Source: Candidatus Omnitrophota bacterium (GTDB lineage: Bacteria > Omnitrophota > Gorgyraeia > JAHJTE01). From it: DNA of 64,000 bases. The stretch's first letter is position 1, and each line of letters begins with the position of its first letter. Where the stretch lies: contig JBFMEB010000006.1 of NCBI GenBank assembly GCA_040753675.1, positions 4,561-68,560 of the forward strand. The letters run 5' to 3'. Shown piece after piece: positions 1 through 64,000 of the stretch. The translations under genes and the position numbers were made by a program. The notes under the pieces are model-generated. The model had not been told where the DNA came from, did not search any database, and saw nothing but the letters and a program-made list of their open reading frames with translations.

Positions 1-429
1 GGTTCTGATTTTTAAGGTAAGCGGCAAGTGAGTATTCTTTCTAATCAATCTCAATAATTTAGCCAATCTTTTTGGCTCTTTGAGAAGGGCTGCGCCTTCT
101 CCTCGGCGCACTACTTTTCTGACCGGGCAGGCAGCGTTAAAATCCAAAATATCTATAGGATGTTTATGGATTTCCTCCAAGGCATTTAGGATAAATTTTT
201 CTTCTCTACCGAGAATCTGTATGCCCAGCGGCCTGTCAGTATCATCAGATAGAAAAAAATCAGCAGTGCTATTTTTGTTATGGCTTAGAGCCCGCACATT
301 TATCATCTCGATGAATGCGAGCGGGCAGCCAAATCTGCGCATAAGCCGCCTATAGGCTAAATCAGTTATTCCGGCCATGGGCGCTAATATTAGGGCTGGC
401 TCAATTGTTAAATTAGCTATTTTAAGCAT
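1..429 (-). CDS. dus: tRNA-dihydrouridine synthase (DusB-like). The 5' part is present; the 3' end runs off the window start
   Basis: Reverse-strand translation from the ATG at 429 gives MLKIANLTIEPALILAPMAGITDLAYRRLMRRFGCPLAFIEMI...DILDFNAACPVRKV. This has the Dus 'APMAGITD' signature and the Dus-family nucleotide/substrate-binding motif (DFNAACP). It is missing from the ORF track only because it is edge-truncated. Confidence 0.8.
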   Translation of the reverse strand, partial: MLKIANLTIEPALILAPMAGITDLAYRRLMRRFGCPLAFIEMINVRALSHNKNSTADFFLSDDTDRPLGIQILGREEKFILNALEEIHKHPIDILDFNAACPVRKVVRRGEGAALLKEPKRLAKLLRLIRKNTHLPLTLKIRT

Positions 430-469
430 AGGTATATTCTATTAGAAAATTGAGTTTAAGTCCACTAGG

Positions 470-497
470 TTGACTTTCTTACGATTAGCGCTAAAAT
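470..497 (+). promoter_or_regulatory. Candidate sigma70 promoter, TTGACT-16-TAAAAT, upstream of ORF 510
   Basis: Good -35/-10 match read directly. It is divergent from dus. ATG 510 lies 12 nt downstream. Confidence 0.4.
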
Positions 498-509
498 ATA
501 CAGGTAAAT

Positions 510-1016
510 ATGAAGCTGATAAGACAGGATAATCTTTTAAAAATAGCAAAGACTTGGCATATAAAAAGAACCCCAAAATATCGAGCTTTTAAGTGTGCAA
601 ACTGCAGAAGGTTTTTACATCGAGCCTGGCATCACTGGCTTCATAGTGGTGGATTTAGAACTCCGATTCATCTTTGTCAGAAATGCCATAACAATTTGGA
701 CATTACTTATCCGGCTTTAAATCTTTACCCCGTTAGAGAACTACATAAAAAACATAGGAACTTCTCTAACGGGGTTAAGTTAAAAAAGATAAAATTTAGC
801 TTTAAGAAAGAAGTAAGAAAATTTTTAATTAAGATAATTTCTGGTTGGGATATTGCAGAATCGCCACTCTATAAACAATTTACTTGCGATTATTGTAAAA
901 GAATTATTTATAAGACATATCATATATTCTTTAAAGCAAACTCAAAAATTAGCGAAGTGCACCTGTGTAAATATTGCAATCGCCTTATACTATTAAAATC
1001 AAATATCAAAAATTAA
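510..1016 (+). CDS. Hypothetical protein with two tandem CxxC-(22-25)-CxxC zinc-ribbon-like repeats
   Basis: Internal duplication: FKCANCRRF...HLCQKCHN and FTCDYCKRI...HLCKYCNR. It has its own promoter-like sequence. No family recognised. Confidence 0.35.
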   Translation: MKLIRQDNLLKIAKTWHIKRTPKYRAFKCANCRRFLHRAWHHWLHSGGFRTPIHLCQKCHNNLDITYPALNLYPVRELHKKHRNFSNGVKLKKIKFSFKKEVRKFLIKIISGWDIAESPLYKQFTCDYCKRIIYKTYHIFFKANSKISEVHLCKYCNRLILLKSNIKN

Positions 1017-1150
1017 ATATCAAAATGACATATCAAAATTCAAAGTTTTAAAATAAATAATAAAAATGAAAAAAAAGAAATAAAGTAACTTAATTTTGCA
1101 TTTTGCATTGTAATTTTGATTTTTGCATTTTGATTTTTGCATTTTTGAGA
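997..1150. repeat. AT-rich imperfect palindrome of 'caaaat/attttg'-type degenerate repeats. Contains a 45-bp exact inverted copy of 8679-8722
   Basis: Left half is atcaaaa-type units and right half is ttttgcatttt-type units. Positions 1094-1138 are the exact reverse complement of 8679-8722. Confidence 0.8.
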
Positions 1151-1159
1151 GGATACATT

Positions 1160-1188
1160 TGCCAAACAATTATTTTCTTGCTATAATT
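1160..1188 (+). promoter_or_regulatory. Candidate promoter TTGCCA-17-TATAAT. ATG 1196 is only 7 nt after the -10, so the mRNA may be leaderless or nearly so
   Basis: Read directly: ttgccaaacaattattttcttgctataat. Confidence 0.4.
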
Positions 1189-1195
1189 ATGCCCT

Positions 1196-1630
1196 ATGAA
1201 TAAAATTAGATTTAAATTTATCAGCTTAATTTTGGTGATCTTTTTGGCTGTATTTATTGTTGGTTGTGCCTGGCTAAAGGAGTCAGGAAAAAAGTTATGG
1301 GGTTCTTCTACGCAAGCCTTGGAAAAGGCGAGATCCCAAGGCAAAGCTCAGGTTTTTGAATGTTCTTTATCGGCTTGTTTTGATGAATGCTTAAATATAA
1401 TGAGAGATATGAAAGCAACTGTTTTTGCAAAAGATAAAAGGCGAGGGGTATTAATAGCAATGGATTTTAAAGTCAAAGACGTCATTGATACTACAGAGTT
1501 AGGAATATTTTTTACAAAGAGCGAAAATTTGACTAAAGTAGAAATAACCAGCTTAAATCCTGTTCTTATCGATGAAGTCGGCCCAAAAATTTTAAGCGGC
1601 CTGGAGAAGAAATTTTCAATTGTTAATTAG
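1196..1630 (+). CDS. Hypothetical lipoprotein
   Basis: Signal peptide with a lipobox-like IVGC|AW. No recognisable domain. Confidence 0.5.
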   Translation: MNKIRFKFISLILVIFLAVFIVGCAWLKESGKKLWGSSTQALEKARSQGKAQVFECSLSACFDECLNIMRDMKATVFAKDKRRGVLIAMDFKVKDVIDTTELGIFFTKSENLTKVEITSLNPVLIDEVGPKILSGLEKKFSIVN

Positions 1631-1783
1631 GGCGTCGCAAAAGCTCCGCCCTTGATTACACAGATTATAAATGAAGATTACGGTGATTAAATCTTAAAAA
1701 ACAATCTCTGGAATCTAATCAAAAATCACTGTAATCATCAGCCCGAAACGAATTTTGTGAAGGGCTGAAAAAAAGGGGGCAAT

Positions 1784-2221
1784 ATGTTTAAAAAATTGTT
1801 GTTGATATCAGTTGTTTTAGTTATTGCAAGTTTTGCTTTAGGTTGCGAGAATATGGGGGAAAATACTAAAAAAGGAGCTGTGGTAGGCACGTTGATAGGC
1901 GCAGGCACAGGTGCGGTTATCGGGCATCAGACTGGCCGTGCCGGAGAAGGTGCAGCTATTGGCGCTGCAGTAGGCGGAGTTTCCGGCGGCCTCATTGGTT
2001 CCGGGATTGATAAAAGTACTCAAGCTGCAAAACTGGAAAAGCTTTCTTTAAGCGACGTAATTTTATTATCGAAAAATGGCATTGCCGATGAAGTTATTAT
2101 CAATAAAATTAATAATTCTGGCAGCATATTTAATCTTTCCAGCCAGGAAATCGGGCTTTTGAGGAAAGAAGGCGTAAGCGATGCAGTGATAGATACGATG
2201 TTGGCTACGGCTAAGAGGTAA
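1784..2221 (+). CDS. Glycine-zipper lipoprotein (SlyB / 17-kDa-antigen-like)
   Basis: LGC lipobox. Long GxxxG glycine-zipper stretch GAVVGTLIGAGTGAVIGHQTGRAGEGAAIGAAVGGVSGGLIGSGI. Confidence 0.6.
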   Translation: MFKKLLLISVVLVIASFALGCENMGENTKKGAVVGTLIGAGTGAVIGHQTGRAGEGAAIGAAVGGVSGGLIGSGIDKSTQAAKLEKLSLSDVILLSKNGIADEVIINKINNSGSIFNLSSQEIGLLRKEGVSDAVIDTMLATAKR

Positions 2222-2246
2222 AGAAAATAATTTCCTTCGCAATAAA

Positions 2247-2282
2247 AGAGGCCTCTGAGAGAGAGGCCTCAAATCCTTTTTA
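2247..2282 (+). terminator. Rho-independent terminator
   Basis: gaggcctc-tgagaga-gaggcctc hairpin followed by a T-tract. Confidence 0.7.
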
Positions 2283-2294
2283 AGATTAGAAGAC

Positions 2295-3167
2295 ATGCAG
2301 ACAAAATCAGCTCAAATAAAAAAAACACTCATCTTGACTCTTTTTTTAAACTGGCTGGTAGCTTTGGCCAAACTTGTTGTAGGAAAACAAATTGCCAGCA
2401 CCAGCATGTTCGCTGACGGAATTCATTCTTTTTCGGATAGTGCATCTAACATCATCGGTCTGGTAGGGATTTGGCTTGCCTATATGCCAAAGGATGAAGA
2501 TCATCCTTACGGCCATAAGAAATTCGAGACATTTGCTTCCTTAGGTATCGTATTATTGCTTATGCTGGGCTGTGTCAACATAATACACGAGAGTATTGAG
2601 CGCTTCAAAAATCCCGTTATCCCACAGGTAAGCATAATCAGCATTGGCGTTATGTTGGCTACCATGATTATAAATTTAATAGTTATGCTCTATGAGCGTA
2701 GGCGCGGGATTGTCCTTAACAGCGACATCTTAAAATCAGACTCTATGCACACCAGTGCCGATATTTTGACTTCGCTTTCGGTGTTGTTTAGCTTTGCCGC
2801 AGTAAAAATGGGTTTTATTATCCTTGACCCAGTAATAGCCTTGATAATTACTATCTTTATTGGCAAAGTTGCAATCGAGATAATATCCGATGCTTCAAAG
2901 GTGCTCTGCGATGCTACTATTATAGATTCCAAGAAGATTGAGCAGCTTTGTTTAACTATTCCCGGAGTAATAAAATGCCACAAGATCAGGACGCGGGGAA
3001 GGCCGGATGATATCTATGTTGATTTGCATATCTTAGTAAATAAGGATACTAAAATTGTAGCAGCTCACAATCTAAGTTCTATAATTGAAAAAAAGATAAA
3101 AAGCGAAATTGTTGGCGTTAGTGATGTAGTTGTCCACATTGAGCCATGTGACGGACACTGTGATTAA
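2295..3167 (+). CDS. Cation diffusion facilitator (CDF) family metal efflux transporter
   Basis: CDF signature HSFSDSASN in TM2, and the HGHKKFE and DSMHTSADILTS motifs typical of CzcD/FieF-type transporters. Confidence 0.85.
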   Translation: MQTKSAQIKKTLILTLFLNWLVALAKLVVGKQIASTSMFADGIHSFSDSASNIIGLVGIWLAYMPKDEDHPYGHKKFETFASLGIVLLLMLGCVNIIHESIERFKNPVIPQVSIISIGVMLATMIINLIVMLYERRRGIVLNSDILKSDSMHTSADILTSLSVLFSFAAVKMGFIILDPVIALIITIFIGKVAIEIISDASKVLCDATIIDSKKIEQLCLTIPGVIKCHKIRTRGRPDDIYVDLHILVNKDTKIVAAHNLSSIIEKKIKSEIVGVSDVVVHIEPCDGHCD

Positions 3168-3206
3168 AGTTTACAGCTAACAGTGTACAGTTTACAGTAA
3201 AGAGTA

Positions 3207-3464
3207 ATGGAAAATTTTGATTTTGAAAATCTAAATGTTTATAAAAAGTCATTGGAATTTATTCATAATATTTTGGAAATTTATAAAAAATTATCCAGAG
3301 AATTCCAGTATTCCATTTCTTTGGATTCAACGAGAGAATGTATTTCTGTTTTTAATGTTCTATATAGAGAATCCTTCATAGATGAAGGAATTTATAGCAA
3401 ATTACGCTTGGAAGCTAGAGAGATTACCAGCATGTTATGCGGTTTGATAGACTCAATTGGTTAA
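3207..3464 (+). CDS. Small, degenerate four-helix-bundle-like protein (23S rRNA IVS protein family, short)
   Basis: The N-terminus LNVYKKSLEFIHNILEIYKKL resembles 26704 (LEVYKISHKLAIEIHKM). It is flanked by inverted 'gtttacag / ctgtaaac' repeats. Weak call. Confidence 0.35.
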   Translation: MENFDFENLNVYKKSLEFIHNILEIYKKLSREFQYSISLDSTRECISVFNVLYRESFIDEGIYSKLRLEAREITSMLCGLIDSIG

Positions 3465-3519
3465 TACTGTTAACTGTTAACAGTAATCTGTAAACTTTTC
3501 CGACAGAATGGAGGAAATA

Positions 3520-3789
3520 ATGGCACGCAGAGGCGGACTTTCACACATACACTATAGAGAAAAAAGAGGGTTAAAAGTGAGCGCAGGCGAGCATGTTAAA
3601 GCCGGCAGCATCCTGACTCGCCAAGCAGATAAATGGAAACCTGGGATTAATGTTAGAGGTCAAGGCACATTATACGCATTGATAGACGGTGAGGTTTACT
3701 TTACACATAGAAAATCAAGATATAAGACAAAAAAGTCAGAGACAGTTATAAATATCAAGAAAGAGGAATCAAAGAAGACAGTAAAGTAG
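3520..3789 (+). CDS. rpmA: Ribosomal protein L27-like (divergent). Start placed at ATG 3520 with GGAGGA 5 nt upstream
   Basis: MARRGG...[47 protein letters not shown] aligns along the whole length of bacterial L27 (GG..KRLGVK..G..V.AGSII.RQRGT...PG.NVG.G.D.TLFA..DG.V.F). No rplU is adjacent. Confidence 0.6.
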
Positions 3790-3804
3790 TTTGTAGATTG
3801 TAGT

Positions 3805-4257
3805 TTGTTGTCAGTAACAACAGAATTTACTATGTCTAAGAAACTTTGGTTAGGCCTGGGTGCAGTATTTTTAATCTTGTTTGTATCGCAGGCCATATTT
3901 AATATCCGCAGGCATTTCCAGGAAAGTAAAGAATCTGATGTGCCGGAAATTATTGTGGATATGGCAACTTTAAACGAAACAATTTTAGCAGAAGAATTGG
4001 AGCCTAAACCAATTCCCAAAAATAATATACCTAAGGCCAAAGTTAGCCAAGTTTCTTCTTCAGATTTACCTAAAGATATGAAAGAAATTCAGCGGGCATT
4101 AAAATCAGCCGGTTTTAATCCTGGTGCTATTGACGGAAAGTTGGGTAGTCAGACAGAGGCTGCTATCAAGAATTTTCAGAAGGTTAGCAATCTTAAGGTT
4201 GATGGAAGAGTAGGCCGCAATACCTGGCGGCTGTTGAAGAAATATTTAAAAGATTAA
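3805..4257 (+). CDS. Membrane-anchored peptidoglycan-binding domain protein
   Basis: N-terminal TM. C-terminus LKSAGFNPGAIDGKLGSQTEAAIKNFQK...VDGRVGRNTWRLL matches the PG_binding_1 fold. Confidence 0.7.
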   Translation: MLSVTTEFTMSKKLWLGLGAVFLILFVSQAIFNIRRHFQESKESDVPEIIVDMATLNETILAEELEPKPIPKNNIPKAKVSQVSSSDLPKDMKEIQRALKSAGFNPGAIDGKLGSQTEAAIKNFQKVSNLKVDGRVGRNTWRLLKKYLKD

Positions 4258-4319
4258 CCGAACCCATTGATTTAATTTAAGTAAGGTGATATAATAATAA
4301 ATTAAATCTAAAATAAGGA

Positions 4320-4874
4320 GTGAACTTGAAACTAAGATTTATTTGGCTATTTTCGTTAGTATTATTTTTAGGCTCTTGCGTTTCCCTGACTGCCAATTTC
4401 AGTCCTGCAGATAAACTGTATTTCCAGGCAAAGCAGTTTGCAAAAGAAGGCAAGAGAGATTTTGTTTTTTTGAGCTTAAGCGAACTTATCCGGGAATACC
4501 CCGGCTATAAATTTATTGCAGAGGCAAGATTTGCCGTAGGCGAGTATCACTTTCTATCCGGTAATTATAATAAGGCGGTTAACGATCTCGTTGGATTTTT
4601 AAAAAACTATCCTAACCATAAGGGGAGCGTTTTTGCTAAGAGTTTCCTTTATAAAATTATTAATGATAATAAATGGATAAATAGCGAAGAAGCGGGAAAG
4701 ATTGCAAAGGCTATTAAAGAAGAATTTTTTTCTACTCCCGCCTTTTTTGTTTTTTCTGAATTTAAAGAAAAGAGCCTAAAGTCTCTCTTAGGAAATTCTT
4801 ATTCCTTAAAAGAATATGTAGATAAAATAGAAATATTCGCTAATGGCAAACTTTTACTCAGCGTCTCCCTTTAA
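4320..4874 (+). CDS. TPR-like lipoprotein. Candidate BamD/YbgF or pilotin (PilF/Tgl)-like; subtype unresolved
   Basis: Signal plus LGSC lipobox. TPR-like helical repeats (YFQAKQFAKEGKRDF..., FAVGEYHFLSGNYNKAVNDLVGFLKNYP). GTG/TTG start. Confidence 0.5.
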   Translation: MNLKLRFIWLFSLVLFLGSCVSLTANFSPADKLYFQAKQFAKEGKRDFVFLSLSELIREYPGYKFIAEARFAVGEYHFLSGNYNKAVNDLVGFLKNYPNHKGSVFAKSFLYKIINDNKWINSEEAGKIAKAIKEEFFSTPAFFVFSEFKEKSLKSLLGNSYSLKEYVDKIEIFANGKLLLSVSL

Positions 4875-6945
4875 GCGCTTAGTTAAAGTAATTCTAATTG
4901 TTGTCTGTTTGGTTATTATTTTTGACACCTTCCTTTCTCTTTTCCTATTCCGTTACGTCCACAGAGTAATCAATAATATCGATCCCAAATTGGGGAAAAT
5001 CTATATCTCACAAGTTAGCATAGATTTCCTAAGGGGCATTGTTTTACAGGACGTCTCTATTGTGGATAATGCCACTCCACCCCAAATTTTGTTTCAGGCT
5101 AAAAAACTTAATTTAAAATTTGATCCCCTATCGATTTTAAATAGAGAATTAAATTTTAATAGAATAAAATGCGTTGGTTTAGATATCTATATAAATAAAG
5201 ATTCTCAGACTTTAAAAAAAATATCTTTAATCAGCAAGGCTGCCTATGAAGAATTCTTAAAAAACCAGATTCTGCCATTAGAGTTAGTCTTTAAAGACCC
5301 ATCGGTAAATTTTATTTCGAGTAAGTTTATAGTTGCAGATTTTTCGGGAGAAGAACCAGGGATATGGATTGTCCGGCTAAAAGGTATGGCCGCTTTGAGA
5401 AATAAGAAAATTTTTTCGCAAGGCTCAGTTAATTTGGAACACAAACTTTCCGCAACCTCTTCCTTTATAAATCTTTTTAGAAATCAGTTTTTAAGCCAGG
5501 ATTTTGACTACCGGTTAATTGCCAACTTGAAAAAAAATGATTTCTTGATTGAAGATTTTGATATTATGGTCGGTTATGACCATATTAAAGGTCAGGCAAT
5601 TGTCAGTAATTTTACTACCTCCAAGCCTATTATTAATCTTATTGTTAATACCAGCAATCTTTCCATTGAGAATATAACTTCCTTAATTAAAGATTTTGAT
5701 ACGCGCGGCTCATTCAATTTATCTGCTGCGGCAAGGGGACCATTAGACAATCTGAAGTTTATTATTACCTTAAATTTCCTTGGTTGCACTTTTCGTTATT
5801 CCTCATTTCCGGTATTAAAAAATATTGTAGGAAAGGTTAAATTGACAGAAAGCGCACTTACCATTGATAATCTTTTCTTGATTTTTAATGACGTGGGCCT
5901 GAACGTTAACTCTCGAATAAGCCAGAAACAGGATACAACACAGATTAGCGCTGATATCAGTATAAAACCGTCCCAGGCGCAAATAGCTTTTTTGCCGCGT
6001 TCGATAAATATTAATTCTAACTGGCAGAGGAAGAATGTTGGTTTGGGTGGCAACTTATCTTTCACCTATGAGGCAACCGACAACAACAAGTATTCAATGA
6101 ATCTGGAAGAGGTGGCTTTTCTAAAAGAAAATGTTGGAGGGTCGCTGAAAGCTAAGAAAGTAATTTTTAGACAGATTCCCTTGCAGGGAGATAAAGAAAA
6201 AAAATTTGATTTGTCTGATTTTGCAGCAAAGTTTGAGCCAAAAAAAGGAGAATTTAACTTAAGCGATATAAAGGTATCTGGTTTTTCTGGTCAGATAAGT
6301 GCTAATATTTATCTTGGCGGCGCTGGCAGTTATCGTTATGCGTCATCTTTACTTGCGCAGAATCTGGATGCTTCACAGATACAAGCCGGGCTGGCAGTGC
6401 CTTATAATCTTTTAGGATTTATTTGGGCAAAAATATTTTCCAGTTCGACAGACAGGGATTTCACTAAAGGTATCTTATTAATAAAAAAAGGCAAATTACA
6501 GGAGACTGCTTTATTATTGTCTTTAGCCGAATATCTGAATATCAATTCCTTAAAAGCGATTGATTTCGATGAGATGCAGTTACGATTTTCATTTTTAAAA
6601 AACGGCGTATTTAGATACGGTTTGAAAAGCAAAGGTAAAGACGTAGTGTTGGATGCCAATTTCCAGATTGGTAAGGACCAGCAGCTCTCTGGTTATTTCA
6701 ATGCAAACATTAACCATACCTTATTGATGGAATCGAATAAATTGCGTAGATTGCTAAAGATGATTGGCGATGAGTCGGCTTCTGTAGATTTTCCTTTTAA
6801 ATTAGGAGGCACGATACATAAGCCAAGATTAAGCTGGTTACGTAATGATTTTAAACGTTCACTTGAACACGTAATTCCCGCTTGGTATAGGCAGGGAATG
6901 CAGAAAGGTATTGACGATGCAGTTGAGGAAATGTTCAAGGAGTAA
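4843..6945 (+). CDS. AsmA-family large outer-membrane-biogenesis-like protein
   Basis: N-terminal TM followed by a long beta-rich body. The C-terminal FPFKLGGTIHKPRLSW resembles the AsmA C-terminal motif. No secretin motifs. Confidence 0.5.
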   Translation: MANFYSASPFKRLVKVILIVVCLVIIFDTFLSLFLFRYVHRVINNIDPKLGKIYISQVSIDFLRGIVLQDVSIVDNATPPQILFQAKKLNLKFDPLSILNRELNFNRIKCVGLDIYINKDSQTLKKISLISKAAYEEFLKNQILPLELVFKDPSVNFISSKFIVADFSGEEPGIWIVRLKGMAALRNKKIFSQGSVNLEHKLSATSSFINLFRNQFLSQDFDYRLIANLKKNDFLIEDFDIMVGYDHIKGQAIVSNFTTSKPIINLIVNTSNLSIENITSLIKDFDTRGSFNLSAAARGPLDNLKFIITLNFLGCTFRYSSFPVLKNIVGKVKLTESALTIDNLFLIFNDVGLNVNSRISQKQDTTQISADISIKPSQAQIAFLPRSININSNWQRKNVGLGGNLSFTYEATDNNKYSMNLEEVAFLKENVGGSLKAKKVIFRQIPLQGDKEKKFDLSDFAAKFEPKKGEFNLSDIKVSGFSGQISANIYLGGAGSYRYASSLLAQNLDASQIQAGLAVPYNLLGFIWAKIFSSSTDRDFTKGILLIKKGKLQETALLLSLAEYLNINSLKAIDFDEMQLRFSFLKNGVFRYGLKSKGKDVVLDANFQIGKDQQLSGYFNANINHTLLMESNKLRRLLKMIGDESASVDFPFKLGGTIHKPRLSWLRNDFKRSLEHVIPAWYRQGMQKGIDDAVEEMFKE

Positions 6946-6948
6946 AAG

Positions 6949-8643
6949 ATGATGCAAGAGAAAAAATCGCTGGGCTTTAGTTTGGTTGAAGCAGGATTAT
7001 TAGGCTCGGAAGAGTTAAAATTAGCGGAAAAAGAGGCGAAAAAAAATAGCATATCCCTGCGAAAGGCTATTCTAAAATTGGGAATTATTGAGGAAGATGC
7101 GCTGGTTTCATTCTTAAGCACTCATTTAGGTATTCCCAGTATAGACTTGAGCACTTATTTGATAGACCCGGCAATTTTGCAGCATGTGCCAAAAGATTTG
7201 GCTGAAAAATATGACCTTATTCCGGTTTTTAAAATTGGCGATACATTGACATGTGCAATGTCTGAGCCCTTAAATATCGTTGCCCAGGATGAAATCCGCC
7301 TAAAGACAGGTTTTAATATCGAAGCAGTTGTGGCAAGGGAATCGGATATAAAAAGCGCAATCTATTCTTATTATGGAGAGAAGACTTCTGTAGAAGACGT
7401 AGTGAAGGAATTAGAACAAGTTGAGGCAGATTTAAAATCAGGCAGAGAGATAGCAGCTAAACGGCTTAAAGATTTAGCCCAAGAGCCTCCGCTTATCCGT
7501 TTGGTGAACCTTTTGATTATGAAGGCAATTAAAGAAGAAGCCAGCGATATTCATATCGAACCAGAAGAAAATACCCTGCGGGTGCGTTATCGTATTGACG
7601 GCATATTGCATGATGTTGAAGCCCCGCCAAAACATTTGCAGCAGGCAATAATTTCTCGTATTAAGATACTTTCTAATCTGGATATTGCAGAGCGCAGGAT
7701 TCCTCAGGATGGACGGTTTCAGGTTAGCGCAGAAAATAGGCGCATTGATATCCGAGTCTCTTGCGTGCCGACAATTTTTGGCGAAAATATTGTATTGAGA
7801 TTACTTGATACCACACACCTAAAGTTGAATTTGCAGGATTTAGGCTTTGAGAGCGAGGAATTGGAAAAATTCGAACGCTTTATCCAGAGGCCCCATGGAA
7901 TTATCTTGGTAACTGGACCTACCGGCAGTGGAAAGACAACGACTTTATATGCAGCTTTAAATAAGATAAATTCCGCAGAAAAAAATATTATTACTATTGA
8001 AGACCCTGTTGAATATCGTCTGGCAGGAGTGCGCCAGATTCAAGTTAATCCTAAGGTGAATCTTACCTTTGCTAATGGCTTACGTTCGATATTGCGCCAG
8101 GATCCTGATATAATAATGGTAGGAGAAATTCGCGATAGAGACACTGCCGAGATTGCTATACATGCTGCTTTAACCGGTCATTTAGTGCTTTCGACATTGC
8201 ACACTAATGATGCCGCCGGAGCAATTACCCGGCTTATTGACATGGGTATAGAACCATTTCTGGTCGCCTCATCGGTTATCGGCATAGTTGCACAAAGATT
8301 AGTGAGAACAATCTGTTCTGGTTGCAAAGAAGCATATCAAGTCTCAGATAAAATATTAGAAAGTATTGAGTTGGAGAGAACTGTTAGAGGTCCTGTATAT
8401 TTTCATCACGGTAGAGGCTGTAATAAATGCCTTAATACTGGCTTTCACGGTCGAACAGCAATTTTTGAACTCTTATTAATGGAAGAAACAGTCAGAGAAT
8501 TAACGCTAAAAAAGGCATCGACAAGTGCTATAAATCAAGCCGCAATTAAATTAGGTATGCGTAATTTAAGAGAATCTGGCTTAAAAAAGGTCAGTAGCGC
8601 TATAACCACTATTGAAGAATTAATGCGGGTTACTGAGGAGTAA
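6949..8643 (+). CDS. pilB: Type IV pilus / T2SS assembly ATPase (PilB/GspE/MshE family) with an MshEN-type N-terminus
   Basis: Tandem T2SSE_N domains. Walker A GPTGSGKTTT, Asp and His boxes. Tetracysteine CSGCKEAY...CNKCLNTGF. The N-terminus SLGFSLVEAGLLGSEELKLA fits the MshEN c-di-GMP-binding motif. Confidence 0.9.
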   Translation: MMQEKKSLGFSLVEAGLLGSEELKLAEKEAKKNSISLRKAILKLGIIEEDALVSFLSTHLGIPSIDLSTYLIDPAILQHVPKDLAEKYDLIPVFKIGDTLTCAMSEPLNIVAQDEIRLKTGFNIEAVVARESDIKSAIYSYYGEKTSVEDVVKELEQVEADLKSGREIAAKRLKDLAQEPPLIRLVNLLIMKAIKEEASDIHIEPEENTLRVRYRIDGILHDVEAPPKHLQQAIISRIKILSNLDIAERRIPQDGRFQVSAENRRIDIRVSCVPTIFGENIVLRLLDTTHLKLNLQDLGFESEELEKFERFIQRPHGIILVTGPTGSGKTTTLYAALNKINSAEKNIITIEDPVEYRLAGVRQIQVNPKVNLTFANGLRSILRQDPDIIMVGEIRDRDTAEIAIHAALTGHLVLSTLHTNDAAGAITRLIDMGIEPFLVASSVIGIVAQRLVRTICSGCKEAYQVSDKILESIELERTVRGPVYFHHGRGCNKCLNTGFHGRTAIFELLLMEETVRELTLKKASTSAINQAAIKLGMRNLRESGLKKVSSAITTIEELMRVTEE

Positions 8644-8672
8644 ACACGGTGCCTTGAATAAATAACGCTTTA

Positions 8673-8775
8673 ATGTAAAAATCAAAATGCAAAAATCAAA
8701 ATTACAATGCAAAATGCAAAATTTTTTAATTTTGATATGTCATTTTAATATTTAATTTTTAATATTTGATATAAA
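8673..8775. repeat. AT-rich imperfect palindrome (caaaat family) at the pilB1-pilC1 junction
   Basis: aaaatcaaaatgcaaaaatcaaaattacaatgcaaaatgcaaaat ... ttttgatatgtcattttaatatttaatttttaatatttgatat. Positions 8679-8722 are an exact inverted copy of 1094-1138. Confidence 0.8.
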
Positions 8776-8805
8776 GACAGTAGTATTTTTGGGAGATAAA
8801 TTAAT

Positions 8806-10032
8806 ATGAGTCCGATTTTTGCTTACAAAGCAAGAGATAAACAGGGTGCCTTAGTAAAAGGAATCTTAGAAGCAGGTTCACAAGATGAGCTTATAGATAA
8901 ATTGCATAAGATGGGTTATCTGGTCATAAGCCTGGGGCAAAAAAGCAGTCCGGCTTTTAAATTAGATTTCCTATTGGATAAATTCACAACTATAAGTATC
9001 ACAGAAAAACTTTTATTTTATATTCAATTTGCAAATTTAATTCAATCGAGTTTGCCGATCTTAACAGCTCTTAAGACATTATCTAGCGAAATTAAAAACA
9101 GACGATTTAAACTTGTGTTAGAGGATGTTGTGAAAAAAATCGAATCTGGGTTAAGCCTCTCAGAGGCATTAGCTAATCATTCTGAGGTATTCTCTGGACT
9201 TTTAGTGCATATGGTAAAGGCAGGTGAGGCAAGTGGTGCATTAGCGCAGGTGTTAACCAGGTTTTCAAAATTTGCTGAGGAAGACTATGATTTGCGTCAA
9301 AGAGTAAAAGCAGCCTTATTTTATCCCGTGCTTTTAAGCCTGGCCAGCGCCGCGTTGATAATATTTATCACTAGTTTTGTTGTCCCAAGTTTCGTAGCCA
9401 TTTTTCAAAAGGCAAAGGTTAAATTGCCTATCTCTACTCGGTTTCTTTATTGGTTGGGAATGGCTTTAAGAAGCAATTGGTTTTTATTTTTAATTTCTAT
9501 TTTTCTTTTTATCTTTGTGTTAAAATGGATTATTAATACTAAAAAGGGGCGTTTAATTTTTGATAGTTTTAAATTAAATTTGCCTTTGTTAGGAGATGTT
9601 TTTCGCAAATTAAGTATATCGCGTTTTAGCCGCACCCTGGCGACATTAGATGCAAGCGGGGTGCCGATATTAAAGTCTTTAGAAATTTCTAAGGAGGTGA
9701 TGGGTAATAAGTTAATAGAAAAAACCATAGAAGCAGGAAGCCAACTTGTTGAGCAAGGAAGCACGCTTTATGAAGCACTAAGAACTACTAATCAGTTTCC
9801 AGAAGAGGCATTGCAGATGATTTCAGCAGGAGAGCAGGGTGGTAATTTGGCACCGATGCTTTCTAAACTCTCTGATTATTATGAAAAACTCATTGATTAT
9901 CGCCTGAAACGATTAGTTAGTATAATTGAGCCTGCCTTTCTTGTAATAGTAGGAGGCGTGGTTGCCTTTATTATGGCTTCGATGTTGATGCCGATATTTG
10001 ATATGGTGAAGGTGATAAGGGCGATGAAATAA
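8806..10032 (+). CDS. pilC: Type IV pilus / T2SS inner-membrane platform protein (PilC/GspF)
   Basis: Two T2SSF repeats, three TMs, ~400 aa. Typical GspF architecture. Confidence 0.9.
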   Translation: MSPIFAYKARDKQGALVKGILEAGSQDELIDKLHKMGYLVISLGQKSSPAFKLDFLLDKFTTISITEKLLFYIQFANLIQSSLPILTALKTLSSEIKNRRFKLVLEDVVKKIESGLSLSEALANHSEVFSGLLVHMVKAGEASGALAQVLTRFSKFAEEDYDLRQRVKAALFYPVLLSLASAALIIFITSFVVPSFVAIFQKAKVKLPISTRFLYWLGMALRSNWFLFLISIFLFIFVLKWIINTKKGRLIFDSFKLNLPLLGDVFRKLSISRFSRTLATLDASGVPILKSLEISKEVMGNKLIEKTIEAGSQLVEQGSTLYEALRTTNQFPEEALQMISAGEQGGNLAPMLSKLSDYYEKLIDYRLKRLVSIIEPAFLVIVGGVVAFIMASMLMPIFDMVKVIRAMK

Positions 10033-10040
10033 GTGAGGAC

Positions 10041-10076
10041 ATAAGTTACGGTGGCGTTAGCAACGTAACTTATTTG
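10041..10076 (+). terminator. Hairpin after pilC1 (ataagttacg...cgtaacttat). Possible terminator or attenuator
   Basis: Perfect 10-bp inverted repeat with a 13-nt loop, followed by tttg. Confidence 0.4.
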
Positions 10077-10080
10077 TCCG

Positions 10081-10200
10081 AACTTACCCAGCACTTATTT
10101 TACTAAAAAGCTGGATAATAAAATTAAGATTTTATTCGAAGAAAATTTATTTTATTTCAAATCAAAGCCTGGCAGTAAAATAAGTGCTGGGTTAAATTCG
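10081..10200. repeat. ~120-bp MITE-like inverted-repeat element, copy A. It has 18-bp perfect arms cccagcacttattttact / agtaaaataagtgctggg
   Basis: Near-identical, with 3-4 differences, to 51154-51275. The internal aataaaat-taag-attttatt sub-hairpin is conserved. Confidence 0.85.
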
Positions 10201-10265
10201 TAGACGGCCTTACGGCCTACAATTTATGTCGCCCATTGGGCTCCATAAATTGTCTACTCATTTAA
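10200..10265 (+). ncRNA. Candidate structured 5' leader, a three-stem element upstream of the pilin gene (copy A)
   Basis: P1 gtagac/gtctac. P2 ggcc-ttac-ggcc. P3 aatttatg-(tcg...ctcc loop)-cataaatt. Then tcatttaa-GGAGG-ATG. The same architecture with compensatory changes occurs at 49486-49548. Confidence 0.5.
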
Positions 10266-10277
10266 GGAGGTGTTTTT

Positions 10278-10769
10278 ATGCGACGGGTTTTTGGTTTTAC
10301 GTTAATTGAATTACTAATTGTTATTGCAGTTATTGCTATTTTAGTTGGAATTACAGTTCCAAGGTTTTTAGGTATGAGAGATGAGGCAAATTCTGCTAAG
10401 GCATCAGGAGAGACCGCAGCCTTAAAAGCAGCAATTGAGGCATACAGAATACACAGGGGTGTCTTTGCTTATGACGGTGATCCTGATACTTGGCAAAGCC
10501 AGTTGACTGCCATGAGACCGCAGCTTATCGAATCAGTGCTTCCAGATCCATTTACTGCTGCTACCTCGCCAGATAATGAGTATCAACTCGATGTTTCACC
10601 CAATGGAAGGTATTATGTAATTTGGTCAATTGGGCCAGATGCAGAAGCAGATATTAGTGGAATTGACAATAATGGCACTATTCTTACCACCCCCGCTGGC
10701 GGCTGTAATATAACAACCACAACTTGTAATAGAACAGAAGATATTTACGCAACTAATGGAACGCCTTAA
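10278..10769 (+). CDS. Prepilin-type N-terminal cleavage/methylation domain protein (type IV pilin or pseudopilin)
   Basis: MRRVFG|FTLIELLIVIAVIAIL class III signal peptide. Confidence 0.85.
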   Translation: MRRVFGFTLIELLIVIAVIAILVGITVPRFLGMRDEANSAKASGETAALKAAIEAYRIHRGVFAYDGDPDTWQSQLTAMRPQLIESVLPDPFTAATSPDNEYQLDVSPNGRYYVIWSIGPDAEADISGIDNNGTILTTPAGGCNITTTTCNRTEDIYATNGTP

Positions 10770-10786
10770 GTTAGGTAGGATTAAAG

Positions 10787-11152
10787 TTGCGAAAACAGGG
10801 TTTTAGCCTTATAGAATTACTCATAGCCTGCGTTTTGCTTAGTATTGGCTTAGTCGGCTTGATTAATGCATTCTCTATTGGTTTTTCACAAAGTGGTCAA
10901 GCCAAGCAATACGCAGTTGCTAAAAATTTAGCTGAAGAGAAATTGGAAGAGATAAGAAATCTCTCTTATGCTAATGTAAGCCTCGAACCGAGGGCACCTG
11001 TTTTGGGTTTCTCGGATTTTGAGCGCCAAGTTAATGTAGGAGATGCAACGCCTATAGTACCTGGATTAAAACAGGTGCAAATAGACGTATTCTGGCAGGC
11101 AAAAGGAGGAGAAGTAAGCATAAGTTTGTATAGTTATGTGTCGGATATTTAG
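10787..11152 (+). CDS. PilV-like minor pilin (prepilin-type), TTG start
   Basis: MRKQG|FSLIELLIACVLLSIGLVGL matches PilV N-termini. Confidence 0.75.
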   Translation: MRKQGFSLIELLIACVLLSIGLVGLINAFSIGFSQSGQAKQYAVAKNLAEEKLEEIRNLSYANVSLEPRAPVLGFSDFERQVNVGDATPIVPGLKQVQIDVFWQAKGGEVSISLYSYVSDI

Positions 11153-11159
11153 GGTTTTT

Positions 11160-11292
11160 GTTAGATTGATTGGTAACGGTAACGAAGCCGGTATCGGTTA
11201 ACGGCTAAGGTAACGTAAAAACAAAAAGACGAATTCCGTAACCGAATAACGAAACGGGCATCGTAACCCTAACCTATAAACGTTGCCAAAGT
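11160..11292. repeat. 'gtaacg/cgttac' degenerate repeat cluster, palindromic in organisation
   Basis: ggtaacggtaacgaagccggtatcggttaacggctaaggtaacg ... ccgtaaccgaataacgaaacgggcatcgtaaccctaacc. Confidence 0.7.
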
Positions 11293-11304
11293 GGTTTTAA
11301 ATAT

Positions 11305-11826
11305 ATGATTTTTTCTCCTCGTGGTTTAACTTTACTTGAAGTCCTGATAAGTCTAGCCATTATCAGCATATTAATCGTTGCTGTAACTTTTACTGCGCTA
11401 AGCGTATTTCGCTCTTGGCCCACTGAGGCAGGCCATAGCGAAGAGCGGCTTTTAGCAGCAAATGCGCTTGAAAGGATGCTTAGAGAATTTAGAAGCAGCC
11501 TAAGAATAGTGCTTGCTCAAAGTAACCAAATTACATTTTGGTTAGATTCAAATGATAATGGCATTGAAGATACGCTAACGGAAGATGTAAATTTTTCTTG
11601 GTCAGGAGTAGCAGGTGAGAGCCTATACCTAGCTGAAGGAGCAGTAAGTCAAGAAATTTTAAAAAATATAAATAATTTTTCAATTGTCTATTTCGACGAT
11701 AATAATCAGGTTTTAACCACGCCAATAAATTTATCTTTAGTTAGATTATTAGAGATTAATTTATCTAATCAGATTGATGAGGAAGTGGTTAATTTAAGAT
11801 TCAAAGTAAAGTTGAGAAACCTATAA
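11305..11826 (+). CDS. Prepilin-type minor pilin (PilW-like pseudopilin)
   Basis: MIFSPRG|LTLLEVLISLAIISIL N-terminal methylation motif. Confidence 0.6.
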   Translation: MIFSPRGLTLLEVLISLAIISILIVAVTFTALSVFRSWPTEAGHSEERLLAANALERMLREFRSSLRIVLAQSNQITFWLDSNDNGIEDTLTEDVNFSWSGVAGESLYLAEGAVSQEILKNINNFSIVYFDDNNQVLTTPINLSLVRLLEINLSNQIDEEVVNLRFKVKLRNL

Positions 11827-11957
11827 GTAAAATCAAAAATCAAATATAAAAATGCAAAATGACAATGCAAAATTTAAAATTTATAAACTTAAGTTTAAAA
11901 TAATTTTACATTTTAATATGTAATTTTGATATTTAATTTTTGATATTTAATTTTTAT
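11827..11957. repeat. AT-rich imperfect palindrome (caaaat family) centred on taaacttaagttta
   Basis: aaatcaaaaatcaaatataaaaatgcaaaatgacaatgcaaaat ... attttaatatgtaattttgatatttaatttttgatatttaattttt. Confidence 0.8.
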
Positions 11958-13419
11958 GTTGTTTGTTTCTAGAAAGGGTGGCTTTATCCTAATCACCATC
12001 CTGATGTTCTTTGTCTTATTAACTGTCATTGTCGCTGTTTATTTATTCCTCTCCACCATTGAAATGCGCCAAGTGGTAAATAATTTAGATGATGCCAAAG
12101 CCCTTGCTTTAGCTGAAGCAGGAATAGAACGCGGTATAAGGGGAATTAGAGACGATGTGTTAACTACAACGCAGATAGGTATAGCTGATTTAAGAGGTGA
12201 AGATACAGATCTCTCAATAAGCATTGGAACGCGAGATAATATGCGCTATATAGATAGTGCAGTTGCGACAATAAATGCCAATACTGACCAAGCCATTTTA
12301 AGGAGATTTGACTCAAATTATACAAATACCAGAATAAATTCTATAGAATTACATGCTAGAGCAGCTAGGAGTGGCACTGGAACCAATCCTACTATGCAGG
12401 TTTCTTATACTGTTGACGGTGTTAATTATACGACAGCAATAACCCAGTTGCTCACCAGCACCACCTTAACTGATTTTTCTGCGAATATCACTGGCACGCT
12501 TAGTTGGCAAACAATTATGAGTGCGAATTTCCGGCTTCGGACTATGCGTACGGCAGGCACCCGGACTATTAATCTTGACTCTATGTATTTAAGAGTAACT
12601 TATGAAATAGATACAAATACTGAAAGTTGGGCAACAGGAGGTTTTGCTACTTTTCCTATTAACCTAGGCGACGGCACAATAGAATCTATAAACATTACTG
12701 CTGAGCAAGGAAAGGTGCATTTAAATACTGCTTCACAGCCGTTATTAAGATATCTGATGTTTGAGAGAGGCGTGCCAGGTGCTACTGCAAATACTTTGGC
12801 TAGAAGAATAGTTAACTATCGTGCTTCGAAATTTTTTGATTCAGTAGAGGAGTTAAAGCAAATTAACGGCATGACTCAAGTCTATTATGACTTGATAAAA
12901 GACTATGTCAGTGTGTATTCATTCATAAATACCTATGCAACACGGCTAACTGGTAATCGCGCTCCGATAAATATCAATACTGCCTCACGTGAAGTCTTAG
13001 AAGCTATTTTTGATCCATTGAATTTGGCTGCCAGCGATCCTGCTAGTCTTGCTACGGACATAATTAATACCAGAGCCAGCAATCCTTTTACTTGCTTTTA
13101 TTCTTCTGATTCTGCAATAACTACTGATTTTTATGACTTTATAATTAATCGTGCCTATCTAACTGCTGCCCAGCGAAATCGCGTTCTCGACAATGCTGAT
13201 GCCTCGCAATTAGTACCTGTTTCTGGCTATGCTGGTTTTAACGCAGCAACAACAGAGTTTTCATATGATACGAATAGTTTTTTGATAGATGCCGTGGGTA
13301 AAAAATCCGATTCAAGTCGTCGGGTAAAAACTATAATTAAAGACGACGGCAATAAATATTTAGATACATTTATTGGCGATACAACATTGACAAAATACTG
13401 GAGAGAGATTGCACAATAA
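11956..13419 (+). CDS. GspK/PilX-like large minor pseudopilin with tandem helix-hairpin-helix motifs
   Basis: PilX_N-like N-terminus (GGFILITILMFFVLLTVIVAVYLFLSTIEMRQ..ALALAEAGIERG). Two HhH units (LNTASQPLL...; INTASREVLEAIF) as in GspK. Confidence 0.6.
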   Translation: MLFVSRKGGFILITILMFFVLLTVIVAVYLFLSTIEMRQVVNNLDDAKALALAEAGIERGIRGIRDDVLTTTQIGIADLRGEDTDLSISIGTRDNMRYIDSAVATINANTDQAILRRFDSNYTNTRINSIELHARAARSGTGTNPTMQVSYTVDGVNYTTAITQLLTSTTLTDFSANITGTLSWQTIMSANFRLRTMRTAGTRTINLDSMYLRVTYEIDTNTESWATGGFATFPINLGDGTIESINITAEQGKVHLNTASQPLLRYLMFERGVPGATANTLARRIVNYRASKFFDSVEELKQINGMTQVYYDLIKDYVSVYSFINTYATRLTGNRAPININTASREVLEAIFDPLNLAASDPASLATDIINTRASNPFTCFYSSDSAITTDFYDFIINRAYLTAAQRNRVLDNADASQLVPVSGYAGFNAATTEFSYDTNSFLIDAVGKKSDSSRRVKTIIKDDGNKYLDTFIGDTTLTKYWREIAQ

Positions 13420-13460
13420 AGTTGATACACGGATAAACATATTCTGGGAATACTAAACAA

Positions 13461-13567
13461 AAGTCAAAAGTTGTCATACAATTGTCATACTATTGTCATA
13501 TATTGTCTATTTACAATGTATGACCATATTTGACTATTTATGACTACGTATGACTTATTACTGTCTG
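13461..13567. repeat. 'tgtcata/tatgaca' palindromic repeat element, copy A
   Basis: aagtcaaaagttgtcatacaattgtcatactattgtcata...atgtatgaccatatttgactatttatgactacgtatgacttattactgtctg. Near-identical to 39470-39572. Confidence 0.85.
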
Positions 13568-13577
13568 TTTTCTCTAA

Positions 13578-15209
13578 TTGGATAATATTATGACCGATAA
13601 CGAATTGCAACTTAATTTGACACCAAATACTATTTATACTCGCGAGCAGGCAGTCAGCGCTGAAGCAGTAATTGGAATTGATATTGGTTATCGAGATATA
13701 AAAATTGCTGAACTTAGGCGAAAAAGGACAAATGACGAATGGCAGGTGGAAAGCTGCGAAATATTAGATTTTTCTCAAAGCAAAAGCGAAGATGAAAATA
13801 AAGTAAAGATAAACATTTTAAAAAAATTTTTTGAAGACAAAAATATTAAAAAGGCAAAAGTTGCCTGCCTTATTAATGATGCAAATGTTTTAAATAAAAG
13901 AATACTTACGCCTCTATTAAGCGACTCAGAGCTTAAAGAGGCGATTCACTACAAGACAAAGGAATACATTAATTTTCCTCTTTCAGAGGCTTCTATTGAT
14001 TTTAAGATAATAGGCAAAGTAGAAGTTGAGAATGAAACAAAAGATGAAATTCTGGTAGTAGCCTGTCCACAAAAGGCAATTAACGATTACTTATCTTTAT
14101 TTAAAGAACTCAGAATATTACCCACCTCCTTTGTCAGTTTAGCTGTTGCTATCGAACATAACCTTTCCACTGTAAACCCTAAAGATAACGAGACAGTGGC
14201 TTTTGTTGATTTGGGAGCTACGCATACAGAACTTCAAATTTTTAAAGAAAGGAAGTTTAAATTTGGCCGCAAATTGCCTGTTATCGCTAATGCAATAACA
14301 AAGGCATTAACCACAGTGCTTCAAGGCGTCACAGGAAAGATTGCCCTAACATTTGAGGAAGCAGAGATTATAAAAAAAGAATGCGGCCTGCCGCAAGCCA
14401 GTAATGAAACTGTTTGTTCTAAAACAATAACTGCTAACCAGGTGTTGTCGCTAATTCGACCTGAGATAGAAAAACTGGTAAGTGAGATTGAACACTCTTT
14501 TTATTATTATCGGGAAGAATTTCAGGCAGGAAAGGTTGACCGCCTAATTCTCTTAGGCGCAGGTGCAAATCTTAAGAATCTAGCTCAATTTTTGGCTAAA
14601 GAATTAGGCATTGGCGTTGAGGTAGCTGAAAACGCTACTTTCTTCGCATCCATAGGAGTTGCAAGAAGTATTATAGAGCAACTTAAGACGAGGCAAAAAG
14701 AAATAAATTTGCTGCCCAAAGAGATTAAAGAACAAAATCAACTTTTGATTAGAAGATTAACCTTTGAGGTAATTATTACAGTATTTATTCTCACTTACAT
14801 TTTGTTCTTGCTGGGACTTAAGGTTGCCACTATCGGAATGCATAAGCGGCTGGAGGCCATCAAAGCTCAAATTTACAGCCTGCGCTATAAGCAACAAGAG
14901 GCATATATGAAAGGAATAATCAGCCAGGTTTATAGCCGGGAACCGCTCTGGCACGATTGTTTTGTTGAACTTAGCAATATAATCGGTGAAAATGTATATC
15001 TGACACGCCTGTCTCACCTTAAAGATGAGTTGACCTTGGAAGGCGTTGTTGTTTCTAAGACAGATACAACTGAAAGCATTCTTTCTGATCTTATGTTAAA
15101 GTTAGAAAAAGGCATATTTAAGAATGTGAGTCTCATCGAAAGCAAAACACAGAAGGACGACACAAAACCCAATGTGGGTGAATTTATAATAAAATGCCAA
15201 ATAGAATAA
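13578..15209 (+). CDS. pilM: PilM (actin-like ATPase) fused to a PilN-like TM/periplasmic segment. TTG start at 13578; alternative ATG at 13590
   Basis: N-terminal IGIDIGYRDIKIAEL actin-fold phosphate loop. ~350-aa PilM body, then a TM helix (LTFEVIITVFILTYILFLLGL) and a ~150-aa PilN-like tail. Confidence 0.75.
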   Translation: MDNIMTDNELQLNLTPNTIYTREQAVSAEAVIGIDIGYRDIKIAELRRKRTNDEWQVESCEILDFSQSKSEDENKVKINILKKFFEDKNIKKAKVACLINDANVLNKRILTPLLSDSELKEAIHYKTKEYINFPLSEASIDFKIIGKVEVENETKDEILVVACPQKAINDYLSLFKELRILPTSFVSLAVAIEHNLSTVNPKDNETVAFVDLGATHTELQIFKERKFKFGRKLPVIANAITKALTTVLQGVTGKIALTFEEAEIIKKECGLPQASNETVCSKTITANQVLSLIRPEIEKLVSEIEHSFYYYREEFQAGKVDRLILLGAGANLKNLAQFLAKELGIGVEVAENATFFASIGVARSIIEQLKTRQKEINLLPKEIKEQNQLLIRRLTFEVIITVFILTYILFLLGLKVATIGMHKRLEAIKAQIYSLRYKQQEAYMKGIISQVYSREPLWHDCFVELSNIIGENVYLTRLSHLKDELTLEGVVVSKTDTTESILSDLMLKLEKGIFKNVSLIESKTQKDDTKPNVGEFIIKCQIE

Positions 15210-15739
15210 AATCTGTGCCAAGCAAGTTAGATTTAAAGACCCTCTTTGCCAAGAATAGGTTTATTTTTCTTCTTGCCTTATCAGTCCTCATTTTCATCAT
15301 ATCAATTATTTATATATGCGTTCCCCTTTTGAAAAACCTAAACGCTGTTAGTAAGCTCTATAGAAGAGAGCAGTTAGAGTTTGACCGGATTCAAAAAGAA
15401 GCCTCGCTTTTAGATAATGTAAAAGCAAAAAATTTTACTGATAGTGAGCATATTCCAGCTGCCTTGGAAGAATTAACCAGAAAGGCAAATGAGTTAGGGA
15501 TTAAATTCGATGCGGTAAAACAGAGAGGTTTAGTATTCCTCGACGGCAATTATAAAATTTTACCCCTCTCTATAGAATCAACCTGTGATTTTCAGGCATT
15601 GGGTAATTTTCTAGGCAATCTGGAAAATTTAAAGGAAAGTGTTACGGTTGTTGACAAATTAGAAATTACCAGAGAAAAAGAAATCTTGCCTAATTTAAAG
15701 GTTGTTTTAGAGTTAGGTATGTATATTATATCTTATTAA
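15194..15739 (+). CDS. PilO-like inner-membrane pilus alignment protein
   Basis: Single N-terminal TM, coiled coil, ~180 aa. Overlaps the pilM/N stop. Confidence 0.55.
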   Translation: MPNRIKSVPSKLDLKTLFAKNRFIFLLALSVLIFIISIIYICVPLLKNLNAVSKLYRREQLEFDRIQKEASLLDNVKAKNFTDSEHIPAALEELTRKANELGIKFDAVKQRGLVFLDGNYKILPLSIESTCDFQALGNFLGNLENLKESVTVVDKLEITREKEILPNLKVVLELGMYIISY

Positions 15740-15741
15740 TT

Positions 15742-16185
15742 ATGAAAAATGCTCGCCTTATAATCTTATTAGTCTTAATAATAATCATGGTTTTTGTCTG
15801 GTCAACTTCTTTTAAAAAAATCAAGCGGCCAAGAATCATGGCTAAAGGTTCAGTGGCTCTTGAGCCTGAGAAGGATGTTAAAAGTTTTGTTTTTTGGCAG
15901 GATAGGATGGTTAAAGGGAGGAAGGTAAGTGCTTTTAAGCAATGGGGAAGAAATCCCTTTGCCTTAACCCAAGGGATGATTGCCGAGTCAAGCTTTCGTC
16001 TTTTGGGCATATTATGGGACATCAAAATTCCTCAGGCAATTATTAACGATACTGTAGTTGGCGTCGGCGATGTTATCGATGGTTACAATGTTGTTGGGAT
16101 TGAAAAGAATAAAGTGATATTAAATAATGGCACTAACACCTTAGAGTTAATCTTGTGGGAAGAGAAAGATGAAGGACAGAAATGA
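15742..16185 (+). CDS. PilP-like small protein
   Basis: N-terminal TM. C-terminal beta segment (VGVGDVIDGYNVVGIEKNKVILNNGTNTLEL) resembles the PilP/GspC-like domain. Position fits the operon. Confidence 0.4.
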   Translation: MKNARLIILLVLIIIMVFVWSTSFKKIKRPRIMAKGSVALEPEKDVKSFVFWQDRMVKGRKVSAFKQWGRNPFALTQGMIAESSFRLLGILWDIKIPQAIINDTVVGVGDVIDGYNVVGIEKNKVILNNGTNTLELILWEEKDEGQK

Positions 16186-16190
16186 TTAAA

Positions 16191-16283
16191 CGCAGATGAT
16201 CGCTGACAAATGAACAGATGATCACTGATTTTTAATTTTTATCTGTGTTCATCTGTCGCTTTTCAATCTGTGTTCATCTGTGT
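16191..16283. repeat. 'cagatga/catctgt' palindromic repeat element
   Basis: cgcagatgatcgctgacaaatgaacagatgatcactga ... atctgtgttcatctgtcgcttttcaatctgtgttcatctgtgtaca. The motif acgcagatgatcactgatg recurs at 39439-39460. Confidence 0.75.
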
Positions 16284-16297
16284 ACAAGGAGATTTTA

Positions 16298-18001
16298 ATG
16301 ACAGAAGAACGGAAAAATTTAGAGAAAATACTTTTAGAAGATAAACTCATTTCTCCAGAGAGGTTAAATCTTGCAAAAGAGGAAGCAAAAAAGAATGCAG
16401 TCTCTTTAGAGAAGATATTGATTAAGCAGGGAGTGGTAAATAATGAACAGATAGCTACGATTATTGCTGGTGAAATGGGTATACCTTTTATTGATGTATC
16501 GGATTATGCTATTGATAAAGAGGTTTTGAAGCTTATCCCCAAAGATTTGGCGAGCAAATATACCCTTATCCCGCTGTTTAAAGTCGGCAGCAGCCTGACC
16601 ATAGCTATGGCAGATCCCTCGGATATAGTTGCCATAGATGAGGTTCATTTAAAAAGTAAATGTGATATTGATGCAGTCTTAGGAATTGCCGGCGCGATTA
16701 CTAATGCCATTGATACTTATTACGGGGTTAAGGGCGATATAGAGCATATTGTCGAAGATATTAGCGAGGAAGATGTTAATAAAATGGTAGAGAAACTTAA
16801 AGAGTCGCAAGATACCAAAGATTCTTCTCAGTTAGCCGAGGAGGCGCCATTAATCCGCCTAGTGAATCTTTTGATTGTTCAGGCCGTAAAAGAAAGGGCA
16901 TCTGATATTCATATTGAGCCGGATGATAAACAATTGAGGGTGCGTTTCCGCATTGATGGCGTTCTTTATGAGAGACCTTCACCGCCTCAATTTTTGACAA
17001 ACGGAATTATATCTCGTGTAAAGATTCTTTCCAAAATGGATATTGCTGAAAAAAGAAAGCCGCAGGACGGAGGATTCGGTATTAAGGTCGGTAAAAAAGA
17101 TATAGATTTAAGAGTCTCAACTTATCCGACAATTTATGGCGAAAATGTGGTGATGAGACTTTTGGATAAAAGTAGCCTATTAATGGGCTTGGAAGATTTA
17201 GGGCTTTCTGACCAGGCCCTTAAAACCTTTAGCGAAATGATTCGCATGCCTTATGGCATAATTCTGGTAACTGGGCCGACAGGAAGCGGTAAAACCACTA
17301 CATTATACGCAACTTTACAGACAATAAATACTGTTTCAAAAAACATAATCACCTTGGAGGATCCAGTTGAATATAGGTTACCTCTAATAAGGCAGGCACA
17401 GGTTAACCCTAAAGCAGGCCTTACCTTTGCCTCTGGCTTAAGGTCAATATTAAGACAGGACCCCAATGTTATCATGGTTGGCGAAATCCGAGATTTAGAG
17501 ACAGTGGAGATTGCTGTGCATGCTGCTTTGACTGGCCAGTTGGTTTTCAGCACCTTGCATACCAACGATGCTCCTGGAGCAATAACCAGAATGATAGATA
17601 TGGGCGTAGAGCCATTTTTAATTGCCTCATCAGTTATTGGTGTAGTAGCCCAGCGGCTTGTTAGAGTATTATGCCCTGACTGTAAAGAAGCCTATAAACC
17701 TTCAGAGCAATTATTATCTAGTTTAGGTTTAGCGCCGGGTAAGGATTATAAGTTTTTTAAGGCACGTAGTTGTCGGCATTGTTATCAGATGGGCTATAAA
17801 GGCAGAATTGGAATCTATGAAGTTATGGTTATGAACGAAGCTCTTAGGAAACTTGCAATCAGTAAGGCATCCAGCGATGAAGTTATGCGCGAGGCGAGAA
17901 AATCAGGACTCGTAAGTTTGAGAGAAGACGGATTGCTTAAGGCGATAAATGGTATAACATCTATCGAAGAGGTTCTAAGAGTAACGCAGATGGAAGTGTG
18001 A
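16298..18001 (+). CDS. pilB: Second PilB/GspE/MshE-family assembly ATPase. ATG 16298, with AAGGAG 6 nt upstream
   Basis: GPTGSGKTTT Walker A. CPDCKEAY...CRHCYQMGY tetracysteine. MshEN-like N-terminal repeats (LEKILLEDKLISPERLNLA; SLEKILIKQGVVNNEQI). Confidence 0.9.
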   Translation: MTEERKNLEKILLEDKLISPERLNLAKEEAKKNAVSLEKILIKQGVVNNEQIATIIAGEMGIPFIDVSDYAIDKEVLKLIPKDLASKYTLIPLFKVGSSLTIAMADPSDIVAIDEVHLKSKCDIDAVLGIAGAITNAIDTYYGVKGDIEHIVEDISEEDVNKMVEKLKESQDTKDSSQLAEEAPLIRLVNLLIVQAVKERASDIHIEPDDKQLRVRFRIDGVLYERPSPPQFLTNGIISRVKILSKMDIAEKRKPQDGGFGIKVGKKDIDLRVSTYPTIYGENVVMRLLDKSSLLMGLEDLGLSDQALKTFSEMIRMPYGIILVTGPTGSGKTTTLYATLQTINTVSKNIITLEDPVEYRLPLIRQAQVNPKAGLTFASGLRSILRQDPNVIMVGEIRDLETVEIAVHAALTGQLVFSTLHTNDAPGAITRMIDMGVEPFLIASSVIGVVAQRLVRVLCPDCKEAYKPSEQLLSSLGLAPGKDYKFFKARSCRHCYQMGYKGRIGIYEVMVMNEALRKLAISKASSDEVMREARKSGLVSLREDGLLKAINGITSIEEVLRVTQMEV

Positions 18002-18040
18002 TATAAAGATAAATTTAAATATCAAAAATCAAATATCAAA

Positions 18041-18421
18041 ATGGCAATACAAAATTCAAAATCTGATGACTTTAAAGAGAAATTTAAACAAAGACTATAT
18101 GATTTTGTATTAAAGCTTATCAATTTTTTAGATAGTTTAGCTAAAGATAATGTTTCAAGAAGAATTAGTGACCAATTGTTAAGGAGCGGAACAAGTATTC
18201 TTGGGAATTATATTGAAGGTAAATCAGCAAGCAGTAAAAAAGAGTTTACTAATTTTTTTAATACTTCCTTGAAGTCGGCTAATGAAAGCAAATTATGGCT
18301 TACATTATTGCGTGATGCTAAACGAGCTAATACTGAAGAAGTAACTTGGTTTCTGAAAGAACTCGATGAGATTTCTAATATTTTTGCATCAAGCATTTTG
18401 ACACTTAAAGGTAAAAAGTAA
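18041..18421 (+). CDS. Four-helix-bundle protein (TIGR02436 / '23S rRNA intervening sequence protein' family)
   Basis: DQLLRSGTSILGNYIEGKSASSKKEFTNFFNTSLKSANESKLWLTLL matches the family core. The gene sits between pilB2 and pilC2 inside a caaaat/attttg palindrome (18002-18040 and 18422-18482). Confidence 0.75.
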   Translation: MAIQNSKSDDFKEKFKQRLYDFVLKLINFLDSLAKDNVSRRISDQLLRSGTSILGNYIEGKSASSKKEFTNFFNTSLKSANESKLWLTLLRDAKRANTEEVTWFLKELDEISNIFASSILTLKGKK

Positions 18422-18482
18422 TTTTTAATTTTAATATGTAATTTTGATTTTTGCAGTTTGATTTTTGAATTAGTTTTATATT

Positions 18483-19694
18483 ATGCCAAATTTCAGATAT
18501 AAGGTAAGAGACAGGGTGGGTAAACCTATTCTCGGCGTTATCGGAGCTAAGAATACAGAAATGCTCATTGAGTATTTTAAAAGTATGGGCTATACGCCGA
18601 TAACTGTCAGAGAACAGAGAGGCATAGGTATTTTAGAGTTCAGAAGGAAATTAAAAAAAATTACTTTAAAAGATATAAATATGATGACTCGCCAACTGGC
18701 TACTTTTGAAGGCGCGGGTATGCCGATACTTTCTGGGCTTAAAGCATTAGAGGATCAGACAGAGAATTGGCGGCTAAAAGAGATAGTGACAAAGATAAAG
18801 AAAGACGTGGAGGCAGGCAGCGAACTATCTGATGCCTTAGAACAGTTTCCAAATGTATTTTCAAATTTATATGTTAATATGGCCCGGGCTGGTGAGACAG
18901 CAGGAAAGCTTCATGAGATACTACTGCGGCTTGCAGAATTAGGCGAGAGGGATGCCAATACCCAAGCCCAGATAAAATCAGCTACACGTTATCCCTTGAT
19001 TGTAATTATTGTCATTTGTGCTGTTTTTTTAGGCATAACTACTTTTATCCTGCCAAAATTTGCCAATCTTTTTGAGAGATTTAATACAGAATTGCCTTTG
19101 CCTACTCGAGTGATGCTAGGAATTAATACAGCATTCCATAGATACTGGTATATCCTTTTGATTGCAGTTATTGCTGTTATAGTCGGGTTTCGGTTTTTTG
19201 TAAGAAGCAAAGGAGGACGCAAGATTTGGGATGCCTTTGTATTAAATATGCCCATTTTTGGCAAACTAATTCAAGATGTAATTATGGCTAGGTTTTCTCG
19301 CATTATGGGCACGCTTCTTCAAAGTGGCCTGCCAGTCTTAAAAGCCCTGGATATAACCAGTGGCGTCCTTGATAATGTTATTGTAGCCAAGGCATTAGAT
19401 GATGTTAAAGATAATGTTAGAGAGGGAAGAGGTATGTCGCAGCCACTTGCTTTACATAAGGTTTTTCCGCCGATGGTAGTGCATATGGTTGCAGCAGGTG
19501 AAGAAAGCGGAGCGCTTGATTCTCTACTGGTTAAGATTGCTGAGCATTTTGATGCTGAGGTGGAAAGTGCAATAAAAAATTTGACTACCTTGATTGAACC
19601 AATACTTATATTTATTTTGGGTATTATCGTCCTTGGGTTAGCCTTGGCGATATTCTTGCCAATGTGGAATATGTCCAGATTGTTCTTGAAATAA
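18483..19694 (+). CDS. pilC: Second PilC/GspF platform protein
   Basis: Two T2SSF repeats, three TMs. Confidence 0.9.
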   Translation: MPNFRYKVRDRVGKPILGVIGAKNTEMLIEYFKSMGYTPITVREQRGIGILEFRRKLKKITLKDINMMTRQLATFEGAGMPILSGLKALEDQTENWRLKEIVTKIKKDVEAGSELSDALEQFPNVFSNLYVNMARAGETAGKLHEILLRLAELGERDANTQAQIKSATRYPLIVIIVICAVFLGITTFILPKFANLFERFNTELPLPTRVMLGINTAFHRYWYILLIAVIAVIVGFRFFVRSKGGRKIWDAFVLNMPIFGKLIQDVIMARFSRIMGTLLQSGLPVLKALDITSGVLDNVIVAKALDDVKDNVREGRGMSQPLALHKVFPPMVVHMVAAGEESGALDSLLVKIAEHFDAEVESAIKNLTTLIEPILIFILGIIVLGLALAIFLPMWNMSRLFLK

Positions 19695-19718
19695 AACTGC
19701 AAACTGCAGAAAAGTTCT

Positions 19719-19754
19719 TGACAATTATATATGTAAATGTTATTTTAATTAAAG
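19719..19754 (+). promoter_or_regulatory. Candidate promoter (TTGACA-17-TATTTT) upstream of pilin 19779
   Basis: Perfect -35 read directly. The -10 is weak. Confidence 0.3.
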
Positions 19755-19778
19755 ATAAACTTTGGGGGGAGGTGAGGT

Positions 19779-20162
19779 ATGTTGAAGAGATTAAGAGGTT
19801 TTACGTTAATCGAATTAGTTATTGTTTTAGCAATATTAGCAATATTAGCCGCTGTGGCAATTCCCAGATTCGTGGACTTATCTAAGAAGGCAAGAAGAGC
19901 AACTGCTGAGTCAGAATTAGGTTCTTTGCGCGCCGCAGCACAACTTTATTATGCTTCTGTGGCCCTGAGCGGAAACCCAAGCTTTCCTACTAGTGAAGCA
20001 GCGTTAAGAGCCAGGCTCGACCAAGATATAACGCAATTGGATACAAATACTACTGCAAGAAGCTTTGACTGGGTTTACTATGGAACCGGAACTTCTGCTG
20101 GTAGAGTAGCTAAGACAGGCCCATATACTGCTGGAGGTGCAGGCGCAGGCTGGAACTGGTAG
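19779..20162 (+). CDS. Type IV pilin (prepilin-type), likely the major subunit of module 2
   Basis: MLKRLRG|FTLIELVIVLAILAILAAVAIPRF. 127 aa. Confidence 0.85.
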   Translation: MLKRLRGFTLIELVIVLAILAILAAVAIPRFVDLSKKARRATAESELGSLRAAAQLYYASVALSGNPSFPTSEAALRARLDQDITQLDTNTTARSFDWVYYGTGTSAGRVAKTGPYTAGGAGAGWNW

Positions 20163-20204
20163 ACTTTGGCTTAACAAGAAGTTAATTTATTTTAATCTAG
20201 AACA

Positions 20205-20235
20205 AAAAAGGGAGAAAAAATTCTCCCTTTTTTTG
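20205..20235 (+). terminator. Rho-independent terminator after the pilin gene
   Basis: aagggaga-aaaaat-tctccctt followed by ttttttt. Confidence 0.65.
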
Positions 20236-20252
20236 TAATTATTCTGAAATTG

Positions 20253-21116
20253 ATGATGGTAAGCGTAATTATTCCCGTATATAATGAAGAGAAAAATCTT
20301 CAGTATGTTATTAGCTCAATAAAGTCAGCGCTCAAGGGTAATTTTGAGCTATTGATAATTAATGATGGCTCAACTGATAAGTCAGCAGATATAATTAGAA
20401 ATAGTGGAGCAGTTTTGGTTAATCAGCCCTATCGCATGGGCAACGGCGCTGCCATAAAACGGGGTATCAGAGAAGCCAAAGGCGATATATTAGTATTTAT
20501 GGATGGGGACGGCCAGCATAAGGCAGAGGATATTCATCGGCTATTAGAGCACATTGAGGAGTTTGATATGGTTGTAGGGGCAAGGACTAATAACTCGAAT
20601 ATGTGTTTACATCGAAGGCTGGCAAATAAAATTTATAACTGGCTGGCTTCTTATGTGACTAGCTTCCGGATAGAAGATTTGACCTGTGGGTTTCGCGCCA
20701 TCAAAAAAACCTTGGCTTTAAAGTTTGTTTATTTACTGCCAAACACCTTTTCCTATCCTACGACTTTAACCTTGGCAGTGCTTAAGACAGGCAGGAGTAT
20801 AAAGTATATCCCCATAACTACTACTGCCAGAGAAGGAAAGAGCAAGATTAACACAATCTACGACGGAGCAGGTTTCTTGTTAATTCTATTTAAGATTGCG
20901 ACATTATTTTCGCCATTTAAAATATTTCTGCCCATAAGTATATTATTTTTTATTTTGGGCCTTATAAATTATGCCTATACCTTTTTTACGGCTCATAGGT
21001 TTACGAGCATGTCAGCCCTTCTTTTTACAACTTCTGCAATTATTTTTATGCTTTCTTTGGTTTCTGAGCAGATTTCGCTATTGAGAATGCAACACAGTGA
21101 AGACAATAGAGAATAG
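20253..21116 (+). CDS. GT2 family glycosyltransferase, polyprenyl-phosphate sugar synthase (DPM synthase / ArnC-like)
   Basis: VSVIIPVYNEE...DGSTD...FMDGDGQH DxD region, plus C-terminal TM helices typical of DPM1/ArnC-type enzymes. Confidence 0.8.
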   Translation: MMVSVIIPVYNEEKNLQYVISSIKSALKGNFELLIINDGSTDKSADIIRNSGAVLVNQPYRMGNGAAIKRGIREAKGDILVFMDGDGQHKAEDIHRLLEHIEEFDMVVGARTNNSNMCLHRRLANKIYNWLASYVTSFRIEDLTCGFRAIKKTLALKFVYLLPNTFSYPTTLTLAVLKTGRSIKYIPITTTAREGKSKINTIYDGAGFLLILFKIATLFSPFKIFLPISILFFILGLINYAYTFFTAHRFTSMSALLFTTSAIIFMLSLVSEQISLLRMQHSEDNRE

Positions 21117-22626
21117 TTTAATTATAATTATAATTTGTTTTATCTCTTTAGTCTATTTACTTTGCTTAGATACCCAACTCGGTAGTTTTGGCGGTGATAA
21201 TGCTCAATATATCATCTTGGCAAAGGCGTTAAGTTCAGGCCAAGGCTATCGAGCAATAAACTTTCCTCATCAGCCTCCTTACACTCTTGTCCCTCCGGTT
21301 TTTGCTCTAATGCTTTCACCGATTGTGTATTTTTTTGGATACAATTTTTTCCTAATGCATATTTTAATCTTGGTCTTAGCAGCCTTTTCTTTAGTTTTTC
21401 TATTTCTACTTCTTAAAAACAAAGTGAACTTGGCTACAGCCAATTTAATAGTCTTTTTAACTGGCGGTCACTTTCTTTTGCTTACTTTGGCATTAACGCA
21501 GATATTGACCGAAATTCCTTACATCTTTTTTAGTTTAGTTGCTTTTTTTAGTTTTGAGCAATTTATTAAGTTAAAAGAGAAAAAATTTTTTTATATTTTT
21601 GTATGTATAATAGCAACAGTTGCGGCGAGTTTGACTCGAACTATAGGGATAATCATTCCTCTGAGTTTTATAACCCTTGGCTTAATTAAGTTAAAGAAAG
21701 AAGAGAGGGCAAAGGCAGTTATTTGTTTAGGACTTTTGTTGCTCATACCAGGTTTAATTTGGTTTGCCAGAAATATTTTAGTTGCTTCTCCCTTTGAACC
21801 TGAGGGAATTTTTCAGCAATTCTTTATGTTAGATTTATATGATGATGATGCTGGCAATATTGGTTTGACAAATTTATTCAATAGAATTTTTTTTAATGCT
21901 AAGGATTGTGCAGACTGGGCATTTAATTATGTATTTCCGGCATTTATTTTTTCGAAAGTACCGTTACCTTTCTTTGCTATATTAAGGGGATTGTTTATTC
22001 TCATTTTATGTCTGGGTCTCTGGCAGCATTTGCATAAGAAACTGAGCAGTTTAGAGATATACTTTTCGCTTTATATATTCTTCCTGCTTTTTTGGCATAT
22101 CTTTGAGATTGCCCGTTATTTACTGCCTGTGCAATTTTTATTATTTTTATATTTTTTTGAAGGCCTTAAGTATTTGGGCAATTTAAATCTTAAACCAAAG
22201 GCAAAAGGAATCTTGACGACTTTGGTTTATTTAATTATACTTTTAAGCCTTTTCTTGAATAGTATACACACCTACAGGACAATAAAAGACTATTGTTCTG
22301 CCCCAACAGATCATCGTCTAATAAATTTTCTAATTGCCAATAAATGGGTTAAGGCTAATACCGAGAAAGATGCTGTAATCTTGTCTCGCAAGCCTACTAT
22401 TACCTCCTTGTTTAGTGAACGACAGTCTCTAGGCTATCCATTTACCAAAGATGATAAAAGAATTATTGATTATATTAAGGCGCATGCAATTAAGTACATT
22501 ATTTTGGATGAGTATTTTAGAGAATCAGCTCGGTTTTTGGCTGTGGCAATTAAAAAAAATCTGCCTCTTTTTAAACTGAGATATAGGGTTTCTGATACTT
22601 TGGTTTTTGAATTTAAGCCAGATTAA
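21097..22626 (+). CDS. GT-C fold polytopic membrane glycosyltransferase (ArnT/PMT/TfpW-like)
   Basis: ~11 predicted TMs in the N-terminal two thirds and a soluble C-terminal domain. Directly follows the polyprenyl-P-sugar synthase. Confidence 0.55.
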   Translation: MKTIENSLIIIIICFISLVYLLCLDTQLGSFGGDNAQYIILAKALSSGQGYRAINFPHQPPYTLVPPVFALMLSPIVYFFGYNFFLMHILILVLAAFSLVFLFLLLKNKVNLATANLIVFLTGGHFLLLTLALTQILTEIPYIFFSLVAFFSFEQFIKLKEKKFFYIFVCIIATVAASLTRTIGIIIPLSFITLGLIKLKKEERAKAVICLGLLLLIPGLIWFARNILVASPFEPEGIFQQFFMLDLYDDDAGNIGLTNLFNRIFFNAKDCADWAFNYVFPAFIFSKVPLPFFAILRGLFILILCLGLWQHLHKKLSSLEIYFSLYIFFLLFWHIFEIARYLLPVQFLLFLYFFEGLKYLGNLNLKPKAKGILTTLVYLIILLSLFLNSIHTYRTIKDYCSAPTDHRLINFLIANKWVKANTEKDAVILSRKPTITSLFSERQSLGYPFTKDDKRIIDYIKAHAIKYIILDEYFRESARFLAVAIKKNLPLFKLRYRVSDTLVFEFKPD

Positions 22627-22632
22627 TTACCT

Positions 22633-23790
22633 ATGAATATATTATTTATAGCCTGGAATTTTCCGCCCAAGTTAGGCGGGATGGAAAATATAGTATTCAA
22701 TATCTATCAGAGACTAAAAACTCGCTTTAATATTGTAGTTTTAGCGCCTTTTGCCAGCAGGGATAAGGAAGAAAATGATTCTGCGATAATTAGATGCCCT
22801 TTTAGAGGCTTTTTAGCTTTTAATTTCTGGATTTTTTACAAAGGACTGCGTCTAATTAGGAATAAACAGATTAATCTGATTTTTTCCTTAAGTTTTCTCA
22901 CCAGCCCAATTTCAATTATATTAGGTAAAATTTTTAATAAAGAAGTAATAACTCAAGTTTTCGGCCTCGATGTAATATATCCAAATTTTTTATATCAACT
23001 AATTTGCCGTTTATTTTTCCCATTGAATAACTTAGTAATTTCCATAAGCAATTATACTAAACAAGAATTGCTAAAGAGAAAAGTAAAGGAAGAAAGAATC
23101 AGAGTAATTTATCCGGGCGTAGATAGCCAGAAGCTGTTTTCTAATGCGAATATCGAAGAACTTAAAATTAAATACCAATTGCAAGATAAGAAGATAATCT
23201 TAAGCGTTTGTAGGTTGGCTAAAAGGAAGGGTATAGCAGAATTCATACTTTTTGCTCTTCCGAAGATTATTGAAGCAGTTCCGCAAGTGGTATATCTGGT
23301 AGTAGGAGATAATCCTTTCCAGGCCATGTTCCATAAGCAGGATGTAATGGCACAGGTTAAGCAGGCAATTACAATTACCAAAGCCGAATCTTATGTGAAA
23401 TTGTTGGGGGGGATAGACCCATATTCTAATATACAGACACTCTCAGAGATTTATAATTTATGCGATGTATTTGTTTTGCCTGTCATCGCTCTTAAGGACG
23501 ATATAGAAGGTTTCGGTGTAGTCTTTTTAGAGGCTAGCGCCGCAGGCAAAGTTACCGTGGGAACAAACGTAGGCGGAATTCCTGATGCAATTGAAGATAA
23601 AAAAAGCGGTATTTTAATTGAGCCGAATGATTATGCCAGATTAGCAGAAGAAATTATTTTTTTACTTAAGAATGATCGAAAACGCAAAGAAATGGGGGAA
23701 TACGGCCGCAGAAGAGTTAAAGATAAATTTGACTGGAGCGTAACGATAGAAGAATATTCAAATACGCTGAACAGACTAACATATGGATAA
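22633..23790 (+). CDS. GT4 family (GT-B) glycosyltransferase
   Basis: C-terminal EGFGVVFLEASAAGKVTVGTNVGGIPDAIED E-x7-E motif region. Confidence 0.85.
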   Translation: MNILFIAWNFPPKLGGMENIVFNIYQRLKTRFNIVVLAPFASRDKEENDSAIIRCPFRGFLAFNFWIFYKGLRLIRNKQINLIFSLSFLTSPISIILGKIFNKEVITQVFGLDVIYPNFLYQLICRLFFPLNNLVISISNYTKQELLKRKVKEERIRVIYPGVDSQKLFSNANIEELKIKYQLQDKKIILSVCRLAKRKGIAEFILFALPKIIEAVPQVVYLVVGDNPFQAMFHKQDVMAQVKQAITITKAESYVKLLGGIDPYSNIQTLSEIYNLCDVFVLPVIALKDDIEGFGVVFLEASAAGKVTVGTNVGGIPDAIEDKKSGILIEPNDYARLAEEIIFLLKNDRKRKEMGEYGRRRVKDKFDWSVTIEEYSNTLNRLTYG

Positions 23791-23793
23791 CAA

Positions 23794-24552
23794 GTGAACA
23801 TTGCAAATTTCGATACCAAGATCAATCGGAGTTTTTATGAAAATTTTTATAGGGGAGGCATTGTTGATAGATCTAGGGTTGAAACTCTCAAACAAAGTTA
23901 CCGTATAGCCTTAATCCGTTCTTTAGCAGGTAATTTAGGTATTGGGGCTAGCAAAAAAGTTTTGATAATAGGATGCGGTTCTGGAGATGACATTGCGGTT
24001 TATAACCATGGCGTGATAGCATCTGATTTGTCTTTTAATGCAATTAAATTGTCGAGGCATCGTTATCCAGACAACAAATATGTAGTGGCTGATTGTAGTT
24101 ACCTACCTTTTAAAAATAATTATTTTGATTTTGCAATTTGCTCTGAAGTAATTGAGCATATTAACAGCCCCATATATTTGCTGTCAGAAGTGTATAGAGT
24201 TTTGCAAGAAAATGGCGCGTTAATTATAACTGTACCGAACTGGTTAAGTTTTTTTGGCGTCGCAAGAAAAACACTTGAATTGTTAGTTGGTCATTCTATT
24301 ACGGCCAATAATCAGCCCATAGATAATTGGTACACTTTTAAGACATTACGGAGGAGATTATTAAAATGCCACCTTGAAATACAATGTATCAGAGGTTGCT
24401 GGTATTTTCCTCCTATAAGTTGGAGGAATTTAGCTTTATTGCCCGACAGTCTCGCTTACCGGATATTAGGAAAATTGATAAAAATAGATAAATTTCTGGG
24501 GAGAAAAATACCTTTTTTGGGACATATAATTTTAGCAGTATGTAAAAAATAA
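23794..24552 (+). CDS. Class I SAM-dependent methyltransferase
   Basis: VLIIGCGSGDD motif I and DFAICSEVIEHI motif. Confidence 0.8.
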   Translation: MNIANFDTKINRSFYENFYRGGIVDRSRVETLKQSYRIALIRSLAGNLGIGASKKVLIIGCGSGDDIAVYNHGVIASDLSFNAIKLSRHRYPDNKYVVADCSYLPFKNNYFDFAICSEVIEHINSPIYLLSEVYRVLQENGALIITVPNWLSFFGVARKTLELLVGHSITANNQPIDNWYTFKTLRRRLLKCHLEIQCIRGCWYFPPISWRNLALLPDSLAYRILGKLIKIDKFLGRKIPFLGHIILAVCKK

Positions 24553-24559
24553 GAAATGA

Positions 24560-26605
24560 ATGAGAGATTTTTTTAAGATCTTAAAAGAGTTAAAAGATTA
24601 TGAAGACTATTTAGCAGTGATAGTTTTTTTTATTTTTGTTTTTTTAATCTATTTTAAGAGTTTAGCTACTCCATTTGTATTTGATGACATCCATATGATT
24701 CTACGCAACAGTTATATAAAAGAACTTAAAAATCTGCATTTGCCATTTATTCGCGGCCGTGTGACAAACGTACCCTTAGAGAAAGGAATGTATCGGCCAC
24801 TATTAATGGCGAGTTTTGCCTTTAATTATCTTTTTGGCAGATTAAATCCAATTGGCTATCACATTATTAATATGATGTTTCATTTCTTAAATGCCTCGTT
24901 ATTATTTCTTTTATTTAAGCAGTTATTAAAAAAAGGCTCTTTTTGGCCAGCATTTATTGCTAGTTTATTATTCTTGCTCCATCCTGTAAACAGCGAAGCA
25001 GTAATTTATATATCATGTCGTTCAACCTTAATGGCTTCTTTTTTTCTTTTGTTAGGCCTGCTTTCTTATGCAAAATGGGAAGGACAGAAATTTGATAAAA
25101 AATATTATCTTAGTTTAATTAGTTTTGCCTGCGGTCTTTTTACTAAAGAAGTTATGATTATCTTTCCTTTGATGTTAATGAGTTACGATTTTCTCTTTAG
25201 AAAAGACTCAAAGCGCACTTTTACTGCTTTTATCAAAAGTCATTTCTTGTTCTTATTTATTGCCATATCTTATCTTTTATTAAGGCATAACTTAATCGGC
25301 GCCTTTACTAATTTAAGTTTGAAACGCAGTATTTATGAGAATTTCCTTACGAATTTACATGCCGGTGTTTATTATTTTAAATTATTCTTTTATCCTGTCA
25401 ATCTATGTATAGGTAGATATTTTCCTACCAGTAAATCTTTTTTTGAGCCGCAGATTTTGCAGTCAGCTGGAATTGTAGTTACCCTTGCAGTAATTGCTAT
25501 GGCGGTCTCCATTCGTTACCCAGTAGTTACTTTTGGAATATTTTGGTTTTTTTTAAATTTAGTGCCAAAGTTTATTGCCTCTTTAGCTTTATTAGCAGCC
25601 GAACACCATCTCTATCTGCCGGCAATGGGCATAGTTATGGTTATAGCCTTTGTCTTAAAGAAGATTAATGAGGTTTTGCAAGAGAGAAAATATAAATTGA
25701 TAAAAATGATGGTAGTGATATTGATTTTGAGCTTATTGTCTATTAGTGCAATACTTAGCTATCAGCGAAATGTTGTCTGGAATGACGAAACTGCTTTATG
25801 GCTTAATAATATTAAACATTCTCCTTTAGCCTGGGGGGCTTATAACAATCTTGGCTTACTCGCCTTAGGCAAAGGTAGATATGAAGAGGCGCATCAATAT
25901 TTTATTAAAGCCTTGGCAGGCCTGGAGCGTCTCGCCTCACCAGGCATGGAGATAGATTTGCATACTAACTTAGGAAGACTTTATTTGGAAACTGGAAAAT
26001 TAGATTTAGCCCAAGAAGAATTTTTTAAAGTGCTTGCTCTTAATCCTTTTGTTGCCGAGGCTCATAATAATTTGGGATTGGTCTATGCGAGGAAAGGCCT
26101 GCAAGAAAAAGAGAAAGAAGAGTTTAAATTAGCAATGGAATTAGACCCTTCTCTCGTAGAGGCATATAGCAACTTGGCAATTTCTTATTTCCGAGCGAAG
26201 GACTATCAACAGGCAATAGAACTCTCAAATAAGGCAATTAAGTTAAACCCAGATTACTCTAAACCTTATCTAGTTTTGTCAAAAATTTATGAAGAATTGA
26301 AAGATTTTAATCAATCGATCATTTTTAAGAAAATGGCAATGAATTTAATGCCAACCGATGCACAAGATTATTACGAGTTGGGGCTGCTCTATGGCAAGAT
26401 TGATAATACAAAAGCCATTGAAGCCTTTAAAGAAGCTATTAAATTGAATCCAGAATTTGCTGGTGCGCATAACAACTTGGCAGTAATTTATGCTAATTTA
26501 GAACCTCCCCAGCTTGAGCTTGCCAGGAAACACGCTCAATTTGCTTTGAAATACGGATATAAGGTTAAGCCTCAAGTATTGAGGCAGCTGGGGATTGAGC
26601 CATGA
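24560..26605 (+). CDS. Membrane protein with an N-terminal GT-C/PMT_2-like polytopic domain and C-terminal TPR repeats
   Basis: Multiple TMs up to ~aa 400, then at least 5 TPR units (AWGAYNNLGLLALGKGRYEEAHQYF..., AEAHNNLGLVYARKG..., AGAHNNLAVIYANL...). Confidence 0.65.
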   Translation: MRDFFKILKELKDYEDYLAVIVFFIFVFLIYFKSLATPFVFDDIHMILRNSYIKELKNLHLPFIRGRVTNVPLEKGMYRPLLMASFAFNYLFGRLNPIGYHIINMMFHFLNASLLFLLFKQLLKKGSFWPAFIASLLFLLHPVNSEAVIYISCRSTLMASFFLLLGLLSYAKWEGQKFDKKYYLSLISFACGLFTKEVMIIFPLMLMSYDFLFRKDSKRTFTAFIKSHFLFLFIAISYLLLRHNLIGAFTNLSLKRSIYENFLTNLHAGVYYFKLFFYPVNLCIGRYFPTSKSFFEPQILQSAGIVVTLAVIAMAVSIRYPVVTFGIFWFFLNLVPKFIASLALLAAEHHLYLPAMGIVMVIAFVLKKINEVLQERKYKLIKMMVVILILSLLSISAILSYQRNVVWNDETALWLNNIKHSPLAWGAYNNLGLLALGKGRYEEAHQYFIKALAGLERLASPGMEIDLHTNLGRLYLETGKLDLAQEEFFKVLALNPFVAEAHNNLGLVYARKGLQEKEKEEFKLAMELDPSLVEAYSNLAISYFRAKDYQQAIELSNKAIKLNPDYSKPYLVLSKIYEELKDFNQSIIFKKMAMNLMPTDAQDYYELGLLYGKIDNTKAIEAFKEAIKLNPEFAGAHNNLAVIYANLEPPQLELARKHAQFALKYGYKVKPQVLRQLGIEP

Positions 26606-26673
26606 GTTATGGGTTATGTGCTATGGGTTATGAGCCATGTGCTAGGAGTTATGCGCTTTGTGTTATGAGTTAA
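26596..26673. repeat. Tandem degenerate 14-bp repeat, ~5.5 units of g[ag]g[ct][ct]atg[tg]g[ct]tat
   Basis: gagccatgagttat gggttatgtgctat gggttatgagccat gtgctaggagttat gcgctttgtgttat gagtta. Confidence 0.8.
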
Positions 26674-26703
26674 AATTATACTAATGTATAAGAAAGGAGA
26701 AAT

Positions 26704-27075
26704 ATGCAGAGTTATAAAGATTTAGAAGTATATAAAATTTCGCATAAGTTAGCAATCGAAATTCATAAAATGACATTGGAATTACCTTATTTTGAAATGT
26801 ATGAGGAAGGCAGTCAAATAAGAAAATCTGCTAAAGCGATTCCAGCAAATATTGTTGAGGGATTTGGAAGGAAGAAATATCAGCAAGATTACTTGCGTTT
26901 TGTTATTATTGCTCATGCTTCCTGTAATGAGACAATAGAACATTTAGAAATTTTATTTGAAACAGGTTCTTTAAAAGATAGGGATAAATTCAATTATTTT
27001 CTAAAACAATATGATATCCTTGGCAGAAAACTTAATAAATTTATCCAAGCAATCGAAAAACAGCTGGAAATCTAA
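26704..27075 (+). CDS. Four-helix-bundle protein (23S rRNA IVS protein family), canonical member
   Basis: YKDLEVYKISHKLAIEIHKMT...IRKSAKAIPANIVEGFGRKKYQQDYLRFVIIAHASCNETIEHL is the classic family pattern. Confidence 0.85.
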   Translation: MQSYKDLEVYKISHKLAIEIHKMTLELPYFEMYEEGSQIRKSAKAIPANIVEGFGRKKYQQDYLRFVIIAHASCNETIEHLEILFETGSLKDRDKFNYFLKQYDILGRKLNKFIQAIEKQLEI

Positions 27076-27116
27076 ACACAAAGCCCAAAGCTCACGACAC
27101 ATTAGCCCAATATCCC

Positions 27117-27145
27117 TTGACTTTTTCTTTTTGCTATGATAAATT
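27117..27145 (+). promoter_or_regulatory. Candidate promoter TTGACT-17-TAAATT upstream of the histidine-kinase operon
   Basis: Read directly. Confidence 0.3.
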
Positions 27146-27188
27146 CAAAAGATAGATTATTGACTAATTAATTACCTTAAGTGCTTTA

Positions 27189-28901
27189 ATGGCAAAGACT
27201 AAACGAAAAATTAAAGATAGGGCGACATGGCTTCTTACTCTTTATGAGATTGCCAGAGAAGTAAATTCTAATTTAGGTCTTAAGCATTGTCTTAATTCTA
27301 TTATTGATAACACAGTAAAACTTCTTAATGTGGAGAGAGCTTCTTTAATGCTCTTTGATAAGCAGAGAAAAGAATTGAAGATAGAGTCGGCAGTTGGCAT
27401 CAGCGCACAGATTATAAGAAAGGCAAGGGTTAAAGTAGGAGAAGGTGTTTCCGGCTGGGTAATGAAGACAGGAAAGGCACTTTTACTTAATGATATATCT
27501 AAAGATAGAAGATTTCGCCCAAGAGAAAAGGGGAGATATTACAATCAGTCGCTTTTAAGCGTGCCTTTAAAAGCGCGTGGAGAGGTAATCGGGGTCCTTA
27601 ATGTTAATAATAAACGCCGGAAGCAAGTATTTACCAGAGATGATTTAGAACTTCTAAGCGCCTTGGCTAATGAGGCTTCCATCGCTGTATATAATGCACG
27701 GCTTTATCAGCAATTGTTGAGCGTCAATGAACGCCTAAAAGAGTTAGATAGATTAAAGTCTGATTTTGTTTCGAATGTTTCTCACGAATTAGGCACCCCA
27801 TTAGCTACTTGCAGATACTTTACCTCTCTAATGCTAAAAGAATCAGCAGGACCGGTGAGCCAACAGCAAAGAGAATATCTGCAACTCATGGATTCTAATA
27901 TCGAGCGCCTGACTCGGTTGATAAATAATTTGCTTTCTCTTTCTCGGATTGAAGCTGGCAGGTTTGAGTTAAGACGCTCTATGGTAAATGTGGCAAATTT
28001 AAGCAAAGAGGTTTTGCGGACATTTGAAGGGCAGCTTAGCGAAAAACAAATAAACATTGAAGATAAGATTCCCCAGAATGTCCCGGAAGTCTATGCTGAT
28101 TCTGAAAGAATAATTGAAGTTTTTACTAATTTAATTGGCAATGCTATTAAATTTAGCCCTAAGAACAGCGTAATTTCATTAAACGCCGCAACTATTACTA
28201 AAGAATTGTCAGCTGGAGGAGAGAGGAGATATTTACTGTCTAGCGTATCAGATACAGGAAAAGGTATTGCTGCCTCTGACTTAGATAAGATTTTCAATAA
28301 ATTCGAACAATTAAAAACTGACTTACCCCAACGAGAAAGGGGCACTGGTTTGGGCTTAGCCATTTGTAAAGAAATCGTTAAATTGCATAAAGGTGATATT
28401 TGGGCAGAATCGGAATTAGGTAAAGGCAGTACCTTTTTCTTTGCTCTTCCTATATACAACGAGGAAGAATATTTCTTAGAGCGGATTTTAGACGAAATAA
28501 AGCGGTCACGAATTAACCGTAGCCCGGTATCATTAGTTGTTTTAGCTATTAAGAATTTCCCAGACACTAAAGCTGGTTTGTCAGCCGATGAGCTTTTAAG
28601 TTTATTATTTGATTTGGAGACTATTGCCAAGAAAACCGTGCGTCGGCCTAATGATATAGTGATAAGATTTAAAAAAGGCGAGATACTAGCCATCTTAGCT
28701 GATACTCACAAAGAAGGTGCCTATGCTTTGGGCGGCCGCGTAAGAGATATGCTTCAGAACTATGAATTTAAAAGTTCTCGAGGACCGATAAAATTACATT
28801 TTGAAATTGGCATAGTAACTTACCCTGATGATGCGCCTAATGAATTAGAGTTATTGCGTCAAGTGGATAAGATATTGGAAGAAAAAGGAGTCAGACGGTG
28901 A
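27189..28901 (+). CDS. Sensor histidine kinase: GAF, HisKA, HATPase_c and a C-terminal degenerate GGDEF domain
   Basis: GAF (aa ~20-170). H-box VSHELGTPL. G-boxes. The C-terminal ~140 aa align to the GGDEF C-terminal half, with GGDEF replaced by FKKGE but an RxxD (RPND) at the I-site position. Confidence 0.8.
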   Translation: MAKTKRKIKDRATWLLTLYEIAREVNSNLGLKHCLNSIIDNTVKLLNVERASLMLFDKQRKELKIESAVGISAQIIRKARVKVGEGVSGWVMKTGKALLLNDISKDRRFRPREKGRYYNQSLLSVPLKARGEVIGVLNVNNKRRKQVFTRDDLELLSALANEASIAVYNARLYQQLLSVNERLKELDRLKSDFVSNVSHELGTPLATCRYFTSLMLKESAGPVSQQQREYLQLMDSNIERLTRLINNLLSLSRIEAGRFELRRSMVNVANLSKEVLRTFEGQLSEKQINIEDKIPQNVPEVYADSERIIEVFTNLIGNAIKFSPKNSVISLNAATITKELSAGGERRYLLSSVSDTGKGIAASDLDKIFNKFEQLKTDLPQRERGTGLGLAICKEIVKLHKGDIWAESELGKGSTFFFALPIYNEEEYFLERILDEIKRSRINRSPVSLVVLAIKNFPDTKAGLSADELLSLLFDLETIAKKTVRRPNDIVIRFKKGEILAILADTHKEGAYALGGRVRDMLQNYEFKSSRGPIKLHFEIGIVTYPDDAPNELELLRQVDKILEEKGVRR

Positions 28902-29287
28902 AGGCAGAAGCTGGAGGCTCAATAAAAAAGAGGATTCTTGTTGTTGACGACGAGCCAGACTTTCTCATGGCCATTAAGGCAATGTTAGAGGCTAATAATT
29001 TTACTGTTTTGACTGCGGTTGACGGCCAGGAAGGGTTGAATTTAGCAAGGCGAGAAAAGCCTGATTTGATTGTTTTGGATTTAATGCTTCCCAAGATGGA
29101 TGGATACAAGGTATGTAGGTTCCTTAAATTTGATGAAAAATATCAAAAGATTCCAATAATTATGCTTACTGCCCGGGGCCAGGAAGAAGATAAACAACTA
29201 GGAAAGGAGATGGGCGCTGACTTCTATATTGTTAAATCAGAGAGGCCGGAGGTTTTATTGGATAAAATTAAGGAATTTCTTAAATAG
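28898..29287 (+). CDS. Single-domain response regulator (CheY-like receiver)
   Basis: ILVVDDEPDF...DLIVLDLMLPKMDG...T...K receiver hallmarks. Confidence 0.85.
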   Translation: MKAEAGGSIKKRILVVDDEPDFLMAIKAMLEANNFTVLTAVDGQEGLNLARREKPDLIVLDLMLPKMDGYKVCRFLKFDEKYQKIPIIMLTARGQEEDKQLGKEMGADFYIVKSERPEVLLDKIKEFLK

Positions 29288-29289
29288 CC

Positions 29290-30924
29290 ATGGAGAAAAC
29301 CAGCAAAATATTAATCGGGATAGATATAGGAGAATATTCTATTAAAGCTGTAAAGATAGAAAAGACAGCTTCGGGATTGCGGATTCTAGATTTTATTACC
29401 AAAGATGAAATCTCTAAAAATGCACAAGGCGAAATCGACCCCGCTGTTATAAAGGATATTTTAAATAAGTTCTCAATTGAGGGGGCGCAGATTTGTTCTG
29501 TTATTTCTGGAGGAGACATAGTAGTTAAGCACGCTATTGTGCCATTTATGCCCAAGGAGGAATTAAAAGACGCAGTGCGTTGGTCTTTGAAGGAAGTAGT
29601 AAATTTCAACTTAGAGGAAAGCAAAGTCGACTTTCAGATACAAGATGCTATTACCGGCACAGATGGCATAAAGCGCAACGAGGTCTTAGCTGTAGCAGTT
29701 AACAATGCGGTTATTGATAAAAATGTAAAATTACTCCAAGCAGCCGGCATAGAGCCATACTTAATTACTACGAGCCATTTTGCCTTAGCAAATTTGGTTG
29801 CGCATAACGAACGAATAATGCAAGGTAAAACCAATGTCTTGATTGACATCGGGTTTAAGAAAACTACCATCTTAATTTTTAGAGGCACAAAATTAGAATT
29901 TATCCGACAGATTTCTTCCGCAGGAGATAGTTTTACCAAGGCTTTAAGCGGCGTGGTGGTTACATTTCCCAAACGAATAGAATTGGATTTTAAAAAAGCG
30001 CAAGAGTTAATAAGACAATGCGGCATTCCTTCTAAATTTGAAGCGAATGCTAACGTCCAAGATGTTCCGTTGTCTCAAATATCTGTATTAATGCGGCCGG
30101 TTTTGGAGCGTTTTCTCACTGATGTGCGGGGCTCTTTTAAATATTTTAGGGAAGAATTCCAAGTTGAGTCAATAGATCAGATTTTTTTATCAGGTTCCGG
30201 TGCGATGTTAAAGAATTTAGTTGAATTTGTAAAGGATGGTTTGGGAGGTATACCTACTCAGTTAATTCCCATGCCTGAGCGGTTAGGCTTCCAGGTAGAT
30301 AAAGATAAGTTGTTACCCCTTCTGCCTGCATTGTCAGTGAGTATAGGAGCATGTTTAGGAGAGGATAATGTTATAAATTTAGTTCCTAAGTCGGTAAAGA
30401 TGCAGAAATCTATAAGTGTCCAGCAAAGAATATTAAGTTTTGCTGGTATTATACTTCTTATAATTGTACCTTTTACTTTCATATCATTAATACTAAAGTT
30501 GAACCGTTATAAAAGGATTCTCATATCCTATAATGACTATTATAGTAATCTGGTTAAATTACGCACCTTGAGGGATAATATTGTCGAACGCCAGAAGTTT
30601 TTCAATGAAATTATCGGTCGGGAACAAAATCTTTTCTTATATTTGAAAGAATTGAGCCGCATCGTGCCCAGTGCAATTGAGTTTAGGCATCTTGAATATG
30701 ATAAAACCCAAGAGATATTTTTAATACAAGGCTTAGCTTATAGCGCTGAAATTTCTTCTGAGAAATCTTTATCTAATTTTCTGCTTGACTTAGAAAATTC
30801 TCCTTATTTTAGTGATGTAAATCTGATTTCTAGCAAAAAAACTAGTACCGATCAGATAGAAATCGTAGATTTTGTATTAAGTGTTAAATTAACCAAAGTT
30901 AACCCCGTTAGAGATTACAAGTAA
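29290..30924 (+). CDS. pilM: Second PilM-PilN fusion protein
   Basis: ILIGIDIGEYSIKAVKIE actin-like N-terminus. C-terminal TM (ILSFAGIILLIIVPFTFISLIL) plus a PilN-like tail. Paralogous to 13578-15209. Confidence 0.75.
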   Translation: MEKTSKILIGIDIGEYSIKAVKIEKTASGLRILDFITKDEISKNAQGEIDPAVIKDILNKFSIEGAQICSVISGGDIVVKHAIVPFMPKEELKDAVRWSLKEVVNFNLEESKVDFQIQDAITGTDGIKRNEVLAVAVNNAVIDKNVKLLQAAGIEPYLITTSHFALANLVAHNERIMQGKTNVLIDIGFKKTTILIFRGTKLEFIRQISSAGDSFTKALSGVVVTFPKRIELDFKKAQELIRQCGIPSKFEANANVQDVPLSQISVLMRPVLERFLTDVRGSFKYFREEFQVESIDQIFLSGSGAMLKNLVEFVKDGLGGIPTQLIPMPERLGFQVDKDKLLPLLPALSVSIGACLGEDNVINLVPKSVKMQKSISVQQRILSFAGIILLIIVPFTFISLILKLNRYKRILISYNDYYSNLVKLRTLRDNIVERQKFFNEIIGREQNLFLYLKELSRIVPSAIEFRHLEYDKTQEIFLIQGLAYSAEISSEKSLSNFLLDLENSPYFSDVNLISSKKTSTDQIEIVDFVLSVKLTKVNPVRDYK

Positions 30925-31184
30925 TGTTCTACACCTATGTTCTTAGAAGCAAAAAGGATAAAAAGCAATATACCGGCACTACTTCTAACTTACGGAAACG
31001 CTTCAAGGAGCATAATGATAACAAGGTAACCTCTACCAAAGGCAGAGGCCCTTTTGAACTAATATATTTTGAATTCTGCTTAAACAAACACGATGCCTTT
31101 GCTAGGGAAAGATTTCTAAAAAGTGGCATGGGTAAACGTTACTTAAAAAACAGATTGAAGCGTTTCCTATCTCTAACGGGGTAA
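30924..31184 (+). CDS. GIY-YIG nuclease-superfamily small protein (UPF0213/YhbQ-like)
   Basis: FYTYVLRS...KQYTGTTSNLRKRFKEHN is the GIY-YIG motif. Its start overlaps the pilM/N stop (TAATG). Confidence 0.8.
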   Translation: MFYTYVLRSKKDKKQYTGTTSNLRKRFKEHNDNKVTSTKGRGPFELIYFEFCLNKHDAFARERFLKSGMGKRYLKNRLKRFLSLTG

Positions 31185-31185
31185 A

Positions 31186-31842
31186 ATGAAACCTTTAACA
31201 TTAGACATTGATAAGCGCCAGATAATAATTTTAGTTGTGGGCGTAGCCATGCTTTTTGCCCTTATCCTCTATTGGCAATTTTTTTATGCGCCTAAAGCCG
31301 CGGAAGTTTCAGCTATATCTGTAAAGGTTAAAGATCTAGATATTAATATTAAAGAAGAGGAAGCTAAGCGTCAAGCTTTGGACTACGAAAAAGAGATAAA
31401 TAAAATCCAACAAGAAGTCTCTCGCCTTCAGGATAAATTTCCTTCCCAGAATGAGTTGCCAACTTTATTCCAGGAATTATTTAATCAAGCTGATAAATTT
31501 AAAATCGAAATTATCTCTCTTGAGCCGGATAAGCCATCCATTTATAAAACACAAGGCGAAGAAAAGACTGGTCTCATTTTTAATAAAGTTCCCTTAAAAA
31601 TACAGTTGAGGGCAAACTACAAGCCTTTAGCTGAATTCTTAAAAGCATTATATGAAAATCCGAAATTTGCTTTTAGTTTTGATGATTTAAAAATAGACAA
31701 GATTCAGAGCCGCGAGACTAAAGTTGCAAAATTAGAAATTAATTTAGTCTTAGGTGCGTTTGTCTTGTCTCACGAAGGAGCTGTATCTCTGGAAGAGGAT
31801 TTGCAAAAAACTTTTGATATGAATCTGCGGGGATTAAAGTAA
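31186..31842 (+). CDS. PilO-like protein (module 2)
   Basis: N-terminal TM plus coiled coil. Position and size as for 15194-15739. Confidence 0.55.
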   Translation: MKPLTLDIDKRQIIILVVGVAMLFALILYWQFFYAPKAAEVSAISVKVKDLDINIKEEEAKRQALDYEKEINKIQQEVSRLQDKFPSQNELPTLFQELFNQADKFKIEIISLEPDKPSIYKTQGEEKTGLIFNKVPLKIQLRANYKPLAEFLKALYENPKFAFSFDDLKIDKIQSRETKVAKLEINLVLGAFVLSHEGAVSLEEDLQKTFDMNLRGLK

Positions 31843-32402
31843 TGGATAAAGAGAAGAAAGAATTGATACTAGCACCCATACTTGTTATTATAGCCATACT
31901 ATTTGTCTTATCTACCGTAAAAAAAGTTATGCGCTCTTTTCCGCAACGCAAAGTGGGAATGCCTTCTCCGGCTGTTATAGATAAATCAAAATTACAAAAG
32001 CATACTCCTGTTCCTTTAAGCCCACCACGATTTGAAAAAGTTGTCCCCTCAGAGATAAATGCTGCGCCAGCCGAGGAAGCCAAATTTGATATTGACACTA
32101 TAGACTGGGGCAGAGACCCTTTTACTTTTGATCTGGCACTTCTTTTTAGCTCAGATAAAGATCAGGGGCACTTAGCAAAATTAGAACAACTTTCCAGGCT
32201 TAAACTCACCGGCATGATTATTTCTAAAGACAACCCGAAGGATTCAATTGCGGTAATTAACGGCGAAAACTTGAAAGTAGGAGAAATGATCTCCGGATTT
32301 ATATTGAAAGAGGTTAAGACTAATTCTGTTGTTCTGGCGTGGGATAGCGAAGAATTTACATTGATGCTATGGGAAGAAGAATCCCAAAAGAAAGAAAGGT
32401 AA
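31842..32402 (+). CDS. PilP-like protein (module 2)
   Basis: N-terminal TM. C-terminal GMIISKDNPKDSIAVINGENLKVGEMISGFILKEV resembles the C-terminus of 15742. Confidence 0.4.
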   Translation: MDKEKKELILAPILVIIAILFVLSTVKKVMRSFPQRKVGMPSPAVIDKSKLQKHTPVPLSPPRFEKVVPSEINAAPAEEAKFDIDTIDWGRDPFTFDLALLFSSDKDQGHLAKLEQLSRLKLTGMIISKDNPKDSIAVINGENLKVGEMISGFILKEVKTNSVVLAWDSEEFTLMLWEEESQKKER

Positions 32403-33103
32403 ATAAGCCTGCCATAATTAGCCCCGAGACACTACGAGCTATTTCTAAGATAAGCGAAGCTATTATCTCTGATTTGTATCTGGAAGATATACTGCGTTTA
32501 ATTGTGACGGTCAGCGCGAGAATAATGAATTCAAAGATTTGTTCATTGATGTTATTAGATCCTCAAAAAAATGAGTTGGTAATTCGTGCCACTCAATCGG
32601 TTAGTCCCTTGTATAACAAAAAGCCGAATTTAAAAGTTGGTGTCGGCGTTGCTGGTTTAGTAGCTAAAGAAAACAAGCCGATGATTATCAGTGATGTTAA
32701 AACAGATCCGCGTTATTTAAATAGAGAAATTGCCAAAAAAGAAAATTTATGTTCCCTCTTAAGCGTGCCCTTAAGAGTTAAAGGCAAGGTCATCGGTGTT
32801 TTTAATTTATACACCTCTAAGCCACATAAATTCAGCGATGCTGAAGTTAAGGTTTTAACCAGCGTGGCTAATCAGGCAGCGATTGCTATTGAGCACGCTA
32901 GACTTATGGTAGAGACTGATGTAATTAAAGAGGAATTGGCAACGCGAAAAGCAGTAGAGCGGGCAAAGGGACTACTTATGCGCCAGGAAGGCTTAGATGA
33001 AGAAGGTGCCTTCAGAAAGATTCAGAAGACAAGTATGGATACACGCAGGTCGATGCGTGAAATAGCCGAAGCAATTATTTTAACAAGCCAAATGAAGAAA
33101 TAG
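32369..33103 (+). CDS. GAF-ANTAR RNA-binding antiterminator-like regulator
   Basis: GAF domain (aa ~25-175). C-terminal ANTAR (ELATRKAVERAKGLLMRQEGLDEEGAFRKIQKTSMDTRRSMREIAEAII). Confidence 0.8.
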   Translation: MGRRIPKERKVNKPAIISPETLRAISKISEAIISDLYLEDILRLIVTVSARIMNSKICSLMLLDPQKNELVIRATQSVSPLYNKKPNLKVGVGVAGLVAKENKPMIISDVKTDPRYLNREIAKKENLCSLLSVPLRVKGKVIGVFNLYTSKPHKFSDAEVKVLTSVANQAAIAIEHARLMVETDVIKEELATRKAVERAKGLLMRQEGLDEEGAFRKIQKTSMDTRRSMREIAEAIILTSQMKK

Positions 33104-33137
33104 CCCCTTCTGTTAGGAATTAAAATCTTTCCTGCTG

Positions 33138-35420
33138 ATGGTCAAAAATAATATTTATTCAGAAACAGTTAAGCTTCTTGGGCTTACCGTCAAGAAGGTC
33201 TCCCTTTATTCGCGAAACCATCCCATCGTAACAGCATCAATGAATCAGCTATTCCAACATTTACAACAGATACTTTCTGAAATTTCTCAGGTTACAATTT
33301 CCACCAAAGGAGAAGAGATATTTTTTAATGACACCTCTTTGCTGCGCAAAGAATTAGGAACACAAGAATTAATTGAAAAATTAAAACAATTCCGCATAGA
33401 TAGTATTTCTTTTAGTCCTGGCTTAGAATTGAAAGAATTGGAACATCTGATTCTTGTTTTAAGTAGCGGCAAGAAAATAGACGAAAACCAACAGCAACTC
33501 AAAGATAATTTTTTCAGCAAAGGTTTTGCTCATATACGTGCCAATCTTATTCGCTACGAAAAAGTAACCGAAGGACAAAGAGTGGTAGCGAAAGACGCTA
33601 TCTTAGAGGCAGAAAGTTTTATAAAAAAGGAAGCCCAAGAGCCAGATAAACCGGGAGAAATAATTCTTAGCGATTTTCTTAGTGGAAAAGTATTAGATCT
33701 GCCTTTAGAGAAATATCAACAGGACATTTTATCAAAATTTATAAATAATCCTGCGAGTTTTGCCCAGCCAATTTTACAAGCAGCAGTTTCCCGTGGAAAC
33801 TTAGGTGAGATTTTAGATAAATTTAAGGAATTCATTTTAGATGCGTTAACAAATGAACTTTGCGCTAAAAAAAGAAAACCAGAAAGATTAGTTTCTTCTT
33901 TTGAAAAAAGTATCGCTTCTGGCTTAACTGAGCCACAGATAGCTGAAAAACTCAAAATAAAAAAAGACGAATTAACCGAAATTTTCTCAAAATTTAACGA
34001 TGAACTAAAACTTCATATGTTGATTAAGTACTTCCAGGATAGTAGGCCTAATAATGATAAATTTATAGAGCGCTCGAGTAAATTGCTAACTGACAACGAA
34101 GAATTGAATAGATTAAAAGATAAATTGAAACAAGCGTTATTGGATGGCGGCTTGACAGATGTTGATAGCGATGCCTTGCTTGGACAGATTGATAATACCT
34201 TGGTGAAAGAGGAAAAAATTACCATCTCAAAGATAGAATATGAGCATTTGAAAAATAAGGCAGAAATTTTTGATAAGACATTGCTGGAAAGGGTAAAACA
34301 GGTAACCCTGGAGCTGGAAAAGAAAACTAAGCGCCTAGGGGATGAGAAAGAGCGGGTGGATACTGTAATCCGCAATCTCGCCGAGGGCCTAATTGTGGTT
34401 GATAAAGATGGCAAAGTGGTGATGATTAATCCCGCCGCTGAGCAATTATTAGGAATTTCCAAAGAGAATAAGATAGGCAAACATATACTAGAAGATATCA
34501 GTAGCCATCAACTTGTGGCTTTAACAAGGGGAAATTTAGCTGACGAAGGTGGGCAAGTCAGCAAAGAAATAGAGCTTAAAAGTAAAGACGAGAAGACCCA
34601 GAAGATATTGCGGGCAAGCACGGCAGTGGTAGAGAATGAAGACGGTAATACGGTAGGTATGGTTATGGTTTTAAGTGACATTACTCGACAGAAACAAGTA
34701 GAAAAAATGAAGTCAGACTTTTTCTCACATATGAGCCACGAATTACGTACCCCCATTATTGCGGCACAAAAGTCTATCTCGCTTTTGCTAACTCAGACAG
34801 CAGGAAATATTAATGATGACCAGAATAAATTTTTAGGTATTGCCAATTCTAACCTCGTTCGGTTATCGCGATTAATTGACAATATACTGGATATGTCAAA
34901 AATTGAAGCTGGCAAGCTAAAGATTAATTCCATTAAATTCGATATTGCTGAGCTTATTAGAGATATCACCAATTCTCTTTCTAGTTGGGCTACTGATAAG
35001 CATATCCAGCTGGTTGCTGATGTGCCTGGTAAAGCAATCGAGATTGAGGCAGATAAAGAGCGGATTAGCCAGGTTCTGACGAATTTTATAGGTAATGCAC
35101 TTAAATTTACACCTCAGGAAGGCAAAATCACAGTTTCAGGTAAGGAACTAGTTAAAGATGATATAGAATCAATCCAGGTTAGCGTAACAGATAGTGGCAT
35201 CGGCATTGAAAAAAATGACCTGGAGAGAATATTTAATAAGTTTGAACAAGTAAGCCTATCATCTCCCATAGGAGTAAGTGGAACCGGTTTAGGATTATAT
35301 ATATGTAAAGAAATTATCCAATTACATAATGGCAAGGTTTGGGCTGAAAGTGAAGTCGGGAAAGGCAGTGCTTTTAGCTTTATTATTCCAAAGAAATTCG
35401 TAAATGAAGCCACAACTTAG
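33138..35420 (+). CDS. Large PAS-domain sensor histidine kinase
   Basis: ~400-aa N-terminal helical region. PAS (NLAEGLIVVDKDGKVVMINPAAEQLLGI). HisKA (MSHELRTPI). HATPase_c (GTGLGLYICKEII). Confidence 0.85.
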   Translation: MVKNNIYSETVKLLGLTVKKVSLYSRNHPIVTASMNQLFQHLQQILSEISQVTISTKGEEIFFNDTSLLRKELGTQELIEKLKQFRIDSISFSPGLELKELEHLILVLSSGKKIDENQQQLKDNFFSKGFAHIRANLIRYEKVTEGQRVVAKDAILEAESFIKKEAQEPDKPGEIILSDFLSGKVLDLPLEKYQQDILSKFINNPASFAQPILQAAVSRGNLGEILDKFKEFILDALTNELCAKKRKPERLVSSFEKSIASGLTEPQIAEKLKIKKDELTEIFSKFNDELKLHMLIKYFQDSRPNNDKFIERSSKLLTDNEELNRLKDKLKQALLDGGLTDVDSDALLGQIDNTLVKEEKITISKIEYEHLKNKAEIFDKTLLERVKQVTLELEKKTKRLGDEKERVDTVIRNLAEGLIVVDKDGKVVMINPAAEQLLGISKENKIGKHILEDISSHQLVALTRGNLADEGGQVSKEIELKSKDEKTQKILRASTAVVENEDGNTVGMVMVLSDITRQKQVEKMKSDFFSHMSHELRTPIIAAQKSISLLLTQTAGNINDDQNKFLGIANSNLVRLSRLIDNILDMSKIEAGKLKINSIKFDIAELIRDITNSLSSWATDKHIQLVADVPGKAIEIEADKERISQVLTNFIGNALKFTPQEGKITVSGKELVKDDIESIQVSVTDSGIGIEKNDLERIFNKFEQVSLSSPIGVSGTGLGLYICKEIIQLHNGKVWAESEVGKGSAFSFIIPKKFVNEATT

Positions 35421-35437
35421 CGAGCAAGCTAAAGTTC

Positions 35438-35457
35438 CCTGCCTGCCGGCAGGCAGG
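35438..35457. repeat. GC-rich 20-bp perfect palindrome cctgcctgccggcaggcagg, copy 1 of 2
   Basis: Also at 45877-45896 (19/20). Both copies lie immediately 3' of a gene stop in an AT-rich genome. Possible terminator hairpin or protein site. Confidence 0.8.
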
Positions 35458-35491
35458 TGTAAGTTATCTGCTCATTGAAGGAGGTCAATCA

Positions 35492-35920
35492 ATGGATAAA
35501 AAAACACCAAATGCAAATAGCGACATAGACATACTACTTATTGATGATGAGAAAGATTTTGTTTCAACAATGGAATTTTGGCTTAAAGGTCAAGGCTACA
35601 AAGTTCAGACTGTCTTTAATGGCCAAGATGCTTTAAAAATAATAAAGGTGCAGGCTCCACATATTGTTTTTCTCGATATAAATATGCCGGTTATGGACGG
35701 TATTGAGACCTTAAAAAGGATTCGGCAGATTGATAGCGAGCTACCGGTAGTTATGATTACTGCCCATGATACTGACGAGAACAGAAAGGAGGCTTATAAA
35801 TTGAAAGCCAATGCCTTTTTTGATAAGTCAAAAGACTTCTATGAAGCAGACCATATTATAAAATCAATATTGCATTTTTTTGCTAAGGGCAAAAAAGACA
35901 ACAATAAAAAGGGCAATTGA
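35492..35920 (+). CDS. Single-domain response regulator (CheY-like) with a basic C-terminal tail
   Basis: ILLIDDEKDF...HIVFLDINMPVMDG...T..K. Confidence 0.85.
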   Translation: MDKKTPNANSDIDILLIDDEKDFVSTMEFWLKGQGYKVQTVFNGQDALKIIKVQAPHIVFLDINMPVMDGIETLKRIRQIDSELPVVMITAHDTDENRKEAYKLKANAFFDKSKDFYEADHIIKSILHFFAKGKKDNNKKGN

Positions 35921-35942
35921 TAAGGGTATCTTTTAGGAAATT

Positions 35943-37160
35943 ATGCCAGAGCTGAAAGATAAAAAAATACTACTCGCCTCAAGCGATACAAATTGCGCTG
36001 AGATAATTATTTTATTGCTTAAAAGCTGGGGTTATGCTTCGTCTTGGATAAAAGAATCCAAGGAGGTAATTGAGGCTATCTCAAAATTGCAACCAGACTT
36101 AATTATAGTTGATTCTAGTTTAGGCGGGACAGATCCCTTTAATCTTATCAAAGAAATAAAGGCAGATTACCACAATGGTCATATACCTATACTAATGATA
36201 TTAGAAAAGAAGAATGTGCGCCGAGATATTTTAGAGATTGAACAAGGCCTGGATGATTACCTGACCAAGCCGCCTGATCCTATTGATTTAGAGGTGCGTC
36301 TGGAAATGGCGCTTCGTAGAACCGAGCATCATTTTTTTGCTAACGCCCTGTCAAAGTTACCTGGCAGCCGGATGTTAGAAAAAATTATCCAGCAAAAACT
36401 TGAGCATAAAGAAATATTTTCATTTCTTTACTGCGATATAAATAATTTTAAATCCTTCAACGATAAATACGGTTTTGAGCGCGGCGATGCAGTTATAATG
36501 CAGACGGCACATATTATTACTAATGCAGTGAAGCTATTCGGTAGCACAAATGATTTCGTCTTTCACATTGGAGGAGATGATTTCGTCATACTTACCTCAA
36601 GTGTATCTGAGGCAGCAGTAACTAAATATATAATTGATGAATTTGATAAGTTGATTCTTTTTCATTATGCCCCTATAGATAGGGACAGAGGTTTTATAAG
36701 GATTAGAGATAGGCAAGGAAAGATTGTCAATTTTCCCCTAATGGCTATATCTATTGCAATTGTGAATAATGTAGATAGACAGATTAATAGTTTGATTGAA
36801 TTTGTTGAGATAGCCTTTGAAATTAAACGCTATCTAAAACAAGACAAGCATAGTTCTAGTCTGGTTAATAGAAGAAAAGCGAGATACGATTACGAGATTA
36901 AGAAAGAAGACGAATTAAAACAGGAAGCCAGAGTCAGTAGCCTTAAAAAAAGACAGATATATAGGCCTCTTGGCCAAATACTCCTAGAGAAAAACTTAAT
37001 AAATAATCAACAATTGGAAAGCGCTCTTATTAAACACTGGAGTTCTAACCGTCGTCTGGGGCAGGTGTTAGTGGATATGAATCTTATTGATTCTAAACAG
37101 TTAGAGCAAATCTTTAAAAAGAGCCCTAAACATTCGCAAGCCCACTATGTTGGAGCATAA
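35943..37160 (+). CDS. Receiver, GGDEF (GGDDF variant) and C-terminal MshEN-like c-di-GMP-binding module
   Basis: REC (DLIIVDSSLGG). GGDEF core YCDINNFKSFNDKYGFERGD...FHIGGDDFVIL. C-terminal tandem 24-aa motifs PLGQILLEKNLINNQQLESALIKH and RLGQVLVDMNLIDSKQLEQIFKK fit RLGxxLLxxGLIxxxxLxxxLxxQ. Confidence 0.75.
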   Translation: MPELKDKKILLASSDTNCAEIIILLLKSWGYASSWIKESKEVIEAISKLQPDLIIVDSSLGGTDPFNLIKEIKADYHNGHIPILMILEKKNVRRDILEIEQGLDDYLTKPPDPIDLEVRLEMALRRTEHHFFANALSKLPGSRMLEKIIQQKLEHKEIFSFLYCDINNFKSFNDKYGFERGDAVIMQTAHIITNAVKLFGSTNDFVFHIGGDDFVILTSSVSEAAVTKYIIDEFDKLILFHYAPIDRDRGFIRIRDRQGKIVNFPLMAISIAIVNNVDRQINSLIEFVEIAFEIKRYLKQDKHSSSLVNRRKARYDYEIKKEDELKQEARVSSLKKRQIYRPLGQILLEKNLINNQQLESALIKHWSSNRRLGQVLVDMNLIDSKQLEQIFKKSPKHSQAHYVGA

Positions 37161-37641
37161 TTTTATGGAAATAAAAATTTACGGCGATCCTATATTGCGA
37201 AAGAAATGTTTTACGGTTAAAGAAATAGGCGAGGGAGAACTGCGTATCTTTGATGAAATGCTGCAGGAGATGCGCAAAAAAGGCGGCGTTGGCTTAGCTG
37301 CTTGCCAAGTAGGCATTAATAAACAGATGCTTGTGGTTGATGTGGCAGGTAAGATTTTAAAGTTAGCTAACCCAAAGATACTGAAGCGCCAGGGGGCTTT
37401 AGCTATTGAAGAAGGATGTCTAAGTTTACCTGAAATTCTAATTAAAGTTAAACGAGCAAAGAAGATAAACTTAGAAGCTATTAATGAATTAAACCAGAAA
37501 ATTTCACTAACTTGCGAAGATATTTTAGCTATTGTTTTGCAGCATGAGATTGACCACTTAGAAGGCAGGTTAATAATCGATTATCTTCCCTGGTATAAAA
37601 AGATTAAGGCAATAAGAAAATTGAAAGCAAAAAAAGCTTAG
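37147..37641 (+). CDS. def: Peptide deformylase. Likely true start ATG 37165, MEIKIYGDP
   Basis: GVGLAACQVG, EGCLSLPE and QHEIDHLEG motifs. Confidence 0.85.
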   Translation: MLEHNFMEIKIYGDPILRKKCFTVKEIGEGELRIFDEMLQEMRKKGGVGLAACQVGINKQMLVVDVAGKILKLANPKILKRQGALAIEEGCLSLPEILIKVKRAKKINLEAINELNQKISLTCEDILAIVLQHEIDHLEGRLIIDYLPWYKKIKAIRKLKAKKA

Positions 37642-37680
37642 GAGAGAAAGATGCCCCTCAACAGTGCTCGGGCTCAAGTG

Positions 37681-37748
37681 AAATTTAGCGCCAGTGGCAA
37701 ATTTCACTTGACAAAAATAAGTAAAATTGATAGTGTAGACCTACTAAT
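37681..37748 (+). promoter_or_regulatory. Candidate operator hairpin (gtgaaattt-N12-aaatttcac) overlapping a TTGACA-17-TAGTGT promoter upstream of pckA
   Basis: Perfect 9-bp inverted repeat read directly. The -35 is perfect and the -10 is weak. Confidence 0.3.
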
Positions 37749-37788
37749 TTTTATTTTAAAAAATAAAATTTTGAAGGATTAGATTAGT

Positions 37789-39435
37789 ATGATAAGTGAC
37801 AAAGAATTAGAAAAAATTCTAAGCGTTGTTAAGCGGCTAAAAACCCAAGCAAATGTAAGCAGGCCAACCGAAGCAGAACTGCGCAAAGAAGCGCAGAGTT
37901 TTGCTACCCCCACCGAGTTTGGTAACTATAATTTTGTTTCTTCGGTAAAAAATAGAAGTGCTGGCCTTACCGTATATGTTGGCTCTACAGAGGTTGCTCA
38001 ATCCGCGTTAAGCCATCGTCAAAAAGAAATTGTCAAGAACTTGCCCCAGACCCTTGCTACGCTTTTTTCCTATTTAGAGAGAGCGCCTTTTGTTTATACT
38101 AAAAATTCTATGGGTGATAATCCTTACTTTGCTTGCCAATGCAATCTTTTTGTTTCTGTATATCGCAAGGAAATGGTAAGACTTAGCTTTATGGTTAACC
38201 GTACGCTTTTCCCAGCCAATGATTCTGCCAAAGCACAAGGTCCGGATTTTTATTTAGTATATGTCCCTGAATGGCAAGAGAAAGATAGGCAAATTTTAGT
38301 TTTTCCCGAAATCGGTGTAACCTTTGTCTTAGGAACGGATTACTACGGAGAAGCAAAAAAGGGTTTTTTACGTTTAGGAATGTGGTATGCTAAACAGCGG
38401 GAAATGTTGGGATTGCACGCTGGCTCTAAGATTATTTATGCTAAAGATGCAAAAACTGGGAAAATCAAAAAATATTCTATGCTTATCTTTGGTCTTACTG
38501 CAACCGGTAAGACCACACATTCATGTCACGACCACGGCCTTAATTTAAAAGGCGAGGGTATTGAGATTGTCCAGGATGACGTTGTATTTTTGTGTAAAGA
38601 CGGCTCTACCTTAGGCACAGAAAGAGGTTTTTATCTTAAGACAGAAGGCGTAAGCCTTAAAACCCAACCGCTTATTTACAAAGCAGCGACCAGCCCACAC
38701 GCTGTGTTTGAAAATGTCTCTGTTGATTATAGAGGTAAGGTTTATTTTGACGACGATACCCTGACCGGAAACGGCCGGGGAATTATGCAACGAGATGATT
38801 TTGGCAAATTTAAAAGTAAGAGTATTAATACTCCTTCTTTGGCTGAACTGGACGGTATGATTATCGCTCTGATTACCAGGCGCAACACCGTAGTTCCGAT
38901 TGCTGCAAAATTAAATCCGGAACAGGCAGCGGCATTCTTTATGTTAGGAGAGTCTATAGAGAGTTCAGGTTCTGATCCTAAGCGCGCCGGCGAATCAGTG
39001 AGAGAAGTAGGTACTAATCCGTTTATAATCGGTGAGGCTTCTTATGAAGGTAATTGGTTTTATCAGTTTTTAAAATCCCATCAGGATAAAATTAGTTGCT
39101 TCTTATTGAATACTGGTGGCATCGGCGAAATAATAGAAGTCACTGAAGAGGGCTCTAAAATAACTAAACGCAAAGTTGAGCGCGTTGCAATTTCTGAAAT
39201 GGCTGCAATTATTCGCGGCATTGTTAGAAATTCCATTAAATGGACGAAAAGCAATTATTTCAATTATGAGGTGCCGCAGAAAGTGGAATCTATTGATATT
39301 CTTCGTTTTAATTTAGCGAATTTCTATTCTCCTGAAGAAATTCAGGCATACCTTAATGATTTAAAGGCGGAACGCGCAGAATATTTTCAGAAGTTCTCCA
39401 GGCTTAATCCTGCCATTATTAATTCAGTCCAATAA
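37789..39435 (+). CDS. pckA: Phosphoenolpyruvate carboxykinase (ATP)
   Basis: ~548 aa. Kinase-1a-like IFGLTATGKTTHS. Overall PEPCK-ATP architecture. Confidence 0.7.
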   Translation: MISDKELEKILSVVKRLKTQANVSRPTEAELRKEAQSFATPTEFGNYNFVSSVKNRSAGLTVYVGSTEVAQSALSHRQKEIVKNLPQTLATLFSYLERAPFVYTKNSMGDNPYFACQCNLFVSVYRKEMVRLSFMVNRTLFPANDSAKAQGPDFYLVYVPEWQEKDRQILVFPEIGVTFVLGTDYYGEAKKGFLRLGMWYAKQREMLGLHAGSKIIYAKDAKTGKIKKYSMLIFGLTATGKTTHSCHDHGLNLKGEGIEIVQDDVVFLCKDGSTLGTERGFYLKTEGVSLKTQPLIYKAATSPHAVFENVSVDYRGKVYFDDDTLTGNGRGIMQRDDFGKFKSKSINTPSLAELDGMIIALITRRNTVVPIAAKLNPEQAAAFFMLGESIESSGSDPKRAGESVREVGTNPFIIGEASYEGNWFYQFLKSHQDKISCFLLNTGGIGEIIEVTEEGSKITKRKVERVAISEMAAIIRGIVRNSIKWTKSNYFNYEVPQKVESIDILRFNLANFYSPEEIQAYLNDLKAERAEYFQKFSRLNPAIINSVQ

Positions 39436-39469
39436 GTAACGCAGATGATCACTGATGTCAGCTGAACCG

Positions 39470-39572
39470 GGTCAAAAGTTGTCATACAATTGTCATACCA
39501 TTGTCATATGTTGTTTTTATAATATATGACAATACTTGACTATTTATGACTATGTATGACTTATTGCTGTCT
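39470..39572. repeat. 'tgtcata/tatgaca' palindromic repeat element, copy B, preceded by the acgcagatgatcactgatg motif
   Basis: gggtcaaaagttgtcatacaattgtcataccattgtcatatg...atatatgacaatacttgactatttatgactatgtatgacttattgctgtct. About 90% identical to 13461-13567. Confidence 0.85.
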
Positions 39573-39681
39573 TAATCTAGTTAATTTTGATACTATTGCT
39601 TTTTTGGCTGAATTGTCGTAGAATAAAACATTGGTTTATAGATTGTTTTGCCTAACGTAGAGACCTTAATGGAGGTAGAGT

Positions 39682-41265
39682 ATGCACCATATTTTAGTTA
39701 GTGATAAGCTCGCCGAAGAAGGACTTAAAATTTTCAATTCAGAGAAAAGCTTTAAAGTTGATGTTAAAACAGGGCTTAGCCCTAAAGAACTCCAAGCCAT
39801 TATCAAGGATTATGATTGCTTGGTAGTAAGGAGCGCCACAAAGGTAACTGCGGATATTATACAGGAAGCTAAAAACCTTAAAATTATTGGCAGAGCTGGC
39901 GTTGGCCTGGATAATGTCGATTTAGAGGCAGCGAATAAAAAGGGCATTATCGTCATGAATACTCCTGCTGGTAATACTATCTCCACGTCTGAACACACCA
40001 TGAGTTTAATCCTTTCTTTATCCAGGAATATCCCCAGCGCAGATGTTTCAATGAAGAAAGGTGAATGGGAAAGAAATAAATTTATGGGGGTTGAGCTTTA
40101 CGGCAAGACTCTGGGCCTCGTGGGTATGGGTAAAATCGGCAGCGAGGTTGCAAAACGCGCTCTTTCCTTTGGAATGGTTGTTATTGCTTATGACCCGTTT
40201 TTATCCAAAGAGGCAGCAAGCCAATTGGGCGTTGAACTCGTAGAATTAAAAGACTTGCTTACTCAGAGCGACTATATAAGCATTCATGCACCATTGACTG
40301 ACGATACCAGAAATATGATTTCAACTAAAGAATTAGCATTGGTTAAAAAGAGCGTAAGGATTATTAATTGTGCTCGGGGCGGCATAGTCGACGAGAACGC
40401 ATTAATCTTGGCAGTAAAAGAAGGTAAAATAGCTGGTTTTGCCTTAGATGTTTACGAGAAAGAGCCGCCTGGGAAAAATGAGTTTCTAGACTTAAACAAT
40501 TGCGTTCTTACTCCTCATTTAGGGGCTTCCACCGCAGAAGCACAGGTCAATGTTGCCATCCAGATTGCCGAGCAGATACGCGATGCACTTTTAGGTAAAG
40601 GCATACGTAATGCTGCTAATTATCCTTGCCTGGAGCCAGAGGTTTGCAAGGTTATGAGTCCATATATAACCTTAGCAGAAAAGCTCGGCCTTTTTGCCAG
40701 TCAGATAGTTGAGGGCAGAATTCAAGACATTAACATAACATATAGCGGCGAAATTGCAAAGTACGATTTAAAGACATTAACTATGGCAGTTACCAAGGGT
40801 ATACTTTATTCGATGTTGCAGGATAGTGTTAATTTCGTCAATGCCTTATCACTTGCCCAGGAACGCAGAATAAAGGTAAACGAGATAAAATCAAACAGAG
40901 TAGAGGAGTTCGCAAACCTAATAGAAGTGATTATTAAGACTGACAAAGGGCAGTTAAGAACTGCTGGAACGCTTTCTGCTAATGGCCAGCCCAGGATAGT
41001 TCTTATAAATAATTTTTATGTTGAGGTATCACCATCCGGTTTTATGTTGGTCATTGATAATATTGATAAGCCCGGAATCATTGGTACTGTCGGGACAGTC
41101 ATTGGCAAAAATAAGATAAATATTGCAGGCATGACGTTCGGAAGAGAGTCTCAAGGAGGCAAAGCCATAACTGTTTTGAATGTTGACAGCGCAGTATCGG
41201 ATAAGGTAATCTCTGAAATAAAGGAAAATAAAAATATTAAAAAGGTGCGTTTTATTAAACTATGA
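39682..41265 (+). CDS. serA: D-3-phosphoglycerate dehydrogenase with C-terminal ASB/ACT domains
   Basis: NAD-binding GMGKIGSEVAKRA, catalytic R/H/E residues. 527 aa. Confidence 0.9.
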   Translation: MHHILVSDKLAEEGLKIFNSEKSFKVDVKTGLSPKELQAIIKDYDCLVVRSATKVTADIIQEAKNLKIIGRAGVGLDNVDLEAANKKGIIVMNTPAGNTISTSEHTMSLILSLSRNIPSADVSMKKGEWERNKFMGVELYGKTLGLVGMGKIGSEVAKRALSFGMVVIAYDPFLSKEAASQLGVELVELKDLLTQSDYISIHAPLTDDTRNMISTKELALVKKSVRIINCARGGIVDENALILAVKEGKIAGFALDVYEKEPPGKNEFLDLNNCVLTPHLGASTAEAQVNVAIQIAEQIRDALLGKGIRNAANYPCLEPEVCKVMSPYITLAEKLGLFASQIVEGRIQDINITYSGEIAKYDLKTLTMAVTKGILYSMLQDSVNFVNALSLAQERRIKVNEIKSNRVEEFANLIEVIIKTDKGQLRTAGTLSANGQPRIVLINNFYVEVSPSGFMLVIDNIDKPGIIGTVGTVIGKNKINIAGMTFGRESQGGKAITVLNVDSAVSDKVISEIKENKNIKKVRFIKL

Positions 41266-42428
41266 TTCGTAAATCGTCAATCTTTTTCCTAAGCCTCATC
41301 ATAATTTTTTCTCTGTGTCAAATTTTGTTTGCCAGTCCCCGCGTAAATATCTTAGGTCTCTCTGATGGGTTTATAGATTTAGGTAAAATGAAAGAGGGCG
41401 TTAGCAAGAAAAGTTCGATTTCAATCGAGAATGCCGGCGATGAGATTCTTATTATTAAATCTGTCCAGCCAAGTTGTGGTTGCGTAAAAATCATAAGCCC
41501 CCAGAAAGAGCTATTAATAAAACCGAAAGAAAAGCAAGAGATTGTATTTAGCTTTAATTCCACTGGTTACTCTGGCATTACTAAAGAATATCTTTATTTG
41601 GAAACTAACGATCCCAGCCAAAAGAGTCTGAGGATAGAGGCAAGAGCTTTGGTGTTACGTTCTCTATCGTCTATAACAAAGAGGTTTATGCAATTCAGCC
41701 CTGTTTTTATTCTAAGCGCCGGACTTGTTGATGGGATAAATCCCTGTGCATTTACTGTAATCGTATTTTTTATGTCATTTTTATTTTTTGTCGGCTATTC
41801 TCGAAAAGAGATTTTTATCGTAGGCGGCTCTTTTATTTTGGCGGTTTTCCTTACCTATCTTTTAATCGGATTAGGAATTTTAGGGACACTAAGACATTTG
41901 TCTAGTTTTGTCTATATCAGCCGTATTTTATATTACCTGACCGCGATTTTGGCTTTTATCCTGGGGCTTTTAAGTCTTATTGACTTTTGGCAGTATCATA
42001 AGACTAAAAGTTTGCAAAATATAATTTTAAAATTACCTGATTTTTTAAAAAACAGAATTACTCGGGTAATAAATAAAAGTTTAGATAAACGACGCCGTAG
42101 CATCAAAGATATCTTTTCTTTAATTGCTGCTTCGTTTTCCTGCGGCATTATTGTCTCTCTTTTAGAAAGCGCCTGCACCGGCCAGATGTATTTACCTACC
42201 ATAGTTTTTATGCTCAAAAATTCTGCTTTAAAATTGCGTGCCTTAGTATATTTATTATTGTATAATGTGATGTTTATTTTCCCGCTAATCATCATCTTTT
42301 TATTAGCCGGTTTTGGCGTAAGTTCGCAAACATTTTCCCGCATAGCTGGGAAAAATATAGGCATAATTAAGTTATTAACAGCAATTTTATTTTTCGCTTT
42401 AGGGGTTTTCTTGTTATTGGTAATTTAA
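41262..42428 (+). CDS. DUF1573-domain protein fused to a DsbD/CcdA-type transmembrane thiol-disulfide transporter domain
   Basis: N-terminal periplasmic DUF1573 (GFIDLGKMKEGVSKKSSISIENAGDEILIIKSV). Then six TMs with CAFTV... cysteines, like the cytochrome c biogenesis DsbD_2 family. Confidence 0.55.
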   Translation: MIRKSSIFFLSLIIIFSLCQILFASPRVNILGLSDGFIDLGKMKEGVSKKSSISIENAGDEILIIKSVQPSCGCVKIISPQKELLIKPKEKQEIVFSFNSTGYSGITKEYLYLETNDPSQKSLRIEARALVLRSLSSITKRFMQFSPVFILSAGLVDGINPCAFTVIVFFMSFLFFVGYSRKEIFIVGGSFILAVFLTYLLIGLGILGTLRHLSSFVYISRILYYLTAILAFILGLLSLIDFWQYHKTKSLQNIILKLPDFLKNRITRVINKSLDKRRRSIKDIFSLIAASFSCGIIVSLLESACTGQMYLPTIVFMLKNSALKLRALVYLLLYNVMFIFPLIIIFLLAGFGVSSQTFSRIAGKNIGIIKLLTAILFFALGVFLLLVI

Positions 42429-42429
42429 T

Positions 42430-43305
42430 ATGAAAAAAATTCTCCCTCTTTTATTATCAGTTTGTCTTTTTGCTTTTAATAATGCTTTTGCGAGCCAGTT
42501 AAGCATTATTTATACTGGCGAGACCTACGCTACGCTTTTTCCCTGTCATTGTCCGGCAGAGCCTGCTGGAGGAGTTAGCCGCAGAGCAACTAAGATTAAC
42601 CAATTACGCAAGGAAAACCCGAATTCGCTCCTTTTAGAAGTAGGCAATTCTTTTGCTGGAGGTAGTAGGGATTATAATAAACAGGCAGAAGAGTTAGATA
42701 AGCAAAGGACCAAGGTATATTTTAAGTGTTTAAGTTTAATGGGCTATGATGCAGTAATGGCAGACGAGGGATTTCTTCGTTATGGCAAGGATTTTTTAAG
42801 GGAGATTGTACAAGAGTCCGGCCTTGAGTTTATTAACTTAAGTAGCCTGATTTTTAAATCTCATATTATTAAGGAGATAAACGGATTAAAAATTGCAGTT
42901 ATAGGTTTTGAGGGATATAATGAGCAATTCGGATTGAGTAAAGATAGGATTGACGAACTTAAGAGATTAACTGACAAATTGAAAAAAGAAAATATTAATC
43001 TTGTTATTGTTTTAACTGACCAGAATGAACAAGATATTTACGAACTGACTAAAAATGTCGAAGGGATAGATTGCATAATTAGTACTGTTAACTATGGCAC
43101 TAATCAAAAACAGGTAATCACAGTAGGACAGACGCTTTTAGCATTGTCTTATTGGCAGGCGAGAAGACTAACTCGACTAAATTTAAATGTTGAGGATGGA
43201 AGAATAAAAAGTTATTCTTTTGAGGAGATAAAATTAACTCCTGATGTACCGGATGACCCCGAAGTGGCAGCATTACTGGCAAAATACCCAGAGTTTAAGA
43301 GATAA
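42430..43305 (+). CDS. Secreted hypothetical protein, possibly a 5'-nucleotidase/metallophosphatase-like fold. Weak call
   Basis: Signal peptide. LSIIYTGETYATLFPCHCP...LLLEVGNSFAGG loosely resembles the N-terminal metallophosphatase region, but the metal ligands are not conserved. Confidence 0.3.
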   Translation: MKKILPLLLSVCLFAFNNAFASQLSIIYTGETYATLFPCHCPAEPAGGVSRRATKINQLRKENPNSLLLEVGNSFAGGSRDYNKQAEELDKQRTKVYFKCLSLMGYDAVMADEGFLRYGKDFLREIVQESGLEFINLSSLIFKSHIIKEINGLKIAVIGFEGYNEQFGLSKDRIDELKRLTDKLKKENINLVIVLTDQNEQDIYELTKNVEGIDCIISTVNYGTNQKQVITVGQTLLALSYWQARRLTRLNLNVEDGRIKSYSFEEIKLTPDVPDDPEVAALLAKYPEFKR

Positions 43306-43330
43306 AATTGTACCTAAACGGAGAATTCCT

Positions 43331-45839
<2,509 letters not shown>

Positions 45840-45876
45840 AATTCCAAATTGCAAGCACCAAATAACAAACAATATC

Positions 45877-45896
45877 TCTGCCTGCCGGCAGGCAGG
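45877..45896. repeat. GC-rich palindrome tctgcctgccggcaggcagg, copy 2
   Basis: 19/20 identical to 35438-35457. Lies 3' of purA. Confidence 0.8.
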
Positions 45897-45900
45897 CAAT

Positions 45901-46010
45901 ATCAAAATTACAATGACCAAAACTTAATTTTTAAAAGTTTGTAATTTTACTCATTGGAATTTGAGATTTATTTGGAATTTGGGATTTGTTTATTGGAATT
46001 TAACAGGGGC
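45901..46010. repeat. 'ttggaatttg' degenerate repeat half-element sharing the 22-mer atcaaaattacaatgaccaaaa with 61209-61230
   Basis: atcaaaattacaatgaccaaaa...tcattggaatttgagatttatttggaatttgggatttgtttattggaattt. Confidence 0.75.
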
Positions 46011-46097
46011 AAAAAAGAAAAATGGTATTACAATTCCCCTATGGGGAAATAATTTCATGACAGCCAGGACTAAACAAAAAAAGGAGGGTTTTTAAAA

Positions 46098-48191
46098 ATG
46101 GGTTTGATTCTTCTCGCACCTTTGGGTTCTTTATTAGCGTTGTTTATAGTGGGCGTTTTAATCATATGGATTCTTCGCCAGCCTGAAGGGAATGAAAGGA
46201 TGATAGAGATTGCCCGCTATGTGCAGCAAGGCGCATATACCTATATAAAGCAGCAATATAAAATCGTGGGTATATTTTTCTTTGTTGTCTTCTTTCTATT
46301 ATTATTTTTGGCACTAAAAGGGCACTTGGTAATATTTGTCCCGTTTGCTTTTTTAACTGGTGGATTTTTTTCCGGACTTTCTGGCTTTATCGGTTTATCA
46401 GTTGCAGTACGCGCTGGTAACCGTACTGCCCATGCTGCGACTAAAAGCCTGAATTCTGGTTTGCGTGTTGCTTTTAATGCTGGCTCAGTTATGGGTTTAA
46501 CTGTGGTAGGTTTGGGTCTTTTGGATTTGTCTATCTGGTATTTTCTTCTTGATTGGTATTATACAAGCCATCCTGTTTTAATCGGAGCAGACAAAATCAG
46601 CGCAATTACTTCTACAATGCTTTGTTTTGGGATGGGAGCAAGTTCGCAGGCGTTATTTGCAAGAGTAGGAGGAGGAATATTTACTAAGGCAGCTGATGTT
46701 GGAGCAGACTTGGTAGGTAAAGTTGAGGCAGGCATACCTGAGGATGATCCACGAAATCCGGCGGTTATTGCTGATAATGTGGGCGACAATGTCGGCGATG
46801 TTGCTGGAATGGGCGCAGACCTTTACGAGTCATACGTTGGTTCAATTGTCGCCACTATGGCTTTGGCTGTAGCAGCAGGCTTAGGCGTAAAAGGAGTTAT
46901 TGTGCCAATGACTATGGCTGCCTGCGGAGTGCTCGCTTCAGTTATTGGTATATTTTGCGTGAAAACAAAAGAGGCAGCAGGCCAAGCGGTGTTATTGAAT
47001 GCGCTAAGGAGAGCGATAATCATTACTGGAATTTTAACTGCTATCAGTTCTTATCTGGTTATAATGGCAAGTTTGGGTAGGAGTTATTTCGGAGTTTATT
47101 TATCAGTATTAACTGGATTGCTCACAGGAATATTCTTGGGTTTATCTACTGAATATTTTACTTCAAGTCGCTATAGGCCAACCATTAGTATAGCTAATTC
47201 AGCCTCAACCGGGCCAGCTACAGTAGTGATTGCCGGAATGTCAGTTGGGATGCTTTCGACTTCAATACCGGTTTTGCTTGTCTCAGTAGGAGTATTAGCT
47301 GCGTTTTATTTAGCAGGCGGTGCTAACAATTTCAATCTTGGCCTTTACGGAATCGGAATTGCTGGTATAGGCATGTTAAGCACGTTAGGCATCACCTTGG
47401 CTACTGACGCATACGGTCCGGTTGCTGATAATGCTGGCGGTAATGCGCAGATGTCAAATTTAGACCCAGAAGTGCGCAAGCGCACAGACAGTTTAGATGC
47501 GCTCGGTAACACTACTGCTGCTACGGGCAAAGGATTTGCCATTGGCTCAGCTGCTTTGACAGCCTTGGCGTTAATTGTTGCTTACAAAGAACAAGTAGAG
47601 ATTTTAGGCGGACATTTTGATTTAAGTTTCTTAAATCCTAAGTTGATTACCGGGATATTTATCGGCTCTATGTTGGTATTTTTATTCTGTTCGCTCACCA
47701 TGCGCGCAGTGGGAAATGCTGCTGGGAAAATTGTCATTGAAGTTCGCCGGCAATTCAAAGAAATTGTAGGACTAATGGCAGGGACTGCAAAAGCTGATTA
47801 CAGCCGTTGCGTTAAAATTGCAACTCAAGCAGCTCAGAAAGAAATGGTTTTTCCATCGTTATTGGCAATTACTTCTCCTGTCATAGTCGGTTTATTAATG
47901 GGCTTGGAAGCCGAGGTTGGATTACTTATGGGAGCACTTGCCAGCGGCTTTATCGTAGCTATCATGATGGCTAATTCTGGAGGTGCTTGGGACAATGCAA
48001 AGAAATATATCGAAGAAGGTAATCTGGGCGGCAAAGGTTCACTGGCTCATAAAGCAGCAGTTGTGGGCGACACAATCGGCGATCCCTTTAAAGACACATC
48101 AGGGCCTTCTTTAAATATCTTAATAAAGCTAATGTCAATGGTTTCTATTGTATTTGCTTCCGTGGTCATCAAGTATAGTCTGTTTAAATGA
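46098..48191 (+). CDS. hppA: Membrane-bound proton/sodium-translocating pyrophosphatase (V-type H+-PPase)
   Basis: [33 protein letters not shown] and [22 protein letters not shown] signatures. ~16 TMs, 697 aa. Confidence 0.9.
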
Positions 48192-48317
48192 TGGCAGATA
48201 TTGAGGCGAAAATTATCTGCTTATTAAACTTGACTTTAGAAATAAATTATGTTAATCTAAATCTCTAACCTTATAGTATCCAAGGAGTTAAACTTATAGT
48301 AATAACAGGAGGGTTGT

Positions 48318-48965
48318 ATGTTAAGATCTAAAACCATTAGTATTTTAGTAATTTTATTTTTACTGAATTTCTTGGTTTCGGGTTGTTCCGTAATTTTTCA
48401 AAAAGGCAGACGTTCCGATGTTCAGAGAATCAGAGAATTAGAAAGTAAACTTGCTGAGTTAGAGAAGGCAAGAACGGCCTTAGAAAGAAGCCTATCAAAA
48501 GAAATTGCTGATAAGCAAGTCAGCCTAGAAATGGCAGAAAAAGGCCTGGTAGTAACATTTTTAGCTGAAATTCTTTTTGATTCTGGAAAGGCAAAGATTA
48601 AGAAAGAAGCTATGCCGATTTTAGACAAGGTGGTTAATGTTGTAGAGACCGTGGTGCCGGATTTGAGCATTGGTGTCGAAGGGCATACTGATAATCAGCC
48701 TATAAAATATTCTGGCTGGAAATCTAATTGGGAGCTTTCTACTGCCAGGGCTACAAGTGTTATTCATTATTTTATTGACGAGAAGGGGGTAGAGCCGAGT
48801 CGACTTGCAGCAGTAGGTTATGGTGAGTTTAAGCCAGTAACCAGCAACGATACGTCAGAAGGCCGGCGTAAAAATAGGCGAGTTGAGATAGTGATTATGC
48901 CTAAAATTTCTAAGTCTCAAGAGGTCTCTGATGTGAGAGAGGGCTCAGCCAAGACTTTAAAATAA
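48318..48965 (+). CDS. OmpA-family (OmpA/MotB C-terminal domain) lipoprotein
   Basis: LVSGC lipobox, coiled coil. OmpA_C region VVTFLAEILFDSGKAKIK...GHTDNQPI...NWELSTARATSV...RLAAVGYGE...RRVEIVI. Confidence 0.85.
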   Translation: MLRSKTISILVILFLLNFLVSGCSVIFQKGRRSDVQRIRELESKLAELEKARTALERSLSKEIADKQVSLEMAEKGLVVTFLAEILFDSGKAKIKKEAMPILDKVVNVVETVVPDLSIGVEGHTDNQPIKYSGWKSNWELSTARATSVIHYFIDEKGVEPSRLAAVGYGEFKPVTSNDTSEGRRKNRRVEIVIMPKISKSQEVSDVREGSAKTLK

Positions 48966-48977
48966 AGGAGACTGTTT

Positions 48978-49343
48978 ATGGAATGGTTAAAAGAAAATAC
49001 GAATATCTGGATTGTAACTATGTTATTAATCGTTTGTTTTTTTTGGGCACTATCTTCGACAGTAGCCTTAAATAAATTAAAAAGAGAAATAGGAGATTTG
49101 AAGGGCTCAAAATTTTCTTTGGAAGAGCAATACGATTCGCTTTCAAAAGCCAAGCTTGAGTCTGATAGTAAGCTTGATGAACTTACAAAAACTCTTGAGC
49201 AGGAAAGAAAGATATACGCTGATACTTTGACTGAGCTCAATCAGGAAAAGTTAAACACAAAAGCGCTTAAAGCTGAGTTAGAAAAAACTGCAAGACTCAA
49301 TGAAGATTTACAAGCCCAGCTAAAGAAAGCTGGTGTAAAGTAG
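48978..49343 (+). CDS. Membrane-anchored coiled-coil protein, hypothetical
   Basis: One N-terminal TM, then heptad-rich sequence. Confidence 0.4.
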   Translation: MEWLKENTNIWIVTMLLIVCFFWALSSTVALNKLKREIGDLKGSKFSLEEQYDSLSKAKLESDSKLDELTKTLEQERKIYADTLTELNQEKLNTKALKAELEKTARLNEDLQAQLKKAGVK

Positions 49344-49376
49344 GTTTCCAAGACTCTTAATCTAGCCGTCAAATTC

Positions 49377-49403
49377 TGGGGGATATAAAATCCCCCATTT
49401 TGT
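49377..49403 (+). terminator. Rho-independent terminator (gggggat-ataaa-atccccc + ttttg)
   Basis: Read directly. Confidence 0.55.
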
Positions 49404-49415
49404 TAAGTGAGACCA

Positions 49416-49477
49416 CCCCGCCCTTTTGGTTAGGGCGGAATTGAAAAATAAAAATATATCTCGCCAAAAGGGCGGGG
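49416..49477. repeat. Inverted-repeat hairpin element (ccccgcccttttgg...ccaaaagggcgggg). Architectural analogue of the 10081-10200 element
   Basis: 14-bp perfect arms, 34-nt loop. Followed by the same ttaaattcg junction and the three-stem leader. Confidence 0.7.
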
Positions 49478-49485
49478 TTAAATTC

Positions 49486-49548
49486 GCAGACGACCTTACG
49501 GTCTACAGCTTACGTCGTTAACACTCCGTAAGTTGTCTGCTCATTTAA
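49486..49548 (+). ncRNA. Candidate structured 5' leader, copy B, upstream of uppS
   Basis: P1 gcagacgac/gttgtctgc. P2 gacc-ttac-ggtc. P3 agcttacg-(tcg...ctcc)-cgtaagtt. Then tcatttaaa-ATG. Every stem differs from copy A by compensatory changes. Confidence 0.5.
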
Positions 49549-49549
49549 A

Positions 49550-50275
49550 ATGAGTAGCAAATTAAATTTAGACCCAAAGACAATTCCTCAACATGTTGCC
49601 ATAATTATGGACGGCAATGGCCGCTGGGCTAAGAAGCAAGGTCTTCCTAGATCAGAAGGGCATAAAAAAGGCGTAGAGAGAGTTAGGGAAATTGTCGAAG
49701 AAGCAGCCAGGCTAAAAATAAAGGTACTTACCCTTTATGCCTTCTCAACTGAAAACTGGAAGAGGCCTAAGAAAGAAATTAATTTATTGATGAGGCTGTT
49801 AAAGGTTTTTTTAAACAAAGAAATAAAAAATTTTAATAAGAATAATATTCGTTTTGAATGCATTGGCAGGATTAGTCAATTGCCTGCTTCGGTAATAGAA
49901 TCATTAGAGCGGGTGAGACATATTACTAAAAATAATAACGGTTTGATTCTGAATTTGGCTCTTAATTACGGAAGCCGGCCTGAGATTATCGATGCGCTAA
50001 ACAATATAATCAAGGATTATTCCAGCGGCCGCTTAAATGAAAAAAATATCGATGAAAATATTTTTTCACAATATCTATACACTAAAAATCTTCCTGATCC
50101 GGATCTATTGATCCGCACCAGTGGCGAACAGAGAGTTAGCAATTTTTTGCTTTGGCAGATTTCTTATGCCGAATTATTTTTTTCTAAAAAACTTTGGCCA
50201 GATTTTAGTGCTGATGACTTTTTTGAAGCAATTCTTGAATATCAGAATAGAGCCAGAAGATTTGGGGGTATTTAG
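49550..50275 (+). CDS. uppS: Undecaprenyl diphosphate synthase
   Basis: HVAIIMDGNGRWAKK and ...FSTENW..., ...RTSGEQRVSNFLLWQ motifs. Confidence 0.9.
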   Translation: MSSKLNLDPKTIPQHVAIIMDGNGRWAKKQGLPRSEGHKKGVERVREIVEEAARLKIKVLTLYAFSTENWKRPKKEINLLMRLLKVFLNKEIKNFNKNNIRFECIGRISQLPASVIESLERVRHITKNNNGLILNLALNYGSRPEIIDALNNIIKDYSSGRLNEKNIDENIFSQYLYTKNLPDPDLLIRTSGEQRVSNFLLWQISYAELFFSKKLWPDFSADDFFEAILEYQNRARRFGGI

Positions 50276-50281
50276 TCGGCT

Positions 50282-51085
50282 ATGGAATTAAGGAAAAGAA
50301 TTTTAAGTTCGATTTTACTTATTAGCATAACTATTGCTGCTATCAAGATATCGTGGCTGTTTGGTATTGTTGCTACGGTTTTGATTGCGTTGGCCTTAAA
50401 CGAATTTTTTGCAATGGTTCAAAGCAACGACATCAAGGTGTTTCGTTATTTTGGAATTTTAATTGGGATAATTATACCCATATCCATATTTTTTAAGTTT
50501 GAATTAACCAGAAGCTGGGAGTTGTTCTTTATCATTTTATTATTTATTTGCCTTTTTCTCTTACAACTAAGCCGTAAGGACATAGCTGCTTCACTGGTGG
50601 CTATTTCTGTTACTATCTTTGGGATTCTTTATATTTCCTGGCTTTTTAGTTTTATTATAAAGTTACGCTTAATCTCGCCCTATGGCGAAAGCTTAGTGGG
50701 TATGCTCATCCTTACGGTTAAATCTGGAGATATTGGAGCTTATTTAGTGGGCTCGCGTTTTGGAAGACACCCGTTAATTGCGCGTATTAGCCCTAAAAAA
50801 ACAGTCGAAGGAACAATAGCTGGGTTCGTCTGCAATATGTTATTCTGTTTAGTTAGTAAAAGTTTTTTGCCGATATTTAGTTATGGACACCTGATTTTCC
50901 TTGGTTTATTTATGGGTGTGATGTCTTTATTTGGGGACTTGTCTGAATCTTTAATCAAACGCGATTGTAAGGTTAAAGACGCAGGTAGCCTATTTCCCGG
51001 CTTAGGCGGTGTCTTGGATGTTCTAGATAGCCTTCTTTTTACAACTCCGGCAATTTATTTTTATGTGAGCGTAATATTAAAGTGA
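50282..51085 (+). CDS. cdsA: Phosphatidate cytidylyltransferase
   Basis: SGDIGAYLVGSRFGRHPL...SPKKTVEGTIAG signature. Multi-TM. Confidence 0.85.
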   Translation: MELRKRILSSILLISITIAAIKISWLFGIVATVLIALALNEFFAMVQSNDIKVFRYFGILIGIIIPISIFFKFELTRSWELFFIILLFICLFLLQLSRKDIAASLVAISVTIFGILYISWLFSFIIKLRLISPYGESLVGMLILTVKSGDIGAYLVGSRFGRHPLIARISPKKTVEGTIAGFVCNMLFCLVSKSFLPIFSYGHLIFLGLFMGVMSLFGDLSESLIKRDCKVKDAGSLFPGLGGVLDVLDSLLFTTPAIYFYVSVILK

Positions 51086-51128
51086 GCAGACAATTTACGA
51101 AAAGCAGGATCTTTGAGTAAATTGTAGT

Positions 51129-51145
51129 CCCGACGATACGTCGGG
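51129..51145 (+). terminator. Hairpin cccgacg-ata-cgtcggg after cdsA. Weak terminator candidate
   Basis: 7-bp stem. No strong T-tract. Confidence 0.3.
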
Positions 51146-51153
51146 CGTCTGCG

Positions 51154-51275
51154 AACTTAACCCAGCACTTATTTTACTAAGAAAGCTGGATAATAAAATT
51201 AAGATTTTATTCGAAGAAAATTTATTTTATTTCACATTTAAGCCTGGCAGTAAAATAAGTGCTGGGTCAAATTCG
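51154..51275. repeat. ~120-bp MITE-like inverted-repeat element, copy B, near-identical to 10081-10200
   Basis: Same 18-bp arms and the same internal sequence, with 3-4 differences (caaatcaaag vs cacatttaag). Confidence 0.85.
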
Positions 51276-51320
51276 ACCAAACAATCCGTCACAAAACTTG
51301 GCGGATTGTGGTCTCATTTG

Positions 51321-52475
51321 ATGAAGAAAATAGCGATTTTAGGTTCAACCGGAAGTATTGGCAAAAGTGTGCTCTCAGTAATTGAACATTTTCCTGATGA
51401 TTTTTCTGTGGTAGGCTTAACCGCAGCAAGTAATATCAATCTTCTCGCAGCACAAATTAGAAAATTTAAGCCTAGGGTGGCTGCTTGTCTGCATAGGGAT
51501 TTAGGCAAAAAGCTTAAAAGTCAAGTTTCCAGTAAGACAAAGATTTTTTTTGGAGAAGAAAGCCTCAATTTAGTAGCCACCTTAAAAGAAGCTGACCTTA
51601 TCCTGATAGCCATAAGCGGCTTTAGCGCTTTGTATCCTCTACTGGCAGCTATCCAAGCAGGCAAACATATTGCACTGGCTAATAAAGAGGCATTGGTAAG
51701 CGCAGGTTCGTTAATTAGTAAGGAAATTATCAAGCACAAAACCACTTTGATTCCCATTGACAGCGAGCAATGTGCGATTTTTCAGTGCTTAGCAAAAGAG
51801 CCAGCTAAAAAGTTCGTTAAAACTATATACCTTACGGCCAGCGGCGGCCCGCTTTATTTCAAGAAAGATAGAAATTTTAATAAGATAAGCAAGGAAGAAG
51901 TGCTAAGGCATCCCCGTTGGTCCATGGGGAAAAAGATAACCGTTGATTCAGCTACTTTAATGAACAAAGGCCTGGAAGTTATTGAGGCAAAATGGTTATT
52001 CGCAATAAACCCAGATCAAATAAAAGTTTTAATACATCCTCAGGCGATAGTGCATTCAATGGTAGAATTTATTGACGGTTCAATTTTGGCTCAGCTATCT
52101 ATCACCGACATGAAGTTACCAATACAATTTGCTTTAAGCTACCCAAATAGAATTAGTTCGCCTTTTGCCTCTTTGGATTTTAGAAAGTTTGGAACTTTAA
52201 ATTTCTTTGAGCCGGATAATAAACGTTTTCCCTGTCTTTCTTTAGCATATCGAGCGCTTAAGTCTAAGCCGAGCGCGACCACAGTGTTAAACGCAGCCAA
52301 TGAAGAGGCAGTAACTGCATTTTTGACCAATAGGCTGAAATTTTCCGATATTGCAAAGGTCGTAGAAGAGACTTTAGGCAGACACAAACCAATTGATTAT
52401 TTGAGTTTAAAAAATATCGTTGAGATAGATTTTTGGGCGCGCGCAAAATCTAAAGAATTTATAGAAAGGATCTAA
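51321..52475 (+). CDS. dxr: 1-deoxy-D-xylulose 5-phosphate reductoisomerase. ATG 51321; the ORF-track TTG 51306 is less likely
   Basis: MKKIAILGSTGSIGKSVL NADPH-binding N-terminus. LANKE and NKGLE motifs. Confidence 0.9.
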   Translation: MKKIAILGSTGSIGKSVLSVIEHFPDDFSVVGLTAASNINLLAAQIRKFKPRVAACLHRDLGKKLKSQVSSKTKIFFGEESLNLVATLKEADLILIAISGFSALYPLLAAIQAGKHIALANKEALVSAGSLISKEIIKHKTTLIPIDSEQCAIFQCLAKEPAKKFVKTIYLTASGGPLYFKKDRNFNKISKEEVLRHPRWSMGKKITVDSATLMNKGLEVIEAKWLFAINPDQIKVLIHPQAIVHSMVEFIDGSILAQLSITDMKLPIQFALSYPNRISSPFASLDFRKFGTLNFFEPDNKRFPCLSLAYRALKSKPSATTVLNAANEEAVTAFLTNRLKFSDIAKVVEETLGRHKPIDYLSLKNIVEIDFWARAKSKEFIERI

Positions 52476-52478
52476 AAT

Positions 52479-53558
52479 ATGCTTATTTTTCTTGCGGTAT
52501 TAAGTGTGTTAATTCTTATTCATGAATTTGGACATTTTATAGTGGCTCGGCGGTTAGGTATTCGCGTAGAAAGATTTTCTTTAGGTTTTGGTCCAAAATT
52601 GTTCGGTATAAAAGGTAAAGAGACAGAATATGTAATTTGTGCTGTTCCTATCGGTGGATACGTAAAAATGGCAGGCGATAGCCGACAAACAGTTAGAGGA
52701 GAAAAAGATGAATTTCTTTCTCGTCCTGTAGGCCAAAGAGCAAGTATAGTTATTATGGGGCCGATTTTTAATTATATATTATCCTTTTTTTGTTTTTGGG
52801 CTGTTTTCTTTATCGGGTTTCCAGTTTTAACCTCTAAGGTGGGGAGTCTAATTGAAAATATGCCAGCAAAAGAAGCAGGCGTAAAAGTAGGCGATAGAAT
52901 TATTTCCGTGGACGCTACAGCGACTTCTTATTGGGAGGATGTTGCTACAATAATACATGAAAAAAAAGAGGGCGAAATAGTTAACTTGAAAATAGAAAGA
53001 GATAATAAGCAAATAGATATGCGCATAGCACCTGAATTTAAAAAGACAAAAAATTTATTAGGCGAAGAAGTGACTGTTGCCATCATTGGGATAGCTCCAT
53101 CAGAAGAAGCAGTTGAAGTACGATATGGTCTATTAGAATCATTAAAGCTGGGAGCAACGCGATTGATAGATATAACTAGTCTTACCTTTCAGGCTTTGGG
53201 GAGAATGGTTATCGGCGGCCTATCTTTAAGAGAATCAGTAACTGGTCCCTTAGGGATATTTTTTGCTACCACCAGGGCATCTAAATACGGCCTAACTGCA
53301 CTTTTACATCTAGTGGCGGTTTTGGGAGTAAGTTTAGGAGTATTTAATATTCTTCCTGTTCCTTTATTAGACGGAGGCCATCTATTTTTCTTAGCTATTG
53401 AGCGCATAAGAAAAAAACCTTTATCTCTAAAGTTAGAGGAATTACTGAATAAGATAAGCATGTCTTTTTTGCTTTTGCTTGTCTTAGTGGTTTTTTATAA
53501 CGATTTAATCAGATATAGGATATTTGAAAAGATACTAAAATTCTTTTCCTCTTTATAA
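52479..53558 (+). CDS. rseP: RIP zinc metalloprotease RseP (site-2 protease)
   Basis: HEFGHF zinc motif, PDZ domain, C-terminal LDGG motif. Confidence 0.85.
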   Translation: MLIFLAVLSVLILIHEFGHFIVARRLGIRVERFSLGFGPKLFGIKGKETEYVICAVPIGGYVKMAGDSRQTVRGEKDEFLSRPVGQRASIVIMGPIFNYILSFFCFWAVFFIGFPVLTSKVGSLIENMPAKEAGVKVGDRIISVDATATSYWEDVATIIHEKKEGEIVNLKIERDNKQIDMRIAPEFKKTKNLLGEEVTVAIIGIAPSEEAVEVRYGLLESLKLGATRLIDITSLTFQALGRMVIGGLSLRESVTGPLGIFFATTRASKYGLTALLHLVAVLGVSLGVFNILPVPLLDGGHLFFLAIERIRKKPLSLKLEELLNKISMSFLLLLVLVVFYNDLIRYRIFEKILKFFSSL

Positions 53559-53561
53559 CAT

Positions 53562-54629
53562 ATGATAAAAAGACGTAAGACCAGATTAATTATGGTTGGC
53601 AATGTTGCTATTGGTTCGGCCAGGAAAATAATTATTCAATCAATGGCAAAGACCGATACTGCTGATATTGCCACGACTATAAAACAGATACGGGAAGTAG
53701 AGAAAGTTAAAGGCGAGCTAATACGCGTTGCAGTAAAGGACCAAAGCAGTGCAAAGGCAATTGGCGAAATCAAGAGCGCAATAGGTATTCCACTTATTGC
53801 TGATATACATTTTGACTATAGGCTCGCTTTAACGGCAATTGCCTCAGGGGTAGATAAGATTCGCCTAAATCCGGGAAATATCTACAAAGAAAAAGAGGTA
53901 GCCAGCATAGCAGCCGCTGCCAAAGAAAGAAATATCCCTATTCGGGTAGGCGTGAATTCCGGCTCGCTACGCAAAGAAAGCTCAGTAACAGTTAATTCCT
54001 TGGTTAGTTCTGCCTTAGCGTATATTAAATTGTTAGAAAAATACCGTTTCTATGATATTGTTGTATCTTTGAAATCCTCAGACATTTTTCAAACCGTGCA
54101 AGCGAACAAAAAAATTGCCTCGATAATTGATTATCCTTTGCATTTGGGAGTTACCGCAACTGGTTTTGCAGATATCGGGTTTGTAAAATCTGCTATTTGT
54201 TTAGGTATGTTGCTTAGCGATGGAATCGGTGATACAATTAGAGTATCTTTGACCGCCCATCCTTGTGAAGAGGTAATAGCAGCTAAAAAGATTCTGGCTG
54301 CTTTAGATATAAATAATCCTATTGAATTAATCGCCTGTCCGACTTGCGGCCGATGCCAGGTGGACTTAACTGGCATGGTAAGCGATTTAGAGGTGGTTAT
54401 TAAACATCTTGATTTAAACAAGTTGGCAGCAGGCCCCTTGAAGGTCGCCATAATGGGTTGTGTAGTAAATGGCCCGGGCGAAGCCAGATGGGCTGATTTA
54501 GGCTTGGCTTTTGGTAAAGATTACGGTCTTTTTTTTAAAAAAGGCAAACCAATAAAGAAGGTTAATCAAAAACAAGCTGTTAGGTTTTTAATCACTGAGA
54601 TTAGAAAGACATTAAAGCCAACACACTAG
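53562..54629 (+). CDS. ispG: 4-hydroxy-3-methylbut-2-en-1-yl diphosphate synthase
   Basis: TIM-barrel N-terminal domain. Three-Cys 4Fe-4S motif CPTCGRC...GCVVNGPGE. Confidence 0.9.
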   Translation: MIKRRKTRLIMVGNVAIGSARKIIIQSMAKTDTADIATTIKQIREVEKVKGELIRVAVKDQSSAKAIGEIKSAIGIPLIADIHFDYRLALTAIASGVDKIRLNPGNIYKEKEVASIAAAAKERNIPIRVGVNSGSLRKESSVTVNSLVSSALAYIKLLEKYRFYDIVVSLKSSDIFQTVQANKKIASIIDYPLHLGVTATGFADIGFVKSAICLGMLLSDGIGDTIRVSLTAHPCEEVIAAKKILAALDINNPIELIACPTCGRCQVDLTGMVSDLEVVIKHLDLNKLAAGPLKVAIMGCVVNGPGEARWADLGLAFGKDYGLFFKKGKPIKKVNQKQAVRFLITEIRKTLKPTH

Positions 54630-54638
54630 GAGGATTAG

Positions 54639-55898
54639 ATGCTTGAACAACTCAGGGCAAGAATAAGGAAATCACTGCTTGCACATAAAGATCTTCTCCT
54701 TAAGAAGGATGAGCTAAAAAGAGAACAGTTAAAGAAAACTATTGATTCGATTATTAAAGAAGCAGCCAGTCGTGAGAGAGTAGACTTAGATGAGGCAGCA
54801 CATAATAGGTTATTAGAGGAAGTTCTCAATGAATTAATTAGCTTAGGTCCTTTACAGGATTTAATGGATGATGATACTGTTACTGAGATAATGGTTAACG
54901 GCCCAGACAAAGTATATGCGGAAAAAAACGGCTCTATGATTTTAACCGATGTCAAATTTCGCGATGAGGCACATTTAATGCACACAATTGAGAAATTGAT
55001 TGCCCCTTCTGGCAGACGAGTAGACGAATCAAGCCCCTTTGTTGACTTTTCATTTGTTGACGGCTCTCGGATAAATATCATAATTCCTCCAGTTTCTTTA
55101 GTGGGACCGGTTATAACTATCCGTAAATTTTCACCTGAAATTGCAAAGGTCGAAGATCTCCTACGTTTAAACACTTTAGATAAGCGTATGTCAGATTTTT
55201 TGGTAGCCACTATCAAAGCCAAGGCAAATTTAGTATTTTCCGGCGCAACCGGAGTTGGAAAGACCACAACGTTAAATGTATTATCTTCATATATCTCTAA
55301 TCAAGAACGCATAGTCAGCATTGAGGATACGGCAGAGTTACGGCTTAAGCAGGAACATGTGGTACGTTTAGAAAGCCGGCCACCCAATATAGAAGGTAAA
55401 GGCGATATCCAGATTCGTGACCTGTTTAGGAATTCCTTGAGGATGCGTCCGGACCGAATAATCTTAGGAGAGATCAGAGCTTCGGAAGCCTTAGACTTAA
55501 TCCAGGCAATTTCCAGCGGCCATTCTGGATCTTTAGCAGTAATTCACGCCAGCTCTCCTTCAGATTGCCTCTACAGGATGGAGATGATGATCTTAATGAG
55601 TGGGATATCCTTGCCTTCGTGGGTAATTAGGAAAAACATTGCAAATGCAATTGATATAATTGTGCAGATGGCACAATTTGACGATGGCAGTAGAAAAATC
55701 ACCGCAATCACCGAGGTGCATGATATTGAAGGCAGAGAAGATATTGAGTTGGTAGATTTGTTTATTTTTGACCATCAAGGATACGATGACAAAGGAAGGG
55801 TCTTAGGCTCGTTTAAGGCATGCGGCAACATGCCTGAGATTTATGAAAAGCTCAAGTTACTAAAAATAAATTTAGACCCTAATATTTTTAAGGAATAA
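54639..55898 (+). CDS. CpaF/TadA-type secretion ATPase (Tad/Flp pilus or T2/T4SS ATPase family)
   Basis: IMVNGPDKVY, Walker A GATGVGKTTTLN, IVSIEDTAEL, RPDRIILGEIR, GHSGSLAVIHASS motifs. Confidence 0.85.
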   Translation: MLEQLRARIRKSLLAHKDLLLKKDELKREQLKKTIDSIIKEAASRERVDLDEAAHNRLLEEVLNELISLGPLQDLMDDDTVTEIMVNGPDKVYAEKNGSMILTDVKFRDEAHLMHTIEKLIAPSGRRVDESSPFVDFSFVDGSRINIIIPPVSLVGPVITIRKFSPEIAKVEDLLRLNTLDKRMSDFLVATIKAKANLVFSGATGVGKTTTLNVLSSYISNQERIVSIEDTAELRLKQEHVVRLESRPPNIEGKGDIQIRDLFRNSLRMRPDRIILGEIRASEALDLIQAISSGHSGSLAVIHASSPSDCLYRMEMMILMSGISLPSWVIRKNIANAIDIIVQMAQFDDGSRKITAITEVHDIEGREDIELVDLFIFDHQGYDDKGRVLGSFKACGNMPEIYEKLKLLKINLDPNIFKE

Positions 55899-57148
55899 TG
55901 ATGCGGTTTTCAAATGCCTTTATCCCTACTCTAAAAGAGTCTTCCCAAGAGACAGATTCAATAAGCCATGCCCTGATGTTACGCGCTGGCCTTATTCGCA
56001 TGCTTACTTCTGGAGTATATATTTATTTACCGCTGGGTTGGAGGGTATTAAAAAAAATACAGGATGTTATCCGCAGCGAATTAGACAAGGTAGGGGCTCA
56101 GGAGTTATTGTTGCCTGCATTACAACCTTTAGAGCTGTGGAAGCTAACTGGCAGAGATAAGGATTTAGGCCAGACGCTCATTTGCTTTACTGATAGAAAG
56201 AACAGAAAATTATGCTTAGGTCCGACTCATGAAGAGGTTATTACTGATTTAGTTAAAAATAATATCTCTTCTTACCGGCAAATGCCTTTGATTCTGTATC
56301 AAATACAGACTAAATTCCGTGATGAGCTGCGTCCTCGGGGCGGATTGATGCGTAGCTGTGAATTTATTATGAAAGATGCATATAGCTTTGATATTGACGA
56401 AGCAAGTTTAGATAAAAATTATCAGCTGATGTGCGATTGTTATAATAAAATATTCAGCCTTTTGGGGCTTAATTCAGTAAGGTTAGAAGCTGACCCTGGA
56501 GTTATCGGCGGCAGCGAGTCTCATGAATTTATGGTATTTTCAGAAAACGGTGAGGATAAATTGCACTATTGCCCATCTTGCAAAAAAACCTTCAGCTTTA
56601 AAGAAGGGCAGAGTTCATGTCTTAAATGTAAGAAAGATTTAATCCTTAAGAACGCCATTGAACTTGCGCATACCTTTAAACTAGGGATGAAATATTCAAA
56701 GGTTCAGTCAGCCACATTTTTAAATGAAAAAGGAAAACGCCAGCCCGTTATCATGGGCTGTTATGGTATCGGAGTAAGCAGGCTGCTGCCAGCGATAATT
56801 GACCAGCATCATGATGAAAAAGGCATAATCTGGCCAAAAGAAGTCTCCCCATTTGATGTAGGTATAGCCGTAGTTGAATTCTCAAAACCAAAAGCATTAG
56901 AATTAGCAGATAAATTGTCTTCTCGCATTGAGTCATTGGGTAAATCTGTTCTTCTGGATGACCGTGATATTCGCGCAGGAGTAAAATTTAATGACCTTGA
57001 TTTAATCGGTATTCCTTTAAGGATTATTATTGGCAAGCATTGGCTGGAAAACGGAGATTTGGAAATAATCTTTAGAAAAGATAAATCAAAAACAATTAAG
57101 ATAAAAGAACAAGAAGTAGAAGAAAAAATAAAGACCTTACTATCATGA
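55898..57148 (+). CDS. proS: Prolyl-tRNA synthetase, short form without the INS editing domain
   Basis: The N-terminus MRFSNAFIPTLKE...SHALMLRAGLIRM matches bacterial ProRS. Class II motifs 2 and 3 (FRDELRPRGGLMRSCEF; GCYGIGVSRLL). Only 416 aa. Contains a CxxC...CxxC insert. Confidence 0.85.
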   Translation: MMRFSNAFIPTLKESSQETDSISHALMLRAGLIRMLTSGVYIYLPLGWRVLKKIQDVIRSELDKVGAQELLLPALQPLELWKLTGRDKDLGQTLICFTDRKNRKLCLGPTHEEVITDLVKNNISSYRQMPLILYQIQTKFRDELRPRGGLMRSCEFIMKDAYSFDIDEASLDKNYQLMCDCYNKIFSLLGLNSVRLEADPGVIGGSESHEFMVFSENGEDKLHYCPSCKKTFSFKEGQSSCLKCKKDLILKNAIELAHTFKLGMKYSKVQSATFLNEKGKRQPVIMGCYGIGVSRLLPAIIDQHHDEKGIIWPKEVSPFDVGIAVVEFSKPKALELADKLSSRIESLGKSVLLDDRDIRAGVKFNDLDLIGIPLRIIIGKHWLENGDLEIIFRKDKSKTIKIKEQEVEEKIKTLLS

Positions 57149-57597
57149 TACAATTGCCTCAAGATTTAACCAAAAAAATAGAAGACTTGATTACACAAGC
57201 TGGCTTTATAATCTTTGATTTTAGAATACTTACTTGCGGACGGACTAAGACCTTAAAGATTTTGATTGATGCTCCAAACGGAGGAATCGGCCTTAATGAA
57301 TGCACCCAGATTAATCGCCAATTGAGCGAGTTGCTTGAAAAAGAAGACTTTTTTAAAGACAGGTATATTGTTGAAGTTTCTTCTCCAGGGGTGGATTGGC
57401 CGCTTAAAGAAAGAAAAGATTTTCAGCGTGTACTCTCCCGGTTGATTCATCTGTATTTTAAAGAGCAATTTGCACAAAAAACAGAATTAATCGGGATTTT
57501 AGAAGAAGTAAAAGATGATTCGTTAATTTTGAGCGTTGAAGGCAAAAGCATAGAGATAAAACTTAATATCATTAGTAAGGCAAGAGAGGAAATGTAA
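57145..57597 (+). CDS. rimP: Ribosome maturation factor RimP
   Basis: ...RYIVEVSSPGVDWPLK... core. The canonical rimP-nusA-infB order is preserved. Confidence 0.8.
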   Translation: MIQLPQDLTKKIEDLITQAGFIIFDFRILTCGRTKTLKILIDAPNGGIGLNECTQINRQLSELLEKEDFFKDRYIVEVSSPGVDWPLKERKDFQRVLSRLIHLYFKEQFAQKTELIGILEEVKDDSLILSVEGKSIEIKLNIISKAREEM

Positions 57598-57599
57598 CC

Positions 57600-57670
57600 G
57601 CAAAGGCGCAAAAGAAAGCAAAAAATACCGCAAAGGCACAAAAGAAAATCTTTGCGGTATTTAGCGGTAT
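57600..57670 (+). promoter_or_regulatory. Direct repeat (ccgcaaaggc[ga]caaaagaaa x2) plus an 11-bp hairpin ataccgcaaag...ctttgcggtat in the rimP-nusA spacer
   Basis: Read directly. Possible attenuator or processing site in the nusA leader. Confidence 0.35.
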
Positions 57671-57723
57671 CAGGAATTTTAGAAGGATTTTTGCGTTTTA
57701 GCGATAAAAAAGGTGAAGATAAA

Positions 57724-58920
57724 ATGAATGGAGAGATATTAGCTGTATTAGAGCATATAGAGCGCGAAAAAGGAATTAATAAAGAAGTTTTAATTGCTGC
57801 CGTGGAATCGGCTTTAGCTACTGCAGCGAGAAAATCAATCGGGGTAGCCCATACGCCGGGCGAGGACATCAAAGTTAAGTTAGATCCTGAGACTGGTAAG
57901 ATTAGCGTATATGTGGGTAAGGAGAAAGTGAATTCTGAAAATTTCGGCAGAATTGCCGCTCAGACAGCAAAGCAGGTAATAATTCAAAAAATCCGTGAGG
58001 CAGAAAAGGATGTAATATTCAATGAATTCCATAATAAGATAGGAGATATTGTCACTGGTACAGTATATAGATTTGATAAAGGCAGTATTATTGTTGATTT
58101 ATTAGGAAAGGCAGAAGGATTACTGCCTAAGAGTGAACAGTCTTCCAAAGAAGAATTTAGGCAAGGTCAGCGCATTTGCGCATTTTTACTCGATGTGCGG
58201 CGTGAATCCAAAGGGCCTCAGATAATACTCTCGCGCACAAATCCTAATTTAGTGCGCAAACTTTTTGAGTTAGAAGTTCCTGAAATCTACGAAGGGATTG
58301 TTGAGATTAAGGCGATTGCCCGCGAGCCCGGCGAGAGGACAAAAATTGCCGTATGGAGCAAGGATGAAAAGGTTGATTCAGTGGGTGCCTGTGTGGGGAT
58401 GCGCGGCAATCGAGTTAAGAATATAGTAACTGAACTGCACGGAGAAAAGATTGATATTGTTCGTTGGTCGTCTGACAGCGAAAGTTATATTTCCGCTGCT
58501 TTAAGCCCTGCCCAGATAAGCCAAATTAAATTTGAGAAAGACTCTCAGAAAGTAGAGATAATTGTTGAGAAAGACCAACTTTCTTTGGCAATAGGAAAGT
58601 TCGGGCAAAATGTACGGCTGGCAAGCAAGTTGACAGGTTGGAATATAGATATCCGCACCAAAGAGATGTTAGAACAAAAAGAGGCGAAGGCTAAGGAGGC
58701 TAAAGAAGAAACAAAGGAAATTACTGTTCAATCTGATATAATGACACTGAAAGGCGTAGGAGAAAAGTTGGCAGCCCTCTTGATAGATGCCGGCTTTAAA
58801 ACAATAGAATCCATAGCAAATGCTGATGTCGAAGGGTTGGTAAAGATTAAAGGCGTAGGAAATAAAAAGGGAGAAAATCTGATTAAAGAAGCGAAAAAAC
58901 AAACCAAAGGAAAAAGGTAG
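57724..58920 (+). CDS. nusA: Transcription termination/antitermination factor NusA. Start at ATG 57724
   Basis: MNGEILAVLEHIEREKGINKEVLIAAVESAL N-terminus, S1 domain and two KH domains. C-terminal HhH. Confidence 0.9.
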   Translation: MNGEILAVLEHIEREKGINKEVLIAAVESALATAARKSIGVAHTPGEDIKVKLDPETGKISVYVGKEKVNSENFGRIAAQTAKQVIIQKIREAEKDVIFNEFHNKIGDIVTGTVYRFDKGSIIVDLLGKAEGLLPKSEQSSKEEFRQGQRICAFLLDVRRESKGPQIILSRTNPNLVRKLFELEVPEIYEGIVEIKAIAREPGERTKIAVWSKDEKVDSVGACVGMRGNRVKNIVTELHGEKIDIVRWSSDSESYISAALSPAQISQIKFEKDSQKVEIIVEKDQLSLAIGKFGQNVRLASKLTGWNIDIRTKEMLEQKEAKAKEAKEETKEITVQSDIMTLKGVGEKLAALLIDAGFKTIESIANADVEGLVKIKGVGNKKGENLIKEAKKQTKGKR

Positions 58921-58935
58921 ATTCTTTAAATTAAT

Positions 58936-61113
58936 ATGAAAGTTCATGAATTAGCAAAAGAATTAGAAACAACTTCAAGCGAGCTTATTAAGACCTTAGC
59001 CTCATTAGGGATTAAAGCTAAAGATCATCTGAGTACGCTTACTGAAGCTAATGTTAAGAAAGCGCGTTTGAAATTTAAGTCCGCTCTTAAATCTAAGGCA
59101 AAAGAGGCGGCAAAGAAAACCAAGAAGAAAATAACAGTTAGTAAGGTAGTCAAAAAGAAAAAGAAAGAGAAAAAACCAAAAGAAAAGCCTTCTAAAAAAG
59201 TAAAAGAAACTCCCAAGACAGTTTCTTCCACTATAACTCCAATAAAGCCTGCGGCAGAAGTCGTCGTAGCAGAGCGCCCTCCTGTTAGCCCAAAAAAAGA
59301 AAAACCTATAATTGAAATTAAAGAAGAACGCATAGAAGAGCCTAAGAAGAAAGCAGAAAAACTTACTGAGGTTGAAGTAGGATTTCCTATCAATGTTAAA
59401 GATTTGGCGGTGAAGATTAATCAAAAAACCTCTCTCTTAATAAAGAATTTGATGGATAGGAAAGTATTTGTTACCATTAATCAGTCATTAAAAGATGAGG
59501 TTGCTAAAGAGTTAGCACATGATTTTGGATACGAATTGAAGCCGGCTCCGACGCGGGAAGAGAAATTATTAGCCGAACATCTTTCCCTTTCAACTAAGGA
59601 TTTAAAACCACGCCATCCGGTAGTAACTTTTATGGGACACGTTGACCACGGTAAGACTTCGATACTTGATTATATACGTAAATCAAAATTGGCTGATAAG
59701 GAACATGGTGGCATTACTCAGCATATCGGAGCATACGGCGTTACTTTGCCGAAAGGAAAAATTACGTTTCTGGATACTCCGGGCCACGAGGCATTCACTG
59801 CTATGCGGGCTCGCGGAGCTAACGTAACTGATATAGTTGTTTTGGTGGTAGCGGCAGATGACGGAGTCATGCCACAAACAATTGAGGCGATAAATCATGC
59901 TAAGGCAGCTAATGTGCCGATAGTGATTGCTATAAACAAAGCAGATAAAGCGCCTGAGAATGTGGATAACGTAAAGAGGCAGCTTATTAAATATGAACTA
60001 ACTGCAGAGGATTTGGGCGGTAAAACCATTACGGTTGCTGTTTCAGCCAAGACCGGCCAGGGAATTGACGAACTCTTAGAACTAATTCTTTTGGAAGCCG
60101 AACTTCTGGAATTAAAGGCTGATTTTTCAAAACCAGCGAATGGGGTAGTCGTTGAGTCGAATTTAAGTAAAGGCAGAGGAGTTGAAGTTACTGTCCTTGT
60201 CCAGCAAGGGGTTTTGCACCTGGGAGATACCATTTTAATTGAAGAGTATTGTGGTAACGTCAAGGCAATGTTTGACAGTTTAGGCAGGAATGTCTCACAG
60301 GCAGAGCCGGCAACAGCAGTAAAGATATTGGGTTTACCAGGGGTACCGCAGGCAGGCGAGAAATTCTATGTTGTTGCTGATGAAAAAATAGCCAGAGAAA
60401 TAGCCGAAAAGCGGCGCCAGATAAAACAAAAACAAAAGACAGCAAGCCGCGCCCATATTACGTTAGAAGATTTGCATAAGAGAATACAGGAAGGCAAGGT
60501 CAAGGAATTGCCTATAATTCTAAAGGCAGATGTCCAGGGTTCTGTAGAAGCATTGGCAGATTCTTTAAAACAGTTATCCACTGAAGAGGTCAAAATTACT
60601 ATAATTCATGCCGGCGTAGGAGAGATAAATTCTTCTGATGTAGTCCTGGCAGCTGCCTCTGACGCAATAATTATCGGCTTTCACGTTGAGCCTGATTCGA
60701 GGACAAAAGAATTCGCCCAGAAGGAGGGGGTTGAAATAAGGACTTACCGTATCATCTATGAGGCGATCCAGGAACTCAAAGCTGCATTGGAAGGCCTCTT
60801 AGAGCCGACAATTAGAAGAAAACTTATCGGTAGGATTTTAGTAAAAAAGATGTTTAATCTTACTAAGGCAGGCAAGGTAGCAGGTTGTTTTGTGCAAAAA
60901 GGAAAGGTGAGCCGTTCTAATATGGTAACTGTTTTAAGAAACGGCGAAAAGATTTTTGAAGGAAAAATTTCTAATTTAAAACGTTTTAAAGACGATGTGC
61001 GCGAAGTTGCCGAAAATATGGAGTGCGGAATTTCCTTAAGCGGATTTTCCGATATCCAAGAAGGAGACATTGTCGAGGCATTTGAGGAGGAGAGGATAGC
61101 ACGTAAACTTTGA
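58936..61113 (+). CDS. infB: Translation initiation factor IF-2
   Basis: Lys-rich N-terminal region. G-domain [22 protein letters not shown]-terminal beta-barrels. Confidence 0.95.
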
Positions 61114-61149
61114 AGCACAGATTAGCGCAGATTGTTTCTTAAGTAGCAA

Positions 61150-61330
61150 ATAGAAAGAATTCTTAAATTCCAATATACAATTACCAAATTCCAAACAATT
61201 TTACAATATCAAAATTACAATGACCAAAATAGAAAATCCTTAAGCTTTTTGTCTAGAATATTGGAATTTGGAATTTGTTTGTGATTTGTAATTTGGAATT
61301 TGTGATTTTGAGCTTTTCTTGCTACTCGTT
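61150..61330. repeat. 'caaattcc / ggaatttg' imperfect palindromic repeat element. Full element with both arms
   Basis: aaattccaatatacaattaccaaattccaaa...atcaaaattacaatgaccaaaa...ttggaatttggaatttgtttgtgatttgtaatttggaatttgtgattttgag. Confidence 0.8.
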
Positions 61331-61376
61331 GCTCGCTACTCTCTATTTTAAATAGTATATAAATAATTTTAAAAAC

Positions 61377-62360
61377 ATGATTAAGCAAAGAATACTGAGT
61401 GGGATGCGGCCGACAGGTAAGCTTCACTTGGGCCATCTTGCTGGTGCGTTAGACAATTGGGTGAAGTTACAGAATACTTATGAGTGTTTTTTTATGGTCG
61501 CTGATTGGCATGCCTTAATGAGCGAATATGAGGATACCTCTAAGATTAAAGGCAATATAATCGATAATGTTGCTGATTGGCTTAGCGTAGGAATAGACCC
61601 TGAGATTTCCACTATTTTTATCCAGTCTTGCATTAAAGAGCATCTTGAGTTAGGCATGATTTTTTCCTGCATTATTCCTTTGAGTTGGTTGGAAAGAATA
61701 CCTACTTATAAAGAGCAATTAAAAGAAATTAAAAACCGCGATATACATACCTATGGATTTTTGGGCTATCCCGTATTACAGGCTGCCGATATCTTAGTTT
61801 ATAATGCTGATGCTGTTCCAGTAGGGCTTGATCAATTGCCGCATTTAGAACTTACCCGCGAGATAAGCAGGCGTTTTAATCATATCTATAAAAAAGAGGT
61901 TTTTAAAGAGCCACTGGATATCTTGACGAAAAGCCCAAAGTTATTAGGTATTGACGGCAGGAAAATGAGCAAAAGTTATGATAATACAGTTAACCTTTCT
62001 GATAGCCCGGATACGATAAAGCATAAAGTGCTACAGATGATTACTGATCCGGCGCGTATACATAAATCTGACCCAGGACATCCTCAGCGCTGCAGCGTCC
62101 ATTCTTACTATGAAGTATTTTTCCCAGATTATGCTCCGACGGTTTCTGATTACTGTAAGAAAGCTTTAGTCGGTTGCAGGCAATGTAAGGAAGATTTAGC
62201 TAAGCGGCTAAATGAATTGCTTAAACCGATTAGAGAAAAAAGAAAAGCGTTGCTTTTAGATAGGGACAGAATAGAGAAAATTATAGAAAAAGGCAACGAA
62301 AGGGCACAGGCAGCAGCCAGCCAAGTAATGAAGACAGTCAAAGAAGTGGTAGGAATATGA
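61377..62360 (+). CDS. trpS: Tryptophanyl-tRNA synthetase
   Basis: SGMRPTGKLHLGHLAG (HIGH) and KMSKS motifs. Confidence 0.9.
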   Translation: MIKQRILSGMRPTGKLHLGHLAGALDNWVKLQNTYECFFMVADWHALMSEYEDTSKIKGNIIDNVADWLSVGIDPEISTIFIQSCIKEHLELGMIFSCIIPLSWLERIPTYKEQLKEIKNRDIHTYGFLGYPVLQAADILVYNADAVPVGLDQLPHLELTREISRRFNHIYKKEVFKEPLDILTKSPKLLGIDGRKMSKSYDNTVNLSDSPDTIKHKVLQMITDPARIHKSDPGHPQRCSVHSYYEVFFPDYAPTVSDYCKKALVGCRQCKEDLAKRLNELLKPIREKRKALLLDRDRIEKIIEKGNERAQAAASQVMKTVKEVVGI

Positions 62361-63097
62361 CCTATAGGATAAAACTGGATATTTTTGAAGGGCCATTAGA
62401 TCTTCTTTTGTATTTGATTAAAAGAAATGATATTAATATTTACGATATCCCCATTGCAAAGGTTACTGAGCAGTATCTACAGTATATGGAGTTGATGCGT
62501 CTTTTGGATTTAGAGATTGCTTCTGAGTTTTTAGTTATGGCAGCCACCTTAATCGAAATAAAATCCCAAATGCTACTGCCAAAAGAGGAAGCCCCTCAAG
62601 AGGAAGAACTAGACCCTCGCGCTGATCTCGTTAACAGATTGTTAGAATATCAGAAGTATAAACAGGTAGCTGAAACTTTAAGGCAGAGGGAACTTGTTTT
62701 TAAAGATGTTTTTAGTAGAAGGCCAGAGACTTTAGAAGAGAGAGAGTCGGGCGAGGTTTATTTTGAGGCAAGTCTATTTGATTTAATATCTGCTTTCACT
62801 AAGGCATTAAAAGAGGTACCCAAAGAAGTATTCTATGAAATTATTAAAGACGAGTTTACGGTTGAACAGAAGGTTCATGATATTTTAAGGTTGCTCTTAA
62901 ACGAGACGAATATTTATTTGGATGACCTTTTTGCCCAAGCAAAGAATAAATTAGAGATTATTGCTACTTTTTTGGCAATACTCGAATTAATTCGTTTACA
63001 GGAGATTACCGTAGCTCAAAAAGAGGCTTTTGGCCGTATCTTGATACGGCGCTTCGAAGAGCGGATAAAGCCGGCTAATTTTGCCCAAAACCAATAA
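62357..63097 (+). CDS. scpA: Segregation and condensation protein A
   Basis: FEGPLDLLLYLIKRNDINIYDIPIAKVTEQYL N-terminal ScpA signature. Confidence 0.85.
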   Translation: MTYRIKLDIFEGPLDLLLYLIKRNDINIYDIPIAKVTEQYLQYMELMRLLDLEIASEFLVMAATLIEIKSQMLLPKEEAPQEEELDPRADLVNRLLEYQKYKQVAETLRQRELVFKDVFSRRPETLEERESGEVYFEASLFDLISAFTKALKEVPKEVFYEIIKDEFTVEQKVHDILRLLLNETNIYLDDLFAQAKNKLEIIATFLAILELIRLQEITVAQKEAFGRILIRRFEERIKPANFAQNQ

Positions 63098-63098
63098 T

Positions 63099-64000
63099 AT
63101 GGAAAAAGAAAACATTAGTCCAGAAATTCTTAAATTACAAGAGACAGAGGAAGATGTAGTTTTAAACATCTCTCTGCGTCCTACAAAATTAAGCGAATTT
63201 GTTGGCCAGGAGGCGGCTTTAAGTTCACTAAGTATTGCTTTAAAGGCGGCAAAGGAAAGGAATGAACCATTAGAACACGCTCTTCTTTCTGGACCGCCTG
63301 GCTTAGGCAAGACTTCTTTAGCCCACATCATAGCCCACGAAATGCACTCAAATATTACTGCTACCTCAGGCCCGGCGATTGAGCGAGCAGGAGATTTGAT
63401 TGGGATTTTAACTAATTTAAACAAAGGAGATATATTTTTTATCGACGAAATTCACCGGCTTTCGCGTGTAGTAGAAGAGTTTCTTTATCAGGCAATGGAA
63501 AGTTTTCAGATTGATTTTGTTATAGATAAAGGCCCCTATGCAAAGACGATAAAATTTAATCTAAAACCCTTTACCCTTATCGGAGCTACTACCCGTTCAG
63601 GACTTCTAACTGCTCCGATGCGTAGCCGTTTTGGCTTACTTTTTCATCTTGATTTTTATCAGCCGCAAGAGATAGCTAAAATCGTTGCCAATTCAGCAAA
63701 GATTTTAGGCGTCGGCCTTGATGAAAAAGGTGCGTTAGAGATCGGCAGAAGAAGTAGGGGTACTCCTCGAGTTGCAAATCGCCTGCTTCGGCGTGTGCGC
63801 GATTATGCGCAAGTAAAAAAGATAGATAAGATAACCGATAAGGTAGCAGCCGATGCTTTAGATGCCTTAAACATTGACCAATACGGCCTTGACCAGCTTG
63901 ACCGAAAGGTGCTGCGTACTATTATTGAGCACTACGAAGGCGGGCCAGTAGGTATCGATTCTTTATCTGCTACATTAAACGAAGATGCAGATACGCTTGT
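63099..64000 (+). CDS. ruvB: Holliday junction branch-migration helicase RuvB. The N-terminal ~300 aa are present; the 3' end runs off the window
   Basis: LRPTKLSEFVGQE, Walker A GPPGLGKTSLA, Walker B FIDEIHRL, sensor TTRSGLLTAPMRSRFG. Edge-truncated, hence absent from the ORF track. Confidence 0.9.
   Translation, partial: MEKENISPEILKLQETEEDVVLNISLRPTKLSEFVGQEAALSSLSIALKAAKERNEPLEHALLSGPPGLGKTSLAHIIAHEMHSNITATSGPAIERAGDLIGILTNLNKGDIFFIDEIHRLSRVVEEFLYQAMESFQIDFVIDKGPYAKTIKFNLKPFTLIGATTRSGLLTAPMRSRFGLLFHLDFYQPQEIAKIVANSAKILGVGLDEKGALEIGRRSRGTPRVANRLLRRVRDYAQVKKIDKITDKVAADALDALNIDQYGLDQLDRKVLRTIIEHYEGGPVGIDSLSATLNEDADTL

Follow-up and report, generated by a model that had tools for sequence, protein, structure and literature searches.

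The 481 nt between pilB2 and pilC2 (positions 18002-18482 of the window, by which we mean the whole 64,000-nt stretch of Candidatus Omnitrophota bacterium DNA analysed here) contain one open reading frame, for a four-helix-bundle protein, enclosed by inverted arrays of short repeats. Two more genes of this family and several ORF-less palindromes lie elsewhere in the window, in which all genes are on one strand. No rRNA was found in the window by Rfam; the cassettes sit between protein-coding genes. The relevant features are as follows.

991-1145, plus strand: ORF-less copy of the AAAATCA type, keeping ATATCAAAATGACATATCAAAATTCAAAG, the start-codon region of the 18041-type ORF
3166-3498, plus strand: second cassette, decayed, between a CDF transporter gene and rpmA (L27), with the ORF at 3207-3464
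6949-8643 and 8806-10032: pilB1 and pilC1, the genes around the ORF-less 8672-8772 palindrome
8672-8772, plus strand: ORF-less copy at the pilB1-pilC1 junction, an AAAATCA / TGATTTT palindrome with a cassette 5’ end (including an ATG-containing heptamer) fused to a 3’ end
11829-11955, plus strand: ORF-less copy between a pseudopilin gene and a T2SSK-like gene
16280-18001, plus strand: pilB2, type IV pilus / T2SS-E assembly ATPase, the upstream host gene (TIGR02538 E = 2.5e-197, PF00437)
18012-18062, plus strand: left arm of the 18041 cassette, an inverted repeat with TRF period 7 in heptamer register, where homology to the related cassettes L125 and L126 begins
18041-18421, plus strand: four-helix-bundle ORF (23S rRNA IVS-protein / Avd-like; TIGR02436, PF05635, PDB 2RLD match)
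18421-18473, plus strand: right arm of the 18041 cassette, an inverted repeat that covaries with the left arm and where the L125/L126 homology stops
18483-19694, plus strand: pilC2, platform protein (GspF/PilC), the downstream host gene (TIGR02120 E = 1.9e-112, PF00482)
26596-27102, plus strand: third cassette, between a TPR protein gene and a GAF-histidine kinase-GGDEF gene, with the ORF at 26704-27075
61201-61308, plus strand: probable ORF-less copy of another heptamer type (AAATTAC / GAATTTG), from TRF and fold, resembling the palindrome of the L065 pilB-pilC junction

A preliminary description of this DNA, made from the sequence alone, had named three four-helix-bundle genes, one canonical (26704), one clear (18041) and one a degenerate short copy (3207), and had suggested an HMM search with TIGR02436 as a check. 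This search bore out the family assignment of all three. The 26704-27075 ORF (123 aa) scored 96.5 bits with TIGR02436 (cut-off 24) and 94.3 bits with PF05635 (gathering score 33.8), the 18041-18421 ORF (126 aa) 82.4 and 68.3 bits, and the 3207-3464 ORF (85 aa) 31 bits, above the TIGR02436 cut-off, and 32.0 bits, slightly under the PF05635 gathering score. Since the profile matches of the 3207 ORF are confined to its N- and C-terminal parts, it is a shortened copy from which an internal stretch is missing. In sequence searches the 18041 protein matched PDB 2RLD (E = 1e-12, 5 chains) and the 26704 protein PDB 2GSC / XCC0516 (E = 9e-10, 5 chains), so that these two ORFs are predicted to encode four-helix-bundle proteins of ~110-130 aa related to solved pentameric structures. 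The calculated pI of the three window proteins differs (9.6 for 18041, 7.8 for the 26704 type and 4.9 for the decayed 3207 copy). For the 18041 protein, dN/dS values of 0.05-0.23, obtained with saturated synonymous sites, indicate purifying selection. A homolog search with this protein included the identical sequence; an exact-protein look-up gave no match, nor did the PADLOC and PHROGs family libraries.

The 18041 cassette extends from about 18012 to 18473 (~460 bp) and lies between pilB2 and pilC2, as described before. The earlier statement that two cassettes occupy pilB-pilC junctions holds in part: pilB2-pilC2 holds a gene, but pilB1-pilC1 only an ORF-less copy. The left arm, with the terminus AATTYAAAWATC, consists of the degenerate heptamers AATTTAA ATATCAA AAATCAA ATATCAA AATGGCA ATACAAA ATTCAAA and takes in the ATG and approximately the first 7 codons of the ORF. 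The right arm is the inverse heptamer array (…TATGTAA TTTTGAT TTTTGCA GTTTGAT TTTTGAA TT), ending 10 nt before the pilC2 start codon. Over 51 nt (18012-18062 / 18421-18471) the two arms are 75% complementary. No promoter-like or terminator-like site was found by a scan of the plus strand in 17800-18700.

The heptamer is the repeat unit in the arrays of all three window cassettes. Arms of 34 nt with 82% complementarity surround the 3207 ORF (3166-3199, ACAGNNN heptamers, and 3465-3498). The third cassette has a left array of 11 heptamers of the type TGRGNTA (26596-26672), a GGAG ribosome-binding site of its own for the 26704 ORF, and a short right arm (27076-27102: ACACAAA GCCCAAA GCTCACG ACACAT); its inverted arms (26637-26671 / 27068-27102, 35 nt) are 71% complementary. 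To rank these flanks, the region upstream of each of 58 window genes was locally aligned with the reverse complement of its downstream region and compared with 300 shuffles. RNAduplex energies of upstream against downstream regions had proved non-discriminating, as any AT-rich pair gives long weak duplexes, and local alignment was used instead. The 18041 and 3207 genes took ranks 1 and 2 (z ~10, 0/300 shuffles) and the 26704 gene rank 5 (z 2.7, 11/300 shuffles). The 26704 arms become convincing only through relatives with the same layout and covarying arms (L107, L108, L111, L113). With this proviso, the inverted degenerate repeat arrays that the preliminary description had seen around all three genes were recovered.

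The same layout recurs far beyond the window. The 27 four-helix-bundle genes scored came from at least nine phylum-level groups, and 25 of them had significant inverted flanks (z > 4), the two exceptions being L011 and 26704 when scored alone; a general lack of such flanks had been named beforehand as evidence against the proposal. Period 7 was present in 22/27 arrays. Compared with 372 control genes, 22 of 23 four-helix-bundle genes had flank complementarity above the 95th percentile (p = 3e-15), and the one control-gene outlier turned out to be an overlooked PF05635 gene that had been picked up blind through its flanks. The layout was also present at all six plasmid loci from cultured organisms, and Xanthomonas homologs of XCC0516 are located between accB and accC within inverted GGGAATC arrays. 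The median distance is 1 nt between the upstream stop codon and the left arm, and 17 nt between the end of the right arm and the downstream start codon. Neighbouring genes are co-oriented in 47/48 cases, which could reflect a replication-strand bias of insertion instead of a need for read-through. Moreover, each protein subfamily has its own self-complementary heptamer (AAAATCA, RTGGGNT, ACAGNNN, GGGAATC, AATTCGT and others), and the arms are GC-rich in some (Xanthomonas GGGAATC, Nostoc GGAGGTC, Treponema CCGCTCT, and L041). Decayed copies comprise 3207, L019, L022 and L090. Among 80 PilC-anchored loci, two further pilB-pilC junctions carried cassettes and two carried ORF-less palindromes. We claim no enrichment at such junctions, since retrieval with PilC and the many pilus operons of Omnitrophota confound it. 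Literature searches turned up no paper that connects PF05635 genes with heptamer arrays on their flanks other than in rRNA, nor any earlier account of this layout beyond rRNA.

That the cassette was inserted into a formerly compact operon is supported by the orthologous, syntenic pilB-pilC junction L023 (PilB 78%, PilC 74% and PilO 53% identical), where the spacer measures 12 nt vs 481 nt here. The nearest cassette relatives (86% and 83% aa identity) have glycosyltransferase genes on one or both sides and thus occupy unrelated sites. In a three-way alignment with L125 and L126 the 18041 cassette showed 85% nucleotide identity, arms included, and the homology begins and stops at the termini of the inverted repeat. 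These comparisons show that the 18041 cassette has been inserted and that its ends are defined. Together with the Coxiella IVS layout, which is alike, they substantiate the earlier proposal of IVS-like insertions.

The best 120 of 3304 homologs of the 18041 protein are 74-88% identical to it and come from records labelled Omnitrophota, Gribaldobacteria, Planctomycetes, WOR-3, Parcubacteria, Gammaproteobacteria and Saccharibacteria; at the loci examined from these labelled groups, gene context differed each time. A scan of the genome collection yielded 7 loci only. No target-site duplication was visible outside the termini at three insertion sites or in comparison with the empty site of L023; the ends are of low complexity and the empty site has diverged. 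Neither the full element, whose sole ORF is the PF05635 gene, nor the surroundings of ~30 loci contained a transposase, the neighbours being housekeeping or operon genes; a Y1 (HUH) transposase was likewise absent among the annotated neighbours of the loci examined. A phage vector was considered and dismissed: a 20-nt arm motif in 4 viral contigs was a chance match inside AT-rich coding sequence with no four-helix-bundle gene, and tblastn against phage genomes gave no match. We also discarded the notion that conservation of the flanks exceeds that of synonymous sites, since shuffled flanks give alignments just as good (~75% identity by gapped global alignment); flank identity between full elements was by the same method not higher than that of composition-matched shuffles.

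Three, and probably four, ORF-less copies of 100-155 bp were identified, with end matches scoring 67-89 vs null maxima of 36-58. On the left they correspond to a cassette 5’ end, taking in the ATG and roughly 10 initial codons; on the right they correspond to a cassette 3’ end, which in one copy (11829-11955) takes in the stop-codon region. At the pilB1-pilC1 junction, where a palindrome of the same kind without an ORF had been noted and was found again at 8672-8772, the left half aligns with L016 (score 67, null maximum 38) and the right half with the 3’ flank of L001 (48/53 identical, score 86, null maximum 36). The 11829-11955 copy keeps ATGACAATGCAAAAT… (5’ codons) and …AAAATAA-TTTTACATTTTAATATGTAATTTTGAT (stop codon and 3’ arm), and its right half matches the L001 3’ end at 54/61 positions (score 89, null maximum 40). 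Thus, these two right halves are 89-91% identical to the L001 3’ flank, far above shuffles. The 991-1145 copy forms a 150-nt hairpin in both the MFE and centroid structures, and its pattern occurs 9 times in the window vs 0.1 expected. As an RNA hairpin, 8672-8772 is weak (z 0.05) and folds no better than shuffles. The likeness of 61201-61308 to the L065 palindrome was judged by eye. By these end matches, the ORF-less palindromes are MITE-like miniature derivatives lacking the ORF interior. That they are decayed versions of the same element, as the preliminary description supposed, is supported by both halves matching the ends of full cassettes.

For each of the three window cassettes, both the MFE and the centroid prediction contain a terminal stem. 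The whole-element fold of the 18041 cassette was modestly better than that of shuffles (z = -2.06), that of the 3207 cassette more clearly so (z = -4.06). In the predicted 18041 fold the pilB2 stop codon and the pilC2 AUG are both placed at the stem base, a geometry that could fit preserved pilB2-pilC2 coupling as well as the uncoupling suggested earlier. RNAalifold with 8 relatives gave a stem that was 89.9% paired, with compensatory changes in 9/20 pairs (0/500 shuffles match; slid controls 35-58% paired). Overall, the arms are 71-87% complementary, the AAAATCA type being AU-rich. The wobble-pair test gave no RNA-specific signal: sense-strand G.U was not in excess among arm mismatches (15 G.U vs 23 A.C, p = 0.26), most of which are transversions. 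This implies that the arm covariation could reflect terminal repeats at the DNA level, which it fits equally well.

Among known systems the closest resemblance is to the ORF-bearing intervening sequences of 23S rRNA. In Coxiella burnetii and Leptospira, these are located in helix 25/45 and excised by RNase III, with ORF decay in some copies; in the Coxiella IVS, RNase III cuts a terminal stem of 28 bp, and the S23p ORF (PF05635) is preceded by GACAGAT heptamers (PMC4990558). Shared features are a length of ~430-760 nt, a PF05635 ‘S23p’ ORF, complementary termini forming a stem around it, tandem heptamers directly upstream (GACAGAT in Coxiella, ACAGNNN in the 3207 cassette), and a stem that contains or lies close to the ORF start and SD region. 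In contrast to the IVSs, the window cassettes occupy intercistronic spacers of protein operons and not rRNA helix 25 or 45, their arms are longer arrays of less perfect complementarity, and many copies as well as ORF-less derivatives occur per genome; RNase III cutting is known for the IVSs and assumed here by analogy. On this comparison, the 18041 cassette appears to be the same kind of element as the ORF-bearing 23S rRNA IVSs, living in operon spacers.

The ORF-less copies share with MITEs (Neisseria Correia/nemis, ERIC, REP/BIME, REPIN) a size of 100-155 bp, terminal inverted repeats, an intergenic location in operons and multiple copies, and they correspond to the two ends of a longer element whose interior they lack. 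They differ in that the full-length parent encodes a four-helix-bundle protein and not a transposase or RAYT, that the arms are tandem heptamer arrays and not unique terminal repeats, and that no target-site duplication was seen. According to De Gregorio et al., Correia/nemis hairpins are reportedly RNase III substrates. Furthermore, the arrays resemble heptameric intergenic repeats (cyanobacterial STRR, Xanthomonas GGGAATC, Beggiatoaceae TAACTGA) in their period of 7, their position mostly between co-oriented genes and their proximity to the upstream ORF. In X. campestris, the accB|4HB|accC cassette has arms that consist of precisely the published GGGAATC repeats, of which each Xanthomonas genome has 70-75 convergent (inverted) pairs, and Nostoc and Planktothrix cassettes have STRR-like heptamers on their flanks. 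The Xanthomonas GGGAATC ‘G-quadruplex’ repeats (Rehm et al. 2015, PMC4692102) and the Beggiatoaceae TAACTGA repeats (PMC4679880) have been treated in these papers as simple sequence repeats or G4 motifs, and no link to mobile elements or PF05635 is reported there. By extrapolation, most such repeats may derive from four-helix-bundle cassettes.

Avd of the diversity-generating retroelements has a homologous pentameric four-helix-bundle fold and belongs to a homologous family (PMC10053308). Like Avd, the cassette protein is small and basic. Unlike in DGRs, there was no reverse transcriptase, template repeat or variable repeat beside the cassettes examined and no PADLOC match, and inverted heptamer arms are not a DGR feature. 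No reverse transcriptase was found next to the three window cassettes, the neighbours being genes for a CDF transporter, L27, PilB, PilC, a TPR protein and a histidine kinase.

We consider it probable that the 18002-18482 spacer is occupied by a promoterless, mobile, IVS-like cassette that entered a former 12-nt pilB-pilC spacer, is read through, and has pairing arms that are likely an RNase III substrate. The cassette would be transcribed within the pilB2-pilC2 mRNA, and its arms would pair into an imperfect duplex of ~45-50 bp with the ORF looped out. This pairing would bring the pilB2 stop codon back to a distance of a few nucleotides from the pilC2 start codon, so that the insertion could be tolerated in a tightly coupled operon. 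By analogy with the rRNA IVSs, the duplex is a likely substrate of RNase III, cleavage of which would free the four-helix-bundle mRNA and part the flanking cistrons.

The arrays may instead be terminal inverted repeats that act purely on DNA, as sites for a transposase or recombinase supplied in trans or as single-stranded hairpins of the IS200/IS605 or REP/RAYT kind; the RNA stem would then be incidental, the mRNA unprocessed and the four-helix-bundle gene mere cargo. The lack of sense-strand G.U bias, the predominance of transversions, the discrete ends with no visible target-site duplication and the MITE-like ORF-less copies are all in line with this, and strict orientation could stem from the replication strand. 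But no transposase gene accompanies any of the ~30 loci, and the cargo protein is strongly conserved and always of one family; moreover, arms that abut the neighbouring stop and start codons, and RNase III cleavage of the homologous rRNA IVS stems, point to a role at the RNA level. We regard the DNA-level explanation as possible but the less probable one. An unlikely alternative, which the pairing of each subfamily with its own heptamer brings to mind, is that the arrays are iterated RNA or DNA binding sites of the pentameric protein, the heptamer being subfamily-specific and the protein either autoregulating its translation or serving as mobility or maintenance factor. Co-inheritance alone would also produce that pairing. 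The basic pI of the 18041 protein favours nucleic acid binding, but the values of 7.8 and 4.9 for the 26704 type and the decayed 3207 copy do not; homology to Avd, which works with nucleic acid and reverse transcriptase (PMC10053308), the ORF start embedded in the array and the purifying selection on the protein are consistent with it, while ORF-less copies persist with no protein encoded in cis.

We judge it quite improbable that the elements have been domesticated as regulators between cistrons in the manner of REP/BIME or Correia (nemis) hairpins, kept by the host because the hairpin sets differential stability or processing of operon segments and tunes the pilB:pilC ratio, mobility being ancient and now irrelevant. 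Such a role would suit the hairpins at pilB1|pilC1, pseudopilin|T2SSK, T2SSK|PilMN and pilB2|pilC2 of a single pilus super-operon (4.8-20 kb) and the recurrent insertions in other pilus/T2SS operons (L041, L090, L046, L065, L107, L111). Yet the nearest relative has an empty orthologous junction, the closest cassette relatives sit at unrelated sites, decayed copies exist, and the apparent preference for pilus operons is confounded, most loci having been retrieved with a PilC query. Finally, chance complementarity of low-complexity, AT-rich intergenic DNA might be suspected from the A/T-rich AAAATCA-type arms, from the ~75% identity that shuffled flanks reach and from those hairpins that fold no better than shuffles. 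This is effectively refuted by local-alignment scores far above both shuffles and the 372 control genes, by the GC-rich examples with the same layout (Xanthomonas, Nostoc, Treponema, L041) and by the PF05635 gene found blind via its flanks.

To our knowledge, the origin and function of rRNA IVSs and their ‘S23p’ ORFs have been unexplained for more than 30 years. Should the same element inhabit operon spacers of many phyla, move and leave miniatures behind, the IVSs would be one niche of a general mobile element. PF05635, with its thousands of unannotated ‘four helix bundle protein’ genes, would gain a genomic context, and a testable origin is offered for intergenic heptamer repeats such as STRR and GGGAATC. 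For annotation, the arrays give spurious N-terminal extensions on four-helix-bundle ORFs and on downstream genes (L111, L113). For operon biology, insertions of ~0.4-0.5 kb are tolerated within tightly coupled gene pairs (pilB-pilC, accB-accC). The Xanthomonas accB|XCC0516|accC locus is tractable, being located in a cultured organism and encoding a protein of solved structure. More speculatively, and with considerable doubt, PF05635 genes may be the signature cargo, possibly a mobility or maintenance factor, of widespread, unrecognised, transposase-less cassettes that colonise rRNA helices and mRNA spacers, whose ORF-less derivatives would explain much of the intergenic heptamer excess (cyanobacterial STRRs, Xanthomonas GGGAATC pairs, the palindromes of the window) and which would perhaps move by way of the hairpin RNA once it is excised, a reverse transcriptase being recruited by the Avd-like protein.

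Profile searches agreed with the preliminary description in assigning three ORFs of the window to the four-helix-bundle, or 23S-rRNA-IVS-protein, family. The ORF at 26704-27075 scored 96.5 bits with TIGR02436 and 94.3 bits with PF05635, that at 18041-18421 scored 82.4 and 68.3 bits, and that at 3207-3464 reached 31 bits with TIGR02436 (cut-off 24) and 32.0 bits with the Pfam profile, slightly below 33.8. Since the last ORF aligns with the profiles at its N and C termini only, it is a shortened copy, which bears out its description as degenerate. Gene annotation also confirmed pilB2/pilC2 and pilB1/pilC1 as flanking genes. The ~60 genes of this AT-rich window (GC ~37%) all lie on the plus strand, and both pilB-pilC pairs belong to one long co-directional pilus/T2SS-like super-operon (4843-20162) that also includes at least four N-methyl (pseudo)pilin genes, a T2SSK-like gene, a PilM-PilN fusion and PilO.

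Cassettes of the window (four-helix-bundle ORF between two inverted repeat arrays, the arms)
3207-3464, plus strand: shortened ORF; arms 3166-3199 / 3465-3498, 34 nt, 82% complementary
18041-18421, plus strand: ORF between pilB2 and pilC2; arms 18012-18062 / 18421-18471, 51 nt, 75% complementary
26704-27075, plus strand: ORF; arms 26637-26671 / 27068-27102, 35 nt, 71% complementary

The repeat unit of the arrays is a heptamer in all three cassettes. When complementarity between upstream and downstream flanks was scored for each of 58 window genes, 18041 and 3207 took ranks 1 and 2 (z ~10) and 26704 rank 5 (z 2.7). The inverted arrays previously noted around all three ORFs are confirmed; the arms of 26704 lack significance taken alone and convince only through its relatives, which share the layout. 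Short direct tandem arrays for which no inverted partner is evident occur at other gene junctions, 3786-3808 (GTAGTTT x3.3), 16241-16283 (ATCTGTGTTC x3.8) and 19694-19708 (AAACTGC x2.1), and may be what is left of single arms.

The proposal that the cassettes are IVS-like insertions is supported by comparisons of 18041. A scan with PilC2 as query found a single close ortholog, at a locus (L023) syntenic with pilB2/pilC2 (PilB 78%, PilC 74%, PilO 53% identical), where the spacer from pilB stop to pilC start measures 12 nt, compared to 481 nt in the window. L023 is clearly the pilB2/pilC2 locus, as PilB1 and PilC1 are just 53% and 32% identical to its proteins, and the two window pairs are therefore old paralogues. 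The nearest relatives of the 18041 protein (86% and 83% amino acid identity) are sited away from pilB-pilC, one having glycosyltransferase genes on both sides and the other a glycosyltransferase gene on one side and a gene without known function on the other. In a three-way DNA alignment the cassette and these relatives are 85% identical, and the homology spans ~18012 to ~18473, the exact outer inverted-repeat ends (AATTYAAAWATC … GATTTTTGAATT), with no target-site duplication visible around the three insertion sites.

The best 120 of 3304 homologs (E ≤ 1e-5) are 74-88% identical to the 18041 protein and are labelled Omnitrophota, Gribaldobacteria, Planctomycetes, WOR-3, Parcubacteria, Gammaproteobacteria and Saccharibacteria; most loci are metagenome assemblies, and labels are as given in the records. 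Gene context differed at every homolog locus examined (e.g. hpf|secA, ABC permease|SDR, MbhDE|MnhB) and AAAATCA-type arms were kept in all of them, GC-rich hosts included. With dN/dS of 0.05-0.23 at saturated synonymous sites, the ORF is, judged by these sequences, evolving under purifying selection. A GC-rich contig (L090, 150-385) carries a truncated AAAATCA-type cassette between pilB and pilC, of which the AT-rich left arm and ~50 codons remain while the 3' half is gone; this copy, at a junction of the same type as that of 18041, was acquired horizontally and is decaying. The apparent preference of cassettes for pilus operons is confounded by the locus retrieval method.

An ORF-less palindrome is indeed present at the paralogous pilB1-pilC1 junction (8672-8772), and this copy, together with those at 991-1145 and 11829-11955, was halved and each half aligned to full cassettes. 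All three left halves correspond to cassette 5' ends including the ATG and ~10 first codons (e.g. ATGACAATGCAAAAT…), and the right halves to 3' ends, in 11829-11955 with the stop-codon region too; two right halves match the 3' flank of a Gribaldobacteria element at 48/53 and 54/61 positions. Alignment scores of 67-89, above null maxima of 36-58, support the earlier view of the palindromes as decayed versions, and a MITE-like relation to full cassettes would fit. The window holds 9 occurrences of a 20-nt arm motif, where 0.1 would be expected. Long RNA stems are predicted for the copies at 995-1144 and 11826-11958, and the predicted folding of the pilB1-pilC1 copy is no better than that of shuffles.

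Further hairpins were observed in the window. An AAATTAC / GAATTTG-type heptamer palindrome at 61201-61308, containing 'ACAATGACCAAAA', resembles ORF-less palindromes at pilB-pilC junctions of two unrelated metagenome contigs (L065 1790-2050, L046 2270-2480). Near-identical ~95-nt hairpins of tandem 10-11-nt units (TTGTCATAC… / …GTATGAC; MFE ~-31 kcal/mol, z ~-5) at 13462-13562 and 39470-39570, one at a T2SSK-like|pilMN junction and the other at a PEPCK|serA-like junction, are a separate dispersed palindromic repeat family without ORF.

Inverted flanks also accompany four-helix-bundle genes elsewhere, with z > 4 in 25/27 elements and a best period of 7 in 22/27. Compared to 372 other genes of the same loci, 22/23 of these genes exceeded the 95th and 16/23 the 99th percentile of flank complementarity (p = 3e-15); one outlying control gene proved to be a PF05635 gene overlooked by the initial search. 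Relatives of 26704 have RTGGGNT-type heptamers upstream and their reverse complement downstream, the arm sequences varying between elements and remaining complementary inside each.

Settings of 26704 relatives
L107: in a pseudopilin operon
L108, 1900-2850: between two giant genes (8477 and 6362 aa)
L111: between pilC/T2SSF and a pseudopilin gene
L113: between two FGE-sulfatase genes

At another pilC junction (L041), a distant member of the family is flanked by inverted arrays whose unit is a 9-mer. The cassette layout recurs at six of six plasmid loci of cultured organisms (Nostoc punctiforme, N. flagelliforme, Treponema saccharophilum, Bernardetia, Chlorohelix, Planktothrix), where every locus has a heptamer of its own (z 6-22). 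Two of these, on Planktothrix agardhii plasmid p1 (L124) and a Chlorohelix plasmid (L123), lie within defence loci, one at DISARM drmD|BREX pglX and the other with a helicase-related gene on one side and a gene for an N-6 DNA methylase on the other. One Mbh/Mrp-type operon (L018 1900-3900, WOR-3 MAG DFBT01000110.1) is punctuated by two cassettes of different subfamilies, the first with short extra inserts nested in both arms, one of them, in the right arm, being a GC-rich palindrome of 37 nt. A further GC-rich inverted repeat of ~50 nt (tgctattctcg…gggcaggtgcg…) surrounds the L108 cassette on the outside, which suggests nested palindromic elements.

For each of the three window cassettes, both the MFE and the centroid structure predicted for the RNA contained a long-range terminal stem, which in 18041 begins at the pilB2 stop codon and ends at the pilC2 AUG. 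RNAalifold recovered the stem across 8 relatives with 89.9% paired and compensatory changes in 9/20 pairs, a result matched by 0/500 shuffles, with slid controls at 35-58%. Over the elements compared, the median distance between the upstream stop and the beginning of the left arm is 1 nt, and that between the end of the right arm and the downstream start is 17 nt; a sequence scan of the 18041 cassette revealed no promoter-like or terminator-like plus-strand site. We infer that operon mRNA read through the cassette would include it, that arm pairing would loop the ORF out and bring the flanking cistrons back to a short effective spacing, and that the arm duplex would be a plausible RNase III substrate. 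Such looping out would explain why insertion is tolerated even where two genes are tightly coupled, as in pilB-pilC and accB-accC, and the stem geometry would fit preserved pilB/pilC coupling equally well as the uncoupling initially proposed. In Coxiella, the 28-bp terminal stem of the IVS is cut by RNase III, and tandem GACAGAT heptamers precede the S23p ORF, whose SD is removed by cleavage (PMC4990558).

An RNA-level reading is no more than tentative: the arms are imperfect and AU-rich, their mismatches are mostly transversions, and G.U is not in excess over A.C on the sense strand (15 vs 23, p = 0.26). Moreover, the shared orientation of the cassette ORF and 47/48 neighbouring genes could stem from the replication strand instead.

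The cassettes work like ORF-bearing rRNA IVSs, but lie outside rRNA and therefore lack the defining IVS location; Rfam detected no rRNA in the window. The ORF-less copies are similar to MITEs and Correia-type hairpins, but their parent cassette has no transposase, none being found in or beside the cassettes examined. The cassette protein is Avd-like, yet DGR components adjoin none of the cassettes examined. PADLOC and PHROGs gave zero matches, and carriage by phages was not found in the viral contigs and phage genomes searched. In a literature search covering subscription journals thinly, no paper was found that reports heptamer arrays on either side of PF05635 genes outside rRNA or connects these genes with STRR or GGGAATC repeats.

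Homologs of XCC0516 (Xanthomonas, solved structure 2GSC) are encoded between accB and accC and flanked by GGGAATC GGGAGTG GAGAATC GGGAATC and its inverse (30 nt, 87%). These arms consist of the GGGAATC repeats that Rehm et al. 2015 (PMC4692102) treated as 'G-quadruplex' repeats, present as 70-75 convergent pairs per genome; that study draws no link between them and mobile elements. Heptamer arrays are also translated as spurious or variable N-termini (L111 2001-2405; L113 2375 vs L114 2510; L127 1945-2001, XCC0516): gene callers place the four-helix-bundle start inside the left arm (MRHALGVEKIY…), residues 1-10 of XCC0516 being encoded by GTGGAGAATCGGGAATCGG…, and stretch the downstream gene into the right arm. 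Xanthomonas offers a tractable test locus for a cassette layout that extends across phyla and connects several unexplained phenomena.

Follow-up and report, generated by a model that had tools for sequence, protein, structure and literature searches.

The closest characterised system to the kinase described here is SgmT of Myxococcus xanthus, which is composed of a GAF domain, a kinase, a receiver and a dead GGDEF domain (Petters et al. 2012, PMC3509222). SgmT binds c-di-GMP via its I-site; binding leaves autophosphorylation and phosphotransfer unaffected in vitro and relocalises the protein, while deletion of the GGDEF domain produced no phenotype (PMC3509222). From Caulobacter crescentus, PopA is cited in the same paper as a c-di-GMP receptor with a dead GGDEF domain that has RxxD, and the kinase/phosphatase balance of CckA is set by c-di-GMP through the non-covalent cross-linking of domains (Dubey et al. 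2016, as cited in PMC12564702).

The window, that is, the whole 64-kb stretch of DNA that was analysed, contains a complete kinase gene with the following domains:

27189..28901, + strand: complete gene for a 570-aa cytoplasmic sensor histidine kinase, GAF-HisKA-HATPase_c-degenerate GGDEF (ORF list, Pfam)
27285..27689, + strand: GAF sensor domain, aa 33-167 (Pfam GAF, GAF_2 and GAF_3, E 2e-20)
27756..27959, + strand: HisKA (DHp) domain, aa 190-257 (Pfam HisKA, 69 bits)
28098..28454, + strand: HATPase_c (CA) domain, aa 304-422 (Pfam, 91 bits)
28461..28883, + strand: degenerate GGDEF domain, aa 425-565 (Pfam, PDB sequence matches, AF2, Foldseek)

A sequence-only reading had placed a histidine kinase with a C-terminal degenerate GGDEF domain at 27189-28901. 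The ORF proved to be exact, Pfam recovered all four domains, and the peptides quoted in that reading are all present in the protein, which matches one in NCBI, from a Candidatus Omnitrophota MAG, at 100% identity. In the AF2 model of the whole kinase (pLDDT 81.9) the GAF domain is joined to the DHp domain by one continuous helix (150-218). Conservation was followed in 34 full-length relatives, 37 distinct family tails, 56 kinase-adjacent representatives and 120 members of a sister family. The phospho-acceptor H199 (27783-27785) lies in the H-box VSHELGTP, which includes an ExxT motif (E200, T203); among the 34 relatives the histidine is invariant and E200 and T203 are at least 90% conserved. 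The ATP-binding N (N314/N318), G1 (D355xG357xG359) and G2 (G385xG387LG389) boxes are invariant or nearly so in the same sample. The H-box histidine and these three boxes mark the protein as a histidine kinase of the HisKA type; it is soluble and probably bifunctional. On the minus strand the gene also contains two ORFs, 28091-28693 and 27782-28057, which are probably shadow ORFs. Matches resembling promoters or terminators near the gene were no commoner than in shuffled sequence; TTGACT-17-TAAATT at 27117-27145 is a candidate promoter site only. Rfam revealed no RNA families in the whole window.

The GGDEF tail follows the CA domain after a linker of only three residues (IYN, 422-424). Its Pfam GGDEF (PF00990) match spans aa 427-565 (E 1.3e-11) and scores 45 bits, well over the curated cut-off of 23.8. 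Of the 161 profile positions it covers 13-153, lacking just the DxLT hairpin at the N-terminus and the very last C-terminal stretch. The domain is nearly complete, where only its C-terminal half had been proposed. The tail has PDB sequence matches to 6d9m (3.8e-10) and 5euh. Structure prediction, suggested beforehand as a check, gave a GGDEF fold: the AF2 model of the tail alone has a pLDDT of 88.7 and a pTM of 0.83, and the top 50 Foldseek matches are all GGDEF domains (TM up to 0.83), including the c-di-GMP-bound domain 3ign (TM 0.80, rmsd 1.9 A) and PleD (TM 0.80). The tail is a real GGDEF fold without cyclase catalysis, and three short features within it, whose nucleotide coordinates were confirmed, bear on its function:

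28641..28655, + strand: I-site loop R485-R486-P-N-D489, RxxD being R486..D489 (register with RRPAD of 5euh and R763HPD of SgmT)
28671..28685, + strand: catalytic A-site remnant, KKGEI (K495-K-G-E-I499) in place of GG(D/E)EF (alignments to solved GGDEF domains)
28737..28739, + strand: R517, the second I-site Arg (SgmT numbering, conservation)

In the alignment, RRPNDIVIRFKKGEI of the kinase tail matches RRPADLVARYGGEEF of 5euh, with the same register in 6d9m, 6zxm and 3ign; FKKGE, previously taken as the counterpart of GG(D/E)EF, is offset by one residue from the motif in register, K495-K-G-E-I499. In the AF2 model KKGE sits on the beta2-beta3 hairpin, between strands 490-494 and 499-504, and within the family this hairpin is among the most variable stretches of the tail. 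The metal-binding Asp position is occupied by A453 (28545-28547) and that of the FK Lys by P458, the tail reading AIKNFP where DxDxFKxxND...GD-type cyclases have DIDHFK. The guanine-binding Asn/Asp and Gly-Asp positions are likewise replaced and vary across the family. The A-site is degenerate in 37/37 distinct family tails, 56/56 kinase-adjacent representatives and 120/120 sister-family members; GG[DE]EF occurs in none of the 56 or the 120, and the metal-binding Asp in two of the 56 and none of the 120. With GG(D/E)EF changed to KKGEI and the metal-binding Asp to Ala, the tail is not a cyclase. The sequence-only reading was right on this point, the motif being absent from every relative examined.

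The JGI name of several homologues and the Pfam GGDEF score above the cut-off might be taken to mean that the tail is a diguanylate cyclase still active with an unusual motif; set against the counts above and a hairpin that is one of the domain's most variable stretches, this is scarcely credible and was rejected on residue evidence. Some degenerate GGDEF domains are known to act as GTP sensors, that of Caulobacter PdeA (CC3396) being one. For the tail to be a GTP sensor, its remnant A-site would have to bind GTP, and the Gly-Gly, the metal Asp (A453), the FK Lys (P458) and the guanine-binding Asn/Asp are all replaced and unconserved in the family, as is the tail's C-terminal K/R pair. We consider this highly improbable and rejected it on the same kind of evidence.

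The I-site has fared differently from the catalytic residues. Exactly five residues (IVIRF) separate D489 from the A-site position K495, the spacing that had already been noticed; R517, which had not, lies 22 residues past K495, as does SgmT R794 from G772. A degenerate A-site, an RxxD ending five residues before it and a second Arg on helix alpha3 are the sequence marks of I-site receptors of the PopA/SgmT type, and all are found here. Among the 34 full-length relatives D489 is present in 34, R485 in 32 and R486 in 28, Gln or Lys taking the R486 position in the other six; P487 occurs in 36 of the 37 distinct tails. Only four tail residues are invariant among these relatives (down to 41% identity), two of them being D489 and R517, and TVRRPxDxV is among the best-conserved tail stretches. 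The R517 position is kept in 34/34 relatives, 54/56 kinase-adjacent representatives and 117/120 sister-family members. Overall, catalytic residues are retained at 0-4% and the I-site surface at 82-100%. From these sequence patterns, the tail is most likely a second, intracellular input that binds c-di-GMP.

Further comparison was made with active cyclases in the match list of an exhaustive HMMER search with the tail alignment. On this list, which is biased by the query profile, R517 is kept in 70 of 95 active cyclases and is thus rarer there than in the kinase-fused dead domains, while a strict RxxD, present in 34/56 kinase-fused tails and in 56/95 active cyclases, is no commoner in the former. 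Only 37/120 sister-family members have the Arg of a strict RxxD, an Arg at -4 (RxxxD) being better kept among them, so conservation of RxxD as written is weaker than one sequence suggests.

D489 and R517 are common across GGDEF domains at large, and may be invariant for structural reasons. The dead domain might then bind no nucleotide and instead be a structural element, a dimerisation surface or a docking site for some other protein such as the receiver or PilM, with the Arg, Asp and Arg stabilising the fold or an interface. The wide retention of both residues regardless of an I-site (70/95 canonical domains for R517), the variable strict Arg and the lack of a phenotype for SgmT without its GGDEF domain all speak for such a role. 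Against it stands the contrast in retention between catalytic residues and I-site surface, a pattern seen in the proven receptors SgmT and PopA. In addition, related kinases (P0095) attach PilZ, a dedicated c-di-GMP binder, after the same dead GGDEF tail, with its RxxxR and DxSxxG motifs intact. We regard a module without nucleotide as rather unlikely and prefer c-di-GMP binding.

Downstream of the kinase gene the following were identified:

28898..29287, + strand: single-domain response regulator, 129 aa, with D17/D18 and phospho-acceptor D61 (Pfam Response_reg, 97 bits)
29290..32402, + strand: pilus assembly genes, downstream in the same operon (Pfam, NCBIfam), comprising the next four
29290-30924, + strand: PilM-PilN fusion (Pfam, NCBIfam)
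30924-31184, + strand: GIY-YIG ORF, interrupting the pilus genes (Pfam, NCBIfam)
31186-31842, + strand: PilO (Pfam, NCBIfam)
31842-32402, + strand: T2SSB/PilP-like gene (Pfam, NCBIfam)
35943..37160, + strand: REC-GGDEF-like protein with GGDDF and a C-terminal MshE-type c-di-GMP-binding motif (Pfam REC and partial GGDEF; NCBIfam NF053729)

The GTG start of the receiver gene overlaps the kinase stop codon (GTGA) and is preceded by an AAGGAG Shine-Dalgarno sequence; the two genes are translationally coupled. An adjoining or overlapping receiver gene is found in all six loci compared (L001-L006). In five of these six distinct loci, whose homologues show 43-72% identity, the kinase and receiver genes are followed directly by PilM(N)-PilO; in the exception, L001, an HTH gene and a second PilB-PilC-pilin set lie between them. 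The GGDDF protein, encoded 7 kb downstream of the kinase, is the sole other GGDEF-like protein in the 64-kb window, which holds no canonical diguanylate cyclase. Its C-terminal half is atypical and matches NF053729 at 54.1 and 57.9 bits (cut-off 38). As a sequence match, this MshE-type motif indicates c-di-GMP signalling at the locus. The PilB ATPases were also considered as local c-di-GMP receptors and set aside, both N-termini scoring below the curated motif cut-off.

The locus also bears on whether the pocket might bind some guanine nucleotide other than c-di-GMP, for instance (p)ppGpp, cGAMP or a further cyclic dinucleotide. The RRPxD loop is one residue longer than most canonical I-sites, the sister family has its Arg at -4, (p)ppGpp-bound PleD structures (9g85, 9g86) are among the fold matches, and the adjacent cyclase-like protein has the unusual GGDDF. 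The MshE-type motif in the same locus and PilZ in related kinases favour c-di-GMP instead, and the characterised I-sites with RxxD and the second Arg are all known to bind c-di-GMP. A different ligand seems very unlikely.

On balance, and with moderate confidence, the explanation favoured here is that a dead-GGDEF kinase reads c-di-GMP via its I-site and signals through the receiver to the pili. The tail, without catalysis and with its I-site surface (R485/R486, D489, R517) intact, would bind c-di-GMP, and the kinase would phosphorylate the co-translated receiver. Having no output domain, the receiver should work through protein-protein contact with the type IV pilus machinery encoded just downstream (PilMN-PilO-PilP-like). 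In this way the kinase probably feeds c-di-GMP levels into the control of the neighbouring pilus genes. Bound c-di-GMP might cross-link one tail of the kinase dimer either to the other or to the kinase core that carries it, which would restrain the CA domains and shift the kinase/phosphatase balance. Restraint of the CA domain is the most likely effect of c-di-GMP because the tail is hung on it by three residues. Alternatively, binding may relocalise the kinase, as it does SgmT. Since in SgmT binding alters localisation and not in vitro kinase activity, allosteric control of kinase output by c-di-GMP, as the sequence-only reading had it, is plausible but unproven.

The GAF-kinase-pseudoGGDEF layout had been described as uncommon, which is overstated: SgmT has GAF-kinase-REC-GGDEF, and direct fusions of a kinase core to a dead GGDEF domain form large families whose named members are nearly all from Omnitrophota. 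Hundreds of Omnitrophota proteins, with a wide range of sensor domains, share the design, which may therefore be a general means of coupling the second messenger to two-component systems in this poorly understood, uncultured phylum. Two other searches returned little. The tail-alignment profile run against a word-indexed database of 5.8 billion proteins gave two short canonical cyclases only and left the family itself unrecovered, and of the matches in a single-protein scan of genome contigs 28 were generic kinase cores and one, L006, was a true full-length relative, so that taxonomic breadth was not widened usefully. The source annotation (JGI) of several homologues reads 'diguanylate cyclase (GGDEF)-like protein'. 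As the kinase-fused tails are not cyclases, counting such annotations as cyclases would overstate the capacity of these genomes for c-di-GMP synthesis.

A bolder and, in our estimation, unlikely extension is a phylum-wide class of c-di-GMP-gated kinases in Omnitrophota, in which the dead GGDEF domain is fixed to the ATP-binding domain by the 3-residue linker and an intercalated c-di-GMP dimer would cross-link the tails of the kinase dimer, freeze the CA domains and turn kinase into phosphatase; for this gene, the switch would gate type IV pilus assembly directly through a CheY-like receiver. If true, it would amount to modular, transferable second-messenger control for any two-component system. 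Should binding alone hold, the protein would represent a second known type of histidine kinase with a dead GGDEF domain as its c-di-GMP reader, and the first where this domain and the catalytic domain are rigidly joined. That c-di-GMP controls phosphorylation directly by allostery, which was not demonstrable in SgmT, is plausible and testable in the present arrangement, and the conserved seat in pilus operons hints at the way in which these cells control the pili encoded abundantly around it.

Set beside known systems, the tail has the fold of PleD/WspR-type cyclases (TM about 0.8), in which the same I-site residues immobilise the domains through c-di-GMP cross-linking (product inhibition). 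Those enzymes are active with GG(D/E)EF intact, whereas the present domain has none of the catalytic residues left and forms part of a kinase. PopA likewise has a catalytically dead GGDEF domain keeping RxxD; it is, however, a response regulator and not a kinase, and its output is the polar sequestration of a proteolysis adaptor. CckA is the source, by analogy, of the mechanism proposed above, although it has no GGDEF domain and its CA and DHp domains themselves bind the c-di-GMP. The spacings of R763, D766, G772 and R794 in SgmT are exactly those of R486, D489, K495 and R517 here, both kinases are cytoplasmic, and SgmT is functionally tied to type IV pilus-dependent behaviour. In SgmT, however, a receiver stands between kinase and GGDEF, while here there is no receiver domain and the GGDEF domain begins three residues after the CA domain. 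SgmT is an orphan whose partner is the DNA-binding regulator DigR, in contrast to the co-translated single-domain receiver in a pilus operon, and its host belongs to a phylum other than Omnitrophota. Neither the four-domain order nor the orphan pairing with DigR that would mark an SgmT orthologue is found in the kinase. The Omnitrophota protein varies a design already shown in Myxococcus SgmT, and the arrangement is new.

The sequence-only reading had described a histidine kinase ending in a degenerate GGDEF domain that keeps the RxxD c-di-GMP-binding patch (I-site), and that observation was confirmed with minor corrections. The gene lies where it had been placed (27189..28901, + strand, 570 aa), and the identical protein is deposited at NCBI under a Candidatus Omnitrophota MAG. 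Its domains (Pfam) and the two GGDEF sites, whose coordinates were verified, are as follows.

aa 33-167, GAF domain
aa 190-257, HisKA domain
aa 304-422, HATPase_c domain
aa 427-565, GGDEF domain (E 1.3e-11; 45 bits, curated cut-off 23.8)
28641-28655, + strand, I-site
28671-28685, + strand, KKGEI, remnant of the catalytic GG(D/E)EF (A-site)

The GGDEF match runs from position 13 to 153 of the 161-position profile, so what was first described as the C-terminal half of the domain is nearly all of it. A phmmer search of PDB sequences gave significant E-values for GGDEF domains only (6d9m, 3.8e-10; 5euh, 4.4e-5). The AF2 model of residues 419-570, made from an alignment with 28 family tails, has a mean pLDDT of 88.7 and a pTM of 0.83; using Foldseek, its 50 best matches in the PDB were all GGDEF domains, among them c-di-GMP-bound 3ign (TM 0.80, rmsd 1.9 A), PleD (TM about 0.80) and the FimX GGDEF domain (TM 0.83), which bears out the GGDEF fold. 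Two antisense ORFs inside the gene (28091-28693, - strand, 200 aa; 27782-28057, - strand, 91 aa) were regarded as shadow ORFs, the + strand kinase gene being well supported.

The 34 relatives show little or no variation at H199, which lies in the H-box VSHELGTP with its ExxT, or in the N, G1 and G2 boxes. The ExxT motif of HisKA kinases is associated with phosphatase activity. None of the curated NCBIfam kinase families scored at or above its own cut-off. In the full-length model (pLDDT 81.9) the GAF domain and DHp helix 1, the one with H199, share a single continuous helix (150-218). Strand 413-421 closes the CA domain and GGDEF helix alpha0 begins at 425, so that just three residues, IYN, separate the dead GGDEF from the ATP-binding domain.

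In phmmer alignments to PDB sequences the tail segment RRPNDIVIRFKKGEI stands opposite RRPADLVARYGGEEF of 5euh, a register that puts the GG(D/E)EF position at K495-K-G-E-I499; replacement of the motif is real, the FKKGE originally quoted being off by one residue. Ala takes the place of the metal-binding Asp in DxDxFK (AIKNFP), GG has become KK, and the substrate positions Lys, Asn and Gly-Asp are likewise replaced. None of the 37 distinct tails in the immediate family has an intact A-site; KKGEI, MQGEI, KQGKV, KNEGR, KSKNR and others stand there instead. Judged from these alignments, its loss is a family property rather than a one-off, and the predicted lack of cyclase activity holds.

To chart the distribution of such tails, the tail profile was searched exhaustively with HMMER against 1.84 billion representatives, and the best matches were classified. 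Among these, 56 possess a kinase core directly upstream, with the A-site degenerate in every one and the metal-binding Asp kept in two; most of the 95 that lack a kinase are ordinary GGDEF/GGEEF cyclases. The kinase-fused tails follow PAS, GAF, Cache-HAMP-PAS or REC-PAS sensors, in some cases with a receiver after the tail. About 35 clusters share the architecture of the window kinase, and a sister family, HK-GGDEF-REC, comprises at least 120. Named members are nearly all Omnitrophota; of the two exceptions, one contig carries the label Nitrososphaera and the other just 'bacterium'. The layout, which had been called uncommon, is therefore so in studied organisms but not in this phylum. Other related architectures, from outside the window (P0110, 758 aa; P0161/P0174; others), include PAS-GAF-PAS-HK-dead GGDEF, HK-dead GGDEF-REC and Cache-HAMP-PAS-HK-dead GGDEF. 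Several related kinases are labelled 'diguanylate cyclase (GGDEF)-like protein' by their source; GG(D/E)EF occurs in none.

As had been noted, R486-P-N-D489 ends exactly five residues ahead of the A-site position. Among 34 full-length relatives, down to 41% identity, the only invariant residues of the 150-residue tail are D489, V491, R517 and P546, and two of these four (D489 and R517) belong to the I-site. R485 is retained in 32/34 and R486 in 28/34 (Gln in five, Lys in one), and P487 in 36 of the 37 distinct tails. Lys or Arg occupies the position of R439, which from our own alignment count we take to be that of PleD R313 in the secondary I-site, in 29/34. The A-site hairpin, in contrast, ranks among the most variable parts of the tail, which argues that one surface was selectively kept while catalysis decayed, as is seen in proven receptors. 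GGDEF domains in general often have D489 and R517 (R517 in 70 of the 95 active cyclases in the hit list), and strict RxxD is no commoner in kinase-fused tails (34/56) than in cyclases (56/95), a comparison that is partly circular because the hit list was ranked with a profile containing RRPxD. In 120 independently retrieved clusters of the sister family, D489 is present in 118 and R517 in 117; strict RxxD occurs in only 37, the conserved Arg lying mostly one residue further upstream (Arg at -3 or -4 in 101/120). Compared with 6d9m, 6zxm and 3ign, the I-site loop of the window kinase has one extra residue; HMMER places their I-site Arg on R485 with a gap at P487. The window kinase has both arginines, and R485 and R486 therefore both stay candidates for the functional residue.

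The kinase stop overlaps the GTG start (GTGA, with AAGGAG upstream) of a 129-aa single-domain receiver with an acidic pair (D17/D18) and phospho-acceptor D61; as it has no output domain, we infer regulation by protein contact. A PilM-PilN fusion starts two bases past the receiver, followed by PilO and a T2SSB/PilP-like gene. The receiver is immediately downstream in all homologues at 43-72% identity (P0012, P0031, P0019, P0028 and locus L006). In loci L002/L003, L004, L005 and L006 the next genes after it are PilM(N) and PilO-like ones, and in L001 an HTH gene and a second PilB-PilC-pilin set come between it and PilM. Where upstream ORFs were annotated (L001, L002/L003 and L004), they include PilB, PilC or pilin genes. 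Kinase and receiver thus form a two-component system that is conserved in Omnitrophota pilus clusters. The surroundings in the window include:

6949-20162, 29290-32402 and 54639-55898, pilus/T2SS-like supercluster: two PilB, two PilC, at least four N-methyl pilins, a T2SSK-like gene, a PilT-like ATPase and two PilM-PilN fusion genes, each followed by PilO
18041-18421 and 26704-27075, + strand, '23S rRNA-intervening sequence protein' (PF05635) genes between operon genes, the second directly upstream of the kinase
30924-31184, + strand, GIY-YIG nuclease ORF (86 aa) between pilMN and pilO, abutting both
32369-35920, + strand, same co-oriented block: GAF-ANTAR RNA-binding antiterminator (overlapping the PilP-like gene end by 34 nt), 760-aa PAS histidine kinase and a further single-domain receiver
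35943-37160, + strand, REC and GGDEF-like protein with a GGDDF motif (HIGGDDFVIL), ~7 kb downstream of the kinase

The GIY-YIG ORF looks like a small mobile insertion, since in L006 (72% identical) nothing separates pilMN (7104-8732) from the gene after it (8729-9376). The PF05635 copy beside the kinase may also be an insertion, as in L006 the 561-aa ORF upstream is 78 bp away from the kinase and that gap contains no ORF of 100 aa or more. Among the window ORFs scanned, none was recognised as a secretin gene, and no Rfam family reached its gathering score in a scan of the whole window. Across window 1-64000 the + strand carries nearly all long ORFs and all ORFs with a Pfam match; all 2-kb bins have positive GC skew, and cumulative skew climbs steadily.

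No canonical cyclase is encoded within the 64-kb window. In the 35943-37160 protein the Pfam GGDEF match is limited to profile positions 6-100, the second half of the domain being atypical, and the C-terminus carries tandem RPLGQILLEKNLI / RRLGQVLVDMNLI repeats of the RLGxxLLxxxLI type, which score 54-58 bits (cut-off 38) with NCBIfam NF053729 ('cyclic di-GMP-binding domain, MshE-related'). This protein could be a receptor only, or a cyclase to which its own product binds. Two ATPases of the PilB/GspE type, both with MshEN domains, are encoded at 6949-8643 and 16280-18001 (both + strand); their N-termini score 21.8 and 30.6 bits with NF053729, below the cut-off, and what we take to be the RLG consensus of the MshEN motif reads NLE and SLE in the second. 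These pilus motors are probably not c-di-GMP receptors. A related kinase outside the window, P0095 (528 aa), is HisKA-HATPase-dead GGDEF-PilZ with intact RxxxR and DxSxxG and an RxxD.

It is rather likely that the window protein, a histidine kinase of a pilus operon, senses c-di-GMP as a second input via the retained I-site. No description of Omnitrophota kinase-dead GGDEF fusions was found in the literature searched. The closest characterised system is SgmT of Myxococcus xanthus (GAF-kinase-receiver-dead GGDEF), with R763HPD, an A-site from G772 and a second c-di-GMP-site Arg, R794 (PMC3509222); its offsets of 3, 6 and 22 are reproduced exactly by R486, D489, K495 and R517. Despite this resemblance on paper the window kinase is not an SgmT orthologue, having no internal receiver, another partner and another phylum. 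SgmT binds c-di-GMP through its I-site, which shifts its localisation and leaves kinase activity in vitro unaltered, and deletion of its GGDEF domain gave no phenotype (PMC3509222). Of the original interpretation, the dead cyclase and a plausible c-di-GMP receptor stand; allosteric control of the kinase would be conceivable but is not what was found in SgmT. In CckA, as cited in PMC12564702, c-di-GMP switches kinase to phosphatase through domain cross-linking, although CckA, as far as it is described there, differs in having no GGDEF domain. Because the modelled CA-GGDEF junction is three residues, a direct c-di-GMP effect on catalysis would be more plausible here than in SgmT.

Follow-up and report, generated by a model that had tools for sequence, protein, structure and literature searches.

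Introduction

Two controls usually act on diguanylate cyclases: a sensor at the N-terminus, and inhibition by the product at the I-site, an RxxD motif five residues before the signature that is common, though not universal, in GGDEF domains. The response regulators DgcR of Leptospira biflexa (6ZXB/6ZXM), PleD and WspR have a canonical phospho-switch receiver (REC), the GG(D/E)EF signature, an Arg before the GG and the RxxD I-site. The MshEN domains of MshE (5HTL) and of Thermus PilF (GSPII-B and GSPII-C) contain two motifs and a spacer (24+5+24 residues), with Leu-Gly pairs and a hydrophobic cluster in a four-helix bundle; this module stands N-terminal to the T2SSE ATPase and is followed by MshEN_C. 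The backbone amides of the Leu-Gly at motif positions 2-3 read the guanine, and the module also has a Leu cluster (PMC5013675). MshEN_N alone can bind c-di-GMP, and several MshEN domains are known non-binders.

Here we analyse a gene of a Candidatus Omnitrophota bacterium, found in a stretch of 64,000 nucleotides (the window), whose product joins both kinds of protein. It has the REC-GGDEF order and fold of DgcR, PleD and WspR, its best PDB matches in sequence and structure, and ends in the 24+5+24 module with the Leu-Gly pairs, the hydrophobic cluster and the predicted four-helix bundle of MshE and PilF.

Results

Gene and domain architecture

The open reading frame (35943..37160, + strand; the bounds were confirmed exactly) encodes 405 residues and matches at 100% a GenBank protein named 'MAG: diguanylate cyclase [Candidatus Omnitrophota bacterium]'. 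An AGGAA ribosome-binding site lies 5 nt before the ATG, and 22 nt separate the gene from the stop codon of the REC gene before it; promoter and terminator scans gave nothing above the shuffled expectation. Pfam Response_reg, the alignment to PleD and clade statistics delimit a degenerate REC domain (residues 8-130, 35964..36332, +), and Pfam GGDEF, Foldseek, conservation and profile alignments delimit a GGDEF-type domain (residues 131-311, 36333..36875, +). A charged, variable linker (residues 312-341, 36876..36965, +) of low predicted confidence (pLDDT ~50-54 at residues 311-340), with no conservation among relatives, leads to a C-terminal two-motif module of 53 residues (342-394, nt 36966-37124).

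The architecture of REC, GGDEF (as GGDDF) and MshEN-type tail that had been proposed in the initial annotation is thus real by Pfam, NCBIfam, alignment to MshE and predicted fold. Its description of the tail as a stand-alone receptor module did not hold, the tail being fused and the MshEN_N subdomain only. The protein is a combination of known parts that is uncharacterised and is conserved across Omnitrophota; a GGDEF-MshEN fusion is absent from the architecture table of the MshEN paper and did not turn up in the literature that could be searched.

The MshEN_N tail

Motif 1 (PLGQILLEKNLINNQQLESALIKH; residues 342-365, 36966..37037, +) and motif 2 (RLGQVLVDMNLIDSKQLEQIFKKS; residues 371-394, 37053..37124, +) were placed by NCBIfam NF053729 and by the alignment to MshE. 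Between them lies the spacer WSSNR (residues 366-370, 37038..37052, +), read from the sequence, whose Trp366 is found in 118/120 relatives. The two tandem 24-residue motifs had been recognised correctly, but the spacer had been given as WSSN; one Arg was lost in that transcription, so that the spacer has the canonical 5 residues and not 4, and motif 2 has 24 residues ending in Ser.

NF053729 scored 54.1 bits with the whole protein and 58.2 bits with the isolated tail (cutoff 38; E=5e-16 for the latter), and the tail also matched the NfrB model (E=1e-8). It aligns ungapped and in register with residues 6-56 of V. cholerae MshE and with the PilF GSPII domains. The best PDB match of the tail model (pLDDT 81.6) is MshE with c-di-GMP (5HTL; rmsd 0.7-1.0 A over 53-54 residues, probability 1.00), followed by PilF GSPII-B complexes, and the N-domain of X. 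citri PilB is a structural match as well. The predicted bundle consists of helices 343-349, 355-367, 372-378 and 384-393. When the open reading frames of the window were scored in six frames (33,643 residues), the tail reached a tandem score of 16/22, which only one other site equalled, at the start of a true PilB-type ATPase; all remaining sites scored 12 or less.

Pfam PF05157 (T2SSE_N/MshEN), which the initial annotation had named as a check, matched neither the whole protein nor the tail. This model mainly covers the C-subdomain (it matches residues 60-150 of the pilus ATPases in the window) and misses the tail because the latter is the MshEN_N subdomain only: MshEN_C (T2SSE_N1) is missing and the protein ends 11 residues past motif 2. 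The null result is therefore uninformative as a refutation, whereas NF053729 scores above its cutoff. Weak matches of the tail to DUF4388, DUF2949 and FumaraseC_C were rejected as chance or helical similarity, fumarases ranking low in the fold search.

The fit of both motifs to the MshEN consensus is good but incomplete. Each matches 8 of the 11 specified positions of the strict consensus, and each fails the published relaxed pattern (9/11 for motif 1, 10/11 for motif 2), through Asn for Gly/Ala/Ser at position 10 (both motifs) and the His that occupies position 24 of motif 1; the strict consensus is also missed at position 24 of motif 2, a Ser where Gln is specified. The off-consensus positions are 1 (a Pro), 10 and 24 in motif 1 and 10, 21 and 24 in motif 2, the expected turn Gly and Gln being replaced by Asn351, His365, Asn380 and Ser394. 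The two motifs share 11/24 residues. The Leu-Gly pairs are kept in both motifs (L343-G344 and L372-G373), with Gly344 and Gly373 invariant in 120/120 relatives, and so is the hydrophobic cluster (L358, L362, L387, F391); all six cluster hydrophobics of the tail are invariant across the family. In motif 1, Pro342, Gly344, Gln345, Leu358, Leu362 and His365 vary little or not at all. At the deviating positions the family has a variable residue at 351, Gly at 380 in 105/120, Gln at 394 in 88/120 and an invariant His365. PilF GSPII-C, a c-di-GMP binder, tolerates a Pro at the first motif position. In PilF GSPII-A, which has a His at the position of His365 (His33), binding was restored only in constructs including H33Q, and a perfect consensus was insufficient for binding in the intact domain. 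The tail keeps the contacts shown to matter most for c-di-GMP binding.

The receiver domain

Pfam Response_reg matches residues 10-119 with 46 bits (cutoff 30.2), whereas canonical family members score 89-109 bits, and the REC model resembles receiver structures with a TM of about 0.9 (Foldseek, predicted structure). The phospho-acceptor position, Asp57 (codon 36111..36113, +), is kept in 119/120 close relatives, and the Lys-Pro of beta5 is present as Lys109-Pro110. The position of the acidic Mg2+-binding pair, however, is occupied by Ser13-Ser14, and that of the switch Thr/Ser by Leu87, opposite Thr83 of PleD. Among the relatives the beta5 Lys is found in 62/73 short forms and is an Asn in 46/47 long forms. 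Within the clade, the alpha4-beta5-alpha5 face (..DDYLTKPPDPIDLEVR..) hardly varies. By alignment, the receivers of the clade have lost the acidic Mg2+ pair and the Thr/Ser, and those of the long forms the Lys as well.

The canonical switch set was found in 0/38 tail-bearing proteins and in 65/73 tail-less ones, and receiver HMM scores fall from about 90-157 bits in tail-less to 46-63 bits in tail-bearing proteins. Gain of the tail is coupled with loss of the phospho-switch residues of the receiver. Because the two coincide, the phosphorelay control that had been assumed for this protein is doubtful.

The GGDDF domain

Above-cutoff scores were obtained with Pfam GGDEF (residues 136-227, 61.9 bits, cutoff 23.8) and TIGR00254 (53.7 bits, cutoff 37.4), in line with the initial assignment to this superfamily, the Pfam match covering only profile positions 6-100 of 161. 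Foldseek matched WspR, DgcR and PleD, with TM 0.62-0.79 for isolated GGDEF domains. Asp165, which binds the metal, and Asn173 and Asp182, which bind the guanine, fall on the canonical D.D.FK..ND...G...GD and are invariant in the family. The signature (residues 210-214, 36570..36584, +) reads GGDDF and does not match [G/A/S]G[D/E]E[F/Y]. It is indeed non-canonical, as had been noted, but no degenerate one-off: GGDDF stands without exception in the close relatives (120/120), and likewise in the GGDDF-core open reading frame of every one of the 80 species-representative GTDB loci that were fetched. The fourth residue of the GGDEF signature has a published cross-dimer role, and for GGDDF there is one published activity precedent, a GacA-GSU1937 fusion construct (PMC8835794).

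In the profile alignment to solved cyclases, the canonical Arg two residues before the GG is replaced by an invariant His208. The RxxD of the I-site is absent, the corresponding residues being S201-T-N-D204; among the relatives position 201 is Asn in 89/120 and Arg is never conserved. An inserted hairpin is found at about residues 244-265, where the HH alignment to canonical GGDEF ends; the alignment of the family profile to the PDB ends after helix alpha3, and a single-sequence search of the PDB, made to map the C-terminal half, gave no match. This half is divergent, without sequence-detectable similarity to any solved cyclase. Since it can be aligned neither by sequence nor by profile, we can only infer that Ser304 (GSN) probably replaces the Arg of the canonical GRN. 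By its invariant residues and its fold, the domain looks functional. With an invariant Asp in the signature, a His for the Arg and a divergent C-terminal half, catalysis or the identity of the product could differ from those of known cyclases.

Family distribution and evolution of the tail

The protein is a member of an Omnitrophota-centred clade in a very large, uncharacterised family of REC-GGDDF response regulators, which comprises thousands of clusters from many phyla with generic names only and no curated model. Species representatives gave at least 595 hits, and one canonical tail-less member is a protein of Herpetosiphon aurantiacus DSM 785. Precomputed matches of relatives to PF23198 and PF21695 concern receiver-like models overlapping REC and were set aside. 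The tail was added lineage-specifically, in Omnitrophota and in two Planctomycetia-labelled MAGs, and occurs in short and long forms. The long-form relatives (~480 aa) do match PF05157, with the PilB model at residues 341-479, i.e., a full MshEN. In a neighbor-joining tree the tail-bearing sequences formed one clade with only two tail-less sequences nested within it, a topology open to bias from the profile of the tail-bearing clade on which the tree was built and from midpoint rooting. When representatives were searched with the tail only, the top 150 were mostly multi-repeat MshEN_N proteins, with two family members; because the former dominate, this search gives no census of the family.

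Genomic neighborhood

Upstream of the gene and on the same strand lie a PAS histidine kinase (33138..35420, +; Pfam PAS, HisKA and HATPase_c) and a stand-alone canonical receiver (35492..35920, +; Pfam Response_reg, 98 bits) with the motifs LLIDDE, FLDINMP, VVMITA and FFDKS. The partner of the kinase is probably this adjacent receiver. Downstream, a peptide deformylase gene (37147..37641, +) overlaps the 3' end by 14 nt. The kinase is syntenic in the corresponding locus of a 67%-identical relative (L005). That a pilus and two-component island ends with this gene is true of this window; as a general link the claim fails, the neighborhood being kept at 67% identity and gone at 45-51% identity. 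A conserved neighborhood was therefore rejected as a general argument, the context being common only to the 67%-identical relative. Both pilus ATPases of the window have degenerate MshEN motifs with decayed Leu-Gly positions (LE/LE, LR). An independent paralogue was sought within the window and none was found; the flanks of the fetched loci contain only one canonical GGDEF domain.

Discussion

The tail-bearing family appears to have given up both usual controls of a diguanylate cyclase and to have gained a dedicated c-di-GMP receptor module instead. The reading that we rate highest, at roughly even confidence, is that the tail senses c-di-GMP and regulates the GGDDF enzyme, replacing control by phosphorylation and by the I-site. 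A four-helix bundle of the PilB/MshE type (MshEN_N, or the whole MshEN in long forms) was fused C-terminally through a flexible linker, and the degenerate receiver would provide a constitutive scaffold for dimerisation, using its highly conserved alpha4-beta5-alpha5 face. The GGDDF domain would bind GTP and make c-di-GMP, and c-di-GMP bound by the tail would alter how the two catalytic domains meet. The outcome would be a feedback by the product that stands in for the absent I-site and phospho-switch, and whose sign (negative homeostat or positive switch) is not readable from sequence. We infer c-di-GMP binding, catalysis and their coupling from the features described above. NfrB, with its C-terminal MshEN, is a precedent for such a regulatory tail.

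It is also possible, though unlikely, that the protein is a non-catalytic effector or adaptor, in which the GGDDF domain binds nucleotide or partners, the tail reads c-di-GMP made by others and the output is a protein-protein contact, for example with the adjacent pilus machinery. This would account for the family-wide replacement of catalytic positions (Arg by His208, Glu by Asp213 and probably the Arg of GRN by Ser304), for the divergent C-terminal half and for the position of the gene, which closes the pilus and two-component island both here and in the 67%-identical relative; with degenerate MshEN domains in both pilus ATPases of the window, another protein would have to read c-di-GMP there. 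The strict invariance of GGDDF and of the metal- and guanine-binding residues across phyla nevertheless fits an enzyme better, the thousands of tail-less REC-GGDDF proteins of ~310 aa with canonical receivers resemble ordinary enzymatic response regulators, and the pilus linkage is gone in relatives at 45-51% identity. Less probable than an effector is the model of the initial annotation, a phosphorylation-activated cyclase of the PleD/WspR/DgcR type that is driven by the neighboring PAS kinase and binds its own product through the tail. Architecture and fold do match those three proteins, Asp57 is nearly always kept, and the kinase and receiver genes lie directly upstream with short intergenic gaps, so that phosphorylation may still occur. 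On the other hand, Ser13-Ser14 and Leu87 stand where the switch residues should be, the clade lacks these residues while the tail-less relatives keep them, the canonical stand-alone receiver is a likelier partner for the kinase, and most relatives have no kinase nearby.

We judge it just as improbable that the tail is a non-binding helical bundle derived from MshEN, acting in docking or dimerisation as in PilB/XpsE-type N-domains. The off-consensus positions of both motifs, the invariant His365 that parallels His33 of the non-binding PilF GSPII-A, the known non-binders among MshEN domains, and the N-domain of X. citri PilB, a structural match that binds a PilZ protein, all agree with such a role. 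Against it, the essential Leu-Gly pairs and the cluster hydrophobics are invariant in the family but decayed in the pilus ATPases of the window, the score exceeds the curated NF053729 threshold, and the family consensus keeps Gly380 and Gln394. Finally, the invariant changes of Arg to His and Glu to Asp at or next to the signature and the remodelled C-terminal half might mean that the GGDDF clade works by altered chemistry or makes a different product, its Omnitrophota branch being switched by c-di-GMP through the tail and not by phosphorylation; this is the least probable of the readings considered, and if true it would make the protein a relay from one messenger to another or a bistable switch that amplifies itself.

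Omnitrophota are uncultured, small-celled bacteria that are thought to depend on pili and hosts, and the family is widespread among them, which makes it a candidate core signalling component. To return to the reading that we favor, if the enzyme is indeed controlled by a c-di-GMP-binding tail, this would be a new way of achieving feedback in c-di-GMP networks, and a clear case of a phosphorylation input replaced by a second messenger during evolution. The REC-GGDDF response regulators as a whole are a large blind spot.

Compared with DgcR, PleD and WspR, the protein has the metal- and guanine-binding residues in common with them and differs in its degenerate receiver, GGDDF, His208, the lack of an I-site, the divergent C-terminal half and the extra tail. 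The same GGDDF variant is found in the Hypr GGDEF protein GSU1937 of Geobacter sulfurreducens, for which in vivo activity was reported with a fusion construct (PMC8835794). GSU1937, however, is a membrane protein without receiver or MshEN, and has the Ser by which cGAMP-making Hypr enzymes are recognised, in contrast to the present family, which keeps the guanine-specific Asp182. With respect to MshE and PilF, the module has moved from a position N-terminal to an ATPase to one C-terminal to a GGDEF-type domain and lacks MshEN_C; their Gln/Gln at position 24 is His/Ser here, and their turn glycines are Asn. Two proteins of the 2016 MshEN catalogue come close in composition: MXAN_2809 (MshEN-HD-GYP-REC-DUF4388) joins MshEN to a c-di-GMP turnover domain, and Bd2402 (REC-MshEN_N-UNK) joins MshEN_N to a receiver. 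Their partners are a phosphodiesterase and an unknown domain, unlike the GGDEF domain found here, and the catalogue names no GGDEF partner. The arrangement is likewise that of E. coli NfrB, named a c-di-GMP-activated glycosyltransferase, in which an MshEN-type module is placed C-terminally on a catalytic domain; the regulated domain of NfrB is a GT2 glycosyltransferase with a full MshEN, while the corresponding domain of the Omnitrophota protein is of the nucleotide cyclase type, with MshEN_N.

The C-Terminal Tail as an MshEN_N Module

The ORF placed exactly by the initial annotation at 35943..37160 (+), here called the target, encodes a protein of 405 aa, for which GenBank has an identical entry, from a Candidatus Omnitrophota MAG, under the bare name "diguanylate cyclase". 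The receiver (residues 10-119, 46 bits) and the GGDEF domain (residues 136-227, 61.9 bits) announced for it are both matched by Pfam, the latter over the first 100 of 161 profile positions only, and the GGDDF signature occupies residues 210-214. The tail, at residues 342-394, reads PLGQILLEKNLINNQQLESALIKH-WSSNR-RLGQVLVDMNLIDSKQLEQIFKKS. The two tandem 24-residue motifs described in it are present, although one Arg had been dropped from the sequence quoted; the true spacer is the canonical five residues and motif 2 has 24 residues. Their fit to the MshEN consensus holds at 8 of the 11 specified strict positions per motif, with three departures in each (Pro for Arg at position 1, Asn for Gly at 10, and His at 24 in motif 1; Asn for Gly at 10, Phe at 21, and Ser at 24 in motif 2). 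In the six-frame ORFs of the window (33,643 residues), the tandem score of 16/22 was reached at one other site only, the N-terminus of a real PilB-type ATPase, and the next best score was 12; the pattern is far beyond chance.

The Pfam T2SSE_N/MshEN model PF05157, with which the initial annotation had proposed to refute its own reading, gave no match to the tail. This outcome is uninformative, since PF05157 matches residues 60-150 of the window ATPases, beyond the c-di-GMP-binding helices; according to the supplement of the MshEN paper, the Pfam model of that time left out the first three helices. The NCBIfam model NF053729 ("c-di-GMP_motif, MshE-related", 53 positions, cutoff 38) scored 54.1 bits on the whole protein and 58.2 bits (E=5e-16) on the isolated tail, which the NfrB model also matches (E=1e-8). 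Against the crystallographic c-di-GMP site of V. cholerae MshE (residues 6-56), and likewise against Thermus PilF GSPII domains, the tail can be aligned gap-free. Modelled alone (pLDDT 81.6), it is a four-helix bundle whose best PDB match, in a search of ~350,000 chains, was MshE with c-di-GMP (5HTL; rmsd 0.7-1.0 Å across 53-54 residues, probability 1.00), followed by PilF GSPII-B c-di-GMP complexes. For so short a module the fold-search E-values are weak, but MshEN/GSPII-type N-domains occupy the top of the ranking. As the protein stops 11 residues past motif 2, the tail is, in the published nomenclature, MshEN_N only.

Distribution of the Family

GGDDF and the tail were found together in all 120 best relatives, either in a short form (~400 aa, MshEN_N alone) or in a long form (~480 aa) with a complete MshEN, precomputed PF05157 matches and a match to the PilB model at residues 341-479. 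This architecture is conserved across Omnitrophota. A GTDB scan, with one genome per species, found relatives encoded in at least 595 matched stretches. Among the best 80, every locus had GGDDF in its core ORF and eight had the tail (six Omnitrophota MAGs, including Ca. Gygaella, and two labelled Planctomycetia). The others of these 80 are ~310-aa REC-GGDDF proteins without the tail, from Actinomycetota, Chloroflexota (including the cultured Herpetosiphon aurantiacus), Clostridia, Elusimicrobia, Eisenbacteria, Acidobacteria-related MAGs, Desulfovibrionales and others; Omnitrophota also hold tail-less copies. At least 7,982 clusters, from 8,000 candidates scored, reached E<=1e-10 against a GGDDF-domain profile. 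The best 120 clusters listed are nearly all REC+GGDEF proteins with generic names only, and no NCBIfam equivalog or curated model covers REC-GGDDF proteins.

When a library of 1.8 billion proteins was searched with the tail, a GGDEF-type motif occurred in just one of the 149 other representatives nearest to it, itself a long form from the target's family. The 2016 catalogue of MshEN architectures gives T2SSE, GT2, REC, HD-GYP, CheA, CheX, adenylate cyclase, kinase, M23 and TrxB as partners; GGDEF is absent among them, and we found no later description of a GGDEF-MshEN fusion in the searchable literature. A 133-aa stand-alone MshEN_N protein with intact motifs (MLGKILL...Q / RIGEIWVALG...Q) is encoded in a Chloroflexia MAG (L028:2920-3321, minus strand; L-numbers denote loci of relatives from other genomes), 0.8 kb from a tail-less REC-REC-GGDDF gene (L028:420-2132). 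This protein, a single case, may represent in unfused form what Omnitrophota have as a fusion.

Receiver and GGDEF-Type Domain

Tail-less relatives carry a textbook receiver (ILVVDDDP, DLILLD, PIIMLTA, ADDYIxKPF), and the full canonical set is found in 65 of 73 tail-less sequences versus none of 38 tail-bearing ones (111 sequences); gain of the tail is coupled to loss of the switch. In the tail clade, the acidic pair is Ser-Ser (target) or Glu-His (long forms), the Thr/Ser switch position is Ile, Leu or Val, and the receiver Lys is Asn in 46 of 47 long forms. The receiver HMM gives 46 bits for the target and 57 bits for another tail-clade member, against 89-109 bits for canonical members. A tree of 307 core columns puts the tail-bearing sequences into a single 40-leaf clade; as an NJ tree with a midpoint root, aligned to a profile derived from tail-clade members, it may be biased. 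Nested in this clade are two sequences from Omnitrophota that lack the tail (L012:5917-6981 and L040:5855-6865) and whose receivers are degenerate as well ("PPDPIDL" type); the tail may have been lost secondarily there, or the receiver may have decayed before the tail was gained. Degenerate receivers without a tail were also seen in two Desulfovibrionales members of the GGDDF family (L082:1035-2546 and L084:5932-6930), with the acidic pair changed to Ser-Pro, Thr to Leu/Met and Lys to Arg, so that the phospho-switch seems to have been lost more than once within this family.

The full-length model of the target (pLDDT 85.5) matches WspR, DgcR and PleD, with TM 0.62-0.79 against isolated GGDEF domains. 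The N-terminal half of the GGDDF domain can be aligned to solved cyclases, and the metal-binding Asp165 and guanine-binding Asn173 and Asp182 are all kept and invariant, which speaks for GTP as the ligand and makes a Hypr-type specificity change less likely. His208, in place of the canonical Arg two residues ahead of GG, and Asp213, at the fourth position of the signature, are each invariant throughout the broad family. The target has no I-site (S-T-N-D instead; Asn at position 201 in 89 of 120 relatives). The C-terminal half, which contains a hairpin insertion (HY..DR.RG.I..DR.G) and ends in a conserved "GS(N)...(N/D)RR", gave no alignment to any solved cyclase in sequence and profile searches. 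From its position, Ser304 probably replaces the Arg of the canonical "GRN" phosphate-binding motif. The pre-GG His, the hairpin and the unalignable C-terminal half are traits of the whole REC-GGDDF family, whose members (e.g., L035:5989-6939 of Herpetosiphon aurantiacus DSM 785; L016-L086) are relatives of window 35964-36875.

Genomic Context

The window holds two tandem pilus/T2SS-like clusters. The first has an ATPase (6949-8643), PilC, pilin, a T2SSK-like gene, PilMN and PilO; the second comprises an ATPase (16280-18001), PilC, pilin, glycosyltransferases, a TPR protein, a GAF-kinase with a degenerate GGDEF, a receiver, PilMN, PilO and a T2SSB-like gene. In this GAF-HisKA-HATPase kinase (27189-28901), also present in L005, the syntenic locus of a 67%-identical relative, the signature of the C-terminal GGDEF-like domain has decayed to "KKGEI" and DxFK is missing. 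Two "23S rRNA-intervening sequence protein" genes (PF05635; 18041-18421 and 26704-27075) lie within the second cluster, and a further one was seen in the unrelated locus L006. ORFs 4843-6945 (700 aa) and 21097-22626 (509 aa) of the clusters had no Pfam match at E<=1e-3. Past the clusters come GAF-ANTAR, a PAS kinase, a canonical stand-alone receiver, the target and housekeeping genes (def, PEPCK, serA, others). The GAF-ANTAR protein (32369-33103), kept in L005, is a putative RNA-binding antiterminator.

The target starts 22 nt past the receiver gene, behind an AGGAA ribosome-binding site, and its 3' end overlaps the start of def (peptide deformylase) by 14 nt (37147-37160), pointing to translational coupling between a signalling and a housekeeping gene. 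In L005, def lies ~5 kb further downstream, with MarR and efflux genes in between. Promoter and terminator scans gave nothing above background. The pilus and two-component island to which the target had been assigned stands in the window and in L005, where the block from GAF-kinase to target is wholly syntenic, but not at 45-51% identity, where neighbourhoods are unrelated and kinase and pilus genes are absent nearby. The c-di-GMP motifs have decayed in the MshEN N-termini of both window ATPases: the PilB at 16280 has Leu-Glu for Leu-Gly in both motifs (NF053729 31.4, cutoff 38) and the ATPase at 6949-8643 has Leu-Arg in motif 2. Both are predicted not to bind c-di-GMP, so the target carries the only intact MshEN-type site found in the window.

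Discussion

The best-supported reading is that one lineage of the widespread REC-GGDDF family exchanged its control input, the phospho-switch having decayed and a PilB-type c-di-GMP receptor having been fused. Since the I-site is missing, the simplest function of the tail would be positive or negative regulation of the enzyme by c-di-GMP. The alpha4-beta5-alpha5 segment (E..EQG.DDY..KPPDPIDLE.R) is almost invariant in the tail clade. This segment is the dimerisation face in REC-GGDEF cyclases (PleD, WspR, DgcR), and the receiver may have been kept as a dimer scaffold. What the sequences show directly is the domain composition, its conservation and the pairing of tail gain with switch loss; binding, catalysis and allostery of the target we infer, and there are three rival readings. 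One, after the initial annotation's proposal of phosphorelay control, is a phospho-activated cyclase; Asp57 is indeed kept, but with the switch residues gone throughout the tail-bearing clade such control is unlikely. The target could instead be a non-catalytic effector or adaptor. Activity of a GGDDF domain has one published precedent: a fusion of GacA with that of Geobacter GSU1937 produced both cGAMP and c-di-GMP in E. coli, whereas its GADDF mutant was dead (PMC8835794). According to that paper, the fourth GGDEF residue normally works across the dimer, and other GGDDF proteins are apparently inactive.

The tail, finally, may no longer bind c-di-GMP. His365, invariant in the target's family, stands at the position of MshE Gln32. 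Among studied domains His occurs there in PilF GSPII-A only, which does not bind; in the intact GSPII-A domain even a perfect consensus did not suffice. All re-engineered GSPII-A constructs that bound had H33Q and R62Q together, so that the effect of the His was never separated. The tail is also, by its sequence, less canonical than its family's, with Asn at position 380 (Gly in 105 of 120 relatives) and Ser at 394 (Gln in 88 of 120). On the other side, binding by MshE rests mainly on the motif Gly and next-residue backbone amides and on a triangular Leu cluster; G11I abolished it, changes of Arg9 and Gln32 shifted affinity at most fivefold, and the C-subdomain contact was dispensable (PMC5013675). 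All key positions are present in the target (L343-G344, L372-G373, L358, L362, L387, F391) and invariant or conservatively kept among relatives, and PilF GSPII-C has Pro at motif position 1, yet binds with a KD of ~460 nM. On balance we consider it fairly probable that the tail binds c-di-GMP.

The interest of the target lies in how clean the input swap is, in an architecture new to the searchable literature, and in a large, unstudied GGDDF family beneath it. All parts of the target are already known, and MshEN-HD-GYP proteins are a precedent for a c-di-GMP receptor module on a turnover enzyme, as proposed here; the target is therefore not a new kind of system.
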